From the sequence record MN850616.1: a stretch of 40,308 nucleotides of DNA, one strand, 5' to 3'. How positions within the stretch are numbered: position 1 is the stretch's first letter; each line of letters opens with the position of its first letter. Made by a program: the position numbers and the translations under genes. Positions 1-40,308 of this stretch are shown here, piece after piece. The DNA comes from Escherichia phage buks. The notes under the pieces are model-generated. The model searched no databases, was not told where the DNA came from, and worked only from the letters and a program-made list of their open reading frames with translations.

Positions 1-587
1 ATAAACTTCGCTTTACAGTCGATGGTCAGGGTCTTCCCGCCGAAGTTAACGGTCTCGTTATTGCTGAAAGTGTAATCGCGGTCGATAAGAACGCTGTCGA
101 CGGCAGCATCAGCTAATTGCTGTAAAGTGGTAAAATCCGACAACTTAACGGAGTATTTAAATTTCTTATCCGCTTCCGCGCGAAAGGTAATATCTCCGAA
201 CGCGACCCAAGCGGAATCCGAAATGCCGCCTGTCGTAAGAGGTGTCGACGCCGCAGGGATAACTTTCGGCAGGGGGCCACGCCATGCGTAATAGTTACCG
301 TCTCCGCCGTCCTCAATAGGCCAAAGAACCGCTTTGTCCGCGTCGTCAGCTCCCAGGGTCCCGCCGGTTGTGAAGTTGAAAGACGCCGGGGAGAAACCAG
401 CATCACGTAAAACCGCGGGCAGGGTCTTCTGCGTCTGCCCGGTTACCTGGTTAGTGGCGTAGTCGATATCTGCGCCGCCAGCTACACCGCCCTGTTTGCC
501 GGTGATCACCTCGGCTTCGAAAATCTGGTGTTTTTTAGCTACCTGTAAATCGTTAAGTGACAATACATCACCGCAACCGCTGGACAT
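1..587 (-). CDS. Tailspike protein, N-terminal 195 codons (partial; 3-prime part lies beyond the window start)
   Basis: Minus-strand ORF with ATG at 585-587 and AGAGGA RBS 7 nt upstream; hand translation MSSGCGDVLSLNDLQVAKKHQIFEAEV...FRAEADKKFKYSVKLSDFTTLQQLADAAVDSVLIDRDYTF...TIDCKAKF. Residues ~137-195 match, from memory, the start of the P22 tailspike receptor-binding region (EADKKFKYSVKLSDY...LIDRDY...CKAKF). Absent from the ORF track because it is truncated by the window edge. Confidence 0.8.
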   Translation of the reverse strand, partial: MSSGCGDVLSLNDLQVAKKHQIFEAEVITGKQGGVAGGADIDYATNQVTGQTQKTLPAVLRDAGFSPASFNFTTGGTLGADDADKAVLWPIEDGGDGNYYAWRGPLPKVIPAASTPLTTGGISDSAWVAFGDITFRAEADKKFKYSVKLSDFTTLQQLADAAVDSVLIDRDYTFSNNETVNFGGKTLTIDCKAKF

Positions 588-599
588 ATGGCTATCCTC

Positions 600-3158
600 T
601 TAGTTAAAACCGTTATCGAATCCGCTGGAGAACGCACGACCGAAAGGAGGCACGTTGTCAAACTTATAGAAATCCTTGTCATAGTTAAACCCGGTTATTT
701 TGACTGTTCTGTCATCGCCAGGGTCTACCGTAGAAACAAGAATCATCTGAGCATTATGCCTTGCTTCGTTGCCGAATGAAAATTCAGTTTTCAAAGCACT
801 ATTACCAGTGTAAATGGCTTCTTGCGGCACCGACGTCATAATTACTTGTCGGTCATGCGCACCAGGGACTACACGAACACTTTGGACGCCGCCATCTCTC
901 AGCTTGAGAACCAAAGAATGGTCATCTCCGGGTGTGAACTTAACCGGCTGGGATAGCTCTACGGTGAGGCCGTTCACCGCAGTTACGTATCCGTCGTAAG
1001 TAGCCATACGCGAACCCTTAACCACACTAACGGCACGATTCGGAAGGGCAAAAATACCCTCTTCAGTGGCGGTAAACGACACCGAAATTTTCTTTAAAAT
1101 GTTCTTCTGGTGGCGACGGTTTGCCGCCCAGAAAGCCTGCTTATAGTTGCGGATTCCTTTTGAGTCGTAAGTCTCCGTTTTAAGGCCCCCGGTTTCGGGT
1201 ATGGTTATAGTCTCTTTGACGTTCGTCTTAGGGTCTATGTACGAGAATTTAAGGCTGTCAAAAACCTGAGAATCGTTAAATGTTCTGGTCCACTTTTCAG
1301 AAGTACCGGCCTTGCTTCGGTGGGTGAACACCATCTCGGGGCCCATGCGAGGGCGCTCAAAATCGAGAAGGATATCCGCCCCACGCCGATATGGGGTGCA
1401 GAATATGGCGTCTGCTATAGTACTAACTATGTCCTGCATGGTGGTTTTATAGTCATCAAACGTGTAACAAAATTCTCCAGCCTGTTTGTCGCCAAAATAC
1501 GCTTCGACCTCGTTCTGCACAGCAAGTAACTTATCCATGTTGCGTACCGTCAGGTTTAAACCCCCCACATCCGGATCACGCGCCAGGCGGATAAGAGATT
1601 GCACGGCTTGCGTATTGGGGGTCATCGTGTCTTCAAAAACACCATTACCGAGGTATTTGTACACCATTTCAGTAGCAATCATGCGCAACTGCGGTTGCTT
1701 TACTTCCGCGGCACGCGGGGTCTGCTTGCGCATCGAGTGTACTGTTGTTCTGTTGCCGTAGTGTGGGGTGTTGTCACGTGTTTGCCCGTATAAGTTAACG
1801 TACGTTATCTCATCGACTACAGACCCCTCGAAATTAAAGTCCAGGTCTGTTACCCTTCTGGCGCGCACCCGCACCCGTGACACAACCGGCAGGTCGGCGT
1901 AAATAGTGACGCCGTTGTAGTCCGGTGTACGCCCGGACACGGTTCCTTGCGCCGTGTGTATTGGCCCGTAAGGAACGCTATTTTCATCAAGTAGCTGGTA
2001 CTGTATCTCAGCGGTAACGGATGCCAGTGTTTTTGACTTGCCGTTGTCTTTATACATGCCATTTGCGGCCGCAATATTGGCGACTATGCGCTCAACCTCG
2101 GTGCGGTTTATAGACACCCAATCGGTTAATGTTTTCTCATACGTGTTGTCTGGTTGCAGCGAGGCCTCTCCATCACCGCGGAAAAATGAACCGGGTCTTA
2201 TTTCTTGCCACCGCCCGATAAGGCCGCCAGGCACGATAAAGGTAACGGTCCCTTCGGACACGCTGACTACCTGATATCCGCCGCCGGAGAGGTCAACGTC
2301 TGTATTTGTCCACACTGACACCAGCGAAAATGTATCATTAGGCACCAGTACCCCAGAAAAATCCGAACCACCTGTTGGGTCATATATCGTGCCAATGTTT
2401 CCGGACAAAGACGGATACCCGGACATGTAAGAGAAAGAAATGCCCAGACCGTTCGGTGCTTTAAGAACCACGCCGTCAACTTCGTTAGATTCTACGGTAA
2501 TGTATAGGCCTTGCTCTATGGGGTCCCCGACCATGACCTGGGGTGTAGATGTGTTATTCGGCGATGTATATGGTGCGTACACGGCAACCGACGTGCCTGT
2601 TATGTCTGATACGCGGGTGTCCCCGTCAGTTATACCTTCAGGGTGTATGTCGAGGTATCCACGCCCGGCGTCGTAATAGCCGTACTCTACAATTTTACCG
2701 GCGGCGTTAAACACCTTGTAAGTAGACATAAGGTTATTGGGGATGGTTTGCACCGTTCCACAGATGTCGTAACTGCGTTCGTACGGGCGCGCCTTGTTGT
2801 TACGGTCGGTGAGACTGTTGTTCGGGGAATCCGCCTGCGAGTTCGCAAGGTTAGATGACGCCCCTTTCACGGATGGTGATAATAGTTTCGCTAGCGGTTT
2901 AAGGATAACGCTAAAAATCTTCATGACGCCTTTAATAGCGCCACCACCGGCAGATTCCACAATGTGGAAAGTCGCGTTTTCTTTCAGTGCTTCGAAGTCT
3001 TCTGTTACGTCGTTATCTTCTCCGATTTCGTCAATGAAAACACGCACCGGCACCCCGTCCGGAACATGGTTCACGACGAAGTTCATCGGATTATCGCGAT
3101 AACGTTTAACGTCAAATGTGCCGTCTTCGTTGCGGGTATAGTGGATTACTAGCGCCAA
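600..3158 (-). CDS. Tail tip / central tail fibre protein (lambda gpJ-like host specificity protein), 852 aa
   Basis: Large ORF immediately downstream of K/L/M-like tail tip genes and upstream of the tailspike; call rests on size and synteny. Start is TTG at 3156-3158 with GGAG RBS; no in-frame ATG nearby, so start is uncertain. Confidence 0.6.
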   Translation of the reverse strand: MALVIHYTRNEDGTFDVKRYRDNPMNFVVNHVPDGVPVRVFIDEIGEDNDVTEDFEALKENATFHIVESAGGGAIKGVMKIFSVILKPLAKLLSPSVKGASSNLANSQADSPNNSLTDRNNKARPYERSYDICGTVQTIPNNLMSTYKVFNAAGKIVEYGYYDAGRGYLDIHPEGITDGDTRVSDITGTSVAVYAPYTSPNNTSTPQVMVGDPIEQGLYITVESNEVDGVVLKAPNGLGISFSYMSGYPSLSGNIGTIYDPTGGSDFSGVLVPNDTFSLVSVWTNTDVDLSGGGYQVVSVSEGTVTFIVPGGLIGRWQEIRPGSFFRGDGEASLQPDNTYEKTLTDWVSINRTEVERIVANIAAANGMYKDNGKSKTLASVTAEIQYQLLDENSVPYGPIHTAQGTVSGRTPDYNGVTIYADLPVVSRVRVRARRVTDLDFNFEGSVVDEITYVNLYGQTRDNTPHYGNRTTVHSMRKQTPRAAEVKQPQLRMIATEMVYKYLGNGVFEDTMTPNTQAVQSLIRLARDPDVGGLNLTVRNMDKLLAVQNEVEAYFGDKQAGEFCYTFDDYKTTMQDIVSTIADAIFCTPYRRGADILLDFERPRMGPEMVFTHRSKAGTSEKWTRTFNDSQVFDSLKFSYIDPKTNVKETITIPETGGLKTETYDSKGIRNYKQAFWAANRRHQKNILKKISVSFTATEEGIFALPNRAVSVVKGSRMATYDGYVTAVNGLTVELSQPVKFTPGDDHSLVLKLRDGGVQSVRVVPGAHDRQVIMTSVPQEAIYTGNSALKTEFSFGNEARHNAQMILVSTVDPGDDRTVKITGFNYDKDFYKFDNVPPFGRAFSSGFDNGFN

Positions 3159-3514
3159 AATTCAATCTCCGAATAAGTATCTTTAAGGTCTTCCAGACTA
3201 TCCAGTCTAACCTGTCTGGACGCCAGCTCACAGTGGCTAACCATTCCTTCGTAATATACCCCAGCATGCCACACTATTCGTCCCCTATGTTTCACTCCTA
3301 GTAGAACCGCGTCAAAATTCTGCGGTGTGACCGCTCGTACCAGACCTTTCGGATTAGAGTGGCCATCGTCGAAGGCGGCGTCTATTGCCGTTGGGCTTGT
3401 TACATCGAACATCGGGGTCGATAACCCCGCGTCCGCGCGCACATTGCGTACATGATGCCAGCAATTACGACGGCGGAAGTCATACGGCAGACCGGTGTAG
3501 TCATTAATATTCAT
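3149..3514 (-). CDS. Tail assembly protein, gpK-like (possible NlpC/P60-type Cys-His motif)
   Basis: 121 aa; ATGA start/stop overlap with upstream gene; motif RRRNCWHHVRNV...HAGVYY suggests a Cys/His peptidase-like fold; position between L-like and J-like genes. Confidence 0.5.
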   Translation of the reverse strand: MNINDYTGLPYDFRRRNCWHHVRNVRADAGLSTPMFDVTSPTAIDAAFDDGHSNPKGLVRAVTPQNFDAVLLGVKHRGRIVWHAGVYYEGMVSHCELASRQVRLDSLEDLKDTYSEIEFWR

Positions 3515-4026
3515 GACGTCAGTATCCCGCGAAGTAATGGAATCTCTTCCGGGGTCATCAGAATGCCTGTTGCCCGTTGGTTAAGCATCGGTGTGCCAGT
3601 TTCCGCCGTAAATACACCTTTTTCTTGTGTGAGTGTTTGCAACTCATAAACCACCGGGCCGTCGCATGGGTAGGATAGGTCCGTACTCACATAACGCCGG
3701 AAGATGAATTTAGGCAGTTCCTTGTTATCGTAAGGTATACGGTCCATTTCTTCATCGAGAATGTTGAGCACATCCGGCAAAGAGAAAGAGGCGGTCTGGT
3801 CCATATCGTTATTGTTAGCCGCGTTCTTGGCCTCCATCGGCGTACCCTCGAACGTCACTACTTCCCCGGTTTCAAGAGTTGCGGTTAAGTCGTTAACCCC
3901 GCGCACAAGCAACCAGCGCTTCGAAAGAAGAGGGTGCGATATCTCCAGGGTAATAAAATCCATCTCGCCGTCGGGGTTTGATGCTAGCTTGCGACGGTAT
4001 GCCGCTTCTACTGATTCCTGACTCAT
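3511..4026 (-). CDS. Minor tail protein (gpL-like)
   Basis: Start re-set to the internal ATG at 4024-4026 (MSQESVEAAYRR...), which forms an ATGA overlap with the stop of the upstream gene; the track start at 4110 would overlap that gene by 88 nt. Function by synteny only. Confidence 0.5.
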   Translation of the reverse strand: MSQESVEAAYRRKLASNPDGEMDFITLEISHPLLSKRWLLVRGVNDLTATLETGEVVTFEGTPMEAKNAANNNDMDQTASFSLPDVLNILDEEMDRIPYDNKELPKFIFRRYVSTDLSYPCDGPVVYELQTLTQEKGVFTAETGTPMLNQRATGILMTPEEIPLLRGILTS

Positions 4027-4523
4027 TGCATTGGATCCCAAATTCGAGGGAATGTAGTTTGGTACACTCCGTAAGTTTTTAGAAATTCGCCAAGACAATC
4101 GCCGTAGCATCCATATAAGTCGGGCAGATTCTGGTTAAGACAGGCGCTGCCGACTTCCTGGAATGGTGATTTCTCGGCTGTGGCCGTGAAAGTTATTACC
4201 CAGTTCTTCCCGTCGTCGGTGGACTCGTTCCACGTAGATGTTAGAGTAACCTGGTAATCCTCGATACCCTGACCCAAGTCGTGTTTCATCCAGAAACTGG
4301 AAGCCCCTCCGTCTACCTTCTCCATGAAACTGAGGAATGCTTGTCTACCCAGTGGCGACACGACCAGCGTAACGCTAATCGGGAACACATCAAAGTATGT
4401 ATCACGCCCCTGGCGAACCCCGCCACCGGCCAGGTCTACTCGCCACACGTTGTTACCTCGCGTCATCGAGTAGCCTTTCGATACTATCGGCCTCAAAGAG
4501 GCCGGGAAATGGTAATCGCTCAT
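4023..4523 (-). CDS. Minor tail protein (gpM-like)
   Basis: 166 aa ORF directly downstream of the tape measure gene (1-nt gap); function by synteny only. Confidence 0.5.
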   Translation of the reverse strand: MSDYHFPASLRPIVSKGYSMTRGNNVWRVDLAGGGVRQGRDTYFDVFPISVTLVVSPLGRQAFLSFMEKVDGGASSFWMKHDLGQGIEDYQVTLTSTWNESTDDGKNWVITFTATAEKSPFQEVGSACLNQNLPDLYGCYGDCLGEFLKTYGVYQTTFPRIWDPMQ

Positions 4524-4524
4524 A

Positions 4525-6858
4525 TCAATATCCTGGTTGGCCGCGTGTAGCGCGACGTGATTTAGAAATGGCGCTGTTACTATCCAGCAACGCTGAACTT
4601 ACGGTTTCACTGATTATAATACGCAACCGGCCTTCATCGTCGCGTTCTGTTGCAGCAGAATCAATTCTTCCAGTGGTGTTGTTCACGATAGTAACATTAT
4701 CTCCACCGGATTTAGCGCCATTCTCACCCATAATCTGTCGCATCTGCTCCGCCGTTCGGACACGGGAGGCGTTGGCGGGCATAATCACTTCTGGTTTACC
4801 GCGTTCGGCAATAGTAGACATCTGGCCTGCGGCCAGGTTACCACCCTGTTCTCGGGCGGAGCGAATCTTACCTACGTTTGCTAAACCAGCCGCCACCGCA
4901 GCAGCCGCAGCAACAGGCGCCAGATACGGGCCGACTACCGGTATGGCTGCTGTTGATTTATACGCTTCGACCGCTGATGTGTACGTAGCTATGGTCGCCT
5001 GAGCAATTGCAAATGCTTTGTATGCCGTGGAAGCCTCTCCTAGCGCGGCCCCGATGTTACTAGCCATATTACCGAATGCGGCGCCTGTTGCCTTCGCTCG
5101 GTCTAATGCGTAAGTATCATTCATTGCGTTTAGGGTCTGTTGGTAGGTTTCTTCAGCAATCAAACCCTGCGCATGAAAATCGTTAAGTTTTTGTAGCTTG
5201 ACCTCGTACTGCCGGTCTAATTCCGCAAATTCTCCTTCAGCAAGGGCCTGCATCTGAGCGACATACGCATCTGCGGAGAATTGTTTTTCCAGGCGCTCTT
5301 TCTCGCGTTTATCTAACTCAGCCTGGCGGGCCGTATCCGCCTCGAGCATAATCTGTGTCTTAGCGGTTTCGTATTGCTGGTCACTAAGGAGACGGTTGCT
5401 GTAGAACTCCTGTAGCTTAGTAAGTTGCTCTTCTTGGTTAGCTTGTATCTTCTGGAATACGTCGTCGTTAAGGTGGATTGACTGATAATAGAAATCCTCA
5501 GCGGCTTTCTTCTGGCGTTCGAATGCGTCGACGGATTTCTTGGCGGCCTTGTCTGCGGAATCACCTGTAGAACCGCTGTCCTTACCTGATACCTTAAACT
5601 TACCTAACCCCTCGGCCTTAGCTGCTTCTTTATCGATGTCGTAAGCCGCTCGCTTCAGCGCGATAAGGTCTTCCTGAGCTTCTACTTGTTCGCGGAAACT
5701 TTTCCGTGTCAGGTCAGCCACACCCCTTTGAGTATCCATAGCAAGCGCTAACTGGAAGTTAAGGTTCTTGGCCTCAGCTACCGACTCTCCCGGCGTCAAG
5801 GCGGCCTTTACAAGACGTCCCGCATCCTGAGCACCTTTAACCATATCTTCAAAAAACCGCTCCATTGCCGTAAATTCCTGGGCAATGAAGTCCAGCGCAT
5901 CTGCCGCTGACTCAGCTATCGTAGATGCGGTCTCCTCTCCGCTTCCGGTAATGCTTTCACTGGTGTAAGTCCAGGCGGAGTTCAAAGCGTTTAACGCGTC
6001 TGCAACCGCCCCAAACGCCGCGTCGAATGAAGCCTCTATCGCACCCCCAACATCGGATGCCATGTCGCCCCACATCTGCATCTCGGCTACGAACTCACCG
6101 GATGCGACCTGAGCGTTTATCTCCTGTATCAGGTCGTCAATATAACGTAAAGGTTCCGCCAGTGACCCTACATCGAGACTAGTGGCAAGGGTCATCTTCA
6201 ACTGAGACCACGAGTCTTCTGCGCTCGCAATAGCACCATTGAGCGTGTTCGCCTGGTCAGCCATCGCCCCGGCGAAGTTAACGTTGCCTATGTTGAGGAG
6301 ATATCGCTCAATATCGGCAGCGTTTTTCTTAACTACAGTAGTCGTCCCCTGGAAGGTAAATTCGATATCACTTTGGTTCTGCTTGGCCTTAATGCCGAAT
6401 TCTTTCAGACGTTCGAATTCAAAGGTGCTCGCATCCGCGACGGCCTCAATCATCTGGTTAAGGTCTTTACCCATAGCCGATGCGGTGTTGCCATAGGAGC
6501 GGAGCGCTTCTTCTGATGGAGTGAGGCCTAGAGCTACCAGCTTACGGAATCCTTCAACAGCCTGTTCAAGTCCGTAAGGGGTGTCGCGGGCGAAGTCCTG
6601 TAAGATACTCAGGGCTTGCTTTGCGCCTTGCGTGCTTCCCGTTAGTGTTTTCAGGCTGGCGGACATCTTGTCGAGTTGCCGTTGTGACTCGACTAGTTCC
6701 TGCGCCGCTTTATATGCTGTAGCTGCGACAACGGCAGCCAGGCCAGTTACCGCGGCCCCCGCAACTTTCGCAGATTTAGAGAGATTATCAAGACGGTCTG
6801 ATGTGGCCTTCGCGCCTTGTTCGGTTACCTTTACTACTAAGCTAGCTACATCAGCCAT
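4525..6858 (-). CDS. Tail tape measure protein
   Basis: ~777 aa, Ala/Glu/Lys/Gln-rich helical sequence, located directly after the tail chaperone pair. Start re-set to ATG 6856-6858 (MADVASL...) with GAGGG RBS 8 nt upstream; the track start at 6873 overlaps the upstream ORF. Confidence 0.85.
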   Translation of the reverse strand: MADVASLVVKVTEQGAKATSDRLDNLSKSAKVAGAAVTGLAAVVAATAYKAAQELVESQRQLDKMSASLKTLTGSTQGAKQALSILQDFARDTPYGLEQAVEGFRKLVALGLTPSEEALRSYGNTASAMGKDLNQMIEAVADASTFEFERLKEFGIKAKQNQSDIEFTFQGTTTVVKKNAADIERYLLNIGNVNFAGAMADQANTLNGAIASAEDSWSQLKMTLATSLDVGSLAEPLRYIDDLIQEINAQVASGEFVAEMQMWGDMASDVGGAIEASFDAAFGAVADALNALNSAWTYTSESITGSGEETASTIAESAADALDFIAQEFTAMERFFEDMVKGAQDAGRLVKAALTPGESVAEAKNLNFQLALAMDTQRGVADLTRKSFREQVEAQEDLIALKRAAYDIDKEAAKAEGLGKFKVSGKDSGSTGDSADKAAKKSVDAFERQKKAAEDFYYQSIHLNDDVFQKIQANQEEQLTKLQEFYSNRLLSDQQYETAKTQIMLEADTARQAELDKREKERLEKQFSADAYVAQMQALAEGEFAELDRQYEVKLQKLNDFHAQGLIAEETYQQTLNAMNDTYALDRAKATGAAFGNMASNIGAALGEASTAYKAFAIAQATIATYTSAVEAYKSTAAIPVVGPYLAPVAAAAAVAAGLANVGKIRSAREQGGNLAAGQMSTIAERGKPEVIMPANASRVRTAEQMRQIMGENGAKSGGDNVTIVNNTTGRIDSAATERDDEGRLRIIISETVSSALLDSNSAISKSRRATRGQPGY

Positions 6859-7210
6859 CGTTTCTGCCCTCAAAAATGGCGTCTAATCCCATGATAATTT
6901 CAGATTCAAACATCCCTATATTCTGACCTGAAATAGTGCTATACGCCACTAAATCTGACCAACTAAGTTGCTCTCTTGGGTATAGCTTTACGCCGTCGTC
7001 ATCAACGCGGCGGGTGAATTTAACATCACGATACTTCTCAAAAGTGGTGAGTAGTTCAGGGGGGCATTCAGGCCCGGCGTCCTGCGTTGTTTCTCCCGCG
7101 TCTTTTATTACCCCCATAGCGATAAGCGCGGCTTTGTGCCCATCGGCGATACTGTCAAACTTGCGCCTTTCGTGGCGGGTTATGAAGTTCCAACGGGCAA
7201 ACTGAAACAA
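6851..7210 (-). CDS. Tail assembly chaperone extension (gpT-like), probably expressed as a -1 frameshift fusion with 7216-7632
   Basis: ORF in the -1 frame relative to the upstream chaperone; it has only a TTG start, and its frame is open upstream into the last ~15 codons of the chaperone gene; classic G/GT arrangement before the tape measure gene. Confidence 0.4.
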   Translation of the reverse strand: MFQFARWNFITRHERRKFDSIADGHKAALIAMGVIKDAGETTQDAGPECPPELLTTFEKYRDVKFTRRVDDDGVKLYPREQLSWSDLVAYSTISGQNIGMFESEIIMGLDAIFEGRNDG

Positions 7211-7215
7211 CGCGT

Positions 7216-7632
7216 CTACTTTTCCTGCAATTGACGCAACTGTTCGTGGTGGAATACGACTACATGTTCCGCCAGGCGCTTATATTGGGTGAGAAGAGTC
7301 TCAAGATTTTCCTTAGTGAACTCATCATCGAGACTCCAGCCATTCACCAATTCGAGAGCCAATTGTCGGTTTAGGTCTCCTGCCGCGTCTTCCATTTTTA
7401 AATTGTATTCTGAGAAGTCTTTTTGCTCTTCGCATTTATCCCGAAGCGGTTTTAATTTACCTACCGCCGCTCGGTACGCCAGGGTGAAGGCACGCATAGC
7501 TTTAACCGCGACATCGGCCTCCGGGGAGACAACGTTCAACCATTCTCCTGAATCTGTACCGTCTTTTAAAGGGATCGGCATGCGCGCGCCTTTCTCGGCT
7601 TCGGCTTCGTAGTAAAAATCGCTAAGTTTCAT
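7216..7632 (-). CDS. Tail assembly chaperone (gpG-like)
   Basis: 138 aa acidic protein immediately upstream of the T-like ORF and tape measure gene; ATG 7630-7632; ends ...QLRQLQEK with GGAAAAG just before the stop codon. Confidence 0.55.
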   Translation of the reverse strand: MKLSDFYYEAEAEKGARMPIPLKDGTDSGEWLNVVSPEADVAVKAMRAFTLAYRAAVGKLKPLRDKCEEQKDFSEYNLKMEDAAGDLNRQLALELVNGWSLDDEFTKENLETLLTQYKRLAEHVVVFHHEQLRQLQEK

Positions 7633-7738
7633 AGTAATGCCCTTTGGTTAGTCGGTTACTGGTTGGTAGTTGCACCAGGCGGGAACCACCCGCTTTTCCG
7701 GTGCGACCGTAGACGCCAAATAAGAATAACAAAATAGC

Positions 7739-7767
7739 TTGCATAACCGTTAATAGTGTTCTATTAT
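7739..7767 (+). promoter_or_regulatory. Sigma70-like promoter TTGCAT-N17-TATTAT with overlapping palindromic operator-like site
   Basis: -35 at 7739-7744, -10 at 7762-7767; 16-bp site TAATAGTGTTCTATTA at 7751-7766; conserved CAACTAAACA 9 nt downstream of the -10. Confidence 0.55.
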
Positions 7768-7801
7768 CTCTACGTCAACTAAACAATATGAGGTTAAGAA
7801 C

Positions 7802-7981
7802 ATGAGCGTTTTTATCGGTATTATCGCGTTTATCTATTTCATTCCGTTCCTGGTAGCCTTGCTACGTAATCATAAAGCCAAATTAGGAATATTCGTATGC
7901 AATCTTTTACTGGGGTGGATTCTTCTGCCGTGGGTAGGCGCTCTCATCTGGGCCTGTAACTCTAATGTTAATGGTAAATAA
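7802..7981 (+). CDS. Small membrane peptide, Imm-like superinfection immunity family (59 aa)
   Basis: Hand-translated ORF missing from the track (<60 aa): MSVFIGIIAFIYFIPFLVALLRNHKAKLGIFVCNLLLGWILLPWVGALIWACNSNVNGK. GAGGT RBS 8 nt upstream; two hydrophobic helices with the ...GW..L.W.GALIWA pattern I recall for superinfection-immunity peptides. First gene after promoter 7739-7767. Confidence 0.55.
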   Translation: MSVFIGIIAFIYFIPFLVALLRNHKAKLGIFVCNLLLGWILLPWVGALIWACNSNVNGK

Positions 7982-8043
7982 TCTGGCTAAATTAAACTTA
8001 CATTATTAGAATCAGATTTGTCTTAAACAATCAGGAAATAAGC

Positions 8044-9198
8044 ATGGTCACTCGCAAAATAACAGATGAACAGTTGCAACAAGAGCTAAATGCTGGCCTC
8101 GGCCCTACTGAAATAGCCAAAAAGTATAATATGTCCCGCCGTAATGTTCAGCTTCGTTCCGCGCGCCTGGCAAAGAAAGGAGTTGGCCACGGGCGCGACG
8201 TAAGCCACCTTGTGCCAGATGGGTATAAGATTAAGGGTACGTCGTCACTGGTAGATGAGTTCGGTAACACGAAACTTCAGTGGGTTAAGACTGACGCTGA
8301 CGCCGAGCGCCAGGTCGAGCTGATGCGAGCCGTTGTGGATGAGATGAAAAAAGATTTACCTAAATATAAACCTGTCACTTTGCCCAAAAATGGCACAGAT
8401 GACGACTTATTAAATCTCTACACAATAACGGACCATCACATTGGATCGCTGGCGTGTCGAGAAGAAGGCGGGGATGATTACGATACCACAATCGCGGAAT
8501 CTCTCGCAGTTGACTGGTTCAACAGTGCGGTTTGTATGAGCCCGCAGAGCGGCGAATGTATCATTAACTTCTTAGGGGACCAAATGCACTACGATGGCAT
8601 GAAGGCAATGACCCCCATGAGCGGTCATATTCTTTCTGCTGATAGTCGCCTGTTTAAAATGATACGTACCGCCATTAAGGTTATCAAGCTGGCTGTCTCG
8701 CTGTGCTTGCGAAAACACAAGAAGGTTAAACTTCTTATCTGTGAGGGTAACCACGACCTTAGTTCTTCCCTGTGGCTCCGAGAGATGTTCTACGAGGTGT
8801 ATACAAATGAGCCTCGCGTCGAGGTTAACCGGGAGGTGTCGCCGTATTATGCGTATAAGTTCGGGGATTGTATGATTTCAGCACATCACGGGCATTGTTC
8901 TAACTTTACTAAAGTAGAGCAGTCTATAATAGGTAAGTATCGGGAGATGTACGGGCAGTGTAAGTTCACATATGTCCATACGGGTCACCTCCACCACCGG
9001 GCGGTTAAAGAGACTAATCTTCTAATTGTTGAGCAACACCAGACATTAGCGGCTAAAGATGAGTATTCTAGTAAAGGCGGTTATTATTCAGGTAGAAGCG
9101 CAAATGTGATTACATACCATAAACGTTACGGGGAGGTGTCCCGCATAAGTATACCTGTTGAAATGCTGCGAGACATAAACCCCAAATCAACATACTAA
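8044..9198 (+). CDS. HTH domain fused to calcineurin-like metallophosphoesterase
   Basis: 384 aa; N-terminal HTH-like segment (GPTEIAKKYNMSRRNVQLRSARL); metallophosphatase motifs in order: TITDHHIG, GDQMHYDG, EGNHD, SAHHGH, HTGHLHH. Confidence 0.7.
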   Translation: MVTRKITDEQLQQELNAGLGPTEIAKKYNMSRRNVQLRSARLAKKGVGHGRDVSHLVPDGYKIKGTSSLVDEFGNTKLQWVKTDADAERQVELMRAVVDEMKKDLPKYKPVTLPKNGTDDDLLNLYTITDHHIGSLACREEGGDDYDTTIAESLAVDWFNSAVCMSPQSGECIINFLGDQMHYDGMKAMTPMSGHILSADSRLFKMIRTAIKVIKLAVSLCLRKHKKVKLLICEGNHDLSSSLWLREMFYEVYTNEPRVEVNREVSPYYAYKFGDCMISAHHGHCSNFTKVEQSIIGKYREMYGQCKFTYVHTGHLHHRAVKETNLLIVEQHQTLAAKDEYSSKGGYYSGRSANVITYHKRYGEVSRISIPVEMLRDINPKSTY

Positions 9199-9213
9199 AA
9201 TGTAGGTGAAAGG

Positions 9214-9714
9214 ATGGATTGGAGTGAGGTTTTTAGCTACAAAAACGGCGTCCTATACTGGAAAGTCAAATCATGTCGCCGTAACGATGTGAATGTAGGG
9301 GATGTGGCCGGGAGTTTGTGTAAAAACGGCTATTGGTATGTCATGTTCGGTAACCGTAAGTTTAAAAGGTCTAGGGTGGTGTATGAGATGTTCTCAGGTA
9401 AGATTCCAAAAGGATTTGTCATAGACCACACCAACCATGATACCTGTGACGACAGAATTGAAAACCTGTCATGCAAATCCAGAAGGGACAACATGGTTAA
9501 CGTGAAAAGGCGCAAAGATAATACCTCAGGAGTTACGGGTGTGGCGCGGAAAGGAAAAGCTAAGTGGAGAGCTTATGCCGTTGTCAACGGTAAGCAGATT
9601 AGTAAAACATTTGACAGAATAGAGGACGCTTTCGCGGAAAGAATTTACATGTCTGTGGCTAATAGGTTCCACATAAATCATGGACTGACAACATTCAACA
9701 ACGGCTATAAATAG
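9214..9714 (+). CDS. Free-standing HNH homing endonuclease with AP2-type DNA-binding domain
   Basis: 166 aa; HNH-type motif (VIDHTNHDTCDDRIENL) followed by AP2-like segment (SGVTGVARKGKAKWRAYAVVNGKQISKTF); AGGTGA RBS. Confidence 0.8.
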   Translation: MDWSEVFSYKNGVLYWKVKSCRRNDVNVGDVAGSLCKNGYWYVMFGNRKFKRSRVVYEMFSGKIPKGFVIDHTNHDTCDDRIENLSCKSRRDNMVNVKRRKDNTSGVTGVARKGKAKWRAYAVVNGKQISKTFDRIEDAFAERIYMSVANRFHINHGLTTFNNGYK

Positions 9715-9723
9715 GGCATAAAG

Positions 9724-9954
9724 ATGACTAACAAATACAATCGAACAATGACAAATACTGACGGAGATAGCATTACCTGTGATGTGTACGACGTTCTGAG
9801 GGCATTTGATATCCGCGACCCGGCACTACAGCATGCGTTGAAGAAACTGTTGTGTATGGGATTGCGGGGGCACAAGGACACAGGAACCGACTTAGCAGAA
9901 GCAATTGAAAGTCTGGAGAAGTTACGGAAATACCGTAGTAATATTGATGAGTGA
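9724..9954 (+). CDS. Hypothetical protein
   Basis: 76 aa ORF followed by a rho-independent terminator; no recognisable motif. Confidence 0.45.
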   Translation: MTNKYNRTMTNTDGDSITCDVYDVLRAFDIRDPALQHALKKLLCMGLRGHKDTGTDLAEAIESLEKLRKYRSNIDE

Positions 9955-9955
9955 G

Positions 9956-9982
9956 AAAAAGGCCCCTTTCGGGGCTTTTTTT
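9956..9982 (+). terminator. Rho-independent terminator
   Basis: Stem GGCCCC / GGGGC with TTTC loop followed by a 7-nt T-run, right after the 9724-9954 gene. Confidence 0.7.
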
Positions 9983-10064
9983 ATCGTCACGATAAAGAAT
10001 CTGATTTGAACGATAAGAATGTTCGAAGTTAAATATATCTACACCAACAAGAGGGGATGAAACC

Positions 10065-10736
10065 ATGAACGAATTAATGAATGTTAGTGAAGCACAAACC
10101 ATGTCCAGCCGTGAGATTGCGGAATTGACGGGGAAAGAACACGACAACGTACGACGCGATATATTAAAAATGGCACAGGAACTTTCCCTCAATTTTGAGG
10201 AAAAGGTTTTGCCTTCAAACGGTGGCAGACCAAGTAAGGTATTTCTCTTAGACAAAGAAAATACATTAATCCTGATTTCAGGGTACAGCATCAAAATGCG
10301 CGCTGCCATCATCCGCCGTTGGCAGGAACTGGAGTCACAAGCGAGCAAACCATCCTTACCGGTGCCCAAGACAATGGGGGAGGCTTTAAGGTTGGCTGCG
10401 GACTTGTGGGAGGAGAAAGAACGCCTTGCGCTTGAGAACAAGGAAATGGCACCAAAAGCTGATGTCTACGACCGCATCATCGACAGAAATAACTTGTACA
10501 ACGCGACGCAGGTTGCCCAGAAGTTCGGTCAATCTGCCGTGTGGATGAATAAACAACTTGAACAATTTGGCGTATACAATCGCTCCGTAAAACGCGGTCG
10601 TGTCTTCCAGCAATGGTTCATCGATAAGGGTTACGGCATTATGCGTGAAACAGAAACTGGTCATTCACAGGCTATGTTCTTCGCTGAAGGTGAAATGTGG
10701 ATTATCGGTAAGTTAACGGCAGAAGGTTTGATTTAA
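10065..10736 (+). CDS. Rha-family phage regulatory protein / antirepressor-like (Rha N-domain plus KilAC-like C-domain)
   Basis: 223 aa; N-terminal ...MSSREIAELTGKEHDNVRRDILKM... resembles the Rha regulatory domain; AGAGGGGA RBS; followed by a bidirectional terminator. Confidence 0.65.
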   Translation: MNELMNVSEAQTMSSREIAELTGKEHDNVRRDILKMAQELSLNFEEKVLPSNGGRPSKVFLLDKENTLILISGYSIKMRAAIIRRWQELESQASKPSLPVPKTMGEALRLAADLWEEKERLALENKEMAPKADVYDRIIDRNNLYNATQVAQKFGQSAVWMNKQLEQFGVYNRSVKRGRVFQQWFIDKGYGIMRETETGHSQAMFFAEGEMWIIGKLTAEGLI

Positions 10737-10764
10737 AACTAAGGCCCCTTTCGGGGCCTTTTTC
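10737..10764. terminator. Bidirectional rho-independent terminator between convergent genes
   Basis: AAGGCCCC-TTTC-GGGGCCTT hairpin flanked by A-run upstream and T-run downstream; sits between the Rha-like gene (+) and the major tail gene (-). Confidence 0.7.
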
Positions 10765-11934
10765 TTAGGCGTACTTAATGCGCTGGATAACAATTGAAGA
10801 CTGGAACTGGTTACCGGTTGCCTGTCCCTCAAGAGAAAGGGTGACAGATTCGGGACCACCGATTTCCGGAGTTGCTGATGTCAACGAAGCGCGTTTTAAG
10901 GTGAAACTCATGGCACCGTCTGGGCCGTTCAGAACAGAAGATACCTCCATTTGCGTTTCGTTCAGGAATTTATTCAATAACGTCATGTCGTACAGCTTAC
11001 CCGCCAACGAGAAGGTGTTAGCCGCGCGGCCACGTTCGACAAATGCCACGCTATTATTCCCTAACTCGAACTGTGCGGACGCGCTGTTGTCGTTAGTAAT
11101 GGTGAACGTGTCGATAAGTTTAAGCGGAGCGGCGCCGTCATAGGCGGATACGTCAACCGATGCAAACGGACGGGCGCTAAAATTGGTCGTGAAATCTGAA
11201 CCACTCGGCAGTGCTTGTAGGATTTCCTGATTAAGACCAATGAACGGGAATGAGCCTGTAACCATCGCGTTAACGGCTTGTTCGATGGTGAACCCTGTAA
11301 ATTCAACACCACGAGTTATGATGTACGAATCAGGATTTCCGCATTTACCTTTCAACCATGTCAGGATTGAATAGGTTTTACACAAGTTACCGGTTTCAAG
11401 TTTATCTGCGATACGCAAATCGGCTTGGGCGTCTGATTCAGCGGTAAGGGTGTGCTGGATGCCCGCTCCGGTTATAACTGTAGCTGTGGCAGCCGTGACC
11501 ATGAACGCTTTGTTGTTATTTCCGGATAAACCGTCGAATTGCACTAGGTCGCCTACCTCAACGCCATCTGTTACAAAGCTGCCGGTGGTGCGTGTGAAAG
11601 TTTTCGCCACCGGGTCTACGGTAACGCTGATTCCAGATTTAGTGGAACCTGCTACCCAGGAACTGGTCATTGCGCCAGCAAGCAACTCATCCTGGCTTTC
11701 CGCGCTAAGTTCAATAGCATATTCACCAGTTACCTGACGGTTACCGGTGCGGATAGATGATGTTTCACGGCTGCCGTCCAGTTCATTAGAGATGAGGGCG
11801 TCGCGGGTTACGGCGGGAATACCCCCAGTGTTGCGCAGTGGTTGCCATACCGGGTTAGCGGGTGTTACCCCCGGCGTCGTCTCAAGAACGTAAAACTGCG
11901 CGGCCATCGCGCCCTTATATGGTTGTAACGCCAT
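10765..11934 (-). CDS. Major tail protein
   Basis: 389 aa ORF that is the last structural gene before the chaperone/tape-measure block (separated only by the plus-strand island); call by synteny. Confidence 0.55.
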   Translation of the reverse strand: MALQPYKGAMAAQFYVLETTPGVTPANPVWQPLRNTGGIPAVTRDALISNELDGSRETSSIRTGNRQVTGEYAIELSAESQDELLAGAMTSSWVAGSTKSGISVTVDPVAKTFTRTTGSFVTDGVEVGDLVQFDGLSGNNNKAFMVTAATATVITGAGIQHTLTAESDAQADLRIADKLETGNLCKTYSILTWLKGKCGNPDSYIITRGVEFTGFTIEQAVNAMVTGSFPFIGLNQEILQALPSGSDFTTNFSARPFASVDVSAYDGAAPLKLIDTFTITNDNSASAQFELGNNSVAFVERGRAANTFSLAGKLYDMTLLNKFLNETQMEVSSVLNGPDGAMSFTLKRASLTSATPEIGGPESVTLSLEGQATGNQFQSSIVIQRIKYA

Positions 11935-12353
11935 TATCTAATCCTCGCTGTAAATGCTATGAAATTAATTGAGAGAGGCCTCTTCGCCCATCCATTCTCA
12001 ACAATAAGAGGACCGAGGCTTACTGATTGTACCTCAGCACAGATTTCGTTACGACTAAAACAGTTACCGGCGGCGAAGGCGGCGTTTAGCTTATCAGCTA
12101 ATCGGTTAATAGGAGCGCTACCCAAGGCCGACCCGACGTTAATGTCTACCTGATAAACACCCGCCCGTTGTTCAGTCCAGAACAAGTCAGCTTGTTCAGT
12201 ATCTGACAACAGCATATAACTCGCAAGATATGGGGTATCTGTAGACGTAGGTGCGTCTATGTTCTCCAGTGCGACCTTTATCCCGTTGTTCGTGCCAAAT
12301 GCTACCAGTGCCGTGTCGAATGCTTTTGTTAAATCCTCGAAATATGTTGCCAT
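11934..12353 (-). CDS. Virion structural protein (tail completion / head-tail joining region)
   Basis: 139 aa; TAATG stop/start overlaps with both neighbours, part of the coupled structural operon. Confidence 0.4.
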   Translation of the reverse strand: MATYFEDLTKAFDTALVAFGTNNGIKVALENIDAPTSTDTPYLASYMLLSDTEQADLFWTEQRAGVYQVDINVGSALGSAPINRLADKLNAAFAAGNCFSRNEICAEVQSVSLGPLIVENGWAKRPLSINFIAFTARIR

Positions 12354-12748
12354 TATTTCACCTTAGAGGCTTCTTCATTTAATAATTGCTGGAAACGCGA
12401 TACATTAACTCTAACGAAGCCTTGTGGCGCTTGCTGCGACCAACCATACTCCAGGCGCTGCGCATACGGTAAATTGTTAGTTAGAGTAAACGTGTGCCAG
12501 TCAGCGGCATTTAGCACGAAATTAGCGGCATTACTGGTCGCCGTGGTGCCAGCTTTGTCGGTAGCGTCCGTAGTTCCGTCGGCGGGAGTACCGCCGGACG
12601 CCATCCAGTTCATACGAAAGCGACCTGTATCTACAGGACTCGCTTTGATAATCGCAGAAAACAACTTGATAGATACCTGACGAATTACCTTTTCAGGATT
12701 CTTCTTAGCCTTTTCCACGAACTTGGACACATCAAGAGCAAAACTCAT
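12353..12748 (-). CDS. Virion structural protein (head-tail joining region)
   Basis: 131 aa; ATGA overlap with upstream gene; synteny only. Confidence 0.4.
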   Translation of the reverse strand: MSFALDVSKFVEKAKKNPEKVIRQVSIKLFSAIIKASPVDTGRFRMNWMASGGTPADGTTDATDKAGTTATSNAANFVLNAADWHTFTLTNNLPYAQRLEYGWSQQAPQGFVRVNVSRFQQLLNEEASKVK

Positions 12749-13104
12749 TTTCTCACCTGGATAAAGTATGCTACTACGTCATCGTTAACCATCTTCTTCT
12801 CTACGGCGACCACAGACCACTGTTCACCATTGAATTGTACTTTATCATCCATCTTAGGAATTACGCTGTAATCGGCCTTAACCACCATATCCCCTGCCTG
12901 AATGGTGGTTCCGTTTACCAGACCAGCATTAACCGGTACAGGAACGGATTTAAGAGGGACCGTCGTGTCCGCCCCCCAAACGTACTCACCTAAAACAGGA
13001 TCCCATGTTTTTTGCCCTTTCTGAATCAAAGTTACTGTGCTGCCGTATTTTGTTAGCAGGTGTGTCCCTACACCTTGCATCCTTTTACTGAAAGCGGTGC
13101 TCAT
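12745..13104 (-). CDS. Virion structural protein (head-tail joining region)
   Basis: Start re-set to ATG 13102-13104 (MSTAFSKRMQ...), which overlaps the upstream stop as TAATG; the track start at 13158 would overlap the upstream gene by 55 nt. Confidence 0.4.
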   Translation of the reverse strand: MSTAFSKRMQGVGTHLLTKYGSTVTLIQKGQKTWDPVLGEYVWGADTTVPLKSVPVPVNAGLVNGTTIQAGDMVVKADYSVIPKMDDKVQFNGEQWSVVAVEKKMVNDDVVAYFIQVRK

Positions 13105-13709
13105 TACGCAGCCTCCAGTCTCGAGATAACCAATAAGGCTGACGGCGCTACACCCCACGAAGTAACCGTTGCCGCTTGCAGGTATAATCCGCCGAAGTTA
13201 GAACCGGCGGCATCGCGCATAATCTCTACCGCGAAGTTTTGCCCGGCGACGGCGTTAACTACCACACGCGATTCAATAGGAATCGTGGCGTCTGCGCTTG
13301 CCAGTTTAGTAGCGGCTGGTGAACCGAATTGGGCGCCGCCGAGCAGAACACGCGTCAGGAGAATAGATGTCCCGCTCGCCCCGGTGCGCCCAGCCAGCAA
13401 TTTAACACGGATAGCGTAGTTACCAGCGGCGTTGAACGTAACTACCCCGGATGCATTAATCATCACAGGGTCAGCGCTTGTTTTCTGCGCCCCACCAAAG
13501 GATACGGTTAACGCTGTACCAGTGGTAGTTGGCGCCTGGATATCTGTAGACGCCGCGCGAAGTACTTCTACTTCCTTAACGCCGTAAAGCATAGAATCCG
13601 CGATTTGCGTGGTAACTTCGCGCAACTTTTCCGGTGTAATTAGCCCGGACTGGTTATCAGGGAAGTTTGCCCCAATTAAGGCGAATATTTCCGATTTAGT
13701 CTTAGCCAT
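13104..13709 (-). CDS. Virion structural protein (function not assignable)
   Basis: 201 aa Ala/Gly/Thr-rich ORF in the head-tail region; ATG 13707-13709. Confidence 0.4.
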   Translation of the reverse strand: MAKTKSEIFALIGANFPDNQSGLITPEKLREVTTQIADSMLYGVKEVEVLRAASTDIQAPTTTGTALTVSFGGAQKTSADPVMINASGVVTFNAAGNYAIRVKLLAGRTGASGTSILLTRVLLGGAQFGSPAATKLASADATIPIESRVVVNAVAGQNFAVEIMRDAAGSNFGGLYLQAATVTSWGVAPSALLVISRLEAA

Positions 13710-13711
13710 GA

Positions 13712-14221
13712 TTAACCCCTGAAAACATTAAAGGAGTAGGCATTATTGCTACCACATAAGAGAGGGCGTAACGCATCATCGGCTGCTGTGATGCTTACTG
13801 TGCTGCCCGAGTAGCCATTTTTAAAGTAGGACACGGTTACCGCACCCTCAACTCGTTCGGTCTGAACCTCTCGCCCGTCTGTAGACCCCCGAACGTCGGT
13901 ACCCGCACCATACTCTACGGCGGCCATTACCTGAGCCTGAACAATTAACGGAGGGATAACGTTAGATGGCTGAGGGAACCCGTGTAGGGTAATACCGGTT
14001 CTCGGGAACGCCAGCGCCTGGTTCGCCGATACACGGCGACCGCACATCTGCGATTCGAAAAGCCCAACATATACAGCACCATTTCTCAGCGCAGCCTCAG
14101 CCTTAACGTCGTCTTCTGGAAGTTCAAGGCCGTATTTAGCCGCTAGCGCACGTCCGTCTCCCAGGCTGACGTAGGAATCCGCATTAGGTAAGCCTTGTCC
14201 TGTTTCCACGATAAGCGGCAT
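13712..14221 (-). CDS. Putative head-tail connector/adaptor protein
   Basis: 169 aa; N-terminus MPLIVETGQGLPNADSYVSLGDGRALAAKYG resembles gp6-like head-tail connector openings from memory; weak. Confidence 0.35.
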   Translation of the reverse strand: MPLIVETGQGLPNADSYVSLGDGRALAAKYGLELPEDDVKAEAALRNGAVYVGLFESQMCGRRVSANQALAFPRTGITLHGFPQPSNVIPPLIVQAQVMAAVEYGAGTDVRGSTDGREVQTERVEGAVTVSYFKNGYSGSTVSITAADDALRPLLCGSNNAYSFNVFRG

Positions 14222-14224
14222 AAA

Positions 14225-14413
14225 TTATTCCTCTACGCTTTTGCGGCGACGACGCTGCTTAGGTTCCCCACCACCGTTGTAATGCGGTTCTTCTGCGACC
14301 GGTTGGGTCTCTATTAATGCACCCGGGTTCGCTTCTTCGCGCATCGGGTTTAACTGCCCGTTGACCTCGACCACACCTTTGTATTGTTCCCTGACTACGT
14401 AATTATCTGCCAT
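14225..14413 (-). CDS. Small basic protein (62 aa)
   Basis: ATG 14411-14413; lysine/arginine-rich C-terminus; between the Ig-like gene and connector-like gene. Confidence 0.4.
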   Translation of the reverse strand: MADNYVVREQYKGVVEVNGQLNPMREEANPGALIETQPVAEEPHYNGGGEPKQRRRRKSVEE

Positions 14414-14449
14414 GTCTAATCCTTAAAGAGGCCCGAAGGCCGCGTGTAT

Positions 14450-14800
14450 TTAACTTACGGTTACTACTGTGCTATCCGAGATAATGTTGCCATACCCGTC
14501 ATGGGCAACAACTTTATACGTACCGGAATCCGCCGCTGCGGAGTTGGACTTAGTGTAAGTCAAAGCGGTTGCACCAGCGATAGCGTTATTATCCTTATAC
14601 CATTGAACGGTTTTAGGGTCCATGCCGTCGGCGAGTTTCACGGTCAGTGTGATAGCCTGACCAGCGGTTACCGCGGTAGTGTCATTGAGACCGGTAGAGA
14701 AACGCAACGGCATTACGTTTTCCATATCGATCTCAACCTGCCCGTCCTGCGGACTATCATCAGATACACCAACAATACGACGTTTGATTACATCAACCAT
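14450..14800 (-). CDS. Ig-like domain protein (probable capsid decoration/accessory)
   Basis: 116 aa; strong CTGAGGAGGA RBS; sequence ...AGQAITLTVKLADG...VQWYKDNNAI...SGTYKVVAHDGYGN... fits an immunoglobulin-like fold pattern. Confidence 0.55.
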   Translation of the reverse strand: MVDVIKRRIVGVSDDSPQDGQVEIDMENVMPLRFSTGLNDTTAVTAGQAITLTVKLADGMDPKTVQWYKDNNAIAGATALTYTKSNSAAADSGTYKVVAHDGYGNIISDSTVVTVS

Positions 14801-14811
14801 TTTTATCCTCC

Positions 14812-15096
14812 TCAGGATACAGTACCAGCGTTTTTAAGGGCGGTTAGCAGATTAGTAACGGCAGTGCGCAATGAAGTCACATCTGTACGCAACTTATTGT
14901 AGTTGGTAACCAGTGCATCGAACTCTTCTTTCGTAGGAGCACCCGCGGCGGCTGCACCGCTGCCAGCACTAATCGCCGGAGGTGCCGCTACCGTTTCGGA
15001 CTTTTTAACCCCTCCGATTGCCGTTGTGGTTGCGGCGGGAATATCTAGTTCCGCGTTAACCAGGCTGCGGGGCAGCCCTTTACCTGTCTTTGACAT
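14812..15096 (-). CDS. Hypothetical head-associated protein
   Basis: Start re-set to ATG 15094-15096 (MSKTGKGLPRS...) with GGAG RBS; the longer track ORF would run into the capsid terminator hairpin. Confidence 0.45.
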   Translation of the reverse strand: MSKTGKGLPRSLVNAELDIPAATTTAIGGVKKSETVAAPPAISAGSGAAAAGAPTKEEFDALVTNYNKLRTDVTSLRTAVTNLLTALKNAGTVS

Positions 15097-15112
15097 TATG
15101 TAGTCTCCGTAT

Positions 15113-15142
15113 AAATGAAAAGAGGGACCGAAGTCCCTCAAG
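15113..15142 (-). terminator. Rho-independent terminator immediately after the major capsid gene
   Basis: On the minus strand: stem GAGGGAC / GTCCCTC with UUCG loop followed by UUUUCAUUU. Confidence 0.65.
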
Positions 15143-15156
15143 AGTATACCCTACGA

Positions 15157-16206
15157 TTAAGCACCGACGCCAGTTACCAGGAACGCAATCGGCACATGCT
15201 TACGGTCGACTACACGGTTCCAGTTGGTGGCGTTAGCCAGGTCTTGCCAGCTAGCGGAGCGGGCGATAGTCTCGGTGCCGTTGCCGGTGATTACAGCGCT
15301 GGTGAAGCTGTAGCCAAACGGATGCAGCAACCACGTTTTACGCGTCCACAGGGTTTCAACACCGCCACCGTTACCGCGTGACTCTTCGCGCTCGTACGCC
15401 AGCGGAGTGGTCGGGGAACCTTCACCGTAACCAATAGCGCCTCGACCGAAGATGATGGAGATGAACTTGCGCTGTGCCCCCTGGCCTACTACAGTCATGC
15501 TGTCATCAACGATGACGCGATAGCCCTGGTAGGTAGCGAACATGGTGTTGTTCTCGGCATCACGGATGAAGTCGATAAGCTGGGCTTTACGGGCCTGTGC
15601 GTATACGAAGCTGTGCATTGCGATAGCACCGAGAACCTCACCGCCGTTACCCATCAATGCGTCACCCATAGTCTGAGTAGCATCAATGAAAGCGCCAGCG
15701 TCGAAGCCAAGGGTAGCGGAAACGTCAACAACCATGTCGTTCTGCTCGTGATACGCATCAGTAGCGGATACGTTGTCGTTGTACAGGCCGAGTGCAGTTG
15801 CAATAAGGCGACGCTGCGCCTGACGCTGCCAGAAGTTATCCAGACGGGATGCGACGGACTGCAATGGGTTCTGACTGGTCAATTCTACGGTCAGGTCAGC
15901 CTGGCCAAAACCTTCGTTCAGGTAGGCGACGCGGGCCATCATTTCACCGGTCTGGATAGCGCGCGGCGTAGCGATATCCTGATACACATCGTTCGAATAG
16001 TTAGGTTCGATAGAGGTATCAATAGCTTTCCAGAACGGCAAGTTAGCAATGTTTGACGGACCGTTAGCAATCTCAGCAGCATACGGAGTTGGAGTCAAAA
16101 TGCCGGAGTCGAAAAACGCTGTTTTCTCTACCGGGTCTTCGGTCATGTAAGACGCCAGTACAGGTATATTGCCAGTTACGATGTTGCCAATAGTGGTGAT
16201 TGCCAT
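15157..16206 (-). CDS. Major capsid protein
   Basis: 349 aa ORF immediately after the scaffold gene (stop/start 1 nt apart), GAGGAA RBS, followed by a strong terminator hairpin; call by synteny and size. Confidence 0.75.
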   Translation of the reverse strand: MAITTIGNIVTGNIPVLASYMTEDPVEKTAFFDSGILTPTPYAAEIANGPSNIANLPFWKAIDTSIEPNYSNDVYQDIATPRAIQTGEMMARVAYLNEGFGQADLTVELTSQNPLQSVASRLDNFWQRQAQRRLIATALGLYNDNVSATDAYHEQNDMVVDVSATLGFDAGAFIDATQTMGDALMGNGGEVLGAIAMHSFVYAQARKAQLIDFIRDAENNTMFATYQGYRVIVDDSMTVVGQGAQRKFISIIFGRGAIGYGEGSPTTPLAYEREESRGNGGGVETLWTRKTWLLHPFGYSFTSAVITGNGTETIARSASWQDLANATNWNRVVDRKHVPIAFLVTGVGA

Positions 16207-16209
16207 TAT

Positions 16210-16911
16210 TTATTTCCTCAGGGCTTTAAGTTGCCGTTCAAATTCGGCAGGGTTAGATTTATAGAGAGCCAACCGCTCACTTTCACTCATATCTTTAAAC
16301 GCCGGTGCGGCCCCGCCGCCTTTATTCCCGGAAGCCCCGCCACCGGAAGCTGCATTTGCTTTAATCAAATGTGAAAAAGCTTTATGTTCGCGCAGATATT
16401 TGCGGAACTGCTCAGGGTCGGTAGTAACAACATTACCATCCGCACCCATGAATTTAGTCACTACGTCTTCGCCGTCGAACTCGGTCTTAACGAAAGGCGC
16501 CAGGATTTCTACCGCTTCTGGGGTGATAAAATCACCGGCGAAAGAACCTAAAACAGCTTTACGTTCGCTACCAAGAATACGCGCGGCTAAAGACGCGTAA
16601 CGCTCTTCTTTCTCTTTCAGTACAGGTTCATACTGACTACGAATCGTCTTTTCAAATTCGTCCATTTTACCAGCGGCTTTCAACGCTTCCTGGTGGGCGC
16701 GTTGCCGTTCTTCTTCGGCTTCTTTAGCCCGGCGCGCAGCTTCCTTTTTCTCACTAAGTAATGCTTCTTGATTTGCTTTAAGCCCCGCCACTTCTTTCTC
16801 AATCATGGCCTGCACTTCTTCAGCGGTGTACATTTTTGGTGCGTCACCTGCACCCGGTTTATCTTCTACCCCGGCTTCTTCATGAAGCGGGTAACGTAAA
16901 AAACGATTCAT
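16210..16911 (-). CDS. Scaffolding protein
   Basis: Charged, Ala/Glu/Lys-rich helical protein (…EKKEAARRAKEAEEERQRAHQEALKAAGKMDEFEKT…) directly upstream of the capsid gene. Start re-set to ATG 16909-16911 (MNRFLRYPL...); the track start is TTG two codons earlier. Confidence 0.7.
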   Translation of the reverse strand: MNRFLRYPLHEEAGVEDKPGAGDAPKMYTAEEVQAMIEKEVAGLKANQEALLSEKKEAARRAKEAEEERQRAHQEALKAAGKMDEFEKTIRSQYEPVLKEKEERYASLAARILGSERKAVLGSFAGDFITPEAVEILAPFVKTEFDGEDVVTKFMGADGNVVTTDPEQFRKYLREHKAFSHLIKANAASGGGASGNKGGGAAPAFKDMSESERLALYKSNPAEFERQLKALRK

Positions 16912-16995
16912 AGTCAATATGTCCCCTGGACTTTAGGACACCGGGCCACCCGGTGTTTCTGTAACAAGAATAAATTATTCCACTTACTAAGGCAA

Positions 16996-17259
16996 CTATT
17001 CCAGAATATTCCTTATGTACTCCTGCAACCGGAATACTTTCAAGCGAAGTTGCCGTGTGCACTCAGCGTTACGCACGTCGATGGTCAGGTCTTCGTCGGC
17101 ATCACTACTTGGCAGTGCCATTTTGCACGGCGGCTGCATTAGTGTCATATCCGGGGATGGAATTAGCATTCTCGGCGGCGCGCCGTTTGATTGACACCCG
17201 CTCAGGAGGGAACACGCAAACAACACGACCAGGACGGGTAACGTATTTGATAACTTCAC
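16996..17259 (-). CDS. Rz1: o-spanin (Rz1-like outer-membrane lipoprotein)
   Basis: GTG start with GGAGG RBS 8 nt upstream; signal peptide with lipobox (VVLFACSLLSGC), Pro-rich mature part; begins inside the Rz reading frame (+1) and extends past its stop. Confidence 0.65.
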   Translation of the reverse strand: MKLSNTLPVLVVLFACSLLSGCQSNGAPPRMLIPSPDMTLMQPPCKMALPSSDADEDLTIDVRNAECTRQLRLKVFRLQEYIRNILE

Positions 17260-17491
17260 GGGTGATAGCCTCCGCGTTTTCTTTACCTTCGGTTTCGGCG
17301 GCGGCGGCCCTGGTATCGTTCTGCTGCTGCCGTTGTGTTTTCTTCGCTAGCTCGGCCTGTGCTTTCTGTTGTTGCTGTGAAACAAGATTAGCGCGGCCTT
17401 CGTTCCAGCCGCTTCTGTAGTTGTACTGACCATATAACCACAAAGAGAGGATACCGGCTGCCGTGGCTATCGCTGTTACTTTCCAATTCAT
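17105..17491 (-). CDS. Rz: i-spanin (Rz-like inner-membrane protein)
   Basis: 128 aa; N-terminal transmembrane segment (VTAIATAAGILSLWLYG) followed by a Gln/Ala/Lys/Glu-rich helical periplasmic region; contains the embedded Rz1-like ORF. Confidence 0.7.
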   Translation of the reverse strand: MNWKVTAIATAAGILSLWLYGQYNYRSGWNEGRANLVSQQQQKAQAELAKKTQRQQQNDTRAAAAETEGKENAEAITREVIKYVTRPGRVVCVFPPERVSIKRRAAENANSIPGYDTNAAAVQNGTAK

Positions 17492-17623
17492 AGTATCCCC
17501 TTTCTTTATACGCTAAGCCCGGCGTAAGCCGGGCGTTAAACTCGTATATCTGTAAACATCATACGGCGAATCTTAGTTAAATACTGAAAGCAATAGAGCT
17601 CGGCCCTTCCGAATGCGTTCGCG

Positions 17624-17697
17624 GTTACGCTAGGGCGTTGTGACGCCCGCTTCACGCGACCCGCACCGCGGTACGCTGAAAGCGTAGGTAGCGTAAC
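17624..17697. repeat. GC-rich nested inverted-repeat element (multi-hairpin) in a 318-nt non-coding gap
   Basis: Outer arms GTTACGCTA (17624-17632) and TAGCGTAAC (17689-17697); inner hairpins GGCG-TTGTGA-CGCC and TACGCT-GAA-AGCGTA (17672-17686); repeated GCGT/ACGC units. Confidence 0.5.
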
Positions 17698-17777
17698 ATA
17701 AAAAATAATAAAAGTCTATTTTTGGAATAAAGTATTCCTGAATTTACATTGGTAAGGGATAACTGGAATAATGGTGT

Positions 17778-17806
17778 GTAAAATTAAGGCCCCTTGACGG
17801 GGCCTT
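17778..17806 (-). terminator. Rho-independent terminator after the Ig-like gene
   Basis: Stem AAGGCCCC / GGGGCCTT (17786-17806) followed on the minus strand by AAUUUUAC. Confidence 0.55.
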
Positions 17807-17809
17807 TCG

Positions 17810-18268
17810 TTACTTAGATTCTGAGACCTTAGCCGCTTTACTTACCACCGATATCCCGTCAGCATCTACCGCCCTGACGAAATACTCCCCCGGGTCTTTA
17901 ACAGTTAGTTCCCCTTCAACATAAGGGACGTTGATTACCTCTTTACCATTTTTAAACCATTGCAAATCGTAGGGCGCTTTGCCACCTTTCACGACTACGG
18001 TTAGTTTAGCGGAACCGTCTTTCAATTCTACATCTGCTGGCTGTGTGTCGAAGTACACATCACCTGCTCCGCCCAGATACGGCACTTCGTACAGGATACC
18101 GGCAGGGATTGCTACCAGTCCGGTCTTATCAGCGAACGGCATTTCATCTACCGACTCACCAAGAACAGATTCATCTTTAATGTACACAACACCTTCGCCC
18201 GCGCCGGACACACGGGAGTACTGAACTACACGTCGTGAAGGCACATCTTTAACTTTGAAAAAGCCCAT
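17810..18268 (-). CDS. Ig-like domain protein
   Basis: 152 aa; C-terminal ...KLTVVVKGGKAPYDLQWFKNGKEV...GEYFVRAVDADG... Ig-like pattern; starts 2 nt after the head morphogenesis gene; followed by a terminator. Confidence 0.5.
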   Translation of the reverse strand: MGFFKVKDVPSRRVVQYSRVSGAGEGVVYIKDESVLGESVDEMPFADKTGLVAIPAGILYEVPYLGGAGDVYFDTQPADVELKDGSAKLTVVVKGGKAPYDLQWFKNGKEVINVPYVEGELTVKDPGEYFVRAVDADGISVVSKAAKVSESK

Positions 18269-18270
18269 CT

Positions 18271-19314
18271 CTATTCCTCTTTCAGATAATCGGCAACACG
18301 CTTATCGAGTTCCGCCATCTCTTTAAGAGTTAGCGGACGCCCGAATCCATCTACCGATATTACACGAAATTCTTCTGCGGTTATCCCACTATTACGAAAA
18401 ATCTTACCACGGACGGGGCCGAGCGCTTCGTCCTGGAACCACGCCGGTTGCTGTTTAAGGAACTCGTAGTAGGACGTGTCCGCGCTTACCTGCTTACCCC
18501 CATCCGCGCCCCTGGCCGCTCGTTTTGCGCCCTTATCCAGGAAATCGAATTCTGAGCTTATTACCGGTGCCGTGCTCGACCTGCAATTCGGGTGCGCTGG
18601 GGGTAGCGGACCTTTGCCTATTTCGTACTGCATAGAATCTCGCGACCGACAAACCGCAGAAGTACGAGAGTCGAGGGTGGATACCCACTCATACTTCGTA
18701 ATGATGTCGTCGTTCTGAGCGTAAACCTGTTGCCTGGCTTCGTTGGATACGTGCGCTAGGGCGGTACGAATAACGGTAGCGGCGTTACGCTCGGAGATAT
18801 CGGCCAGTCCACCAGGCCCGACAACGTTCTTAACTATCTGCCGCGTGGTCATACCCTGTACGAACCCAGACTTAACCCCCATCACCAGGCGATTCACCTC
18901 GGTTTGCCGCCAGCCATTCATTAGCGAAACAAAATCAACCGGTTTTTCGCTTAGTTCAAGTGGCGCGAAAGTCGCAGCGGCCCACACCTGCTCCGCAGCC
19001 GGTGTTACAAAGTTAGCATTAACGTTGGTCGACAATGTTTTTACATTCCAGTTAACCTCATAGTCGGAAAGCTCACGGGCGTCGGCCAGTAGCTTCTCAT
19101 ACCACCCGGACGTAATTCCGTTCAGTGCTTGCTCAAGTTCCCGCAGCATGATGGTGAGTCTCGCTGCCGTTCTGCTGTCATCGCCAAACAGCAGCACCTG
19201 TCGCTTAACCTCATCACGCATTTGCGAGATAAATGGCGCCAGGTCTTTCACTTCGCCGGATGCGGTACGTTGTAACCATATCTGATGGCTGATAATCGAT
19301 TCTAAAAGACTCAT
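18271..19314 (-). CDS. Head morphogenesis protein (Mu F / SPP1 gp7 family)
   Basis: 347 aa; C-terminal motif ...STLDSRTSAVCRSRDSMQYEIGKGPLPPAHPNCRSS... typical of the Mu-F-like minor head protein family; ATG 19312-19314 with GGGAGGGG RBS. Confidence 0.8.
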   Translation of the reverse strand: MSLLESIISHQIWLQRTASGEVKDLAPFISQMRDEVKRQVLLFGDDSRTAARLTIMLRELEQALNGITSGWYEKLLADARELSDYEVNWNVKTLSTNVNANFVTPAAEQVWAAATFAPLELSEKPVDFVSLMNGWRQTEVNRLVMGVKSGFVQGMTTRQIVKNVVGPGGLADISERNAATVIRTALAHVSNEARQQVYAQNDDIITKYEWVSTLDSRTSAVCRSRDSMQYEIGKGPLPPAHPNCRSSTAPVISSEFDFLDKGAKRAARGADGGKQVSADTSYYEFLKQQPAWFQDEALGPVRGKIFRNSGITAEEFRVISVDGFGRPLTLKEMAELDKRVADYLKEE

Positions 19315-19340
19315 ATGCCCCTCCCGCCTTTGGTGTGGTG

Positions 19341-19348
19341 ATTATACA
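19341..19348 (-). promoter_or_regulatory. Candidate extended -10 promoter (TGTATAAT) for the head morphogenesis operon
   Basis: Minus-strand TGTATAAT about 25 nt upstream of the GGGAGGGG RBS of gene 18271-19314; no good -35. Confidence 0.3.
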
Positions 19349-19429
19349 CTCAACTCATCAGGGTGCATAATCAAGGCCATTTAGCCTGCGAGAAATAATC
19401 TTATTCGCTTTCATTTTGGTAGTTAAAGG

Positions 19430-19459
19430 TTGCATAACCACAAAAATTAGGAATATAAT
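19430..19459 (+). promoter_or_regulatory. Sigma70-like promoter TTGCAT-N18-TATAAT for the KilA-N-like gene
   Basis: -35 at 19430-19435, consensus -10 at 19454-19459, about 31 nt upstream of the start codon. Confidence 0.6.
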
Positions 19460-19490
19460 TTAAACGATACAATTAAGAGGAGAAAAACAG

Positions 19491-20141
19491 ATGAATGTGC
19501 AGACTTTAGAATTTCCGTATGGCGAGGTGGAATTTACACGTGATGAGTATATAGATGCCTCAACATTAACCATCCAGATGAACAGATGGAGGTTCGATAA
19601 CGGACTCCAACCAAGAAATCTTGCGCAGATACTAAAAACCGATGACTGCAAAAACTTTATGCGTGTGTGTGAGGAGGAGACAGGTATTGTTCCGTTAAAA
19701 ACATCAAGAGGGAGGAACGGGAAGACGTGGTTGTGCCTGCACCTGGCCGTGTACATTGCAGAACAGTATAGTGCGTATTTTCACTTCCTGGTTATAGACC
19801 GATTTATTACGCAACGGCAGGTAGAGCTGCGTAACATTGGTGCGGTAAGCTTCGTGGAGCTTAATGCCGCCGTTAGTAGGATGATTGAACGTACAGAAGG
19901 GCGGATAGGCCATAGTGGACATTTCATACAGGTAGCGAAAGCAATCAAGGAGTCTATAGATATTCGTGAAGTCACAGGTTTTGATACATGGGACTCCCAG
20001 GACGCAAAAACTAATCAATTGCGGAGCGAGATTCAAAAGTCTATGGTGACGTTGTTGGATATGGAAGCAGTCAACTCGTGGGATGAGCTTAAAGAGACAA
20101 TACCGCGTGTTGTTCGCAAATGCGCGGCAAATATATGTTAA
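19491..20141 (+). CDS. KilA-N-like DNA-binding domain protein
   Basis: 216 aa; strong promoter and AAGAGGAG RBS upstream, terminator downstream; segment ...GKTWLCLHLAVYIAEQYSAYFHFLVIDRF... resembles the KilA-N pattern; opposite orientation to the flanking structural genes. Confidence 0.55.
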   Translation: MNVQTLEFPYGEVEFTRDEYIDASTLTIQMNRWRFDNGLQPRNLAQILKTDDCKNFMRVCEEETGIVPLKTSRGRNGKTWLCLHLAVYIAEQYSAYFHFLVIDRFITQRQVELRNIGAVSFVELNAAVSRMIERTEGRIGHSGHFIQVAKAIKESIDIREVTGFDTWDSQDAKTNQLRSEIQKSMVTLLDMEAVNSWDELKETIPRVVRKCAANIC

Positions 20142-20170
20142 AACTAAGGCCCCGTCATGGGGCCTTTTGT
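20142..20170. terminator. Bidirectional terminator between the KilA-N-like gene (+) and portal gene (-)
   Basis: AAGGCCCC-GTCAT-GGGGCCTT hairpin (20146-20166) with flanking A/T runs. Confidence 0.65.
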
Positions 20171-21640
20171 TCACTTCTCTTGTTGTTGCGCCGATTGAGG
20201 GATTTCCCCCTGAACCTCAGTGGCGACCGGTAATGGCTGGTCCGCCACAGCGTCCTTAATATCAGCGTCTGTCCAGTCGGTGACACCGGCCTTACGCAAC
20301 GCGGCATAGTAGGCCGTGGCGGGCAGCAGCCCGGCGTTAATGTCCGCCATCCATGCAGCCCGGTCTTGCGCGGTCATAGGTTGCAGGAAGAAATCCATGT
20401 TAAGGCGGAACTCGACTTCCGTATCTTCAGGTTTACCGAGCATTATCGCCACCCAACGTAAAGCATCTGTATACGCCTGGCTTACGTTACGTGCGATTGT
20501 TGCCATGACGGACGTATCCGCGCCGCGTTGGATGCGTGCCGATTCTGCGGTAATTTGCTGAGTCGGGGTGATAAGCTGCGCACCAATCTGGATAGCCTGC
20601 TGCTCTTTATCCAGCATATTCTGGCGGGCAAGGTTGTTCTCGCCTGCCTGGATAAGCTGAGCGCTACCGCCATATCCCAGGTTATGCCCACACCGACTAC
20701 CAAATTTGATACCGTTAGGGTTCGCTTCCTTGAATGATTGAGGTGTTAAGTTCTCGCCTGGGTAGATAAACAGGGTCGGCTGCCCAACAACGAAGCTGGA
20801 TTCTTCGTTGTCCGCGCTGTTCCTGTAGTGCCCGATGTTAAGTTCCGCGAGTGGTAGTAGCGGAGCGTCGTCAATGGTGGTGTCGTTATTGGTCGCCCCA
20901 ATAAAGGTAAACGGAATTACCCCTCGTAATGATTCCCCTAAGTCCGGGTAAATCTCCACGACGTCTTCCTGCGCACCACCTTCGGCATCGAAACGAAAAA
21001 GACGTTGACGGTAGTTGCCGTCGGTATCGATGTCCAGGACCCGGTACTGTTCCCCATATTTTGTTTCGAACTCGTTCCCCGGTTCGTTGTACTCCCATGT
21101 CTCGCGCAGCACAACCATAGTTACCCGGTTTACAGAACCTACACGCGTGAGTCGCCAGTTAACGATATTCTCGGTAGTGTAGAAAGCGATTGTAGGGTTA
21201 AGCAGACCTGCGTTCTGTTCAGCCGCCGTAGCAGCGCCGGTTTCCGGAGCGTCGACGAGAAGACCACCACGACCTACCGAGTCAATCTCCATGAGTGTAT
21301 CTTGTGCGTGCTGTATCAGGCCTACACCAGACCCATCCGCATTTTTAAGCAGGTATTCCAGCTCCTTCGGGATATTGATTTCCGGTTCTTTACGCATGAC
21401 GCTACCAACCATCCCGGACAGCGTGCGACGCGTGAAGTTGTATACGATGCCGCCAGCCTCGTATTCGGCCTGGCGCGCTTCGCCATAGGCTTTGTCCGGT
21501 TCGTTCAGCCCTACGTTGCGTAGATAGCCCACCAGCTCACCCGCGAGCGCGTGGCGCACCTTCTGCCATTTCGGTGCGTAGTGCAGCCATTCACGATGCT
21601 TGGTTTTTACGCCAGAACCCTGGACGTTTGCTGTTAACAT
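20171..21640 (-). CDS. Portal protein
   Basis: 489 aa ORF immediately downstream of the large terminase gene (12-nt gap), AAGAGGA RBS; size and position typical of portal. Confidence 0.8.
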   Translation of the reverse strand: MLTANVQGSGVKTKHREWLHYAPKWQKVRHALAGELVGYLRNVGLNEPDKAYGEARQAEYEAGGIVYNFTRRTLSGMVGSVMRKEPEINIPKELEYLLKNADGSGVGLIQHAQDTLMEIDSVGRGGLLVDAPETGAATAAEQNAGLLNPTIAFYTTENIVNWRLTRVGSVNRVTMVVLRETWEYNEPGNEFETKYGEQYRVLDIDTDGNYRQRLFRFDAEGGAQEDVVEIYPDLGESLRGVIPFTFIGATNNDTTIDDAPLLPLAELNIGHYRNSADNEESSFVVGQPTLFIYPGENLTPQSFKEANPNGIKFGSRCGHNLGYGGSAQLIQAGENNLARQNMLDKEQQAIQIGAQLITPTQQITAESARIQRGADTSVMATIARNVSQAYTDALRWVAIMLGKPEDTEVEFRLNMDFFLQPMTAQDRAAWMADINAGLLPATAYYAALRKAGVTDWTDADIKDAVADQPLPVATEVQGEIPQSAQQQEK

Positions 21641-21652
21641 TTAACAATCCTC

Positions 21653-22924
21653 TTAAAGTGCGAAAGTAACCGGGATATGGGATACAGGTTTAACCAACGG
21701 CATTTCGTAGGCGATAGGGTATCCTGTTGCGTCGTTCTGGTGGTCGTTGCCGCTTGTTTTATCCGGCACACCGTTTTTATCGTAAGCCTGTTGCTCCAGG
21801 CAACGCGCGGTAACCGGGCAAGCCTGCTCGTTGACCATTAATCTACCAGACTCCAGCGCTTTATTCACCGATGCTACACGGTCTTTAACTGCAGGGTTAA
21901 CTGATTTCGCACGTATCTCGAAACCTGCGTTCTGTAATTGGGCAATATCTGACGTACTGGCATCAGTCGATTTACGGTTCTTGCCGCTGGCGTCCGGGTA
22001 CATGACGATGTGGTGGCCGTGTCGTTTCCACCGCTCGGTAATCTCCCTGACCACATCTGGGGTGTCGAACATATCCACCAGCTCGGCTACCGCGTGCCAG
22101 ACATACTCACGCTGAACGTATACGGTGCTAGCCATATGCCCGACGTTGAAGTCCTGACCGATATACAGCGTTTCTCCAGGTTGTATAGTCTCTCGACTGC
22201 TGTTCTTGCGTCGGTCGTAAGCATAATACACGCTGCCGGATGTCAGGTTGACAAATTCACCATCGATGTAGGCATCGATTAACTGGCCCGGATACGTATC
22301 CCGCAGCGACTGCACATAATCTTCCGGTAGAAAGGGATTGGATGTTGTCGAGGCCTGAATCATTTCATAGCCTGGTTTCTTTTTTACAGCCCATCTGTCG
22401 TGCACAAAACGGAAGCCTTCCGGGGTCGTAAAGACCGAGACTGTATTGGCAGGTTTCGGGGTAATCGGCCGATATGTACGCGGCAACTGACGGTTACGGG
22501 CGATAACTTTGTTCCAGGCGTGCTCGGCGTGGTCTTTATTTAACGTGTCCAACTCGTCTATTTTTGCGCGGAACGATTCGTAGCCAACAATTCGCGCGGG
22601 GTTATCCAATGTACGAAGGACAAAATCCCCGAATTGCCCGGACGATGTATAGATTATGTTGTCAGATTTATTGTACTTGTAGCGAATACCCCAATCGGAT
22701 AGCTTCTCTTCCATACGAGGGGCGAGGATAAGACGCACAAGGTCATACGTCGGTTCGTACATGGCAATAAGGGAATCGCTACCGCCCTCCATGCTGTCGA
22801 GTAGGGCGGAGTTGCACATGACCTCTGATTTACCTGTGCCGAAGCCAGCGACGAAGGCCGGGAATTTACAATGCAGATTAAGGAACGCGCCTTGCGGTTC
22901 CGTAGCCGTTATATCAACGTTCAC
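21653..22924 (-). CDS. Terminase large subunit
   Basis: 423 aa; N-terminal ATPase P-loop-like FVAGFGTGKSEV; GTG start with AAGGTGG RBS; follows small terminase gene with 11-nt overlap. Confidence 0.85.
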   Translation of the reverse strand: MNVDITATEPQGAFLNLHCKFPAFVAGFGTGKSEVMCNSALLDSMEGGSDSLIAMYEPTYDLVRLILAPRMEEKLSDWGIRYKYNKSDNIIYTSSGQFGDFVLRTLDNPARIVGYESFRAKIDELDTLNKDHAEHAWNKVIARNRQLPRTYRPITPKPANTVSVFTTPEGFRFVHDRWAVKKKPGYEMIQASTTSNPFLPEDYVQSLRDTYPGQLIDAYIDGEFVNLTSGSVYYAYDRRKNSSRETIQPGETLYIGQDFNVGHMASTVYVQREYVWHAVAELVDMFDTPDVVREITERWKRHGHHIVMYPDASGKNRKSTDASTSDIAQLQNAGFEIRAKSVNPAVKDRVASVNKALESGRLMVNEQACPVTARCLEQQAYDKNGVPDKTSGNDHQNDATGYPIAYEMPLVKPVSHIPVTFAL

Positions 22925-23420
22925 CGGACACCACCTTAATAGTTACTTCGCTAATTGGTTCGTCGCGCGTTTCTTCCACAACAGTTTTATTAAGCCCAAG
23001 TTTTGCTGCGGCAAACGTAGCAGATATCCCGGCGGCACCGGTCTCCGTGAAATACGCCTCTTCCAGGGCTTGTGCCGTCTCATATGCTTCGGCGAATGCG
23101 GGAACCTCTCGGAGCCATAGCTTGATAATCGGGATGGTTACACCGATGTGTAATGCGAAGCGGGCCAGCGACGGCGGTTTGTCCTGGATAAGCGGGCGTT
23201 CGTCGCCTTTAGACGTGGGTACGAGTTCCCATGACGTGCGGTCGAAGAACCGGATTAATTCGTCGCAATAGTCCGGGTCCCATAGTTCGGCGGAATGCCG
23301 GGATGACTGGTACAGACTTTGTTTACCACGCGGACGTTTACGGCGACGGTTTGCGTTAACCGCTTCTTCGTGCGCGGCAGCCACTACTTCGGCGTCAGGC
23401 TGTTTTAATTTGAGTTTCAT
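22914..23420 (-). CDS. Terminase small subunit
   Basis: Basic N-terminus plus putative HTH region; directly upstream of TerL. Start set to ATG 23418-23420 (MKLKLKQ...) with AGAGAGGA RBS; the track start at 23459 has a weaker RBS. Confidence 0.55.
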   Translation of the reverse strand: MKLKLKQPDAEVVAAAHEEAVNANRRRKRPRGKQSLYQSSRHSAELWDPDYCDELIRFFDRTSWELVPTSKGDERPLIQDKPPSLARFALHIGVTIPIIKLWLREVPAFAEAYETAQALEEAYFTETGAAGISATFAAAKLGLNKTVVEETRDEPISEVTIKVVSGER

Positions 23421-23553
23421 GCAATCCTCTCTTAAATGCGTATGACCATCATAGCGCATCAGACACCCCCTGAGCGTCTATTAAGGATTGTACAGGGGAA
23501 TGAAGGCCTGTGTACAGAAAAGCCCACAGAAGCGGGCTTGGTGGTAGGCTATT

Positions 23554-23784
23554 TTACAGTTCTACAGATGATAAATGGTTGGCCGCGGACTTAACCGCGT
23601 CTTTAAGGCTATCGTACGCGGAAGTAAAAGACATATGTACTCCTTTCGAGACAACTATAGCGCCGCCGTTAAAGTACGCTTTTGCTCTCCAGCCACCATT
23701 TACCTTATCAATAAGGATGTAGTGACTACCTTCTTCCGTTACCGTAACCGTGTTTTCGTCTATTACTTCAAATTTAGTGCCCAT
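23554..23784 (-). CDS. Hypothetical protein
   Basis: 76 aa; AGAGAGAGA RBS; followed by a terminator-like hairpin before terS. Confidence 0.45.
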   Translation of the reverse strand: MGTKFEVIDENTVTVTEEGSHYILIDKVNGGWRAKAYFNGGAIVVSKGVHMSFTSAYDSLKDAVKSAANHLSSVEL

Positions 23785-23799
23785 GTTTTCTCTCTCTCT

Positions 23800-24099
23800 T
23801 TAATCTTGCTCGTCTTTATATACCCACCACTTACCAACACCTTCCCATCGCCACCCGCGACTATGGATGGCACAGAATCTACGGCCAAATACTGTTTCCC
23901 CGTACCACATGACAAATAGCTTCACCGCGGTAGCAGCACCAATTTTATGCGCATTCAACCGGCGATACGCTAACGACATCCGGGTAAGACTAACGGCTTC
24001 AACAAACGGCCAAATAAACAAAATCCACACCAGGTATATGACCACAGCAAGGAGCAAAGTTGTAAACCCGATACCCATTAGGACTAGAAAATCATTCAT
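23800..24099 (-). CDS. Hypothetical membrane protein
   Basis: 99 aa with two hydrophobic segments and Trp-rich C-terminus; ATGA overlap with upstream gene; GGAGGGG RBS. Confidence 0.45.
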   Translation of the reverse strand: MNDFLVLMGIGFTTLLLAVVIYLVWILFIWPFVEAVSLTRMSLAYRRLNAHKIGAATAVKLFVMWYGETVFGRRFCAIHSRGWRWEGVGKWWVYKDEQD

Positions 24100-24323
24100 A
24101 ACCCCTCCAGCTTCATGCGGTCGTTGCGAGATACTCCGCGTTTCGTGTAGATGACCGGTGACGTTTTCGTATGGGTCATCAGTCGGTTGTTATAAATAAC
24201 ATGTTGCTCGCATTTTGTGTCATGGCGGTACTTGGATAATGTCATCTCATTAAGTCCAGTCTCCCGGCACGTATCCGCTAATGTGCCGTGAGCCTCTATT
24301 AGTTTCGGGATACTGGTAATCAT
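24096..24323 (-). CDS. Hypothetical protein (possible small DNA-binding protein)
   Basis: 75 aa; ATGA overlaps at both ends within the coupled micro-gene chain. Confidence 0.4.
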   Translation of the reverse strand: MITSIPKLIEAHGTLADTCRETGLNEMTLSKYRHDTKCEQHVIYNNRLMTHTKTSPVIYTKRGVSRNDRMKLEGL

Positions 24324-24469
24324 TCTTGTTCGCTCTCCTTCTCAAGTCGTTCCAGCAGCATCTTGAATGCTTCTAACTGGAATTCTTCGTTCATTGACAA
24401 ATCTAACTTATGTACCGACTCCAGATACATAATGTACTGGCGCAACGTTTCTTTGCGTACTCGTTTCAT
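24320..24469 (-). CDS. Hypothetical small protein (49 aa)
   Basis: Hand-found ORF missing from the track: [49 protein letters not shown]; its ATG overlaps the upstream stop (ATGA) and its stop overlaps the next ATG (ATGA). Confidence 0.4.
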   Translation of the reverse strand: MKRVRKETLRQYIMYLESVHKLDLSMNEEFQLEAFKMLLERLEKESEQE

Positions 24470-24699
24470 TTATTCACACTCCATCCGCATTTAAAACACT
24501 GCCAGCATTTACCTTTATCGTTGCTAACAAAATCATGCTCACACTTATTCAGATTGTATCGGTTAATAAGCTCCCGGCGATGCTCATTAAGGTAGTCTAA
24601 CGCGGCCTGGTGCGCCTTAATTTGCGCATCTACAGCTTCAATCTTAAAACGGCCGTTGGCGGACTCTACCATCATCTTTTCGTATTCGTTATTGGTCAT
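24466..24699 (-). CDS. Cys-rich zinc-finger-like protein
   Basis: 77 aa; C-terminal CEHDF...CWQCFKCGW cysteine cluster; ATGA overlaps on both sides. Confidence 0.45.
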
Positions 24700-24851
24700 T
24701 TCTTCTTACCCCACATGCGATTGAGATACTTGTTCTTGTCCGGCCCGGGGAAACTATTGCGTTTTAACAGTTCCTCGCGTGTCGGGAATGGCGTATTTCC
24801 TACCTTACCGCCCACCTTAAACGTTACCGCTACTTGCCCGTTGTCGCTCAT
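24696..24851 (-). CDS. Hypothetical small protein (51 aa)
   Basis: Hand-found ORF missing from the track: [51 protein letters not shown]; GGAGG RBS 9 nt upstream; ATGA overlaps on both sides. Confidence 0.4.
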
Positions 24852-25006
24852 TCCTGCACCTCCCATCCGCATACGTCTACTCCATCATAATATTGTTTAG
24901 ACCGTTCCAGTTCGGCGGCGGCTTCGGCCTTTTCTTCGCTGAGATAAACACCAAGAACGTAAGTGTCCTCGTAGTGGTACCATCCGGATACGATATATAC
25001 TTTCAT
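24848..25006 (-). CDS. Hypothetical small protein (52 aa)
   Basis: Hand-found ORF missing from the track: [52 protein letters not shown]; ATGA overlap with 25003-25188 stop and with the next ATG. Confidence 0.4.
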
Positions 25007-25188
25007 TTTTGTTCTCCTGCATAAGCTGCTTTCAGTGTCTGCATCGCGGCGAACCAGAACGCATCCGCTGGGATTCGTGTGCTCAGGTTATTAACGGCAA
25101 TGCGTGCCATCAATTGCGCGTCTTTAAATGCTTCGGTGTCCCGTAGCGGTTTGCAATAGTAAAAAACTTTATCGCTTTGTAAGTTCAT
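25003..25188 (-). CDS. Hypothetical protein (61 aa)
   Basis: First gene downstream of promoter 25222-25250; GGAG RBS; ATG 25186-25188. Confidence 0.45.
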   Translation of the reverse strand: MNLQSDKVFYYCKPLRDTEAFKDAQLMARIAVNNLSTRIPADAFWFAAMQTLKAAYAGEQK

Positions 25189-25221
25189 CTTCTCTACTCC
25201 GTTCTCGTTGTCGATGAGCTA

Positions 25222-25842
<621 letters not shown>

Positions 25843-25862
<20 letters not shown>

Positions 25863-26130
25863 ACATCCTCCGGTATTTGTAGTAGCGGGCGCCTTTCACG
25901 CAAATATGACGCACCGATTTAAGCGCGAATACGGCGACGAGAGTCGTAATTATGAATGGCGGGATGCCACCGGTAAAGAGATGAGCTAGCCCACCGGCGG
26001 CGGTAACAACGGACGCCATATACAACAGACGACCGAAAAGACCGTCTTCAATCCAGTGAGCGTAGATATTAATTAGCGAGGTGATGATGATTGCGACCAG
26101 GCAAATAACGCCGATTGGTGAGTTGAGCAT
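25843..26130 (-). CDS. Holin (three predicted transmembrane segments, basic C-terminus)
   Basis: 95 aa; three hydrophobic stretches and charged tail KYRRMYVKPKH; directly upstream of and overlapping the endolysin gene; GGGGGAAA RBS. Confidence 0.6.
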
Positions 26131-26131
26131 G

Positions 26132-26413
26132 TTATTTCCCCCACGGTAACTTAAAGTTGCTGAGGGACGAGTCGGCGGCTTCGAATAATTTAAGCCAGAA
26201 CATACCTACACCAAAAGGAACCAGGTACTGCCCCTCAGACTGCGATAGTTCATAGTAACTTATAATGATGGGGGATGCGTACACCGCACAACAGGCAGAT
26301 GCTACGAGATGGCATAATCGCAACCACGGCGAAATAGCCTCACGCTTCTTAATCTGGGATACGGCACCCCCGGCGAGGCCCGCCACACTAAGCCAAAGGT
26401 ATTTATCGTCCAC
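26132..26413 (-). CDS. Holin/antiholin-like membrane protein
   Basis: 93 aa with hydrophobic segments; GTG start (no in-frame ATG upstream); adjacent to holin-endolysin pair. Confidence 0.45.
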   Translation of the reverse strand: MDDKYLWLSVAGLAGGAVSQIKKREAISPWLRLCHLVASACCAVYASPIIISYYELSQSEGQYLVPFGVGMFWLKLFEAADSSLSNFKLPWGK

Positions 26414-26452
26414 AATAAAAAATCTCCGAAAGTTGGTTTACCTTTGGAGATT
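26414..26452 (-). terminator. Terminator-like hairpin after the HslV-like gene
   Basis: Imperfect ~10-bp stem (ATCTCCGAAAG / CTTTGGAGAT) followed on the minus strand by UUUUUUAUU; the T-run abuts the GTG start of the next gene. Confidence 0.45.
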
Positions 26453-26491
26453 AACATTTATACGACAATTTTAGTAACAGATAATTCGGAT

Positions 26492-26926
26492 TTATCCTAG
26501 TCGATGTGTTATCACTCCCCCATCAGTATTAGGGTCGAAGCGCTTCGCGATCTCGACAGCAGCAGTAGCGGTGGCACCCATAAACATCGCCGTAAGTGCA
26601 TACGGAGCACCGGAGCCAACGGCTGCCGCGTTACCCGCAATTGGTATAACTGAGCTTAACGGCGAGTCCCATGACTTGAAGAATTCTACCCTGAAAATAC
26701 GGTTATCCTCTTTAACAAACACCAGCGCTGAAAAGTCGAAGTCGTAGTACTTAGGCGCCAATATCTCGGCATCGACAACCAACAGCCTACCCACCCCGGC
26801 GTCCCCGGATACACCAATAACGAAGTGGTCGTTCTCGTAAATCTTGGTATCCGTATAGTATTTAAAATTCCCCGTGACACATGTATCGCAGGCCATCGTT
26901 TCACCGTCAAAAGCTATAGTAGTCAT
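26492..26926 (-). CDS. HslV-like Ntn-hydrolase (proteasome beta-type peptidase homologue)
   Basis: 144 aa; begins MTTIAFDG (Thr directly after Met, as in HslV MTTIVSV...), Lys ~27 residues in, and C-terminal ...AVGSGAPYALTAMFMGATATAAVEIAKRF... resembling HslV ...GSGGPYA..AARAL...ARDIAEKAL... (recalled, not aligned). Confidence 0.6.
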   Translation of the reverse strand: MTTIAFDGETMACDTCVTGNFKYYTDTKIYENDHFVIGVSGDAGVGRLLVVDAEILAPKYYDFDFSALVFVKEDNRIFRVEFFKSWDSPLSSVIPIAGNAAAVGSGAPYALTAMFMGATATAAVEIAKRFDPNTDGGVITHRLG

Positions 26927-26931
26927 ATAAG

Positions 26932-27303
26932 TTACCTGAACGTATAAAGTCGAATAGATGGCTTGTGCGGGATATCGGAATACCCACGTTTACGCCACAA
27001 CTTATACAGTTTAACAGCCATATGCGCCCGGGCCTGGCTACTGAACTCACCGAGGTTTACCACTTTCTTGCTGTCGTAAGAGTGCGCACGCCACAGACCT
27101 TTGCCTACGCAATACTTAGGCTGATGGACCCCAGGTATACGCGGATACACATCCGGCATCTCATTAGCTGGCTTTACTCGCGGCTTAGGTTTACGTTTAC
27201 GCTTGTCTTCTTCCTTAGGACGAGTAACCTTCTTTGTTACCGCCGATGAAGGCGGTGCAAGGTTAATACCGGCGTGTTTCAGGATATCGGTTGCGAGGCT
27301 CAT
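26932..27303 (-). CDS. Basic protein with AP2-like DNA-binding segment
   Basis: 123 aa; Lys/Arg/Pro-rich N-region then ...IPGVHQPKYCVGKGLWRAHSYDSKKVVNLGEFSSQARAHMAVKLY... resembling AP2-type domains; weak. Confidence 0.35.
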   Translation of the reverse strand: MSLATDILKHAGINLAPPSSAVTKKVTRPKEEDKRKRKPKPRVKPANEMPDVYPRIPGVHQPKYCVGKGLWRAHSYDSKKVVNLGEFSSQARAHMAVKLYKLWRKRGYSDIPHKPSIRLYTFR

Positions 27304-27305
27304 AA

Positions 27306-27509
27306 TTATTTCTCCTGTTTACCAAGTCGCTTAGGCGAGCAGATAGCGCGTACTTCTGAATCATTTGGCTTGTCGCCCTGAAACAGGAAGTGCGCATTCT
27401 CGTTGGCGCGTGCCGCTGACCGGCACGCCTCTAATGTGTAAAACGTTTCCGATGCCGCGAGTTGCATCTGGCCTGCGGACAGTACCCAGATAAATAAGAT
27501 ACTGGTCAT
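27306..27509 (-). CDS. Small secreted/periplasmic protein (67 aa)
   Basis: Start re-set to ATG 27507-27509 (MTSILFIWVLSAGQMQLAAS... signal-peptide-like), which forms an ATGA overlap with the upstream stop. Confidence 0.4.
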   Translation of the reverse strand: MTSILFIWVLSAGQMQLAASETFYTLEACRSAARANENAHFLFQGDKPNDSEVRAICSPKRLGKQEK

Positions 27510-27787
27510 TTCTTTAACCCGCATATTCTGCACATCATCGACGCACTTGTATCGTAAAAGTACCAATCGTGCTCGCACCCCTGAGCATCTTCTTTACGGC
27601 AACCAGATTGCTCCGTAATTGAATCAACAAAGGCCATAAGTTCCTGGTAGGCTAAATCCCGCTCCAGCGACGCCGCTACATACTTAGCATTGCCGCCCCG
27701 CACTACAGCACGGACCATATCTGCCGAAGTATCAGCTACCGCGTCAACAAGTACCATCAGATGGGTTGCCTGTTCTTTAGTAATCAT
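27506..27787 (-). CDS. Cys-rich hypothetical protein
   Basis: 93 aa; C-terminal GCRKEDAQGCEHDW...MMCRICG cysteine cluster; AGGAGA RBS. Confidence 0.45.
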   Translation of the reverse strand: MITKEQATHLMVLVDAVADTSADMVRAVVRGGNAKYVAASLERDLAYQELMAFVDSITEQSGCRKEDAQGCEHDWYFYDTSASMMCRICGLKK

Positions 27788-27846
27788 TGTTGCATCTCCT
27801 GCAATAGTTACGTTGGTTGTTGCATTTAGTGAAATAGAAAAATATT

Positions 27847-27879
27847 AACAAAAATGGTACGCTGCTACTCAGCAGCGTA
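27847..27879 (-). terminator. Rho-independent terminator after gene 27897-28196
   Basis: Perfect 9-bp stem TACGCTGCT / AGCAGCGTA with ACTC loop, followed on the minus strand by CCAUUUUUGUU. Confidence 0.55.
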
Positions 27880-27896
27880 AGTCACTCAGTAAAATC

Positions 27897-28196
27897 CTAA
27901 ACTACTGTTACAAGCTTCCGGCGGCTCCGGCAACAGCGCCCAGGTGCGGACCCGGGGCCACTAAAACCCTGGCCATAAACGGCAACCTCCTTTAAGACCC
28001 CGAGAATCACCGGCGCAGACTCTTTAGAATCTTTTGCCGTGTAGTTGTTTCCGATTGGCTCGAAAGTATCTCGTCTAACCCACCCATGAATCCTGTGTCC
28101 CTCAGGTAATAGGATAATCCTGGTCGGATTTTTGCTATAAACGAAATAGCAATTCCCGCTTATCTTATGCCGTAGCAACTGGCCCCTTTTAAACAT
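27897..28196 (-). CDS. Hypothetical early protein
   Basis: 99 aa; first gene after the minus-strand promoter/operator at 28227-28257; GAGGA RBS; followed by a terminator. Confidence 0.45.
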   Translation of the reverse strand: MFKRGQLLRHKISGNCYFVYSKNPTRIILLPEGHRIHGWVRRDTFEPIGNNYTAKDSKESAPVILGVLKEVAVYGQGFSGPGSAPGRCCRSRRKLVTVV

Positions 28197-28228
28197 GGTT
28201 CATCCTCTTTTCTCGTTAACCTGCAATA

Positions 28229-28257
28229 ATAGTACTCTATTATATTTGGTTACGCAA
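28229..28257 (-). promoter_or_regulatory. Candidate minus-strand promoter TTGCGT-N17-TACTAT with overlapping operator-like site
   Basis: -35 is the reverse complement of 28252-28257, -10 of 28229-28234; palindromic site TAATAGTACTCTATTA at 28227-28242 supplies the -10; ~25-nt leader to gene 27897-28196. Confidence 0.45.
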
Positions 28258-28727
28258 GTGCCTTTTTATTCTTTTCTCTCGTCCCTCGTCAGGTAAGCGC
28301 TTGCCGTGAGGCAAGTGCGTTAATCCCTGAGAAGCAGACTAAGAATCTTTCGGCATACAAGAGAACAGTTACGTTTGCCGTTGTTCAGTGTTGTGCCTTT
28401 ATTCTTATTATCTGGTAACTAAAGGGCAGGCCTTAAGCCTGCCCACTAATCGTTACATTTTACGGTTGCGAATCTACGGCACATCAAGGAAATCAGATAC
28501 TTAAGAGATATGCTGCCGATGAGAATATAGCTCGCCCAAGGCAGTTCAGATACTAAGGAAGGAAGTTACTGAGTTTTAAGTTTGCGGGTTTCAGTAAGCC
28601 TTAACGCGTTTCCGCTTAGGGCGGAACCGCTAAGCTCTCACAAGGTGAAACAGAAACTTAAGTAACTTGAAGTTACAAGAGACAACTTACACGAAAAAAA
28701 CAAGAATGTCAATAGGTGTGTTTATAG

Positions 28728-28756
28728 TTGATTTCCCATTATGCCGTGGGTATACT
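28728..28756 (+). promoter_or_regulatory. Candidate promoter TTGATT-N17-TATACT for the plus-strand replication operon
   Basis: -35 at 28728-28733, -10 at 28751-28756, followed by GGAGG RBS and ATG 28788. Confidence 0.5.
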
Positions 28757-28787
28757 TGCTTTACTAACTGAGATGGAGGGTTTGATA

Positions 28788-28958
28788 ATGACACAGAATG
28801 AAGTAGCTAAGCTTATTGGGGTGACCCGCCGTACGCTGAATAACTGGCTAAGAGACGGCAAGTTCCCGGATTGTTGTGTCCGGATTATGGGCCGCCGGAT
28901 GCCAGGTACGTTTGACCGGGAGAAAGTGGAAGCGTGGATTAGGGAGAATGTAAAGTGA
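28788..28958 (+). CDS. Small helix-turn-helix DNA-binding protein
   Basis: Start set to ATG 28788-28790 with GGAGG RBS 8 nt upstream (MTQNEVAKLIGVTRRTLNNWLRDGKFP...), not the TTG at 28728; classic HTH segment. Confidence 0.55.
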   Translation: MTQNEVAKLIGVTRRTLNNWLRDGKFPDCCVRIMGRRMPGTFDREKVEAWIRENVK

Positions 28959-29188
28959 CCGATTTCCAGAAAAGAGTATTCAGGGCTGTAGCCGCTCTTA
29001 CATTTAAAAAGGGGTCTTGTAGTGTCCTTGACTTGCGCCGCACTTATTTTCAGTACTATAGTTCCTCTCTCATCGAGAACACGTTGAAGGTTCTGGTTAG
29101 AGACGGAGCAGTTAAAAGTAAGGCCGGAAAATATTCGGCAGTAGCTGAAGTTAAATGCTCTCAGGCGACGCCCGAAGACCTTGAATAA
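28955..29188 (+). CDS. Hypothetical protein
   Basis: 77 aa; GTG start overlapping upstream stop (GTGA) with AGGGAG RBS. Confidence 0.45.
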   Translation: MTDFQKRVFRAVAALTFKKGSCSVLDLRRTYFQYYSSSLIENTLKVLVRDGAVKSKAGKYSAVAEVKCSQATPEDLE

Positions 29189-29244
29189 AAGAAAAGCCCC
29201 AACGCGCGAACGTCAGGGCTTTAAACACTACAAAGGAAAAGCAC

Positions 29245-31431
29245 ATGTCAACAGGTAATCTAGCATACTCATGGTCGCGTAGCAATCGCCGTGAGGAACG
29301 CGCTGACATTAACGTTTACACCACGACTTCCGGCACCTGGGATGAGTTCGTTGAACTTATGCAGCCGCTTAAACGTTCGCGCCGGAACCCCAAGACAGAC
29401 CCCGGATATATCACCGCCGCGTGTACCGCCACGGTAAGCTCTACAGGTAAAGAAGCCGCCGAAGGTATGTTTTATCGCTGCAATGCGTCCGTAACGTCTT
29501 CGTCCCTGGCTTACGCCGACGTGGATAGTGCGACTCCGGAAGAGTTCGCCACTGATTGCGAGATGGTGCGTGAGTCGCGTTTCGCAATGATGCTCTACAC
29601 CACGGCATCCCACACCGAAGAAGCGCCACGCTATCGCATCGTTATGCCGGTGCGCACTCCGGTAACCGGCGGCGACATCATCCGCATCCGGTACGGTCTG
29701 CTGACGCATTTCCTTAAAGGCCGTGACGTAGATAGCGCGGGCTTCACCCTGTCGCAACCGATGTACCGCCCGCCAGTGGGAAGCCAGGTCATCGTGTCTG
29801 AAAGTAGCCGCATGATTACGGCAAGCAAGCTTATGGAGGGGGTGCCTGAAATTAACGTTACGGGTGCTTCCGATTATAAGGTGCCAGAGGGTGAGCAATC
29901 TGAGTTAACCGACCTGTTCGAAGAGTTCGCTTTCGAGTTCGGCGGCCGTATGACTGACCGTGGCCTGCAAATGCCGGCGACGCCAGAACATGCCGCCCAA
30001 TACTCGACGGGGGAACCGAAACAGGACGACTTCCTTTTCTGTTGGCCCCGCGATGGCTTCGAGCGCCCCAACGTAACCATGTACCATGACACCGACCTGG
30101 TGGCCACGGGTGGGATGACACCCGGCGGACGGGATATGTGGGTCTACGCTTGCACCGCTACCGGTTTGCCGTTTGACCGTGTAGAGGTAGCGCTTGGCTG
30201 GGCGCCCGGCGTTACTTGCGACGAAGAAGACCTGGCCGACGAAGAACCCCCGGCGCCGCAAGCGGATTTCATCGTCGAAGGATATATGCCGTCTAACTGC
30301 ATATGGGATATCGTCGGGGAATCCGGGACGTATAAATCGTTCTACACACTCGGCATGATGTATATCAGTGCTGCCGGGTACCGGTTCGCGGGGGCGGACA
30401 CCCGTAAAGCCCATCATTTCTATATTGATGGTGAGGGTGGGGAGTTCACGCACACCCGTATCGCTGCGTTGGCCGCTAAATACGGCGATGAAGGTATGCG
30501 GTATATGCATGTGCTTGACGCTGGTGAGTTTGCGGATACGAAGAAACTGGTTCGTAAAATGCGCCAGCTAGCGGGCAGTGAACCTGTCGGGATGGTTGCT
30601 TTCGATACGCTTAACCAGACCTTCGGAAACTGGATAGACAAGTTCAATGAGAACTCCGCGGGCCAGGACGGGATGGGGCGGGTAGTGGCGATGCTCAAAG
30701 AAGTACGCGACGGTACTAAAGGTGCTGTAGGTGTTGTCCACCACACCCCGAAAGGTGGGAGTAAGGCGCGCGGAAGTGGGGCGCTGTACGCCGGTGTCGA
30801 CGTCGAGCTTACGCTTGTCCGGGCGACCGAGAAACAAATAAACGTTGCACATACCAAGAACAAAAACGGTATGCAGCAGAAAACAATAGGCATGGTGCTT
30901 GAACCAGTACAGTTTCGCGAGGCCCCGCCGCCGAAAGAGTTCCAGGCTGTAGAATTCGTTGGGGGTGAGGGATACGGGGAAATCGTTAACCTAGACCTGC
31001 CGGAACCGCATAAAGCTCTTGTACTCATGCCGTGGGGCTTCCAACCGTTCGAAACGGACGAGGAAAAAGAGCGCAACGAAGGACTGGACGGTAAAGGTAA
31101 AGATTCCGTAAAGGATACAGTTAAACGGTCTAAAGATGCTTCCGCACGAGAATCGGTTATGTCTGCTCTCGAGGATTTACAGCAAGCCGATGATACCGGA
31201 CGAGGTTTCACACAACGGCAAATAGTCGCCAGGGCTGGGGACCACAGCATAACAAACTTGGTGCTCGAGAAGATGCTACGAGAGGGTGAATTGATGCTTG
31301 GTTGCGATGAGAATGGTGAAGTTGTAACGAATACTTACAGGTTGCCGACGGGTATAGATGACCGTAAGCGGCCAAAGAACAGGTATGAACCTAACGACAA
31401 CATAAAGACAACAGAAGGGGATTTAGAGTAA
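29245..31431 (+). CDS. Replication protein: primase-polymerase-like N-domain fused to RecA-like P-loop ATPase
   Basis: 728 aa; N-region with acidic motif AYADVDSATPEE; central Walker A-like GESGTYKSF and downstream ...VGVVHHTPKGG...; C-terminal winged-helix-like tail. Domain names are from recollection. Confidence 0.6.
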   Translation: MSTGNLAYSWSRSNRREERADINVYTTTSGTWDEFVELMQPLKRSRRNPKTDPGYITAACTATVSSTGKEAAEGMFYRCNASVTSSSLAYADVDSATPEEFATDCEMVRESRFAMMLYTTASHTEEAPRYRIVMPVRTPVTGGDIIRIRYGLLTHFLKGRDVDSAGFTLSQPMYRPPVGSQVIVSESSRMITASKLMEGVPEINVTGASDYKVPEGEQSELTDLFEEFAFEFGGRMTDRGLQMPATPEHAAQYSTGEPKQDDFLFCWPRDGFERPNVTMYHDTDLVATGGMTPGGRDMWVYACTATGLPFDRVEVALGWAPGVTCDEEDLADEEPPAPQADFIVEGYMPSNCIWDIVGESGTYKSFYTLGMMYISAAGYRFAGADTRKAHHFYIDGEGGEFTHTRIAALAAKYGDEGMRYMHVLDAGEFADTKKLVRKMRQLAGSEPVGMVAFDTLNQTFGNWIDKFNENSAGQDGMGRVVAMLKEVRDGTKGAVGVVHHTPKGGSKARGSGALYAGVDVELTLVRATEKQINVAHTKNKNGMQQKTIGMVLEPVQFREAPPPKEFQAVEFVGGEGYGEIVNLDLPEPHKALVLMPWGFQPFETDEEKERNEGLDGKGKDSVKDTVKRSKDASARESVMSALEDLQQADDTGRGFTQRQIVARAGDHSITNLVLEKMLREGELMLGCDENGEVVTNTYRLPTGIDDRKRPKNRYEPNDNIKTTEGDLE

Positions 31432-31454
31432 AAAGAAAGGGGCCATCAGGCCCC
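31431..31454 (-). terminator. Terminator hairpin between convergent primase-like and XRE genes
   Basis: Stem GGGGCC / GGCCCC (31439-31454) with ATCA loop; on the minus strand followed by UUUCUUUU; the XRE stop codon lies in the loop. Confidence 0.5.
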
Positions 31455-31664
31455 TGTATCACCAAAGCTTAACCATCGAGGGTCAACACCGAGAGCATCG
31501 GCAATGTGGAAGATTTTAAAACAGTCTACCTTACACACCCGACCGGTTGCCAGATGGGTAATAAGGCTTTGGGATACGCCAGCTTTGAAAGCAAGCTCAG
31601 TTTGACCCATGCCGATTTCTTTGCGGCGGCGCTCTATGCGGGCGCCTAATTCGGATTGCTGCAT
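31446..31664 (-). CDS. XRE-family (Cro-like) helix-turn-helix transcriptional regulator
   Basis: 72 aa; ...RRRKEIGMGQTELAFKAGVSQSLITHLATGR...IADALGVDPRWL... is a textbook Cro/CI-type HTH; AAGGAG RBS; transcribed divergently from the replication operon. Confidence 0.75.
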   Translation of the reverse strand: MQQSELGARIERRRKEIGMGQTELAFKAGVSQSLITHLATGRVCKVDCFKIFHIADALGVDPRWLSFGDTGA

Positions 31665-31693
31665 ATGTTTACTCCTTAGTTAGATATGTAGTA

Positions 31694-31722
31694 ATAGTAC
31701 AGTAATAAAATACACGGTGCAA
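31694..31722 (-). promoter_or_regulatory. Candidate promoter of the XRE/Cro-like gene, TTGCAC-N17-TACTAT, with overlapping degenerate operator
   Basis: -35 is the reverse complement of 31717-31722, -10 of 31694-31699; site TAATAGTACAGTAATA at 31692-31707 overlaps the -10. Confidence 0.5.
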
Positions 31723-31737
31723 TTTACGAAAAAGTGC

Positions 31738-31766
31738 TTGCATAAATAATAGAGTACGATTATAGT
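31738..31766 (+). promoter_or_regulatory. Sigma70-like promoter TTGCAT-N17-TATAGT with overlapping operator-like site
   Basis: -35 at 31738-31743, -10 at 31761-31766; site TAATAGAGTACGATTA at 31747-31762; CAACTAAACA 10 nt downstream of the -10, as at promoter 7739-7767. Confidence 0.55.
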
Positions 31767-31797
31767 TCTTATCACCAACTAAACAGGAGAATGCACA

Positions 31798-32334
31798 ATG
31801 TTAGAACAATTTATTAAATTATTTGAACGTTTCGTAGTTGCTCACGAACTGATTGCTGCGAACAGCGCGAAACAGACTGTGTACCAACTTAAAAGTGATA
31901 TCACCGCAGTAAACAAAGAGTTGATAGAAAAAGCGGTAGAAATGGCAGCACCGGATGAGCGCCGGGCTAGTTCTGCGGTGTGCAAAGCGTTAGAAAAAGA
32001 ACTGCCGGTAGAAGGTGAAAGCATTGTTGACACTAAACCGGCGGAAGAAGAGAAACCAAAACGCAAGACTCGTAAAGCTAAAGTAGAGGAACCCGCACCG
32101 GAACCGGAAGAAGAGAAAGAAGAAATTGATTATAAGTCTCTTCGCGACCAGATTCAGGCTATTGATGATGCGATTAACGAAGGCCCCAGCGATGCCGCGT
32201 GCGATGATTCTGATGAACTGCTGGAAGAGTTTACCGGTAAGAAAATGAAGATTGCCGCGATTAAAGACGAAGACCTGGCCGAGTACCTGGAACGCCTCAC
32301 GGCAATCAAGAACAAGTATTTCGAAGAAGAATAA
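31798..32334 (+). CDS. Acidic hypothetical protein
   Basis: 178 aa, Glu/Lys-rich central region; first gene after promoter 31738-31766. Confidence 0.5.
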   Translation: MLEQFIKLFERFVVAHELIAANSAKQTVYQLKSDITAVNKELIEKAVEMAAPDERRASSAVCKALEKELPVEGESIVDTKPAEEEKPKRKTRKAKVEEPAPEPEEEKEEIDYKSLRDQIQAIDDAINEGPSDAACDDSDELLEEFTGKKMKIAAIKDEDLAEYLERLTAIKNKYFEEE

Positions 32335-32376
32335 TCACCCGGCGGCCCTTCGGGCCACTTTTCAGGAGGATGAATA

Positions 32377-33804
32377 ATGATTCTAAAAGAACGTGGCGGA
32401 AATAACGATGTGCACGCCCTACTGTCACCGTCAGGAGCTAAAAAGTGGCTGGCGTGCAGTGCATCACTGGCCTGTGAGAAAGATATCCCCAACACGTCCT
32501 GTAAAGCTGCGGTGTTAGGAACGGCGATGCACACACTTGCCGAGATTAATCTTAACCAGTACATCAAAGGCACTGCGTTGCCGTTAGAGCGAGATGTAGG
32601 GGCTTATGTGTTGGAAGAAGGTAAAGGCGCGGTTAAAGCGCTAATTAAGCCGATGAAAGGTGCGGTGCTGGTTACAGATGACATGGTAGAGCAGGTGCGA
32701 AAGTACACTGACTACTGCAAAGCGATTATAGACGTATCTACTTACGCCAAACTGGAAATGCGCGTAAATCTTACTGAGGTGTTGCACCCGGGTTATGAAG
32801 GCGTGGAGACGTTCGGAACCGCCGACTTTGTGGCCGTTCAGGAACTGGTGAACACCGAAGAGCATATGCTTATTATTGGTGACCTTAAAACAGGACGGCA
32901 TCGTGTCGAAGCGAAAGAAAACAAACAGCTTATGCTTTACGCTCTCGGTGTTTATCGCAGACTCAAGAGACGTTATAACATAACCGTTGTTCGTCTGGTC
33001 ATCTTCCAGCCATACGCTGGCGGTGCGTCGGAGTGGGACATCTCAGTCGAAGGCCTTGAACTGTTCGCTAAGTTTGCGCAGAAACGCGCGGTAGCTGCGC
33101 TTGACGCGTATCGACGTGGTAAGAAGAACCTGAAAGCGTCGGACTTTAAGCCGTCGGTTGATGGGTGCCAGTGGTGCCGGTTCTCAGAACAGTGCCAGGC
33201 AAGGACTAGAGCATCCAATGCCGTTCTGGTCAAAGAACTGGAGAACGATGCAGATGTATATCGGCGTGCCGTAGAACGGGTGGCTAAGTTCTGCAACGAG
33301 GCGGACTATATGAGCGTTTGGGAGGATGTTCAACCTAGCGATATCCTTAAGTTGCTGCCCGACGAGACAGATTTACCTAAGAAGCCAGTTAGAGAGGATG
33401 ACTTTGCGTTAGAACTTACCACTAAACAACTAGTGGCTGAGTATGAGAAGTTGCCGTTTTTGCGTCAGCACATCGACAAAGTAGAAAAAGCGATGGCGGC
33501 CGCGCTTCATTCCGGTAAAAAAGTTCCCGGTTACAAACTGGTTGAGGGCCGTCCTGGTAATCGCACGTGGAAAGATGAAGACGCTGTAAATAAATTCAGG
33601 GAAAACCATGTAAACGGCTATCTGCTGGATAAGACTGTTCCGGTATCACCGACCGAAGCGGAAAAGATCATCGGCAAGGAAGACCCCGAACTTTGGGCTG
33701 AGCTATCTAAACTCGTAACTCGTAAGCCGGGTGTGCCATGTGTTGCATCGGCGGATGACAGGCGACCTGATTGGAAAAATATTACGGAGGAGGATTTGGA
33801 ATGA
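32377..33804 (+). CDS. PD-(D/E)XK-type nuclease (DUF2800-like, Cas4/RecB-like exonuclease)
   Basis: 475 aa; N-terminus ...HALLSPSGAKKWLACSASLACE... as I recall for DUF2800-family phage nucleases; AGGAGG RBS. Confidence 0.65.
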   Translation: MILKERGGNNDVHALLSPSGAKKWLACSASLACEKDIPNTSCKAAVLGTAMHTLAEINLNQYIKGTALPLERDVGAYVLEEGKGAVKALIKPMKGAVLVTDDMVEQVRKYTDYCKAIIDVSTYAKLEMRVNLTEVLHPGYEGVETFGTADFVAVQELVNTEEHMLIIGDLKTGRHRVEAKENKQLMLYALGVYRRLKRRYNITVVRLVIFQPYAGGASEWDISVEGLELFAKFAQKRAVAALDAYRRGKKNLKASDFKPSVDGCQWCRFSEQCQARTRASNAVLVKELENDADVYRRAVERVAKFCNEADYMSVWEDVQPSDILKLLPDETDLPKKPVREDDFALELTTKQLVAEYEKLPFLRQHIDKVEKAMAAALHSGKKVPGYKLVEGRPGNRTWKDEDAVNKFRENHVNGYLLDKTVPVSPTEAEKIIGKEDPELWAELSKLVTRKPGVPCVASADDRRPDWKNITEEDLE

Positions 33805-33977
33805 AGAAATTGACGTGGTGGCTGCTTGCCACCCCGTTAATACCGGTGGCTTTTATATACTATTTAATGAGGGCGTTAGAGAAAGTCGGTGAGACGTCGG
33901 GAATTTTAGCGGACAGGATGCTTGACTCAAAAATGAGGATGAAATATTTAGCATGGCGTAATCGAAAATTTGGTTGA
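33801..33977 (+). CDS. Small membrane protein (58 aa)
   Basis: Start set to ATG 33801-33803 (MKKLTWWLLATPLIPVAFIYYLMRAL...) with GGAGGAGG RBS and ATGA overlap with the nuclease stop; the track start is TTG at 33771. Confidence 0.45.
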   Translation: MKKLTWWLLATPLIPVAFIYYLMRALEKVGETSGILADRMLDSKMRMKYLAWRNRKFG

Positions 33978-34002
33978 CAAGTTAATAGTACTCTATTATA
34001 GT
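33974..34002 (+). promoter_or_regulatory. Sigma70-like promoter TTGACA-N17-TATAGT with overlapping operator-like site
   Basis: Consensus -35 at 33974-33979, -10 at 33997-34002; site TAATAGTACTCTATTA at 33983-33998; followed by hairpin CCGGGCAGCTTCCCGG and the SSB-like gene. Confidence 0.6.
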
Positions 34003-34058
34003 ATTAATCACTGACCGGGCAGCTTCCCGGATAAACTCTAAAATGCGAGAAAACTAAA

Positions 34059-34685
34059 ATGGGAATCAAGCTTAATCTTCGTAAAGTACAAACTGCATGG
34101 CTGAACGTATTCGAACGCGCTAAAGACCGTGAAAATAATGACGGTTCCGTTACTAAAGGTACGTATAACGGTACTTTTATCCTGACTCCGGAACACCCAC
34201 AAATTGAAGAGCTTCGCGATACGGTATTCGCAGTAGTGTCGGAAGCATTGGGAGAGGCCGCCGCCGAGAAATGGATGAAGCAGAACTACGGCGAAGGTAA
34301 GCACATGGACAAGTGCGCCGTGCGCGACATCGCCGAACGTGATAACCCGTTCGAAGACTTTCCGGAAGGTTTTTACTTCCAGGCAAAGAACAAGCAACAG
34401 CCATTAATCCTGACTTCGGTTAAGGGCGAAAAGCAGGTAGAACCAGACTTCAACATCGACGGTGAACAGATTGAAGGCAAGCAGGTATATAGCGGTTGTG
34501 TGGCTAATATCTCAATCGAAATCTGGTTCTCCGAGCAATATAAAGTTTTAGGCGCAAAACTAAACGGCATTAAATTTGCTGGCGAAGGAAAGGCATTCGG
34601 TGGTTCTGCGGTTTCTGCCAGCGTCGACGACCTGGAAGATGATGAAGACGAAACACCGCGTCGCGAACGCCGCCGTAACCGTTAA
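34059..34685 (+). CDS. ssDNA-binding-like protein (DUF2815-like)
   Basis: 208 aa; acidic C-terminal tail (DDLEDDEDETP) typical of SSB-type proteins; position between nuclease and polymerase; family name from recollection. Confidence 0.6.
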   Translation: MGIKLNLRKVQTAWLNVFERAKDRENNDGSVTKGTYNGTFILTPEHPQIEELRDTVFAVVSEALGEAAAEKWMKQNYGEGKHMDKCAVRDIAERDNPFEDFPEGFYFQAKNKQQPLILTSVKGEKQVEPDFNIDGEQIEGKQVYSGCVANISIEIWFSEQYKVLGAKLNGIKFAGEGKAFGGSAVSASVDDLEDDEDETPRRERRRNR

Positions 34686-34742
34686 TATCTTCTCATTTCA
34701 TTTAAGGCGGCTTCGGTCGCCTTTTCTATAAGGGTCAAATAA

Positions 34743-36944
34743 ATGAATCTGCTTTATCTCGATACTGAAACATTCTCAGAAGCCGATTTGAAAAAAGTCG
34801 GTTCCTATGCCTATGCCGAACATCCGACTACCGAAATTGTTATCTGCACCTACGCTTTCGATGAAGGCCCTGTGCAAGTATGGGACGCCACCGACGGCAG
34901 CGATATGCCGCGTGATTTGCGTCGGGCGATGCTAAAGCTGCAAAAACCAGACAGCAATCTCAAACTGGTAGGCCAAAACTTCCTTATGTTCGACCGACCA
35001 GTTATTAAGCATTGCTGGGGATTCGAACTCCTGGTAGAAAACATTATAGACACTATGATAGTCGCGTTCCGACATGCCCTCCCGGGTTCACTGGCCGCGC
35101 TGTGTGAGGTTTTAAACATTGACGCAAGCATGGCTAAGGATAAACGCGGTAAGGCGCTGATACAGCGATTCAGTAAGCCTACGCCCAAGAACTATAAGAT
35201 TCGACGTTATACTGCCGATACCCACCCAAAAGAGTGGGCAGAATTTATTGCATACGCAAAAAGCGACATTACGTCCATGCGTGAAGTGTATAAGAAAATG
35301 CCTAAGTGGGGGAATTCTGAGTTCGAAGACCGCGTGCTGCACTTAGACCAGGTGATTAATGACCGAGGATTTAAGGTTGATGTGGCATTGGCGGAAGCAG
35401 CGATTGAAGCAGTCACGCGCCATAAAGAAGAGTTACAGGAAGAAGCCCAACGTAAATATGGCGGTTCACTAACCGGCAAAGACTTCTTGCCTATTTTACA
35501 GGAACTAGCACCGGCACACCGCATCCACAACGCACAGAAGTCGACGCTTAACGACTTGCTGGCAGATGAGGATTTACCGGACGATGCGCGCACTATTATC
35601 GAGATGCGTCTCGGGGCTGCTTCCACCGCATCGACGAAATACGCGCCGTTGCTGTTAGGTCGTTCTTCCGATGACCGCCGTCGAGGTTGTCTGCAATACG
35701 GCGGAGCGAAGCGAACACTGCGATGGGCCGGGAAAGGTTTTCAGCCTCAGAACCTGGCGCGCGGATATTATCACGACGATGAACTTGATAAGGGTATTTC
35801 CGCATTACTTAAAGGCCGTGCACACCGCCGTTTTGATGTGGCCAAGCTAACGGCATCCACTGTCCGCAGCTGTATAATCCCGGAAGACGGGTGTAAGTTT
35901 GTTGTTGCGGACTATTCCAACGTTGAAGGGCGAGGGCTTGCCTTCCTGTCCGGGGAAGAAACAGCTCTTGATACTTTCCGCGCGGGTCTTGATATATACT
36001 GCGTAACGGCAGGAAAGATGTTCGGCATGGATCCAGATGATATTAAGAAAAACTTTAAGGATATCAGACAGATAGGAAAAGCTTGCGAGCTTGGCCTCGG
36101 CTATGAGGGTGGCGTCGGAGCGTTCGTTACATTCGCCAAAAACTTAGGTCTTGACCTTATTGAGATGGCCAAAACAATGGCCGGAACTTTCCCCGACCAT
36201 ATCTGGGCCGCTACCGCTCGCGGGTATGAGTGGGCGCGTATACAGGAGGCAAAACGGCCGCCGCGTCCGGGGGAGAAGGATGACCGTCCATCGTATATTC
36301 TCGATAAGAAAGTATGGCGTACATGTGATGCTATTAAACGTATGTGGCGTGAATCGCACCCGCAAACCGTAGCTTTCTGGTGCGACCTTAAAGACGGTAT
36401 TCTTGCCGCAGTACGTAATCCTGGCCGCGATTTCTGGGCGGGCGCAAATATCCGAAGCAACGGTGAAAGAGCTATCCGTATCTGGAGAACAGTAGAAACT
36501 GATTCATCCGGTAGAAACATCCCAGGATGGTGGCTATGCATGGAGCTGCCGTCGGGGCGAATCCTATCATATCCAGGAATAGGCGTCAGCGTGACAAAGG
36601 AAACCGACGAAGACGGGCGGGTAAACACCAATGTAAGAATTAAGTACCAGGGCGAGAACCAGTTAACACGGCAGTGGACTACCCTGTACACACACGGCGG
36701 AAAGGCTTGTGAGAACATCGTTCAGGCGTTTTGTCGTGACTTATTGGCCTACGCAATGCTTAATGTTGAGGCTGGCGGGTACCCTATAGTTCTTTCGGTT
36801 CATGATGAACTGGTATGCGAGACCCCGGATACGCCAGATTACACGGTGGCGGAACTGGAAAAACTGATGTGTGCATTGCCAGAATGGGCTGAGGGTTTCC
36901 CTCTTGTAGCGGAAGGTGCGGAGTTAAAACGCTATGCTAAGTAA
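34743..36944 (+). CDS. DNA polymerase I (family A) with 3-prime-5-prime exonuclease domain
   Basis: 733 aa; exo motif LYLDTETFSE; polymerase motifs ADYSNVEGRGLAFLSGE (motif A), RQIGKACELGLGYEGG (motif B), SVHDELV (motif C). Confidence 0.9.
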   Translation: MNLLYLDTETFSEADLKKVGSYAYAEHPTTEIVICTYAFDEGPVQVWDATDGSDMPRDLRRAMLKLQKPDSNLKLVGQNFLMFDRPVIKHCWGFELLVENIIDTMIVAFRHALPGSLAALCEVLNIDASMAKDKRGKALIQRFSKPTPKNYKIRRYTADTHPKEWAEFIAYAKSDITSMREVYKKMPKWGNSEFEDRVLHLDQVINDRGFKVDVALAEAAIEAVTRHKEELQEEAQRKYGGSLTGKDFLPILQELAPAHRIHNAQKSTLNDLLADEDLPDDARTIIEMRLGAASTASTKYAPLLLGRSSDDRRRGCLQYGGAKRTLRWAGKGFQPQNLARGYYHDDELDKGISALLKGRAHRRFDVAKLTASTVRSCIIPEDGCKFVVADYSNVEGRGLAFLSGEETALDTFRAGLDIYCVTAGKMFGMDPDDIKKNFKDIRQIGKACELGLGYEGGVGAFVTFAKNLGLDLIEMAKTMAGTFPDHIWAATARGYEWARIQEAKRPPRPGEKDDRPSYILDKKVWRTCDAIKRMWRESHPQTVAFWCDLKDGILAAVRNPGRDFWAGANIRSNGERAIRIWRTVETDSSGRNIPGWWLCMELPSGRILSYPGIGVSVTKETDEDGRVNTNVRIKYQGENQLTRQWTTLYTHGGKACENIVQAFCRDLLAYAMLNVEAGGYPIVLSVHDELVCETPDTPDYTVAELEKLMCALPEWAEGFPLVAEGAELKRYAK

Positions 36945-37146
36945 ACTGATTATCGCGGTACTGGCAGGATTCGCAGCAGGTGTATACTGCCACCAGGGGC
37001 AATACGGCATGATGGTTGCCGTATTAGTGATGTTCGTTGCAATTTATCTGTGGGTGATGGGGTGAAAATTTACTGGTTCTATGAAGAAGACTGTCGAATC
37101 TGTCCGCGCTGCGGCATTAAGCACACGAAACGAGAGGGGTGCATAG

Positions 37147-37341
37147 ATGAGTAATAAACCATTTAGTAAGAAACTAGCCGCGTTAGTAGATATGCCGGAG
37201 TGGGAGTTTATTACGGTAATGGGTGACGGTTTCTTTAGTGATGCTTGCGCGGGGTGTACGCATAAAGGCGATTACTACTCCGAACACGATATCTATCAAG
37301 CGTACTTCCTGCGTAACCCAGATGCGGAGCCTTTGCTGTGA
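37147..37341 (+). CDS. Hypothetical protein (64 aa)
   Basis: ATG 37147 with GAGAGGGG RBS; Cys/His cluster CAGCTHKGDYY. Confidence 0.45.
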   Translation: MSNKPFSKKLAALVDMPEWEFITVMGDGFFSDACAGCTHKGDYYSEHDIYQAYFLRNPDAEPLL

Positions 37342-37622
37342 CTCCAGAAGGAAAGATTCAGAAATATGCAAAAGAGCGATTCGAGGCCGTTGGTGGCCTC
37401 GTTCGGAAACTGTCTTATGAAGGGCGCTCCGGCGCTCCTGACCTGCTGGTAATTCTCCCCGGCGGCATCATCTGGTTCGTCGAGGTGAAGAAAGACGAAA
37501 ACACGAAGCCTGACCCGCACCAGTTACGGGAGCATGAGCGGATGTGCAAACGCGGGGCAAATGTTTTTGTTGTCGGGTCTAAGAAACAGGTTGATAAATT
37601 AATAGAACACTATTATATTTAG
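37338..37622 (+). CDS. VRR-NUC domain nuclease
   Basis: 94 aa; GTG start overlapping upstream stop; ...GAPDLLVILPGGIIWFVEVKKDENTKPDPHQLREHERMCKRGANVFVV... matches the VRR-NUC pattern (D...E.K core). Confidence 0.7.
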   Translation: MTPEGKIQKYAKERFEAVGGLVRKLSYEGRSGAPDLLVILPGGIIWFVEVKKDENTKPDPHQLREHERMCKRGANVFVVGSKKQVDKLIEHYYI

Positions 37623-37653
37623 TTCACACCAAACACAAATAAGGAATTGAGAA

Positions 37654-37845
37654 ATGAAATACGAATATGACCGCAAACCAGCACGTGACATCGTACCGGG
37701 TGACATGATTTTCAATGTTAAGACGCGTAGGCCTGTTGCCGTAGATACAGTATTTGTTGAGTCTAACGGTAAACTGGTTATTGAAGATGCAACCGGTAAC
37801 GTCACGGCGTTCGGGCGGAAGGAATTGGTTCTGGTGGCGAAATGA
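37654..37845 (+). CDS. Hypothetical protein (63 aa)
   Basis: ATG 37654 with AAGGAA RBS; stop overlaps helicase start (ATGA). Confidence 0.45.
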   Translation: MKYEYDRKPARDIVPGDMIFNVKTRRPVAVDTVFVESNGKLVIEDATGNVTAFGRKELVLVAK

Positions 37846-40307
37846 GTAAATTCACTAGAAGGCCTTATCAAAAGCTCATGACCTCGTTCATGCTGCGACA
37901 CCCGCGCTGTAATATCTGGGCAAGTATGGGAAGCGGCAAGTGCCTGAAACGCGGGACTGAAGTTATTATGTTTGACGGTACGACCAAGAAAGTAGAAGAC
38001 GTCATCGTCGGTGACGTGCTTATGGGGCCAGATTCAACGCCTAGAAATGTACTGTCTCTCGGTAGAGGCCGGGAGATGATGTACGAGGTTAAACCGCGAA
38101 AAGGCGAGTCATATACGGTAAACGAAAGCCATATATTATCACTGCGAACTACTACAGGTATCGCAAAAGGTTCATGGCCAGATAACACCGTTTTCGACAT
38201 AAGCGTCCGCGACTGGCTTAAGTTGCCGAAATATGTAACCGGGCCTAATGGGTATCTTAAGGGTTGGCGGGTACCTGTCGATTTTCCAAGGAAAGAGCAG
38301 GACGAGGCTTTATTGCCTCCGTACCTTATGGGGCTATGGCTGGGCGACGGTACTTCGTCGTCTGGGGCCATAACATCAGGAGAGAACGAAAAGGAAATAA
38401 GGGCGTATCTTGAGTCGTACGCAGCACGTAATGGGATGCAAATACGAAAAGAAGGACTTACATGGAGTATATCTCACGGCAACACAGGTCATAAGAAGCA
38501 CGGGTTTACACACGCGCTGAAATCGGCGGGTGTCCTGAACAATAAGCATATACCGCACAATTACAAATGCGGCGACCGGAGACAGCGTTTAGAGTTGCTG
38601 GCAGGGCTTCTGGATAGTGATGGTTACTGCGATTTGTCTAAAGCAGGTTTTGACTGGATTTCGGTAAGCGAGCGACTCGCTGATGATTTTTGCTATCTAT
38701 GCCGTTCTCTTGGTTTCGCAGCTTACAAGAAGAAAACTCGTAAGCGTTGCGCAAACACTGATGTTTGGGGGGATTACTTCCGCGTATCGGTATCAGGCGA
38801 TTTTTCTGATGTACCTTTCGTGCGTGGCCGCCACCAGAATTTACCGAAGCGTAATATTAATAAAAACGTACTTAACGTTGGAATAGAATCTATAACCCCG
38901 GTCGGCGTAGATGATTATTACGGCTTCACTATCGACGGTGACCACCGGTTTCTATTAGGCGACTTCACCGTAACGCACAACACAAGCTCGACAATGTGGG
39001 TGCTTAACCGGTTATTCCGTAATGGTCAGCTTAATGATGACGACCGGGTATTAATCCTCGCCCCGTTGCGTGTTGCGTCGGGTACGTGGCCCGCGGAACA
39101 AACTAAGTGGGGGTTCCCTTGCCTTCGTGTCATCGATGCAACCGGTTCGGAGAAGCGCCGCATAGCGGCGCTGGAGTCGGACGCTAATGTGGTGTGCACT
39201 AACTACGAAGTTATCGAGTGGCTGATTGATTACTACGGCAAAGACGACTGGCCTTTTACTGTTATCGTGGCCGATGAGAGCACGAAACTGAAATCTTTCC
39301 GTAGCCGTTCCGGCGGCAGCAAGAGAGCGAAGGCGCTTAGTAAAGTGGCGTTCGGCAAGGTTAAGCGTTTCATTAACCTGACCGGTACACCATCACCAAA
39401 CGGCCTCAAAGACTTGTGGGGTCAGAACTGGTTCATCGACGCGGGTGAACGCCTTGGGTCTTCATACACGGCCTTTACCGATAGATGGTTTAACTCGGTA
39501 CAGAAAGGCAAATCTGCGATGGCGCGGGAGTACCATGCTCGCCCAGGCGCGGATAACGAGATTCACCAGAAGATGAAGGATATCAGCCTTACCATTGATG
39601 CCGCCGAGTGGTTCGGTTGTGAAGCACCGGTTATTGTACCGGTTGAGATTGACCTGCCGAAGAAAGCGCGTCAAGCCTACATCGATATGGAGGAGAAGTT
39701 ATTCGCGGAACTGGAGAGCGGAGAAGTTGAAGCGGCTAACGCCGCCGCTAAAACGGCTAAGTGCTTGCAGATTGCTTCCGGTGCCGTGTATGTGTCGGGG
39801 CCGGATGGTGAAGCAACGAAAGACTGGGAGAAAGTGCACGACGCGAAACTCGATGCGTTAGAGTCCATTGTCGAGGAGTTGCAGGGTGCGCCGCTGCTGG
39901 TGGCCTATCAGTTCAAGCACGAACTTGAGCGCATTCTTAGGCGATTCCCCCAGGCGCAGGCGTTTGCGAAAGGTGCTAAGGGTAATAAGCAGATGGAATC
40001 TTGGAACCGCGGGGAAATCGAGATTTTGTGCGTGCACCCTGCATCGGCGGGCCATGGTTTGAATTTACAGGACGGCGGGCATCATCTGGCGTTTATTTCG
40101 CAAGGCTGGAACCTGGAGCACTATTTGCAGGTTGTCGAGCGTATAGGTCCTGTACGCCAGAAACAGGCTGGCCACGAGCGTCCAGTGTTCCTGTATCACA
40201 TAGTCGCTAAAGACACGCTGGATGAGGTCGTTGCCGCGCGTACGGACGAGAAAAAATCTGTCCAGGAAGAGTTGCTTAATTATATGAAGAGACGAGGTAA
40301 GAAATGA
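37842..40307 (+). CDS. SF2 (SNF2/DEAD-like) helicase interrupted by an in-frame intein; extein ~474 aa
   Basis: Continuous 821-aa ORF; Walker A GSGK is split from its Thr by a 347-aa insert; after the insert: TSSTMW...LILAPLRVASGTW...VIVADESTKLK...NLTGTPSPN... Confidence 0.85.
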   Translation: MSKFTRRPYQKLMTSFMLRHPRCNIWASMGSGKCLKRGTEVIMFDGTTKKVEDVIVGDVLMGPDSTPRNVLSLGRGREMMYEVKPRKGESYTVNESHILSLRTTTGIAKGSWPDNTVFDISVRDWLKLPKYVTGPNGYLKGWRVPVDFPRKEQDEALLPPYLMGLWLGDGTSSSGAITSGENEKEIRAYLESYAARNGMQIRKEGLTWSISHGNTGHKKHGFTHALKSAGVLNNKHIPHNYKCGDRRQRLELLAGLLDSDGYCDLSKAGFDWISVSERLADDFCYLCRSLGFAAYKKKTRKRCANTDVWGDYFRVSVSGDFSDVPFVRGRHQNLPKRNINKNVLNVGIESITPVGVDDYYGFTIDGDHRFLLGDFTVTHNTSSTMWVLNRLFRNGQLNDDDRVLILAPLRVASGTWPAEQTKWGFPCLRVIDATGSEKRRIAALESDANVVCTNYEVIEWLIDYYGKDDWPFTVIVADESTKLKSFRSRSGGSKRAKALSKVAFGKVKRFINLTGTPSPNGLKDLWGQNWFIDAGERLGSSYTAFTDRWFNSVQKGKSAMAREYHARPGADNEIHQKMKDISLTIDAAEWFGCEAPVIVPVEIDLPKKARQAYIDMEEKLFAELESGEVEAANAAAKTAKCLQIASGAVYVSGPDGEATKDWEKVHDAKLDALESIVEELQGAPLLVAYQFKHELERILRRFPQAQAFAKGAKGNKQMESWNRGEIEILCVHPASAGHGLNLQDGGHHLAFISQGWNLEHYLQVVERIGPVRQKQAGHERPVFLYHIVAKDTLDEVVAARTDEKKSVQEELLNYMKRRGKK
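37941..38981 (+). mobile_element. Intein with LAGLIDADG homing endonuclease domain, inserted in the helicase P-loop
   Basis: Starts with Cys codon TGC 37941-37943 right after GSGK; ends ...FTVTHN (Asn codon 38979-38981) followed by Thr; internal LAGLIDADG-like motifs LMGLWLGDGTSS and LLAGLLDSDGYC; 1041 nt, in frame. Confidence 0.8.
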
Positions 40308-40308
40308 A

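What the first reader, a model, noticed from the sequence alone, without database searches (positions are those of the whole stretch)
31446..31766. Cro-like XRE regulator with back-to-back divergent promoters, each overlapped by an operator-like site
A 72-aa Cro/CI-type HTH protein is encoded on the minus strand inside the otherwise plus-strand replication module. Its candidate promoter (TTGCAC-N17-TACTAT, 31694-31722) and the divergent promoter for gene 31798 (TTGCAT-N17-TATAGT, 31738-31766) lie 15 bp apart. Each core is overlapped by a TAATAG-containing site (31692-31707 and 31747-31762). This resembles a lambda OR-type switch, yet no CI repressor or integrase is visible, so it may act as a temporal early/middle switch in a lytic phage.
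Basis: partly seen in the sequence, partly recalled or inferred. Interest (0 to 1): 0.65.

Follow-up and report, generated by a model that had tools for sequence, protein, structure and literature searches.

The report
Orphan Cro repressor with genome-wide operators
A small Cro-like DNA-binding protein of a lytic Salmonella phage sits beside two weak copies of a 16-base palindrome that also lies, in perfect form, inside most of the phage's other promoters, so it probably acts as a genome-wide brake on transcription rather than a local lambda-style switch.

Summary
The window is Salmonella phage blauehaus, a virulent Jerseyvirus of the Guernseyvirinae. ORF 31446-31664(-) encodes a 72-aa homologue of phage 434 Cro.

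The two local sites are the weakest copies (1 and 2 mismatches) of a 16-bp palindrome, TAATAG-N4-CTATTA. It is perfect at 7751, 28227, 33983 and 37600, against about 0.002 expected by chance, and near-perfect at 25241. Every copy overlaps the -10, the spacer or the -35 of a sigma70-like promoter. These promoters serve the replication, gp01, nin/terminase, imm-antirepressor and tail operons.

The same motif, promoter geometry and regulator gene recur in Kagunavirus. Variant motifs occur in Cornellvirus, phiEap-2 and Otaku. The regulator's own promoter always carries the weakest site.

Best reading: an orphan Cro-type repressor with dispersed operators that turns down most host-RNAP promoters and finally its own. 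It is not a bistable OR switch. I found no CI or integrase, and no prophage copy in 5,426 E. coli genomes. Binding itself is inferred, not shown. I rate it a new variant of a known kind, of moderate interest.

The parts
31446..31664 (-). Gene for the 72-aa orphan Cro-like XRE regulator (blauehaus gp58)
   Evidence: ORF. Pfam HTH_3 and HTH_31 above cutoff. Matches 434 Cro at E 1.4e-8 over residues 6-69. Q21 and Q32, equivalent to 434 Cro Q17 and Q28, are invariant in alignment A1.
31438..31455 (-). GC-rich hairpin plus T-run terminator just after the regulator's stop codon, shared with the converging helicase-primase gene
   Evidence: Found by the terminator scan. Annotated as a terminator on both strands in Ent1 and on one strand in SETP3.
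31692..31707 (.). O_L: TAATAGTACAGTAATA, 2 mismatches to the 16-bp palindrome. It covers the -10 of the regulator's own promoter.
   Evidence: Invariant in 11 Jerseyvirus loci. The Kagunavirus equivalent always has 1 mismatch.
31694..31722 (-). P_L: TTGCAC-17-TACTAT, promoter of the regulator gene (class B: -35, 9 nt, 16-mer). Predicted start near 31687.
   Evidence: Sequence. The same TTGC(A/G)(C/T)-N9-16mer architecture recurs at 28227(-) and at three K1ind1 promoters.
31738..31766 (+). P_R: TTGCAT-17-TATAGT, promoter of gp57 and the exonuclease/SSB/polymerase operon (class A: -35, 3 nt, 16-mer). Predicted start near 31773.
   Evidence: Sequence. Positionally conserved as TTGACA-17-TATAGT in Kagunavirus and as TTGCAx..TATAGT in Cornellvirus, PSDA-2 and phiEap-2.
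31747..31762 (.). O_R: TAATAGAGTACGATTA, 1 mismatch. It fills the P_R spacer and overlaps the -10 by 2 nt.
   Evidence: In 14 distinct Kagunavirus spacers the arms are perfect while N4 varies.
31798..32334 (+). gp57, labelled '13.88 kDa late protein': first gene downstream of P_R, function unknown (phrog_3127)
   Evidence: Present in all five genomes compared.
33974..34002 (+). Promoter TTGACA-17-TATAGT (11/12) upstream of the SSB gene, with a perfect operator TAATAGTACTCTATTA at 33983-33998 (class A)
   Evidence: Annotated as a promoter in SETP3. Conserved with varying N4.
37591..37619 (+). Promoter TTGATA-17-TATATT (10/12) inside the 3' end of the VRR-NUC gene, upstream of gp49 and the helicase. 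Perfect operator TAATAGAACACTATTA at 37600-37615 (class A).
   Evidence: An equivalent site occurs at K1ind1 26882. The pattern is found in 40 Guernseyvirinae contigs in IMG/VR.
28227..28257 (-). Promoter TTGCGT-17-TACTAT of the gp01 operon, with a perfect operator TAATAGAGTACTATTA (28242-28227) covering the -10 (class B). An opposing TTAACC-16-TATTAT lies at 28216-28243(+).
7739..7778 (.). One perfect operator (7751-7766, TAATAGTGTTCTATTA) shared by two overlapping divergent promoters. TTGCAT-17-TATTAT (+, 7739-7767) drives imm through the Rha/Ant antirepressor. TTGACG-17-TATTAA (-, 7778-7750) points to the tail-chaperone/tape-measure operon.
   Evidence: K1ind1 equivalent at 13806. gp34 matches Phage_pRha plus ANT.
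25222..25256 (-). Promoter TTGACT-17-TATATT (10/12) after the lysis-cassette terminator, driving gp08, the nin-like genes and terminase. The operator TAATAGTTGACTAGTA (25256-25241, 1 mismatch) contains the -35 box.
   Evidence: Conserved at K1ind1 39518, VSiP 40951 and phiEap-2 3721.

Best explanation
gp58 is an orphan Cro: a single-domain homologue of 434 Cro, kept by a virulent phage that has no CI. As a dimer it most likely binds the palindrome TAATAG-N4-CTATTA (core AATAG-N4-CTATT, 14 bp like 434 operators).

That palindrome lies over the -10, the spacer or the -35 of at least seven host-RNAP (sigma70-type) promoters, so a bound protein would exclude RNA polymerase. Four operators are perfect: the SSB/polymerase promoter, the helicase promoter, the gp01 promoter, and the shared imm/tail divergent pair. 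The two flanking the regulator's own gene are the weakest: O_R over P_R has 1 mismatch and O_L over its own promoter has 2.

The predicted behaviour follows from this ranking. After infection all these promoters fire. As gp58 accumulates from its poorly repressed monocistronic gene, it first turns down the perfect-operator promoters, then P_R, and finally itself. This is a Cro-like 'turn-off' or dosage throttle on early and middle transcription while genome copies rise.

What is shown: the gene, its family, the sites, their statistics, their promoter geometry and their conservation. What is inferred: that gp58 is the binder, that binding represses, and the timing.
For: (1) Family. Pfam HTH_3 and HTH_31 match. 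434 Cro is the best solved relative over the whole length, with 47.6% identity by tblastn. The two glutamines equivalent to 434 Cro Q17 and Q28 are invariant.

(2) Motif. There are four perfect 16-mers against 0.0024 expected. It is the only over-represented palindrome in the window, and AATAG-N4-CTATT is the most frequent one in K1ind1, with 5 perfect copies.

(3) Geometry. Every copy sits in a promoter in one of a few fixed registers: -35 plus 3, 6 or 9 nt, or containing the -35. Three of the six best consensus promoter hits in the window carry it. In class A the palindrome lies in the spacer, where RNA polymerase reads no sequence.

(4) Footprint. In 14 distinct Kagunavirus spacers the arms are invariant while N4 varies. 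The same holds at the SSB promoter.

(5) Link to gp58. Two sites flank its gene. It is the only DNA-binding candidate found in all five genomes that carry the motif. An unrelated contig encodes a 434-CI-like relative with helix SQQLISK and has ACAAC-N4-GTTGT three times, which is the same 5-N4-5 layout.

(6) The factor is phage-specific. Cornellvirus VSiP infects Salmonella, as blauehaus does, yet uses TATTAG-N4-(G/A)TA(A/T)TA.

(7) Its own promoter has the weakest site in both Jerseyvirus and Kagunavirus.
Against: No binding or expression data exist for this protein. The link between protein and site rests on adjacency, co-occurrence and family analogy.

The two local sites are individually within chance. 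Both local -35 boxes are poor, and the scanner did not call either promoter.

Operators also sit on promoters that lead into the nin/terminase and tail genes. A simple 'early off, late on' model does not explain how late genes escape repression.

In Otaku the spacer next to the regulator has no good site. The gp61/helicase-primase promoter candidate at 28728 has no operator.

The one published Kagunavirus time-course (PMC12645636) is coarse. Its 'specific DNA binding' middle gene can be equated with this regulator only from gene order.
Confidence: 0.65

Rival explanations
1. The palindromes are operators, but for a different factor: another phage protein such as the NinH-like gp13, HTH_17 gp61 or gp57, or a host protein. 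On this view gp58 has only a local or unrelated role.
For: Nothing ties gp58 physically to the sites. Its neighbouring sites are the worst copies. gp57 is also present in all five genomes, and the NinH-like gp13 is in four of the five.
Against: gp61 is found only in Kagunavirus and gp34 in none of the relatives. gp13 is missing from Otaku and falls below the Pfam cutoff. gp57 is acidic and has no DNA-binding signature. A host factor does not fit two Salmonella phage genera using different arms. A 14-16 bp 5-N4-5 palindrome is what 434-type HTH dimers bind, and a relative with 434-like operators shows the same layout.
Confidence: 0.12
2. gp58 is a maintenance or immunity-type repressor. By silencing nearly every promoter except, weakly, its own, it allows a reversible silent state (pseudolysogeny, carrier state or hibernation) in a phage regarded as strictly virulent.
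For: Perfect operators on the replication, lysis-side, packaging and tail promoters, with the weakest on its own gene, is the layout of dispersed-operator immunity repressors such as P1 C1 and L5 gp71 (established knowledge). The phage also encodes a Rha/KilAC antirepressor-type protein under operator control. A complete Kagunavirus genome is deposited as a circular 'plasmid' of an E. coli blood isolate.
Against: No integrase, partition or telomere functions are annotated. There is no Kagunavirus-like DNA in 5,426 complete E. coli genomes and only one such record among 72,556 plasmids. The protein lacks a CI-type C-terminal domain. Papers on the group describe these phages as virulent or lytic (titles and abstracts).
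Confidence: 0.08
3. The palindrome is an intrinsic promoter feature, for example symmetric -10-like arms that make bidirectional promoters, and no repressor binds it.
For: The arms resemble -10 hexamers (CTATTA+T gives TATTAT). At 7751 and 28227 the two arms can serve as -10 boxes of opposing promoters.
Against: At the class A promoters (31747, 33983, 37600) the -10 is TATAGT or TATATT, largely outside the palindrome. The left arm lies in the spacer, and there is no convincing opposite-strand promoter or gene. Strict dyad symmetry with a free N4 is a protein-dimer signature, not a requirement of RNA polymerase.
Confidence: 0.07

Closest known systems
Phage 434 Cro and its 14-bp operators (OR1-3, OL1-3)
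   Same: Both are single-domain HTH proteins of 71-72 aa. They align over the full length at 47.6% identity, and the key glutamines are conserved. Both have 14-bp-core dyad operators that overlap sigma70 promoters, and in both the gene lies next to a divergent promoter region.
   Different: There is no CI partner and no tripartite operator. The operators are dispersed over at least 7 promoters rather than confined to OR and OL. The half-site is AATAG rather than ACAA(G/T) (434 sequences recalled from memory), matching Q29 to S/G and Q32 to T/N/S changes in the recognition helix. The host phage is virulent.
Lambda Cro 'turn-off' (Tof) function in lytic growth
   Same: The proposed role is the same: a small repressor made early that turns down early promoters, including its own, as infection proceeds (established knowledge).
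   Different: Lambda Cro has a different fold and acts only at OR and OL, with late genes controlled by Q antitermination. Here the operators also sit on promoters leading to the packaging and tail genes.
Dispersed-operator repressors: P1 C1, mycobacteriophage L5 gp71 'stoperators', IncP plasmid KorA
   Same: One repressor has many operators scattered over the genome, each overlapping a promoter (established knowledge; not tested here).
   Different: Those belong to temperate phages or plasmids. The P1 and L5 sites are asymmetric, and the proteins are unrelated in sequence to gp58.
Orphan cro-like genes in virulent derivatives of temperate phages (for example Streptococcus thermophilus Sfi19-type; recalled from memory)
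   Same: A Cro-type gene is retained without CI or integrase in a lytic phage.
   Different: To my knowledge no genome-wide operator set has been reported for those. Here the arrangement is conserved across a whole subfamily.

Membership tests
XRE / Cro-C1-type HTH (Pfam HTH_3 clan), 434 Cro subfamily | Sequence match to the family model above the curated threshold | tested here: met
   HTH_3 30.6 bits (cutoff 23) and HTH_31 31.3 bits (cutoff 27). PHROG transcriptional repressor families match at 6e-10.
XRE / Cro-C1-type HTH (Pfam HTH_3 clan), 434 Cro subfamily | Full-length similarity to 434 Cro, a single domain of about 70 aa with no C-terminal oligomerisation or peptidase domain, and conserved DNA-contact glutamines | tested here: met
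   E 1.4e-8 over residues 6-69 aligned to 434 Cro 4-65. Q21 and Q32 are invariant. Length is 72 aa.
XRE / Cro-C1-type HTH (Pfam HTH_3 clan), 434 Cro subfamily | Dyad-symmetric operators of about 14 bp overlapping promoters next to its own gene | tested here: met
   O_L 31692-31707 and O_R 31747-31762 have the core AATAG-N4-CTATT with 2 and 1 mismatches.
XRE / Cro-C1-type HTH (Pfam HTH_3 clan), 434 Cro subfamily | The protein binds those operators and represses transcription | not testable with these tools
   Needs EMSA or footprinting and reporter assays.
Lambda/434-type OR bistable switch | Divergent CI-type repressor gene (P_RM) opposite cro | tested here: not met
   The gene divergent from gp58 is gp57 (phrog_3127, no HTH). 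No CI is annotated in the genome.
Lambda/434-type OR bistable switch | Tripartite operator shared by two competing repressors | tested here: not met
   The 133-bp spacer holds only one site per promoter.
Temperate-phage lysogeny module | Integrase or other maintenance functions, and prophage copies in host genomes | tested here: not met
   No integrase, partition or telomerase gene is annotated. There is no match in 5,426 complete E. coli genomes. One 'plasmid' record exists.
Dispersed-operator global repressor regulon (P1 C1 / L5 gp71 / KorA type; functional class) | Many copies of one operator, each overlapping a promoter, across the genome | tested here: met
   Seven promoter-embedded copies in the window, 4 of them perfect. 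Six in K1ind1. Variant sets occur in VSiP, phiEap-2 and Otaku.

The most novel reading that the evidence does not exclude
A whole subfamily of phages regarded as 'strictly virulent' and used for biocontrol (Guernseyvirinae) places nearly all of its host-RNAP promoters under one orphan Cro-type repressor with graded operators. These promoters cover replication, the lysis-side operon, nin/terminase, imm-antirepressor and tail genes. This would be a global throttle that could impose reversible whole-genome silencing (hibernation, pseudolysogeny or a carrier state, or homo-immunity between co-infecting relatives), with the operator-controlled Rha/KilAC antirepressor as a possible release.
Probability: 0.15. 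Interest if true: 0.7.

Novelty: new variant of a known kind. Interest (0 to 1): 0.45.

Why it matters
Jerseyvirus and Kagunavirus phages are among the most frequently isolated candidates for Salmonella and E. coli biocontrol. The phage collection searched holds 447 related records.

Their genomes are routinely annotated with a 'repressor' gene that has no described function. Such a label can be read as a marker of a temperate lifestyle in safety screens.

Showing that it is an orphan Cro with a defined 16-bp operator in at least seven promoters would do four things:
- give the first transcription map and regulatory logic for the subfamily;
- explain the 'repressor' annotation;
- predict eight transcription starts that can be tested;
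- provide a compact natural set of repressor-controlled promoters of graded strength.

It also raises a testable question: how do late genes escape a repressor whose operators sit on promoters upstream of them?

Tried and rejected
Consensus promoter scanning of the whole window. The scanner's alternatives in the spacer (+31723-31750 TTTACG-16-AATAAT and -31775-31746 GTGATA-18-TATTAT) have no counterpart in Kagunavirus, so I set them aside.

Loose motif searches. The local sites are not significant on their own.

An RNA role. There were no Rfam matches, and the palindromes lie upstream of the predicted starts, so they would not be transcribed.

Literature. I found no description of these operators or of the regulator's function. 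The Ent1 and Jerseyvirinae papers are not held, so prior mention in subscription journals cannot be excluded. SETP3 and Ent1 GenBank records annotate terminators and, in SETP3 only, two promoters, but no operators. From memory only, and unverified: 1990s work on the related phage MB78 reported a strong promoter that interacts with a phage-specific factor.

The Kagunavirus RNA-seq paper. Its time classes are coarse and the gene table is not held, so the regulator's class could not be confirmed.

Prophage or episome search. Negative apart from one 'plasmid' record.

Helical phasing of O_L and O_R. Centre-to-centre spacing is 55 bp here and 45 bp in Kagunavirus, so it is not conserved and gives no support for looping.

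Host-factor operator. Rejected because two Salmonella phage genera use different arms.

Full report
IDENTITY OF THE WINDOW. The region 31000-33000 is 100% identical to Salmonella phage blauehaus (NC_073173.1; Jerseyvirus, Guernseyvirinae). It is 80-96% identical to the other 445 of the 447 matching phage records. The window is the reverse complement of a circular permutation of that record: window x >= 28486 maps to record 70479-x, and x < 28486 maps to 28486-x (checked). The RefSeq annotation lists 61 genes and no integrase, CI, partition or telomere function.

CHECK OF THE OBSERVATION.
- The ORF is 31446-31664(-), 72 aa, with AAGGAG 7 nt upstream of the ATG.
- A hairpin with a T-run terminator lies at 31438-31455. 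It is also annotated in Ent1 and SETP3.
- P(-) is TTGCAC-17-TACTAT (31722-31694).
- P(+) is TTGCAT-17-TATAGT (31738-31766).
- The two -35 boxes are 15 bp apart.
- The TAATAG sites are at 31692-31707 and 31747-31762.

The protein scores above the curated cutoffs for HTH_3 and HTH_31. Two cautions apply. First, the consensus scanner did not call either promoter, because both -35 boxes match TTGACA at only 3 of 6 positions. Second, the two sites alone are within chance expectation.

WHAT THE SITES REALLY ARE. A search for the dyad implied by the two sites gave four perfect copies of TAATAG-N4-CTATTA, at 7751, 28227, 33983 and 37600. About 0.0024 are expected, giving a Poisson P of about 1e-12. 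An unbiased census of all 5-6 bp arm palindromes with spacers of 0-8 found this to be the only over-represented one in the window. A further copy with 1 mismatch lies at 25241.

Each copy sits in a sigma70-like promoter in a fixed register.
- Class A (-35, 3 nt, 16-mer, with -10 TATAGT or TATATT overlapping the last 2 nt): 31738 (gp57, exonuclease and downstream genes), 33974 (SSB and polymerase; 11/12 to consensus) and 37591 (gp49 and helicase; 10/12).
- Class B (-35 TTGC(A/G)(C/T), 9 nt, 16-mer, with -10 TACTAT at positions 9-14 of the 16-mer): 28257(-) for gp01 and 31722(-) for the regulator itself.
- At 7751 one operator is shared by two mirror-image overlapping promoters, each with -35 plus 6 nt. 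One runs rightward to imm through the Rha/KilAC protein, and the other leftward to the tail-chaperone and tape-measure genes.
- At 25241 the -35 TTGACT lies inside the palindrome (TTGACT-17-TATATT, 10/12). This site follows the lysis-cassette terminator and precedes gp08, the nin-like genes and terminase.

Three of the six best consensus promoter hits in the whole window carry the palindrome. In class A the left arm lies in the spacer, where RNA polymerase makes no base-specific contacts. A strict dyad at that position therefore points to a dimeric DNA-binding protein.

CONSERVATION. In Kagunavirus K1ind1 the same core is perfect five times and has 1 mismatch once. The perfect copies lie at the imm promoter, the helicase-side promoter, P_R, and two TTGCAC-N9 promoters in the unannotated region. 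The imperfect copy lies at the regulator's own promoter.

Across 14 distinct Kagunavirus spacers the P_R arms never change while N4 does (CGAA, CTAA, TGAA, CAAA). The regulator's own site is always AATATG(G/C)TACTATT, a change that also creates a TGn extended -10. In Jerseyvirus, O_R (1 mismatch) and O_L (2 mismatches) keep their arms in 11 loci. The SSB-promoter operator keeps its arms while N4 varies.

P_R keeps its position, its -10 TATAGT and an embedded dyad in Cornellvirus, PSDA-2 and phiEap-2. Cornellvirus VSiP uses a related but distinct set, TATTAG-N4-(G/A)TA(A/T)TA, with five regex matches, while blauehaus has none of that type. Otaku and phiEap-2 have their own variants.

The exact class A pattern TAATAG-N4-CTATTATAGT retrieved 70 IMG/VR stretches. 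Forty of these are Guernseyvirinae. The other 30 showed no relation and are probably chance matches.

WHO BINDS THE PALINDROME. The regulator's best solved relative is 434 Cro (E 1.4e-8, full length; 47.6% identity). 434 Cro binds 14-bp dyads (established knowledge). In the multiple alignment the residues equivalent to 434 Cro Q17 and Q28 are invariant. The next recognition-helix positions differ: QQSIQ in 434, against QSLIT, QGAIN, QSAIS, QGRVS and QGMLN here.

A distant relative on an unrelated contig has the helix SQQLISK and carries ACAAC-N4-GTTGT three times in 4 kb. This is the 434-type arm in the same 5-N4-5 layout, which fits the idea that this protein family reads such dyads and that the arm sequence tracks the helix.

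Among the DNA-binding candidates of blauehaus, only gp58 is detectable in all four other genomes that carry the motif.
- gp61 (HTH_17) occurs only in K1ind1.
- gp34 (Rha plus KilAC) occurs in none.
- The NinH-like gp13 is missing from Otaku.

A host factor is unlikely, because Jerseyvirus and Cornellvirus share the host Salmonella but differ in arm sequence. The assignment of gp58 to the palindrome is therefore well motivated. It remains an inference.

MECHANISM PROPOSED. Host RNA polymerase starts at all these promoters on entry. The regulator gene is a short monocistronic unit with its own promoter, Shine-Dalgarno sequence and terminator, and it carries the weakest operator. As the protein accumulates, it should occupy the perfect operators first, then O_R, and finally O_L. 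The result would be a turn-down of the replication, gp01, nin/terminase, imm and tail promoters, followed by autoregulation.

This matches the turn-off role of Cro in lambdoid lytic growth (established knowledge), extended from two operator regions to a dispersed regulon. It is not a bistable switch, because there is no CI, no P_RM and no tripartite operator.

The main weakness of a purely temporal 'early-off' reading is that operators also sit upstream of the packaging and tail genes. Late expression may depend on other things:
- titration of the repressor by replicated genomes;
- read-through transcription;
- a second regulatory system. A separate GGAATA...TATTCC dyad family marks the spanin and scaffold intergenic regions.

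EVOLUTIONARY CONTEXT. In Cornellvirus, PSDA-2, phiEap-2 and Otaku the regulator is the first gene of the strand that continues into helicase-primase. In VSiP and phiEap-2 the lysis, terminase and structural genes also lie on that strand. The divergent spacer is thus the central control region of those genomes.

LIFESTYLE. I found no Kagunavirus-like DNA in 5,426 complete E. coli genomes. One PLSDB 'plasmid' (CP088689.1, 44,086 bp, from a blood isolate) is a complete Kagunavirus genome. It could reflect a carrier culture or contamination. It keeps a small probability on the silent-state reading.

PRIOR KNOWLEDGE. GenBank records label the gene variously as 'repressor', 'Cro', 'DicA', 'XRE' or 'DNA-binding protein'. 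I found no paper in the searchable library that describes its operators or function. Two key subscription papers are not held. A Kagunavirus RNA-seq study classed an 'HTH domain' gene as early and a 'specific DNA binding' gene next to the AAA helicase-primase as middle (PMC12645636). Equating the latter with this regulator rests on gene order only.

VERDICT. The element is an orphan 434-Cro-type repressor gene, its two divergent promoters, and the two weakest members of a conserved, genome-wide set of promoter-embedded 16-bp operators. It is a new variant of a known kind and of moderate interest.

Noticed in passing
window 16912-17104 and 17492-17809 (also phiEap-2 L028 11501, 11874, 12637, 12670; VSiP L027 near 7700): A second, different dyad family (GGAATA..TATTCC, for example CAGGAATACTTTATTCC and GTGGAATAATTTATTC) clusters in the intergenic regions flanking the spanin and scaffold genes. 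phiEap-2 has GAATAA-N-TTATTC four times in the same neighbourhood. It is a candidate late-promoter or activator site.
   Followed up: partly
window 28243-28727: A gene-free stretch of about 485 bp lies between the gp01 promoter and gp61. It holds three to four copies of CAGATACTTAAG-like repeats (28493, 28546, 28650, and inverted at 28563) and a minus-strand terminator-like hairpin at 28424-28444. It could be an origin, a pac site or a small RNA. There was no Rfam match.
   Followed up: partly
window 29245-31431 compared with L017, L021-L024, L027-L029: The helicase-primase block is inverted in Jerseyvirus and Kagunavirus relative to Cornellvirus, PSDA-2, phiEap-2 and Otaku. In those four the Cro-like gene heads the operon that contains it.
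   Followed up: yes
window 10065-10736 (+): gp34, annotated 'DNA-binding protein', is a Rha (Phage_pRha) plus KilAC (ANT) antirepressor-type protein. It is the last gene of the operator-controlled imm operon and is absent from the four relatives compared. It might act on resident prophage repressors or on gp58.
   Followed up: partly
L102 (CP088689.1, whole record): A 44,086-bp circular 'plasmid' of an E. coli blood isolate in PLSDB is a complete Kagunavirus genome, including the Cro-like gene at 4267-4482(-). It is either a carrier-state culture or a contaminant.
   Followed up: partly
L014 2418, 2467, 3699: An unrelated metagenomic viral contig encodes a 434-CI-like repressor (helix SQQLISK, with a longer C-terminus) and has three ACAAC-N4-GTTGT dyads. 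Two of them lie just upstream of the repressor's gene.
   Followed up: partly
window 28728-28756 (+): The candidate promoter TTGATT-17-TATACT, directly upstream of gp61 (HTH_17), gp60 and helicase-primase, carries no palindrome. It may be the one unregulated early promoter. This would fit an 'HTH domain' gene being called early in a Kagunavirus RNA-seq study.
   Followed up: no
window 31723-31737 and equivalents in L015-L024: The 15-bp A/T-rich stretch between the two -35 boxes (TTTACGAAAAAGTGC) is conserved as an A/T-rich tract upstream of P_R in all lineages (for example AAAATTATTTTACTAAAGTGC). It looks like a shared UP element.
   Followed up: no

What the first reader, a model, noticed from the sequence alone, without database searches (positions are those of the whole stretch)
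32377..37622. Replication/recombination module: PD-(D/E)XK nuclease, SSB-like protein, family A polymerase and VRR-NUC nuclease
The gene order DUF2800-like nuclease, DUF2815-like SSB, PolA, VRR-NUC, SF2 helicase is a recurring phage replication cassette as I recall it. The SSB/PolA part is driven from its own operator-bearing promoter (33974-34002), and the polymerase is intact with no intein or frameshift.
Basis: established knowledge. Interest (0 to 1): 0.25.

Follow-up and report, generated by a model that had tools for sequence, protein, structure and literature searches.

The report
Known Jersey-phage DNA replication gene cassette
This is the ordinary, already sequenced and annotated DNA replication and recombination gene block of Salmonella phage blauehaus; the only addition is that its internal promoter carries a repressor-type DNA site that recurs at other promoters across the phage genome.

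Summary
The window is Salmonella phage blauehaus (Jerseyvirus, MT074473), 100% identical, reverse-complemented and circularly permuted.

- a DUF2800 PD-(D/E)XK nuclease
- a gp2.5/Enc34-type (DUF2815) single-strand-binding protein (SSB)
- an intact, intein-free family A polymerase
- a VRR-NUC nuclease about 90% identical to a solved Holliday-junction resolvase structure (PDB 4QBN, phage SETP3)
- just outside the coordinates, an SNF2 helicase

The same gene order occurs in Chi-like phages, and the nuclease-SSB-polymerase core occurs in Staphylococcus and Streptococcus phages. The literature already describes this as the 'duf2800-gp2.5-polA module'. So the cassette is already known.

The promoter at 33974-34002 is real by sequence (11 of 12 consensus positions). 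It is conserved across two genera and is annotated in the SETP3 RefSeq record.

Its 'operator' is a 14-16 bp dyad, (T)AATAG-N4-CTATT(A). The dyad recurs at 6-7 promoter-like sites in the window and at 8-12 sites (one mismatch allowed) in each of eight Guernseyvirinae genome sequences examined, against about 1 expected. A Dhillonvirus that has the same cassette has none.

The most likely binder is the adjacent 72-aa protein related to phage 434 Cro. That is inferred, not shown.

Minor extras are a shared C-terminal '...EDLE' tail on three replication proteins and an intein in the helicase.

The parts
32377..33804 (+). DUF2800 PD-(D/E)XK nuclease of the Cas4/AddB-like type, 475 aa. Features: GTxD 147-150, DLK 169-171, QxxxY 184-188, Cys27 plus C264-X2-C267-X5-C273, and a C-terminal tail ...NITEEDLE.
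   Evidence: Pfam PF10926 E 4.6e-67 and PDDEXK_1 E 2.5e-9. phrog_69 E 9e-118. Invariant residues in a 6-phage alignment. Motif positions.
33801..33977 (+). Small hydrophobic ORF of 58 aa as annotated (blauehaus_55). It belongs to a variable, mosaic segment that ends exactly at the -35 hexamer of the next promoter.
   Evidence: phrog_13603 E 1e-42. GenBank CDS. Many relatives align only from window position 33973/33974 onward.
33974..34002 (+). Sigma-70-type promoter TTGACA-17-TATAGT for the SSB, polymerase and VRR-NUC genes.
   Evidence: 11 of 12 consensus positions, the best match in the region. Conserved in Jerseyvirus and Kagunavirus. The homologous site is annotated 'promoter' in SETP3 RefSeq.
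33983..33998 (.). Dyad operator TAATAG-TACT-CTATTA. It fills the promoter spacer and overlaps the first two bases of the -10 hexamer.
34015..34030 (+). Conserved 5-bp G+C hairpin CCGGG-CAGCTT-CCCGG in the predicted 5' leader of the SSB mRNA. Function unknown.
   Evidence: Conserved between Jerseyvirus and Kagunavirus. The fold is not exceptional (z-score -0.5).
34059..34685 (+). T7 gp2.5 / Enc34 ORF6-type ssDNA-binding and annealing protein, 208 aa. Its tail is ...VDDLEDDEDETPRRERRRNR.
   Evidence: PF10991 E 3.6e-13. phrog_112 E 1.6e-40. Weak match to PDB 4JG2. Tail comparison. GenBank mislabels it 'putative DNA polymerase'.
34743..36944 (+). Family A DNA polymerase with a 3'-5' exonuclease domain, 733 aa, intein-free. 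Motif positions: Exo I 6-12, Exo II 78-84, Exo III 171-175, A 389-397, B 442-457, C 685-691.
36934..37065 (+). 43-aa hydrophobic ORF that overlaps the end of the polymerase gene.
   Evidence: phrog_10404 E 2.9e-28. GenBank CDS.
37147..37341 (+). 64-aa ORF. It sits where SETP3 and Sciku carry an HNH endonuclease gene.
   Evidence: phrog_25645 E 7.8e-38..
37338..37622 (+). VRR-NUC nuclease (Holliday-junction resolvase type), 94 aa, GTG start. Active-site residues PD at 34-35 and E-V-K at 49-51.
   Evidence: PDB 4QBN E 2.5e-53 and 4QBO E 6e-8. PMC4103454. phrog_93 and phrog_5702. Pfam is below its cut-off.
37591..37619 (+). Second internal promoter, TTGATA-17-TATATT, with the dyad TAATAGAACACTATTA (37600-37615). 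It is embedded in the last codons of the VRR-NUC gene and points at the 63-aa ORF and the helicase.
   Evidence: 10 of 12 consensus positions.. Conserved in 8 genomes.
37842..40307 (+). SNF2-family (SF2) helicase, 821 aa. A 347-aa Hint plus LAGLIDADG intein (residues 34-380, nt 37941-38981) is inserted in Walker A at GSGK|T.
   Evidence: Hom_end_hint E 9e-23, SNF2-rel_dom E 6.4e-9, LAGLIDADG_3 E 7e-7. phrog_62 E 2e-201.. The same protein is annotated 'intein-containing DNA helicase' in Sciku.
31446..31664 (-). 72-aa 434-Cro-like HTH_3 protein, the candidate repressor for the dyad operators.
   Evidence: HTH_31 and HTH_3 above their Pfam cut-offs. PDB 434 Cro E 1.5e-8. 47.6% identical to Sf6 Cro.
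31692..31762 (.). Divergent control region with two dyads. 31692-31707 overlaps the -10 of the leftward Cro promoter (TTGCAC-17-TACTAT, my reading, 8 of 12). 31747-31762 overlaps the rightward promoter (TTGCAT-17-TATAGT, 8 of 12), which leads to the 178-aa ORF and the nuclease.
29245..31431 (+). Replicative primase-helicase, 728 aa (AAA_25 / RepA-like ATPase at residues 332-505). Its tail is ...KTTEGDLE. It lies upstream of the finding but belongs to the same module.
   Evidence: PF13481 E 2e-19. phrog_3228 E 0..

Best explanation
This is the replication and recombination module of a virulent Jersey-type siphophage. It works like the phage T7 class II gene set.

Proposed roles, by homology:
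- The upstream primase-helicase unwinds and primes.
- The family A polymerase, with its proofreading exonuclease, copies the DNA.
- The gp2.5-type SSB coats single strands and anneals them.
- The Cas4-like DUF2800 nuclease resects ends, so that together with the SSB it supports recombination-dependent replication and concatemer formation.
- The dimeric VRR-NUC resolvase cuts branched DNA before headful packaging.
- The SNF2 helicase remodels or migrates branches.

Transcription is by host sigma-70 RNA polymerase. One promoter lies upstream of the 178-aa ORF and the nuclease. Two internal promoters lie at 33974 (SSB, polymerase, VRR-NUC) and 37591 (helicase). Each of these promoters carries the 14-bp dyad AATAG-N4-CTATT across its spacer and -10 region. 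A dimer of the neighbouring 434-Cro-like 72-aa protein most likely binds there and turns the promoters down as it accumulates, its own promoter included.

Shown here: gene identities, intact catalytic motifs, synteny, promoter and dyad conservation, and dyad enrichment.

Inferred: all biochemical roles in this particular phage, promoter activity, and the identity of the operator-binding protein.
For: - Identity: 100% match to MT074473.
- Family assignments.
- Catalytic motifs are intact.
- The VRR-NUC protein is about 90% identical to the saNUC structure 4QBN, a dimer that cleaves four-way junctions.
- The Enc34 DUF2815 protein is a proven SSB with the T7 gp2.5 fold.
- The module is described in the literature.
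- Synteny holds in Chivirus, Triavirus and a streptococcal prophage-type phage. Polymerase homologues occur in 1422 phage records.
- Promoter quality and conservation. SETP3 annotates the promoter.
- Dyad enrichment: 8 strand matches against 0.37 expected; 9 against 1.66 expected; 8-12 sites per genome in eight Guernseyvirinae sequences against about 1 expected. It is the commonest perfect 5-N-5 dyad in all 7 genomes tested.
- The half-sites are invariant while the central N4 and the flanks vary.
- The dyad sits at three different offsets from the -35 hexamer (3, 6 and 9 nt). It is therefore an element separate from the promoter.
- Cro72 resembles 434 Cro and Sf6 Cro, whose operators have the same 5+4+5 geometry.
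- Dhillonvirus has the cassette but neither HTH protein and no dyad.
- A distant Guernseyvirinae phage has a Cro homologue, no HTH_17, and a different dyad in the same promoter position.
Against: - There are no transcript, footprint or binding data for any Jersey-type phage in the searchable literature.
- Only two of the operator-bearing promoters reach 10 of 12 consensus positions or better. The others are 8-9 of 12 and partly my own reading.
- The second HTH protein (HTH_17, 56 aa) co-occurs with the dyad just as well in Jerseyvirus and Kagunavirus, and it is more conserved (78-100% against 46-51% for Cro72).
- In the distant phage sp9 the SSB promoter keeps only the right half-site.
- saNUC was a weak, poorly selective enzyme in vitro.
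- The SSB tail ends in an Arg-rich stretch, not the acidic/hydrophobic tip of T7 gp2.5.
- Pfam covers only about 100 aa of the polymerase, and VRR-NUC is below Pfam's cut-off.
Confidence: 0.85

Rival explanations
1. The dyad is a real regulatory site, but another protein reads it rather than the Cro-like protein. The candidate is the 56-aa HTH_17 (excisionase/MerR-like) protein at 28788-28958. It would act as repressor or activator of the same promoter set.
For: HTH_17 is present in every genome that has the AATAG dyad and absent from the Dhillonvirus that lacks it. It is restricted to Guernseyvirinae (442 records). It is far more conserved between Jerseyvirus and Kagunavirus than Cro72, which matches the near-identical half-sites.
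Against: HTH_17/excisionase-type proteins usually bind as monomers to direct repeats (established knowledge, not tested here). The dyad's 5+4+5 geometry matches 434-type Cro operators. Two dyads flank the Cro gene's own promoter region, while no dyad lies directly upstream of the HTH_17 gene. Phage sp9 keeps a dyad-in-promoter layout and a Cro homologue but has no HTH_17.
Confidence: 0.15
2. The repeated motif is not an operator. It is part of a phage-specific promoter, recognised by a modified or phage-directed RNA polymerase. This is how PHIRE output was read for phage fBC-Eco01 ('phage RNA polymerase promoters', consensus tgAATAGTa-ccTATTat-T).
For: The same motif was reported seven times in fBC-Eco01 and labelled a phage promoter (PMC9825357). 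The right half-site CTATTA overlaps -10-like sequence at every site.
Against: No RNA polymerase or sigma factor gene turned up among the ORFs I profiled in the window or in the annotated relatives I fetched. The left half-site lies in the spacer, where sigma-70 reads no sequence. The motif is an exact dyad. Its offset from the -35 hexamer varies (3, 6 or 9 nt, and over the -35 itself at 25241), which is not expected of a fixed promoter element.
Confidence: 0.07
3. The nuclease, SSB and VRR-NUC genes are mainly a recombination, repair or anti-defence set and are not part of the replisome. The polymerase would act only in gap filling, with the host replisome copying the genome.
For: Gp2.5-family proteins are classed as single-strand annealing recombinases. 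A DUF2800 nuclease of phage Bas14 is what a type IX retron senses, which shows that it acts on DNA ends in vivo. Sciku annotates a sliding-clamp-like gene.
Against: The module also encodes its own primase-helicase and a proofreading polymerase, and there is no separate SSB. That is the T7-type self-sufficient layout. The two roles are not exclusive.
Confidence: 0.1

Closest known systems
Replication module of Jerseyvirus SETP3 (NC_009232) and other Guernseyvirinae
   Same: Same genes in the same order at 90-99% protein identity. The promoter is annotated at the homologous site. The VRR-NUC structure 4QBN comes from SETP3. The helicase carries the same intein.
   Different: SETP3 has a 299-aa intein in polymerase motif B and an HNH endonuclease gene between the polymerase and VRR-NUC genes. 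Blauehaus has neither.
'duf2800-gp2.5-polA module' (PMC8093625) and the Enc34/Chi-type replication module (PMC5686142)
   Same: Nuclease, gp2.5-like SSB and family A polymerase lie adjacent with no separate ssb gene. Chivirus BP12C continues with VRR-NUC and helicase in the same order.
   Different: Only 26-31% polymerase identity. Those SSBs end in an acidic/hydrophobic tip (DWEDEV, DDEDFL), not an Arg-rich end. They have no AATAG dyad regulon.
Phage T7 class II genes (gp2.5 SSB, gp3 endonuclease I, gp4 primase-helicase, gp5 polymerase, gp6 exonuclease)
   Same: The same five activities in one block. The SSB has the gp2.5 fold family. Acidic C-terminal tails are shared between the SSB and other replisome parts. 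The T7 tail biology is stated from established knowledge.
   Different: The nuclease, resolvase and helicase belong to unrelated families. Transcription is by host RNA polymerase, not a phage polymerase.
Phage 434 / Sf6 Cro and their 14-bp operators ACAAR-N4-RTTGT
   Same: Cro72 aligns over its full length with 434 Cro (E 1.5e-8) and is 47.6% identical to Sf6 Cro. The dyad has the same 5+4+5 layout and overlaps promoters.
   Different: The half-site sequence differs (AATAG). No cI repressor partner was found. The sites are single and scattered over at least 6 promoters of a virulent phage, rather than tripartite OR/OL sites. Binding is untested.

Membership tests
DUF2800 / PD-(D/E)XK nuclease (Cas4/AddB-like) | Profile match above the curated cut-off | tested here: met
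   PF10926 scores 227 bits against a cut-off of 21, over the full profile 1-368. PDDEXK_1 scores 37.9 against 22.
DUF2800 / PD-(D/E)XK nuclease (Cas4/AddB-like) | Catalytic D...(D/E)xK plus QxxxY, and the four-Cys cluster C...CX2CX5C | tested here: met
   D150, D169-L-K171 and Q184...Y188 are invariant in 6 phages. C27, C264, C267 and C273 are present. Streptococcus phage Javan497 lacks the CX2CX5C cysteines.
DUF2800 / PD-(D/E)XK nuclease (Cas4/AddB-like) | Nuclease activity on DNA ends | not testable with these tools
   The only indirect support is that a Bas14 DUF2800 protein triggers retron IX.
Enc34_ssDNA-bd (DUF2815) / T7 gp2.5-type SSB | Profile match above the curated cut-off | tested here: met
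   PF10991 scores 50 bits against a cut-off of 26, profile positions 2-173 of 176. phrog_112 E 1.6e-40.
Enc34_ssDNA-bd (DUF2815) / T7 gp2.5-type SSB | Acidic, unstructured C-terminal tail that forms the protein's end | tested here: inconclusive
   An acidic stretch VDDLEDDEDE is present, but it is followed by PRRERRRNR. The Chi-like, Staphylococcus and Streptococcus homologues end in an acidic/hydrophobic tip.
Enc34_ssDNA-bd (DUF2815) / T7 gp2.5-type SSB | OB fold and ssDNA binding | not tested
   No structure prediction was run. The only PDB sequence match is weak (4JG2, E 0.009).
Family A DNA polymerase | Profile match above the cut-off and motifs A, B and C | tested here: met
   PF00476 scores 66.6 bits against 34.3 but covers only residues 371-473. 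The motifs are ADYSNVEGR, RQIGKACELGLGYEGG and SVHDELV. Taq aligns at motif A and motif C, and Klenow and other PolI large fragments extend across motif B.
Family A DNA polymerase | 3'-5' exonuclease motifs Exo I, II and III (proofreading type) | tested here: met
   DTE at 7-9, NxxxFD at 79-84 and YxxxD at 171-175. RNase_H_2 is a weak match (20.4 bits against 22).
Family A DNA polymerase | Uninterrupted reading frame (no intein or frameshift) | tested here: met
   A single 733-aa ORF. It aligns collinearly with SETP3 apart from that phage's 299-aa intein. About 125 extra residues lie between motifs B and C relative to Taq, with no Hint match.
VRR-NUC | Pfam profile above the cut-off | tested here: not met
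   17.8 bits against a cut-off of 23.8, E 0.0035.
VRR-NUC | Close homology to a structurally defined VRR-NUC protein, with the PD...ExK site | tested here: met
   4QBN E 2.5e-53 over residues 2-93. 4QBO E 6e-8. PD at 34-35 and EVK at 49-51. PMC4103454 defines these proteins as VRR-Nuc dimers.
SNF2 (SF2) helicase with intein | SNF2 N-terminal domain and helicase C-terminal domain | tested here: met
   SNF2-rel_dom scores 35.8 bits against 24.9. Helicase_C is below its cut-off (19.3 against 23.5). phrog_62 E 2e-201.
SNF2 (SF2) helicase with intein | Hint domain with Cys1 and a terminal HN followed by a nucleophile, plus a homing endonuclease | tested here: met
   Hom_end_hint E 9e-23. LAGLIDADG_3 scores 29.8 bits against 22.5. 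The junctions read GSGK|CLKRG...VTHN|T.
434-Cro-type repressor with operator | Cro/CI-type HTH protein | tested here: met
   HTH_31 scores 31.3 bits against 27 and HTH_3 scores 30.4 against 23. 434 Cro E 1.5e-8.
434-Cro-type repressor with operator | Dyad-symmetric operators overlapping promoters, including the protein's own | tested here: met
434-Cro-type repressor with operator | Specific binding of the protein to those sites, and repression | not testable with these tools
   No binding data were found.

The most novel reading that the evidence does not exclude
A strictly virulent phage subfamily (Guernseyvirinae) keeps a 434-Cro-type protein. Through single AATAG-N4-CTATT operators it would control most of the phage's host-polymerase promoters, including the two inside this replication cassette and its own. 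That would give copy-number-buffered or timed shut-off of the replication genes.

The conserved promoter-operator units would also serve as the break-points where gene modules are swapped between phages.

Separately, three replisome parts (primase-helicase, DUF2800 nuclease and a 77-aa protein) may be held together by a shared C-terminal '...T-E-E/G-D-L-E' docking tail that mimics the SSB tail.
Probability: 0.45. Interest if true: 0.35.

Novelty: already known. Interest (0 to 1): 0.15.

Why it matters
The cassette itself adds little. It is a textbook-type phage replication module in a deposited, annotated genome. One of its proteins has a crystallised ortholog and another belongs to a family with solved structures.

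It is still of some practical use:
- It corrects the deposited annotation, which calls the SSB a 'putative DNA polymerase'.
- It shows that blauehaus carries the intein-free polymerase allele.
- It gives a concrete, cheap experiment: Cro72 tested on a 16-bp site.

That experiment would define the transcription programme of Jersey-type phages, which are widely used for Salmonella biocontrol. It would also supply a small orthogonal repressor/operator pair.

Tried and rejected
- E. coli complete genomes: no match to the region, so it is not a resident E. coli prophage.
- Rfam at a permissive threshold over 28-40.3 kb, and tRNA search over the whole window: nothing.
- The hairpin after the SSB promoter as a terminator or a stable RNA element: no T-run, and the folding z-score is only -0.5. 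I kept it only as a conserved feature of unknown role.
- PDB sequence search for the DUF2800 protein: no meaningful match.
- NCBIfam: nothing for the nuclease, SSB or VRR-NUC, and only partial polymerase hits far below the cut-offs.
- Literature on Jersey-type promoters or operators and on phage MB78: nothing usable beyond the PHIRE note in PMC9825357.
- Using Cro recognition-helix conservation to choose between Cro72 and HTH_17: ambiguous. SQSLITH (Jerseyvirus) against SQGAINQ (Kagunavirus) with nearly the same half-site.
- Operators in Serratia phage Otaku and in PSDA-2: only 3-kb pieces were read and no clear dyad was found.
- The idea that the extra ~125 aa in the polymerase is an intein: rejected. 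There is no Hint match, and the sequence is collinear with intein-free relatives.
- I ran no structure predictions or large protein-database searches, because the family assignments were already decisive.


Full report
**What the window is**

The 5.2-kb region is 100% identical to Salmonella phage blauehaus (MT074473 / NC_073173; Jerseyvirus, Guernseyvirinae; host S. Enteritidis). A further 449 phage records match it, 243 of them over at least 80% of its length. They are almost all Salmonella or Escherichia Guernseyvirinae. No complete E. coli genome contains it.

The window is the reverse complement of the record, circularly permuted. The record's arbitrary ends meet at window 28485|28486.

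**Checking the observation**

| Coordinates | Call | Main evidence (unless noted) |
|---|---|---|
| 32377-33804 | DUF2800 nuclease | PF10926 E 4.6e-67; PDDEXK_1 E 2.5e-9; phrog_69 'exonuclease' E 9e-118 |
| 34059-34685 | gp2.5/Enc34-type SSB | PF10991 (formerly DUF2815) E 3.6e-13; phrog_112 E 1.6e-40 |
| 34743-36944 | family A polymerase | PF00476 66.6 bits (cut-off 34.3), residues 371-473 only; phrog_17 full length, E 1.8e-134 |
| 37338-37622 | VRR-NUC | Pfam below cut-off (17.8 vs 23.8 bits); phrog_93 E 6e-33; PDB 4QBN E 2.5e-53 |
| 37842-40307 | SNF2 helicase | SNF2-rel_dom E 6.4e-9; phrog_62 E 2e-201 |

*Nuclease.* A six-phage alignment shows the invariant PD-(D/E)XK set: GTxD 147-150, D169-L-K171 and Q184xxxY188. 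It also shows the Cas4/AddB-type cysteines, C27 plus C264-X2-C267-X5-C273.

*SSB.* GenBank labels this gene 'putative DNA polymerase'.

*Polymerase.* Taq aligns at motif A and motif C, and Klenow and other PolI large fragments extend the match across motif B. Exo I-III and motifs A, B and C are all intact.

*VRR-NUC.* 4QBN is the VRR-Nuc protein of Salmonella Enteritidis typing phage 3. It was shown to be a dimer with the fold of a Holliday-junction resolvase and weak four-way-junction cleavage (PMC4103454). The PD...EVK site is present here.

*Helicase.* It is interrupted by a 347-aa Hint/LAGLIDADG intein in Walker A.

**'Intact with no intein or frameshift'**

This remark is correct, and it is more informative than it looks. 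In tblastn, several congeners (SETP3, UPWr_S2, GRNsp6 and others) match the polymerase over about 3.1 kb in two pieces. SETP3's 1032-aa protein differs from blauehaus's by one clean 299-aa insertion, C...HN|C, between GKA and CELGLGY of motif B. Blauehaus therefore carries the empty allele.

Relative to Taq, the phage enzyme has about 125 extra residues between motifs B and C. These show no Hint signal and are collinear in the relatives, so they are a family feature and not a mobile element.

**'A recurring cassette'**

This is confirmed.
- Chivirus BP12C has exonuclease, Gp2.5-like SSB, polymerase, endonuclease and helicase in the same order.
- Staphylococcus phage LH1 has exonuclease, SSB and polymerase.
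- Streptococcus phage Javan497 has the same three genes, unannotated, confirmed by alignment.
- Polymerase homologues occur in 1422 phage records across Proteobacteria, Firmicutes, Bacteroidetes and Actinobacteria hosts.

The literature names the 'duf2800-gp2.5-polA module' and notes that it lacks a separate ssb gene (PMC8093625). It lists the Enc34 replication module as primase, transcription factor, polymerase, VRR-NUC and helicase, and solves the DUF2815 protein as a T7 gp2.5-type SSB (PMC5686142). A DUF2800 nuclease of phage Bas14 was recently shown to trigger a type IX retron.

The cassette is therefore already known.

**The promoter and its 'operator'**

33974-34002 reads TTGACA-17-TATAGT. 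At 11 of 12 consensus positions it is the best sigma-70-like site between 28.5 and 40.3 kb. Promoter-like sites as a class are not enriched there (16 found against 11.6 expected). The homologous site is annotated 'promoter' in SETP3 RefSeq.

The spacer holds the dyad TAATAG-TACT-CTATTA (33983-33998).

Enrichment of the dyad:
- The 16-mer matches 8 times over both strands at up to 3 mismatches, against 0.37 expected; 0 of 100 shuffles reach that number.
- TAATAG-N4-CTATTA at up to 2 mismatches gives 9 sites against 1.66 expected.

The clear sites, with their promoter context:

| Site | Context |
|---|---|
| 7751 | upstream of a superinfection-immunity gene |
| 28227 | upstream of the leftward small-gene cluster |
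| 31692 and 31747 | either side of the divergent region between the Cro-like gene and the 178-aa ORF/nuclease operon |
| 33983 | SSB promoter |
| 37600 | promoter TTGATA-17-TATATT, inside the last codons of the VRR-NUC gene |
| 25241 | weaker site, lying over a -35 hexamer |

Each site overlaps the spacer, the -10 or the -35 of a promoter-like sequence. Only the promoters at 33974 and 37591 are strong by the scan. The others are 8-9 of 12, and some are my own reading.

**Comparative evidence**

In eight Guernseyvirinae genome sequences, AATAG-N4-CTATT with at most one mismatch occurs 8-12 times per genome against about 1 expected, at homologous positions. These are blauehaus, SETP3, Kenya-K3, GE_vB_M5, Sciku, BCH953P1, LF7074P1 and BEU33. 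It is the commonest perfect 5-N-5 dyad in all seven genomes tested for that.

Across Jerseyvirus and Kagunavirus (about 75% DNA identity), the -35 hexamer, both half-sites and the -10 of the SSB and helicase promoters are kept. The central four bases and all upstream sequence differ.

The dyad's offset from the -35 hexamer is 3, 6 or 9 nt at different promoters. It is therefore a separate element and not part of the promoter.

A Dhillonvirus that shares the cassette (polymerase 65% identical) has no such site. It also has no homologue of either small HTH protein.

One paper noticed the motif with PHIRE in fBC-Eco01 and labelled it a 'phage RNA polymerase promoter' (PMC9825357). No RNA polymerase gene turned up among the ORFs I profiled or in the annotated relatives I fetched. 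I found no operator interpretation anywhere.

**Who binds the dyad?**

The 72-aa protein at 31446-31664 is a Cro/CI-type HTH. Its best match in the PDB is 434 Cro (E 1.5e-8, full length). It is 47.6% identical to Sf6 Cro, whose annotated operators ACAAR-N4-RTTGT have the same 5+4+5 geometry. Two dyads flank its own promoter region.

The alternative is the 56-aa HTH_17 protein at 28788-28958, which co-occurs equally well and is more conserved.

A distant Guernseyvirinae phage, vB_St_LL_sp9, tips the balance modestly toward Cro. It has a Cro homologue (42.6% identical), no HTH_17 and no AATAG sites. It does have a different dyad, TATTA(C/G)-N4-(C/G)TAATA, in the same place in TTGACA-17-TAATAT-type promoters: 3 perfect sites and 8 at up to one mismatch. 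Its SSB promoter, however, keeps only the Jersey-type right half-site.

I put Cro72 as the binder at roughly 0.6-0.7 and HTH_17 at about 0.15.

**How the module most likely works (inferred from the families)**

It is a T7-like self-sufficient replisome.
- The primase-helicase (29245-31431; AAA_25; phrog_3228) unwinds and primes.
- The proofreading family A polymerase copies the DNA.
- The gp2.5-type SSB coats single strands.
- The SSB together with the Cas4-like nuclease provides strand annealing and end resection, for recombination-dependent replication and concatemer formation.
- The VRR-NUC dimer resolves branches before headful packaging.
- The SNF2 helicase remodels branches.

Expression comes from host-type promoters, which a small dimeric repressor turns down as it accumulates.

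**Other observations**

- Shared tail. Of 475 six-frame stop-to-stop segments of at least 40 aa, only three end in 'DLE'. They are the primase-helicase (...TTEGDLE), the nuclease (...ITEEDLE) and the 77-aa protein at 28955-29188 (...TPEDLE). The tails are conserved in Kagunavirus even where the primase-helicase body is only 31% identical. The SSB has VDDLEDDEDE followed by an Arg-rich end. In Chi-like, Staphylococcus and Streptococcus phages the nuclease tail likewise resembles that phage's own SSB tail. This recalls the shared acidic tails of T7 gp2.5 and gp4 (established knowledge). It suggests a common docking partner, which is untested.
- Mosaic boundary. Homology of many relatives to blauehaus begins exactly at the first base of the -35 hexamer, 33974. 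The promoter-operator unit therefore marks a mosaic boundary.

**Verdict**

The cassette is already known and ordinary.

The operator remark was correct, and it extends to a subfamily-wide set of promoter-associated dyads. That set is uncharacterised experimentally, but it is of a familiar kind.

Noticed in passing
window 37941-38981 (within the helicase gene 37842-40307): The SNF2 helicase next to the finding carries a 347-aa Hint plus LAGLIDADG intein inserted in Walker A (GSGK|C...HN|T). The same intein is annotated in SETP3 and Sciku.
   Followed up: partly
L011 (SETP3) 28400-31498; window 36066-36113: SETP3 and several other Jerseyviruses carry a 299-aa intein in polymerase motif B at GKA|CELGLGY. 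Blauehaus has the empty site with the +1 Cys retained.
   Followed up: yes
window 31431, 33804 and 29188 (C-termini); 34620-34685 (SSB tail): Three replication-module proteins end in ...(E/G/P)(E/G)DLE. They are the only 3 of 475 six-frame segments that do so. The SSB has an internal DDLEDDEDE followed by an Arg-rich end, PRRERRRNR. The tails are conserved in Kagunavirus. In Chi-like, Staphylococcus and Streptococcus phages the nuclease tail resembles that phage's SSB tail.
   Followed up: partly
window 33973/33974: Many relatives lose homology exactly upstream of the -35 hexamer of the SSB promoter. The small membrane ORF 33801-33977 is a swapped mosaic segment, and the promoter-operator unit marks the boundary.
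   Followed up: partly
window 37591-37619: A 10-of-12 promoter with a perfect dyad is encoded within the last ten codons of the VRR-NUC gene (VDKLIEHYYI*). That stretch is therefore under both coding and regulatory constraint.
   Followed up: partly
window 34059-34685; 28955-29188; 31798-32334: The GenBank product names look wrong or uninformative. The SSB is called 'putative DNA polymerase'. The 77-aa protein is called 'putative UvsX-like' but has no Pfam hit and only phrog_5169 of unknown function. The 178-aa ORF is called '13.88 kDa late protein', a name carried over in the record from a phage MA12 annotation.
   Followed up: partly
window 28243-28787: A 545-bp stretch without credible ORFs lies upstream of the HTH_17, p77 and primase-helicase genes. 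It holds a 14-nt repeat (TCAGATACTTAAGA and two imperfect copies) and inverted copies of ACTTAAG. It is a possible replication origin or packaging region. The record's arbitrary ends fall inside it.
   Followed up: no
window 34015-34030: A G+C hairpin, CCGGGCAGCTTCCCGG, lies at the start of the predicted SSB mRNA leader. It is conserved in Jerseyvirus and Kagunavirus. It is not a terminator, and its folding energy is unexceptional.
   Followed up: partly
window 37147-37341: A 64-aa ORF sits where SETP3 and Sciku have an HNH homing-endonuclease gene, between the polymerase and VRR-NUC genes. This is a second site of mobile-element gain or loss in the cassette.
   Followed up: no
window 7751-7766 with 7802-9198: The same dyad-bearing promoter layout precedes a superinfection-immunity gene (PF14373) and a 384-aa DNA-repair-exonuclease-like phosphoesterase (phrog_704). 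These genes lie on the opposite strand from the neighbouring tail genes.
   Followed up: partly
L018 (vB_St_LL_sp9) 3810, 16674, 39288: A distant Guernseyvirinae phage has a different promoter-embedded dyad, TATTA(C/G)-N4-(C/G)TAATA. It has a 42.6%-identical Cro homologue and no HTH_17 homologue.
   Followed up: partly
L002 (Sciku) 3357-3878: The Kagunavirus Sciku annotates a sliding-clamp-like gene preceded by one of the dyad sites (3904). I did not check whether blauehaus has a counterpart.
   Followed up: no

What the first reader, a model, noticed from the sequence alone, without database searches (positions are those of the whole stretch)
36934..37154. Two overlapping micro-ORFs after the polymerase gene: a 43-aa hydrophobic peptide and a 30-aa CxxC...C zinc-ribbon-like peptide
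ATG 36934 (inside the polymerase 3-prime end, GGAG upstream) opens a 43-codon ORF encoding MLSKLIIAVLAGFAAGVYCHQGQYGMMVAVLVMFVAIYLWVMG. A GTG at 37062 opens a 30-codon ORF, KIYWFYEEDCRICPRCGIKHTKREGCIDE, with a CxxCxxC...C pattern. Both fall below the track cutoff and may be real small proteins or chance ORFs.
Basis: seen in the sequence. Interest (0 to 1): 0.25.

Follow-up and report, generated by a model that had tools for sequence, protein, structure and literature searches.

The report
Two real phage micro-genes after polymerase
Both tiny open reading frames after the DNA polymerase gene of this Salmonella phage are genuine conserved protein genes, a 43-residue two-helix membrane peptide that many relatives have lost and a 30-residue probable zinc-binding peptide that nearly all relatives keep, but both are already catalogued as hypothetical proteins and their function is unknown.

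Summary
The window is Salmonella phage blauehaus (Jerseyvirus).

As bare ORFs they are not above chance. Comparison with relatives shows that both code for protein:
- Both frames are intact in 43 of 43 distinct relatives, with fixed spacing.
- pN/pS is 0.23 for o43 and 0.075 for o30. Neighbouring genes give 0.07-0.18; every other forward frame gives more than 1.
- Most relatives have ATG where blauehaus has the o30 GTG.

o30 is a core gene, found in 444 Jerseyvirus and Kagunavirus records. C14, C17, H21 and C27 are nearly invariant while their codons vary. C11 is replaced in 6 of 53 loci, so this is one CPxCG knuckle, not a canonical zinc ribbon.

o43 is a two-helix hairpin found in only 223 records. 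It has been lost by precise deletion (which fuses its first seven codons in frame to o30), by start-codon loss and by truncation.

Neither peptide has a detectable relative outside this clade. Both match PHROG families of unknown function. o43 is annotated in the blauehaus record; o30 is not. Function is inferred only. Verdict: ordinary, real, low novelty.

The parts
34743..36944 (+). DNA polymerase I gene (context). Its last 11 nt overlap the start of o43.
   Evidence: 733-aa ORF, annotated blauehaus_53, DNA polymerase I.
36920..36923 (+). GGAG Shine-Dalgarno-like site, 10 nt upstream of the o43 ATG and inside the polymerase coding sequence.
   Evidence: Read from the sequence. Conserved as GGAG or AGAG in relatives. 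Where an HNH gene separates the polymerase gene from o43, o43 has its own GGAGG or AAGGAG.
36934..37065 (+). o43: 43-aa two-helix membrane hairpin peptide. An accessory gene, annotated as blauehaus_52.
   Evidence: phrog_10404, E 2.9e-28. Frame open in 43/43 distinct relatives. pN/pS 0.23. 124 synonymous against 78 non-synonymous changes on a tree, p 1.6e-24. Hydropathy profile. AlphaFold2 helices 2-20 and 22-42, pLDDT 82. Present in 223 phage records.
37051..37056 (+). TGGGTG, a weak Shine-Dalgarno-like element inside o43 codons W40-V41, 5 nt upstream of the o30 start.
   Evidence: Conserved as TGTGGGTG in all relatives shown. Its function as a ribosome-binding site is inferred.
37062..37154 (+). 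o30: 30-aa Cys/His microprotein. A core gene of Jerseyvirus and Kagunavirus that is not annotated in the blauehaus record. Its GTG start overlaps the o43 stop (GTGA).
   Evidence: phrog_38225, E 3.3e-23. ATG at the same position in most relatives. pN/pS 0.075. 105 synonymous against 31 non-synonymous changes, p 2e-41. Found in 444 phage records. Annotated in PQ002172 as XGU09011.1. An 81-nt unannotated gap covers it in MT074473.
37092..37142 (+). Putative metal-binding core of o30: C11 (37092-94), C14 (37101-03), C17 (37110-12), H21 (37122-24), C27 (37140-42).
   Evidence: C14 53/53, C17 52/53, H21 51/53, C27 53/53 and C11 47/53, with TGC/TGT and CAC/CAT alternating among loci. AlphaFold2 predicts a beta-hairpin 11-13/20-22 with local pLDDT about 79. 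Zinc binding itself was not tested.
37147..37341 (+). o64: the next small gene (64 aa). Its ATG overlaps the o30 stop (ATGAGTAA). It is a variable cassette, present in only some of the relatives.
   Evidence: phrog_25645, E 7.8e-38. Annotated blauehaus_51. pN/pS 0.066. Present in 11 of the 53 loci that carry o30.
37338..37622 (+). VRR-NUC nuclease (Holliday-junction-resolvase-like) gene. This is the downstream anchor of the variable region. Its GTG start overlaps the o64 stop (GTGA).
   Evidence: phrog_93 and phrog_5702. Annotated blauehaus_50.

Best explanation
Both ORFs are real, translated protein-coding genes in the phage's rightward replication and recombination operon. They are linked to their neighbours by start/stop overlaps: polymerase-o43 by 11 nt, o43-o30 by GTGA, o30-o64 by ATGAGTAA, and o64-VRR-NUC by GTGA. 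Ribosomes finishing one gene would therefore start the next (inferred translational coupling).

o43 is a 43-aa inner-membrane helical hairpin. TM1 (about residues 5-18) carries a G12xxxG16 motif. The loop is a conserved Y-C-H-E-G-Q-Y-G. TM2 spans about 26-42. It is an accessory gene: selected on its amino-acid sequence where present, universal in the E. coli-infecting Kagunavirus relatives, and repeatedly lost in Salmonella Jerseyviruses.

o30 is a 29-36-aa microprotein built around a single CPRCG knuckle. It most likely holds one zinc ion through C14, C17, H21 and C27, with C11 as an auxiliary or alternative ligand. It is a core gene of Jerseyvirus and Kagunavirus.

Shown: coding status, selection, presence and absence, residue conservation and predicted secondary structure.

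Inferred: zinc binding and function. My best guess is that o30 is a zinc-stabilised binding module. Its aromatic N-terminus (IYWFY) and basic residues (R12, R16, K23, R24) would dock on DNA or on a replication or recombination protein, or on a host target. My best guess for o43 is a host-specific membrane accessory factor.
For: - Identity: 100% match to Salmonella phage blauehaus. o43 is annotated there and o30 lies in an unannotated 81-nt gap.
- PHROG matches over the full length.
- In the 46 loci that carry both ORFs the spacing is fixed at 128 nt, although their polymerase segments are 67-100% identical to the query. Both frames are open in 43/43 distinct sequences, and no other frame is open in all 43.
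- pN/pS is 0.23 for o43 and 0.075 for o30. Neighbours give 0.17 (polymerase C-terminus), 0.18 (VRR-NUC) and 0.08 (o63). The other forward frames give 1.1-2.7.
- Tree-based counts show a synonymous excess only in the claimed frames, p 1.6e-24 and 2e-41.
- The o30 start is ATG in most relatives, forming an ATGA overlap with the o43 stop.
- Seven IMG/VR loci carry a natural deletion between two TGATTATC repeats. It removes the body of o43 and joins MLSKLII in frame to YYFREEDC..., so o30 is kept and gains the o43 start. The same junction is widespread in Salmonella phages such as SE2 and Ent1.
- o43 has its own GGAGG or AAGGAG site where an HNH gene separates it from the polymerase gene.
- o30 occurs in 444 phage records and o43 in 223.
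- Cys and His codons vary synonymously while the residues stay fixed.
- AlphaFold2 gives o43 two helices at pLDDT 82 and o30 a hairpin around the knuckle.
Against: - There is no direct evidence of translation or of zinc binding, and I found no experimental paper.
- The blauehaus o30 starts with GTG and has only a weak Shine-Dalgarno-like element.
- o30 has no significant similarity to any zinc-finger family. Its AlphaFold2 model is only moderately confident (pLDDT 65.5).
- More distant relatives join the polymerase gene directly to VRR-NUC with neither ORF present. So o30 is not a general requirement of this replication module.
- o43 is dispensable. It is deleted in about half of the records, has an ACG start in SETP3, has an 18-nt deletion plus a premature TAG in ER4-type phages, and shows a few frameshifted copies in metagenome assemblies.
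- Recombination among these phages inflates the parsimony counts.
Confidence: 0.85

Rival explanations
1. Only o30 matters. o43 would act as a leader ORF whose translation, not its peptide, delivers ribosomes to the weakly initiating o30 start. Alternatively, the blauehaus copy is a decaying relic.
For: o43 is absent from about half of the records while o30 is kept. The o30 start lacks a strong Shine-Dalgarno site and overlaps the o43 stop. o43 decays in several lineages. In the deletion variants o30 simply takes over the o43 start.
Against: A pure leader ORF would not be constrained on its amino-acid sequence. o43 has pN/pS 0.23 and 61% synonymous changes against 27% expected. Its length is fixed at 43 codons. 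Its loop (Y18, H20, Y24) and the G12 and G16 positions are near-invariant across 97 distinct sequences. It keeps its own strong ribosome-binding site when moved away from the polymerase gene.
Confidence: 0.1
2. Both are chance ORFs in a non-coding spacer or regulatory region (promoter, terminator or structured RNA) between the polymerase and nuclease genes.
For: ORFs of 30-43 codons are common by chance. o30 is unannotated in this phage's GenBank record. One weak promoter-like match lies at 36961-36988.
Against: Third-position-biased substitution occurs only in the claimed frames. The frames are open in all relatives. Start codons are conserved. The natural deletion preserves the frame. There is no Rfam match and no terminator, and promoter-like sites occur at the shuffled-sequence rate.
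Confidence: 0.02
3. o30 is a C-terminal extension of the polymerase, made by stop-codon readthrough. o30 is in the polymerase frame, and that frame is open from the polymerase TAA to the o30 stop in blauehaus (70 codons).
For: Polymerase start 34743 and o30 start 37062 are in the same frame. There is no stop between 36945 and 37154.
Against: Across the o43 region that frame has pN/pS well above 1 (frames +1 and +2 give 1.1 and 2.7). SETP3 and ER4 have stops in it. In the o43-deleted phages o30 sits in a different frame from the polymerase.
Confidence: 0.02
4. o30 is a canonical two-knuckle zinc ribbon, with C11/C14 and C17/C27 as paired ligands.
For: The CxxCxxC...C pattern is present. CPRCG is the typical zinc-ribbon knuckle, and the sub-threshold PDB and Foldseek hits are mostly zinc modules.
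Against: C11 is Arg or Phe in 6 of 53 loci, whereas H21 is kept in 51 of 53. There is no second CxxC knuckle. No zinc-ribbon HMM or fold match is significant.
Confidence: 0.15

Closest known systems
PHROG families phrog_10404 (o43) and phrog_38225 (o30), and GenBank hypothetical proteins such as QIO02589.1 (blauehaus_52) and XGU09011.1
   Same: Full-length, highly significant profile matches. Same position after the polymerase gene in Jerseyvirus and Kagunavirus genomes.
   Different: These are catalogue entries of unknown function. phrog_38225 models the 36-aa fused form (MLSKLII + o30), whereas blauehaus has the separate 30-aa form.
Zinc-finger micro-proteins with C(P)XCG motifs, e.g. Haloferax volcanii HVO_0758 (PMC10716476, abstract only)
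   Same: Very small proteins whose fold is expected to depend on one zinc ion held by CPxCG-type knuckles.
   Different: According to the abstract shown, the archaeal proteins have two C(P)XCG motifs and are under 70 aa. o30 has a single CPRCG plus His21 and Cys27, is half the size, and shows no sequence relationship.
Retroviral-type CCHC zinc knuckle (CX2CX4HX4C; spacing recalled from general knowledge)
   Same: The same ligand types in the same order over the same 14-residue span, with neighbouring aromatic and basic residues.
   Different: The spacing in o30 is CX2CX3HX5C. The Pfam scan returned no zf-CCHC hit at E up to 1. This is a resemblance only, not membership.
Small two-helix phage membrane proteins (class II holins, superinfection-immunity proteins such as blauehaus_38)
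   Same: Size, two hydrophobic helices, phage origin. Foldseek places o43 next to other uncharacterised phage membrane hairpins, TM-score up to 0.8 but E at least 0.7.
   Different: The holin profile match is not significant (phrog_1527, E 0.18). o43 lies in the replication operon, far from the lysis genes. It has no similarity to blauehaus_38 or to the 50-aa membrane ORF found beside o30 in relatives.

Membership tests
phrog_10404 (o43) | Significant full-length match to the family profile | tested here: met
   E 2.9e-28, residues 1-42 on profile positions 1-42 of 43.
phrog_38225 (o30) | Significant match to the family profile | tested here: met
   E 3.3e-23, residues 1-30 on profile positions 5-34 of 36. 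The four extra N-terminal profile positions correspond to the fused MLSKLII form.
Zinc ribbon (two-knuckle rubredoxin-like) | Two CxxC-type knuckles supplying four conserved Cys ligands | tested here: not met
   Only one CPRCG knuckle. C11 is replaced in 6 of 53 loci. The last ligand is a lone C27.
Zinc ribbon (two-knuckle rubredoxin-like) | Match to a curated zinc-ribbon model or solved structure | tested here: not met
   Best Pfam hit for o30 is ZNF598 C2H2, E 0.23. PDB profile E at least 0.32, covering the CPRCG hexapeptide only. Foldseek E at least 3.6.
Zinc ribbon (two-knuckle rubredoxin-like) | Binds one zinc ion | not testable with these tools
   Needs metal analysis of the peptide.
CCHC zinc knuckle (zf-CCHC) | CX2CX4HX4C spacing and a match to the Pfam model | tested here: not met
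   Spacing is CX2CX3HX5C. The Pfam scan returned no zf-CCHC hit at E up to 1.
Holin | Similarity to a holin family and location in the lysis cassette | tested here: not met
   phrog_1527 E 0.18. The annotated holins and lysozyme are blauehaus_5-7, about 30 kb away in the record.
Small integral membrane protein (generic two-TM hairpin) | Two hydrophobic helices long enough to span a membrane, separated by a short polar loop | tested here: met
   Hydropathy peaks at residues 5-18 and 26-42 with a polar stretch at 18-25. AlphaFold2 helices 2-20 and 22-42. Actual membrane insertion was not tested.

The most novel reading that the evidence does not exclude
o43 and o30 work as a pair: the membrane hairpin tethers a zinc-knuckle microprotein at the inner membrane.

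This would explain four things. They are always adjacent and translationally coupled. Every o43 decay event lies in the clade whose o30 N-terminus has changed from KIYW(F/L)Y to IIYYF(R/H). The common o43 deletion leaves its hydrophobic MLSKLII start fused to o30.

In this reading o30, one of the smallest conserved phage proteins at 29 aa, would be a core, clade-specific factor acting on the replisome or on a host defence or takeover target.
Probability: 0.1. Interest if true: 0.5.

Novelty: already known. Interest (0 to 1): 0.2.

Why it matters
The practical result is an annotation fix. The blauehaus record, and many related records, miss a 30-codon gene that is conserved in nearly all Jerseyvirus and Kagunavirus genomes.

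More broadly, the locus is a clean natural example of how very small phage genes can be validated by comparative genomics alone. It offers a core 29-36-aa Cys/His microprotein of unknown function and a dispensable membrane peptide, with a ready-made series of natural knock-outs. Jerseyviruses are widely used as Salmonella biocontrol and therapy phages, so unexplained conserved genes in them are worth knowing about. Nothing here overturns expectations.

Tried and rejected
- A profile search of 1.84 billion representatives with o30 found only its own family, plus two proteins that match the CPxCG knuckle alone.
- The PDB sequence profile, Foldseek against PDB for o30 and Foldseek against BFVD for o43 gave nothing significant.
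- Pfam, NCBIfam and PADLOC gave no family.
- There is no Rfam family and no terminator, and promoter-like matches are not enriched. A structured-RNA or regulatory reading was dropped.
- Polymerase readthrough into o30 was considered because the frame is shared and open. It was rejected on pN/pS above 1 and on stops in relatives.
- An antisense gene was considered. The antisense frame that shares wobble positions also shows low pN/pS, as expected. It is not open in all sequences and has no start or operon support.
- BLASTP found no similarity between o30 and o64, or between o43 and either the annotated superinfection-immunity protein or the 50-aa membrane ORF of relatives.
- Three literature searches found no experimental work on these ORFs.
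- The junction blastn could not count fused against unfused records, because split matches are merged.
Full report
**What the window is.** The region is 100% identical to Salmonella phage blauehaus (MT074473 / NC_073173; Jerseyvirus, Guernseyvirinae). The finding lies in the replication and recombination operon on the + strand of the window. The gene order is helicase-primase, PD-(D/E)XK nuclease, a 208-aa protein, DNA polymerase I (34743-36944), small ORFs, VRR-NUC nuclease (37338-37622), a 63-aa ORF, then an SNF2 helicase.

**Checking the observation.**
- ATG 36934 opens a 43-codon ORF (o43, to 37065). It lies 11 nt inside the polymerase 3' end, with GGAG 10 nt upstream.
- GTG 37062 opens a 30-codon ORF (o30, to 37154). 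It overlaps the o43 stop as GTGA.
- Such ORFs are common by chance: 93 ORFs of at least 20 codons lie in the surrounding 6.3 kb. The sequence alone decides nothing.
- In GenBank, o43 is already annotated (blauehaus_52, hypothetical). o30 falls in an unannotated 81-nt gap.
- The o30 orthologue is annotated in some relatives, for example XGU09011.1 in PQ002172.
- Both match PHROG families of unknown function: phrog_10404 at E 2.9e-28 and phrog_38225 at E 3.3e-23.

**Comparative test.**
- I fetched 72 IMG/VR loci using the polymerase C-terminus. Their identity to the query in that segment ranges from 100% down to 60%. I mapped the small ORFs onto them with tblastn.
- 46 loci carry both ORFs, always 128 nt apart. 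In all 43 distinct sequences both claimed frames are open, and no other frame is open in all 43.
- Pairwise pN/pS is 0.23 for o43 and 0.075 for o30.
- The same loci give 0.17 for the polymerase C-terminus, 0.18 for VRR-NUC, 0.17 for the helicase N-terminus and 0.08 for the 63-aa ORF. The other two forward frames give 1.1-2.7.
- On a neighbour-joining tree, o43 has 124 synonymous and 78 non-synonymous changes (27% synonymous expected, p 1.6e-24). o30 has 105 and 31 (23% expected, p 2e-41). In o30, 113 of 136 changes are at third positions. Recombination inflates these counts, but the contrast between frames is unambiguous.
- In most relatives the o30 start is ATG at exactly the position of the blauehaus GTG, giving an ATGA overlap with the o43 stop.
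- In two loci an HNH endonuclease gene separates the polymerase gene from o43. There o43 keeps its ATG and has its own GGAGG or AAGGAG site.

**A natural deletion series.**
- Seven loci lack the body of o43. The sequence reads ATG CTA AGT AAA CTG ATT ATC | TAT TAT TTC, which is MLSKLII joined in frame to YYFREEDCRICPRCG.
- The junction is an 8-nt direct repeat, TGATTATC. In SETP3-like phages it is present at both the start of o43 and the start of o30. This points to a microhomology deletion that kept o30 intact and gave it the o43 start and ribosome-binding site.
- This fused 33-36-aa form is what phrog_38225 models. It is widespread in Salmonella phages such as SE2 and Ent1.
- Other hits to o43:
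  - ACG replaces the ATG in SETP3.
  - ER4-type phages have an 18-nt in-frame deletion in the first helix plus a premature TAG.
  - A few metagenome assemblies have frameshifts running into the o30 frame.
- Across 50,697 phage records, o30 is found in 444 (442 near full length) and o43 in 223. Among records named Escherichia phage, 102 carry each ORF. Among Salmonella phage records, 324 carry o30 and 106 carry o43.
- So o30 is a core gene of Jerseyvirus and Kagunavirus, and o43 is an accessory gene.
- More distant relatives (polymerase segment about 60-65% identical) have neither. They either join the polymerase gene directly to VRR-NUC or carry other cargo there: SprT-like, HNH, methylase or a 63-aa ORF.

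**What the peptides look like: o43.**
- It has two hydrophobic stretches (about 5-18 and 26-42) around a polar loop. Y18, H20, Y24, G12 and G16 are near-invariant across 97 distinct sequences, and substitutions elsewhere are mostly hydrophobic-for-hydrophobic.
- AlphaFold2 predicts helices 2-20 and 22-42, mean pLDDT 82.
- Foldseek finds only other uncharacterised phage membrane hairpins, none significant.
- It is not similar to a holin (E 0.18), to the phage's annotated superinfection-immunity protein, or to the 50-aa membrane ORF of relatives.

**What the peptides look like: o30.**
- Seventeen positions are invariant in an alignment of 18 variants.
- Across 53 loci, C14 (53/53), C17 (52/53), H21 (51/53) and C27 (53/53) are kept while their codons alternate between TGC/TGT and CAC/CAT. 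C11 is Arg in five loci and Phe in one.
- This is therefore a single CPRCG knuckle with His21 and Cys27 (CX2CX3HX5C), with C11 as a spare. It is not a two-knuckle zinc ribbon.
- AlphaFold2 gives a hairpin 11-13/20-22 around the knuckle at modest confidence (mean pLDDT 65.5).
- No family or structure matches: Pfam best E 0.23, PDB profile E at least 0.32 on the CPRCG hexapeptide only, Foldseek E at least 3.6.
- A full HMMER scan of 1.84 billion representatives returns only the family itself, plus two knuckle-repeat proteins. NCBIfam and PADLOC give nothing.

**Rivals.**
- A regulatory or structured-RNA reading has no support: no Rfam hit, no terminator, and promoter-like sites at the shuffled rate.
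- Readthrough of the polymerase stop into o30 is formally possible in blauehaus. The frame is the same and is open for 70 codons. However, that frame shows pN/pS above 1 across o43, has stops in SETP3 and ER4, and differs from the o30 frame in the deletion variants.
- A leader-ORF role for o43 (translation matters, peptide does not) is the only serious rival. It is weakened by the amino-acid-level constraint on o43.

**How it most likely works.**
- Shown: both are protein-coding and under purifying selection. o30 is core and o43 is dispensable. o43 has a helical-hairpin architecture. o30 has a conserved Cys/His set.
- Inferred:
  - Expression is by translational coupling along the overlap chain.
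  - o30 folds around one zinc ion. It acts as a small binding module, using aromatic IYWFY and basic R12, R16, K23 and R24, on DNA, a replication or recombination protein, or a host target.
  - o43 inserts in the inner membrane as a host-linked accessory factor.
- I found no experimental literature on either ORF.

**An unresolved hint.** Every o43 decay event lies in the clade whose o30 N-terminus is IIYYF(R/H) instead of KIYW(F/L)Y. Seven of those 11 loci lack o43, against none of 42 in the other clade. This could be plain linkage or a functional pairing.

**Verdict.** The zinc-ribbon label needs softening to a single Cys/His knuckle. Both genes are already catalogued as hypothetical families, so novelty is low. 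The useful outputs are a missed-gene annotation for o30 and a natural knock-out series for o43.

Noticed in passing
window 37842-40307: The SNF2 helicase gene carries an intein inserted just after the GSGK of its Walker A motif: a Hint domain at residues 34-108 and a LAGLIDADG domain at 248-305, with the SNF2 domain resuming from about residue 387. In relatives the distance between the 63-aa ORF and the helicase start varies by 0.5-1.2 kb, which suggests further homing-endonuclease insertions there.
   Followed up: partly
window 37147-37341 and loci L004-L051 between o30 and VRR-NUC: The polymerase-to-VRR-NUC junction is a hotspot of tiny swappable cassettes joined by ATGA or GTGA overlaps. 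They include o64 (phrog_25645, pN/pS 0.066, in 11 of 53 loci) and a 50-aa two-helix membrane ORF MTMFVFW... (22 loci). There are also 23-25-aa single-helix ORFs (L013, L020, L047) and an HNH gene (SETP3 and SETP7). The C-terminal tail of o30 (VL, VDEYA, IDE, NR) changes with whatever follows it.
   Followed up: partly
L015 2603-3117 and L048 2582-3345: HNH homing-endonuclease genes (171 and 235 aa) are inserted between the polymerase stop and o43 in two relatives. The o43-o30 pair stays together downstream of them.
   Followed up: partly
window 36945-37154: o30 is in the same reading frame as the polymerase, and that frame has no stop from the polymerase TAA to the o30 stop (70 codons). This explains why a few metagenome gene calls show o43 N-terminus/o30 fusion proteins after a single frameshift. 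There is no evidence that the open frame is selected.
   Followed up: yes
loci L004-L032 (o30 N-terminus): All o43 loss or decay events (deletion, ACG start, C19R, a very divergent copy) occur in phages whose o30 begins (M/L)IIYYF(R/H) or MTIYYFR rather than MKIYW(F/L)Y. This may be linkage or co-evolution of the two peptides.
   Followed up: partly
L052-L075, polymerase/VRR-NUC junction: More distant relatives carry a 110-132-aa protein with an HExxH motif (it looks like a SprT-type metalloprotease by eye), a DNA methylase-like ORF, or an HNH ORF at the position held by o43 and o30. Others have nothing there.
   Followed up: no

What the first reader, a model, noticed from the sequence alone, without database searches (positions are those of the whole stretch)
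37941..38981. Full-length LAGLIDADG intein splitting the Walker A motif of the replicative SF2 helicase
In the helicase ORF the P-loop reads GSGK followed by Cys (37941-37943) instead of the expected Thr/Ser. A 347-codon in-frame insert follows, carrying two LAGLIDADG-like motifs (LMGLWLGDGTSS, LLAGLLDSDGYC), and ends ...FTVTHN immediately before TSSTMW, so splicing would regenerate GSGK-T. This is the canonical Cys1 ... His-Asn/Thr+1 intein architecture at a catalytic site. It means the phage depends on protein splicing to make a functional replication helicase and carries an active or relict homing endonuclease.
Basis: partly seen in the sequence, partly recalled or inferred. Interest (0 to 1): 0.65.

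Follow-up and report, generated by a model that had tools for sequence, protein, structure and literature searches.

The report
Known intein in phage helicase P-loop
The helicase gene of this Salmonella phage (a Jerseyvirus) is interrupted, inside its ATP-binding loop, by a self-splicing protein element (intein) that carries a homing endonuclease; the element is real and intact, but it is already annotated and published for close relatives, so the finding is ordinary.

Summary
ORF 37842-40307 (821 aa) reads ...SMGSGK|C at 37941-37943. A 347-codon in-frame insert follows (37941-38981), ends ...VTHN, and is followed by Thr (38982-38984). The insert matches Pfam Hom_end_hint (E 1e-23) and LAGLIDADG_3. 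It aligns end to end with yeast PI-SceI, and its AlphaFold model (pLDDT 93.4) hits PI-SceI first (TM 0.81). Natural intein-free alleles (SETP13, S4lw) read GxGK-T exactly at the predicted junction.

The window is 99.9% identical to Salmonella phage blauehaus. The same intein is annotated in vB_SenS-Ent2/Ent3, T102 and Shashou, flagged in SETP3, and included in a 2013 intein tree. About 184 of 452 related phage records carry it. GK|T is the published "classic" P-loop intein site.

Purifying selection (dN/dS 0.03-0.09, endonuclease domain included) and lower synonymous divergence in the intein than in its host gene suggest an active, recently mobile element.

One correction: the host protein is an SNF2-family ATPase. 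A separate primase-helicase gene (29245-31431) is the likelier replicative helicase.

Verdict: real, well supported, already known, low interest.

The parts
37842..37940 (+). N-extein of the SNF2-family helicase (33 codons), ending in the first half of Walker A / motif I: ...SMGSGK
   Evidence: The start ATG overlaps the stop of the upstream 63-aa ORF (ATGA at 37842-37845).
37941..38981 (+). Intein, 347 codons, 38.9 kDa, PI-SceI-like: a Hint splicing domain split by a LAGLIDADG endonuclease domain
   Evidence: Pfam PF05203 E 1e-23, PF14528 E 9e-8, PF05204 E 3e-4. PI-SceI E 1.6e-17. AF2 pLDDT 93.4 and Foldseek PI-SceI TMq 0.81. Absent from SETP13 and S4lw alleles.
37941..37943 (+). Cys1, the N-terminal splicing nucleophile (block A)
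   Evidence: Cys in 111 of 112 aligned metagenomic relatives.
38121..38132 (+). Block B, NESH (N61...H64), equivalent to PI-SceI N76...H79
   Evidence: (N61 and H64 conserved in at least 90% of 115 sequences)
38301..38840 (+). Approximate LAGLIDADG homing-endonuclease domain (intein residues ~121-300)
   Evidence: Secondary structure of the AF2 model. Matches to I-DmoI at E ~2e-5. dN/dS 0.04-0.09.
38325..38360 (+). LAGLIDADG motif 1, LMGLWLGDGTSS; D136 aligns with PI-SceI D218
38544..38546 (+). K202, which aligns with PI-SceI K301 (endonuclease active-site lysine; that role is from my memory of the PI-SceI literature)
   Evidence: (at least 90% conserved)
38595..38630 (+). LAGLIDADG motif 2, LLAGLLDSDGYC; D227 aligns with PI-SceI D326
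   Evidence: (D225 invariant, D227 at least 90% conserved)
38910..38981 (+). Blocks F and G, DDYYGFTIDGDHRFLLGDFTVTHN, with penultimate His346 and terminal Asn347
38982..38984 (+). Thr+1, the first C-extein residue and the Walker A Thr; nucleophile for trans-esterification
   Evidence: The +1 residue is T (84) or S (27) in the relatives.
38982..40307 (+). C-extein of the helicase (441 codons plus stop): the rest of the SNF2 ATPase core and the Helicase_C lobe
29245..31431 (+). Context, not part of the intein: a separate primase-helicase (AAA_25 domain), the likelier replicative helicase of this phage

Best explanation
The insert at 37941-38981 is a bona fide class-1 intein of the PI-SceI type. 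It sits in the 'classic' P-loop site (GxGK|T) of the SNF2-family helicase of a Jerseyvirus that is 99.9% identical to Salmonella phage blauehaus. Inferred mechanism: the 92-kDa precursor is translated with its Walker A motif split. Cys1 then performs an N-S acyl shift, Thr+1 attacks the thioester, and Asn347 (assisted by His346) cyclises. This releases a 38.9-kDa intein and a 53.4-kDa helicase with a restored GSGKT. The freed intein, or the precursor, is a monomeric two-motif LAGLIDADG homing endonuclease. In mixed infections it would cut intein-free helicase alleles that carry its target. Recombinational repair then copies the intein and adjacent helicase sequence into the cut genome. The anatomy, homology, fold, precise boundaries and population pattern are shown here. 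Splicing chemistry and DNA cleavage are inferred from family membership.
For: Boundaries and residues. Profiles: Hom_end_hint E 1e-23, LAGLIDADG_3 E 9e-8, Hom_end E 3e-4. The alignment to PI-SceI runs end to end and keeps C1, D136 (=D218), K202 (=K301), D227 (=D326) and the terminal HN. The AF2 model has pLDDT 93.4 and pTM 0.92; Foldseek top hits are PI-SceI (E 4.9e-24, TMq 0.81), then the TliVMA intein, PI-PfuI and I-DmoI. Natural intein-free alleles align across the in-silico splice junction in a single piece (197 records cover at least 80% in one place). They read ...GAGKTGS (SETP13) and ...GGGKTSS (S4lw). Excision raises the SNF2-rel_dom score from 35.8 to 46.0 bits and recovers weak DEAD and ResIII matches that start at residues 7-8 but stay below Pfam's cut-offs. 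The same site, Cys1 and HN|T are kept in the 66-70% divergent alleles of Cornellvirus FSL SP-049 and Pantoea phage AH01. Purifying selection covers the endonuclease domain: dN/dS 0.03-0.09. In three of the four informative pairs the intein has lower synonymous divergence than the extein: Shashou 0.20 vs 0.94, SETP3 0.098 vs 0.367, Ent2 0.038 vs 0.127. Distribution is sporadic: the intein is in 184 of 452 records that hold this helicase. Among 50,697 phage records no intein-free allele matches the 80-bp healed target at more than 85%. GenBank already annotates the element as 'intein containing helicase precursor ... homing endonuclease of the LAGLIDADG type' in vB_SenS-Ent2, and also in Ent3, T102 and Shashou (PMC6776780). 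The literature calls GK|T the 'classic P-loop intein insertion' (PMC5050341) and lists SNF2/HepA among the top intein hosts (PMC4760082).
Against: No experiment shows splicing or cleavage for this intein, either here or in any paper I could reach. NCBIfam gave no above-threshold model. For T102 the intein and extein are about equally diverged (dS 0.24 vs 0.23), so not every pair indicates recent transfer. The lack of an intein-free allele with a matching target could also result from plain vertical inheritance of the intein within one helicase lineage.
Confidence: 0.9

Rival explanations
1. It is a splicing-competent intein whose endonuclease is a relict: no longer cleaving DNA, inherited only vertically or by ordinary recombination of the whole helicase gene.
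For: No cleavage data exist. For T102 the intein and extein dS are equal. The intein is shorter than PI-SceI (347 vs 454 aa), and the AF2 model covers only about 64-67% of PI-SceI (TMt), so part of the PI-SceI DNA-recognition region may be missing. Many LAGLIDADG inteins are known to be inactive (PMC8966425 title and abstract).
Against: Both catalytic Asp residues and the Lys equivalent to PI-SceI K301 are kept, and they are at least 90% conserved across 115 relatives. The endonuclease-domain dN/dS is 0.04-0.09, as low as in the splicing domain. The intein is less diverged than its host gene in three of the four informative pairs, including one across genera (Kagunavirus Shashou).
Confidence: 0.2
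2. The intein has been co-opted as a post-translational switch (conditional protein splicing, for example redox control through Cys1) that times activation of the helicase ATPase during infection.
For: Its position in the P-loop guarantees an ATPase-dead precursor. The intein has persisted at this site across Jerseyvirus, Kagunavirus, Cornellvirus and a Pantoea phage. Published arguments for regulatory P-loop inteins exist (PMC4760082 discussion; titles PMC6195587 and PMC7360933).
Against: About 60% of related phages do without it, so it is dispensable for the lineage. Nothing in the sequence points to a sensor. An intact endonuclease under selection is what a selfish element predicts.
Confidence: 0.05
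3. It is not a splicing element at all: a Hint-like or BIL-type insertion, or a native domain of this helicase that remains in the mature protein.
For: Only the absence of direct splicing data.
Against: Orthologous helicases lack the insert precisely. Cys1, block B NxxH, the terminal HN and Thr+1 are all present and conserved. The fold and sequence match an experimentally proven intein, PI-SceI. An insert retained in the P-loop would destroy ATP binding, yet the extein is under strong purifying selection (dN/dS 0.025-0.066).
Confidence: 0.02

Closest known systems
Helicase intein of Salmonella phages vB_SenS-Ent2/Ent3, SETP3, wksl3 and T102, and of Escherichia phage Shashou (Guernseyvirinae)
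   Same: It is the same element at the same site. Nucleotide identity over the 1041-nt intein is 94-99% for Ent2, Ent3, SETP3, wksl3, Shashou and T102; across all strong matches it is 92.7-100%. GenBank annotates it as 'putative intein containing helicase precursor' with a LAGLIDADG endonuclease. The SETP3 record notes the Hom_end_hint domain. It is mentioned in PMC6776780, and a SETP3 intein was placed in an intein phylogeny in PMC3749507.
   Different: Only point differences. In the nearest record (blauehaus, 99.9-100%) the gene is labelled plain 'helicase' and the intein is not annotated.
PI-SceI (Saccharomyces cerevisiae VMA1 intein; PDB 1VDE, 1LWS, 1LWT)
   Same: The architecture is the same: a Hint domain interrupted by a two-motif LAGLIDADG endonuclease, with Cys1, block B NxxH, the catalytic Asp pair and Lys, and a terminal HN. 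Sequence E is 1.6e-17, Foldseek E 4.9e-24, TMq about 0.8.
   Different: It is 347 aa against 454 aa (about 22% identity). The extra PI-SceI residues are not covered by the model (TMt about 0.65). The host protein differs (SNF2 helicase vs V-ATPase subunit A), and the +1 residue is Thr rather than Cys.
'Classic' P-loop inteins (e.g. mycobacteriophage TerL1-a, DnaB-b, MCM-a, RFC-a)
   Same: They insert between the invariant Walker A Lys and the nucleophilic Thr/Ser (PMC5050341; PMC4760082). Of the 112 nearest metagenomic relatives of this intein, 111 sit in Walker A motifs of PhoH, DnaB, UvrD, thymidine kinase, dTMP kinase, AAA, ABC and ResIII/SNF2 proteins.
   Different: The host families differ. 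I did not test whether the named literature examples belong to the same intein clade as this one.
P-loop-to-P-loop intein transfer in Anaeramoeba (PMC10710043)
   Same: Related inteins occupy Walker A motifs of non-homologous proteins, which is the pattern seen among the relatives of this intein.
   Different: That is a eukaryotic genome with intragenomic spread. Here the relatives are scattered over phage and metagenomic contigs.

Membership tests
Class-1 intein (protein-splicing Hint domain) | In-frame insertion with exact boundaries that is absent from orthologous alleles | tested here: met
   The in-silico spliced junction aligns in one piece to intein-free Jerseyvirus helicases. SETP13 reads ...GAGK-TGS and S4lw reads ...GGGK-TSS.
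Class-1 intein (protein-splicing Hint domain) | Cys/Ser at position 1 (block A) | tested here: met
   TGC at 37941-37943. Cys in all 7 phage alleles and in 111 of 112 relatives.
Class-1 intein (protein-splicing Hint domain) | Block B (T/N)xxH | tested here: met
   NESH at 38121-38132. N61 and H64 are at least 90% conserved.
Class-1 intein (protein-splicing Hint domain) | C-terminal His-Asn followed by a Cys/Ser/Thr +1 residue | tested here: met
   ...VTHN|T at 38970-38984. Relatives end [HR]N and have T or S at +1.
Class-1 intein (protein-splicing Hint domain) | Hint fold | tested here: met
   PF05203 at 84.9 bits against a cut-off of 32.1. AF2 pLDDT 93.4. Foldseek matches to PI-SceI, Prp8, gp41-1, DnaB and GyrA inteins.
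Class-1 intein (protein-splicing Hint domain) | Autocatalytic excision with extein ligation | not testable with these tools
   Needs expression plus SDS-PAGE and MS. Predicted products are 53.4 and 38.9 kDa from a 92.3-kDa precursor.
LAGLIDADG homing endonuclease (monomeric, two-motif) | Two LAGLIDADG motifs, each with the catalytic acidic residue | tested here: met
   LMGLWLGDG with D136 and LLAGLLDSDG with D227 align with PI-SceI D218 and D326. PF14528 at 32.7 bits against a cut-off of 22.5.
LAGLIDADG homing endonuclease (monomeric, two-motif) | Pseudo-dimeric alpha-beta-beta-alpha-beta-beta-alpha fold | tested here: met
   The model shows helix/strand repeats over residues 127-285. Foldseek matches to I-DmoI at E ~2e-5.
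LAGLIDADG homing endonuclease (monomeric, two-motif) | Site-specific cleavage of the intein-free allele, and homing | not testable with these tools
   Only indirect support: sporadic distribution (184 of 452 records), intein dS below extein dS, endonuclease-domain dN/dS 0.04-0.09, and no unoccupied matching target.
SNF2-family SF2 helicase (host protein) | SNF2-related ATPase domain with motif I GxGKT | tested here: met
   The spliced product scores 46.0 bits against PF00176 (cut-off 24.9), and GSGKT is restored.
SNF2-family SF2 helicase (host protein) | Helicase_C lobe | tested here: inconclusive
   PF00271 at 20.5 bits, below the 23.5 cut-off.
Replicative helicase of the phage | Being the replication-fork helicase, typically hexameric DnaB/gp4/primase-helicase type | tested here: not met
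   The host is SNF2-type. A separate 728-aa AAA_25 protein (29245-31431) is annotated helicase-primase in blauehaus and JD01. The function of either protein is untested.

The most novel reading that the evidence does not exclude
The endonuclease may work as an interference weapon in mixed infections. It would cut intein-free helicase alleles of co-infecting Guernseyvirinae and drag flanking helicase sequence along by co-conversion, even across genera (Jerseyvirus to Kagunavirus). That would explain two results. No unoccupied allele with a matching target exists among 50,697 phage records. The surviving intein-free alleles are recoded at the site or carry a different homing-endonuclease gene (HNH) at the helicase 5' end.
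Probability: 0.2. Interest if true: 0.4.

Novelty: already known. Interest (0 to 1): 0.12.

Why it matters
The practical value is for annotation. In the nearest GenBank record (blauehaus) and in many sister records the gene is labelled 'helicase', 'hypothetical protein' or even 'DarB-like antirestriction', with no intein feature. Those proteins are therefore 347 aa too long for any comparative or structural work. Biologically it is one more example of the well-documented preference of inteins for Walker A loops of replication and recombination ATPases. With about 180 intein-bearing and at least that many intein-free relatives among 452 sequenced records, plus cultivable hosts, the Jerseyvirus helicase would be a convenient system for measuring intein homing and co-conversion in phage co-infections. 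It opens no new question.

Tried and rejected
- NCBIfam scan of the whole ORF: only sub-threshold matches to SNF2 helicases and to intein-containing radical-SAM proteins, and no intein splicing-region model reported. It led nowhere.
- Papers: the Jerseyvirinae proposal (Anany et al. 2015, PMID 25663216), which may describe the inteins, is not held. The Felix O1 paper mentions SETP3 and inteins only separately. PMC8425127 mentions Jerseyvirus inteins only in the capsid morphogenesis gene.
- The search for homologous proteins with the intein did not return the near-identical Jerseyvirus proteins. The best hit was 49% identical by BLASTP (about 50% in the later alignment), so it informed only on distant relatives.
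- MAFFT placed the 33-residue N-extein of the intein-free alleles against the C-terminus of the intein. I read the junction directly from the DNA instead.
- Other-strand and other-frame ORFs inside the intein (37868-38371 on the minus strand, 167 aa; 38376-38558 on the minus strand; 38683-38886 on the plus strand) have no Pfam match at E <= 1 and are taken as spurious.
- A BIL or hedgehog-type Hint domain and a 'native helicase domain' were considered and rejected. The insert has the terminal HN plus Thr+1, contains a LAGLIDADG domain, and orthologues lack it precisely.
- dS to FSL SP-049 and AH01 is saturated, so no dN/dS could be given for most regions of those pairs.
- My recollection that the old InBase registry lists SETP3, SETP5 and SETP12 helicase inteins could not be checked. 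It is memory only.
Full report
**1. Observation**

The window holds one long ORF at 37842-40307 on the + strand (821 aa). Its stop is one base from the window end.

- Codon 34 is TGC (Cys, 37941-37943). It directly follows ...ASMGSGK.
- From that Cys, 347 in-frame codons run to ...GDFTVTHN (Asn codon 38979-38981).
- The next codons read TSSTMW.
- Removing 37941-38981 in silico gives a 474-aa protein with an intact GSGKT.

Every coordinate in the finding is correct.

**2. What the insert is**

*Profile and sequence evidence.* Against Pfam the insert alone matches three families:

| Family | E-value | Bits | Cut-off |
|---|---|---|---|
| Hom_end_hint (PF05203) | 1e-23 | 84.9 | 32.1 |
| LAGLIDADG_3 (PF14528) | 9e-8 | – | – |
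| Hom_end (PF05204) | 3e-4 | – | – |

Against PDB sequences the best hit is the yeast VMA1 intein PI-SceI (E 1.6e-17). That alignment runs from residue 1 to the terminal HN. It superposes Cys1, D136 on D218, K202 on K301 and D227 on D326. The active-site roles of the PI-SceI residues are from my memory of the PI-SceI literature.

*Fold evidence.* An AlphaFold2 model was built on 115 aligned relatives. It is confident (pLDDT 93.4, pTM 0.92). Its Foldseek hits are, in order:

- PI-SceI (E 4.9e-24, TM 0.81 on the query)
- the TliVMA intein
- PI-PfuI
- Prp8 inteins
- I-DmoI
- mini-inteins

*Conserved residues.* In the 115-sequence alignment, D225 is invariant. C1, N61 and H64 (block B NxxH), D136, K202, D227 and N347 are conserved in at least 90% of sequences.

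*Other frames.* The antisense and alternative-frame ORFs inside the insert have no Pfam match and are taken as noise.

**3. The boundaries are real**

The window is a Jerseyvirus. The helicase gene is 99.9% identical to Salmonella phage blauehaus MT074473.

A 600-nt query made of the two flanks joined at the predicted splice point aligns in one uninterrupted piece to many related phages, including ZCSE9, SETP13, BPS11Q3, pink and wast. Read directly:

- SETP13 has ...NIWASMGAGK-TGSVLW.
- S4lw has ...NIWCGMGGGK-TSSTMW.

Excision also improves the host-domain match. SNF2-rel_dom rises from 35.8 to 46.0 bits, and weak DEAD/ResIII matches that begin at residues 7-8 appear, though they stay below Pfam's cut-offs.

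The same site, Cys1 and HN|T are kept in much more distant alleles. These are Cornellvirus FSL SP-049 and Pantoea phage AH01, at 70% and 67% nucleotide identity in the intein.

**4. Population pattern and likely activity**

*Distribution.* Of 452 phage records that hold this helicase, 184 hold the intein. Of these, 179 are near full length.

*Selection.* Pairwise Nei-Gojobori estimates give dN/dS of 0.03-0.06 for the whole intein. The endonuclease domain alone gives 0.04-0.09. That is as constrained as the helicase exteins, at 0.025-0.066.

*Relative divergence.* In three of the four informative pairs the intein has much lower synonymous divergence than its host gene:

| Pair with the window | Intein dS | Extein dS |
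|---|---|---|
| Shashou (a Kagunavirus of E. coli) | 0.20 | 0.94 |
| SETP3 | 0.098 | 0.367 |
| Ent2 | 0.038 | 0.127 |
| T102 | 0.24 | 0.23 |

T102 shows no such difference.

*Unoccupied targets.* A search with the 80-bp healed target found no intein-free allele more than 85% identical. The best is FSL SP-101; the rest are at or below 79%.

*Composition.* Intein G+C is 47.9%, against 53.1% for the extein.

Together these results fit an endonuclease that is still functional and has moved recently, with flanking co-conversion or target recoding in the remaining empty alleles. They do not prove it. Vertical inheritance within one helicase lineage explains part of the pattern.

**5. Mechanism (inferred from family membership)**

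- The 92.3-kDa precursor has its Walker A loop split and should be ATPase-dead.
- Standard class-1 splicing would then proceed in four steps:
  1. Cys1 performs an N-S acyl shift.
  2. Thr+1 carries out trans-esterification.
  3. Asn347 cyclises, assisted by His346.
  4. An O-N shift completes the ligation.
- The products would be a 53.4-kDa helicase and a 38.9-kDa intein endonuclease.
- No experimental test of this particular intein was found in the papers I could search.

**6.

The host protein is an SNF2-family SF2 ATPase. It is not demonstrably the replicative helicase.

The same genome encodes a 728-aa protein at 29245-31431 with an AAA_25 (RepA/DnaB-like) domain. It is annotated 'putative helicase-primase' in blauehaus and 'replicative helicase-primase' in JD01.

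The helicase sits in the replication and recombination module:

- a PD-(D/E)XK nuclease
- an Enc34-type SSB
- a family A DNA polymerase
- a VRR-NUC protein

It is a core, strongly constrained gene. Dependence on splicing is therefore plausible but unproven.

**7. Comparison with what is known**

The element is already described.

- GenBank HG934469 (vB_SenS-Ent2) annotates 'putative intein containing helicase precursor'. It carries mat_peptide features for the extein and for an intein 'encoding splicing domains and a homing endonuclease of the LAGLIDADG type'.
- Ent3, T102 and Shashou are annotated likewise. The SETP3 RefSeq note cites the Hom_end_hint domain.
- The Shashou genome announcement states that the helicase contains an intein (PMC6776780).
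- A SETP3 intein was placed in a published intein phylogeny near the PRP8 group (PMC3749507).
- The insertion point, between the invariant Walker A Lys and the nucleophilic Thr, is called the 'classic' P-loop intein insertion (PMC5050341).
- SNF2/HepA helicases are among the top 15 bacterial intein hosts (PMC4760082).

**8. Wider relatives**

A search of metagenomic proteins returned 1171 relatives at E <= 1e-5. Those inspected are 40-50% identical in the alignment.

Of the 112 inspected, 111 sit in a Walker A motif:

- 75 at (G/S)K|T/S (74 GK, 1 SK)
- 35 at GKPG|TGK(S/T)
- 1 at GTR|SGKT

The hosts are many unrelated P-loop NTPases: PhoH, DnaB, UvrD, thymidine kinase, dTMP kinase, AAA, ABC, AAA_24 and ResIII/SNF2. 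All have Cys1, an [HR]N end and T or S at +1. Spread of related inteins among P-loops of non-homologous proteins has been reported for Anaeramoeba (PMC10710043). This too is an extension of known behaviour.

**9. Verdict**

The element is a known, annotated intein in the best-known kind of intein site. Novelty: already known. Interest: low (0.12).

The most novel reading not excluded is that the endonuclease acts as an interference weapon between co-infecting Guernseyvirinae. I give it a probability of about 0.2.

Noticed in passing
window 34743-36944 (empty site between 36083 and 36084): The family A DNA polymerase here (733 aa) is intein-free. The polymerase genes of Ent2, SETP3, T102 and JD01 are 3099 nt, and Ent2 annotates a 299-aa intein (CLHRH...LVAHN|C) inserted at ...RQIGKA|CELGLGYE. 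The window has the uninterrupted ...RQIGKACELGLGYE. So this phage carries the helicase intein but not the polymerase intein of its relatives.
   Followed up: partly
L003 (Salmonella phage S4lw) 2702-3199; also SE2 and vB_SenS-EnJE6: Some intein-free Jerseyviruses carry a free-standing HNH endonuclease gene (498 nt) inserted exactly at the 5' end of the helicase gene. Its first 8 codons (MSKLTRRP) copy the helicase start. The helicase then restarts downstream with a recoded N-terminus (MSKFRRREYQKIM...). Two different homing elements thus target the first ~100 nt of the same gene.
   Followed up: partly
L004 2924-3128 / L012 (Salmonella phage JD01 NC_073189) 30259-30463 and 31968-32218: In JD01 the first 77 nt of that HNH gene are fused, at an ATATT microhomology, to the last 128 nt of the intein (100% identical to the window). 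The frame is broken and the Walker A segment is missing. The last 251 nt of the helicase are duplicated just downstream at 99.6%. This is either a recombinant with a dead helicase or a mis-assembly of two phages.
   Followed up: partly
proteins P0001-P0120 (alignment A2): The intein belongs to a large clade (1171 hits at E <= 1e-5) that sits almost exclusively in Walker A motifs of unrelated P-loop NTPases. It uses two registers: GK|T/S (75 cases) and GKPG|TGKS (35 cases, all in an unidentified ~600-aa protein family).
   Followed up: partly
L009 (Salmonella virus VSe101) helicase, intein residues ~141-150: A 5-residue tandem duplication (SGAIT-SGAIT) lies directly after LAGLIDADG motif 1, making that intein 352 aa.
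   Followed up: no
window 37842-40307 versus GenBank records: Annotation is inconsistent across about 180 records. The same intein-containing gene is called helicase, DNA helicase, hypothetical protein, 'DarB-like antirestriction' (SeF1) or 'exonuclease' (a RefSeq Ent2 mat_peptide). Most records, including the 99.9%-identical blauehaus, have no intein feature.
   Followed up: no
window 37654-37845 and 37842: The 63-aa upstream ORF (no Pfam match; labelled 'CooT family nickel-binding protein' in S4lw) ends in an ATGA overlap with the helicase start codon. This suggests translational coupling.
   Followed up: no
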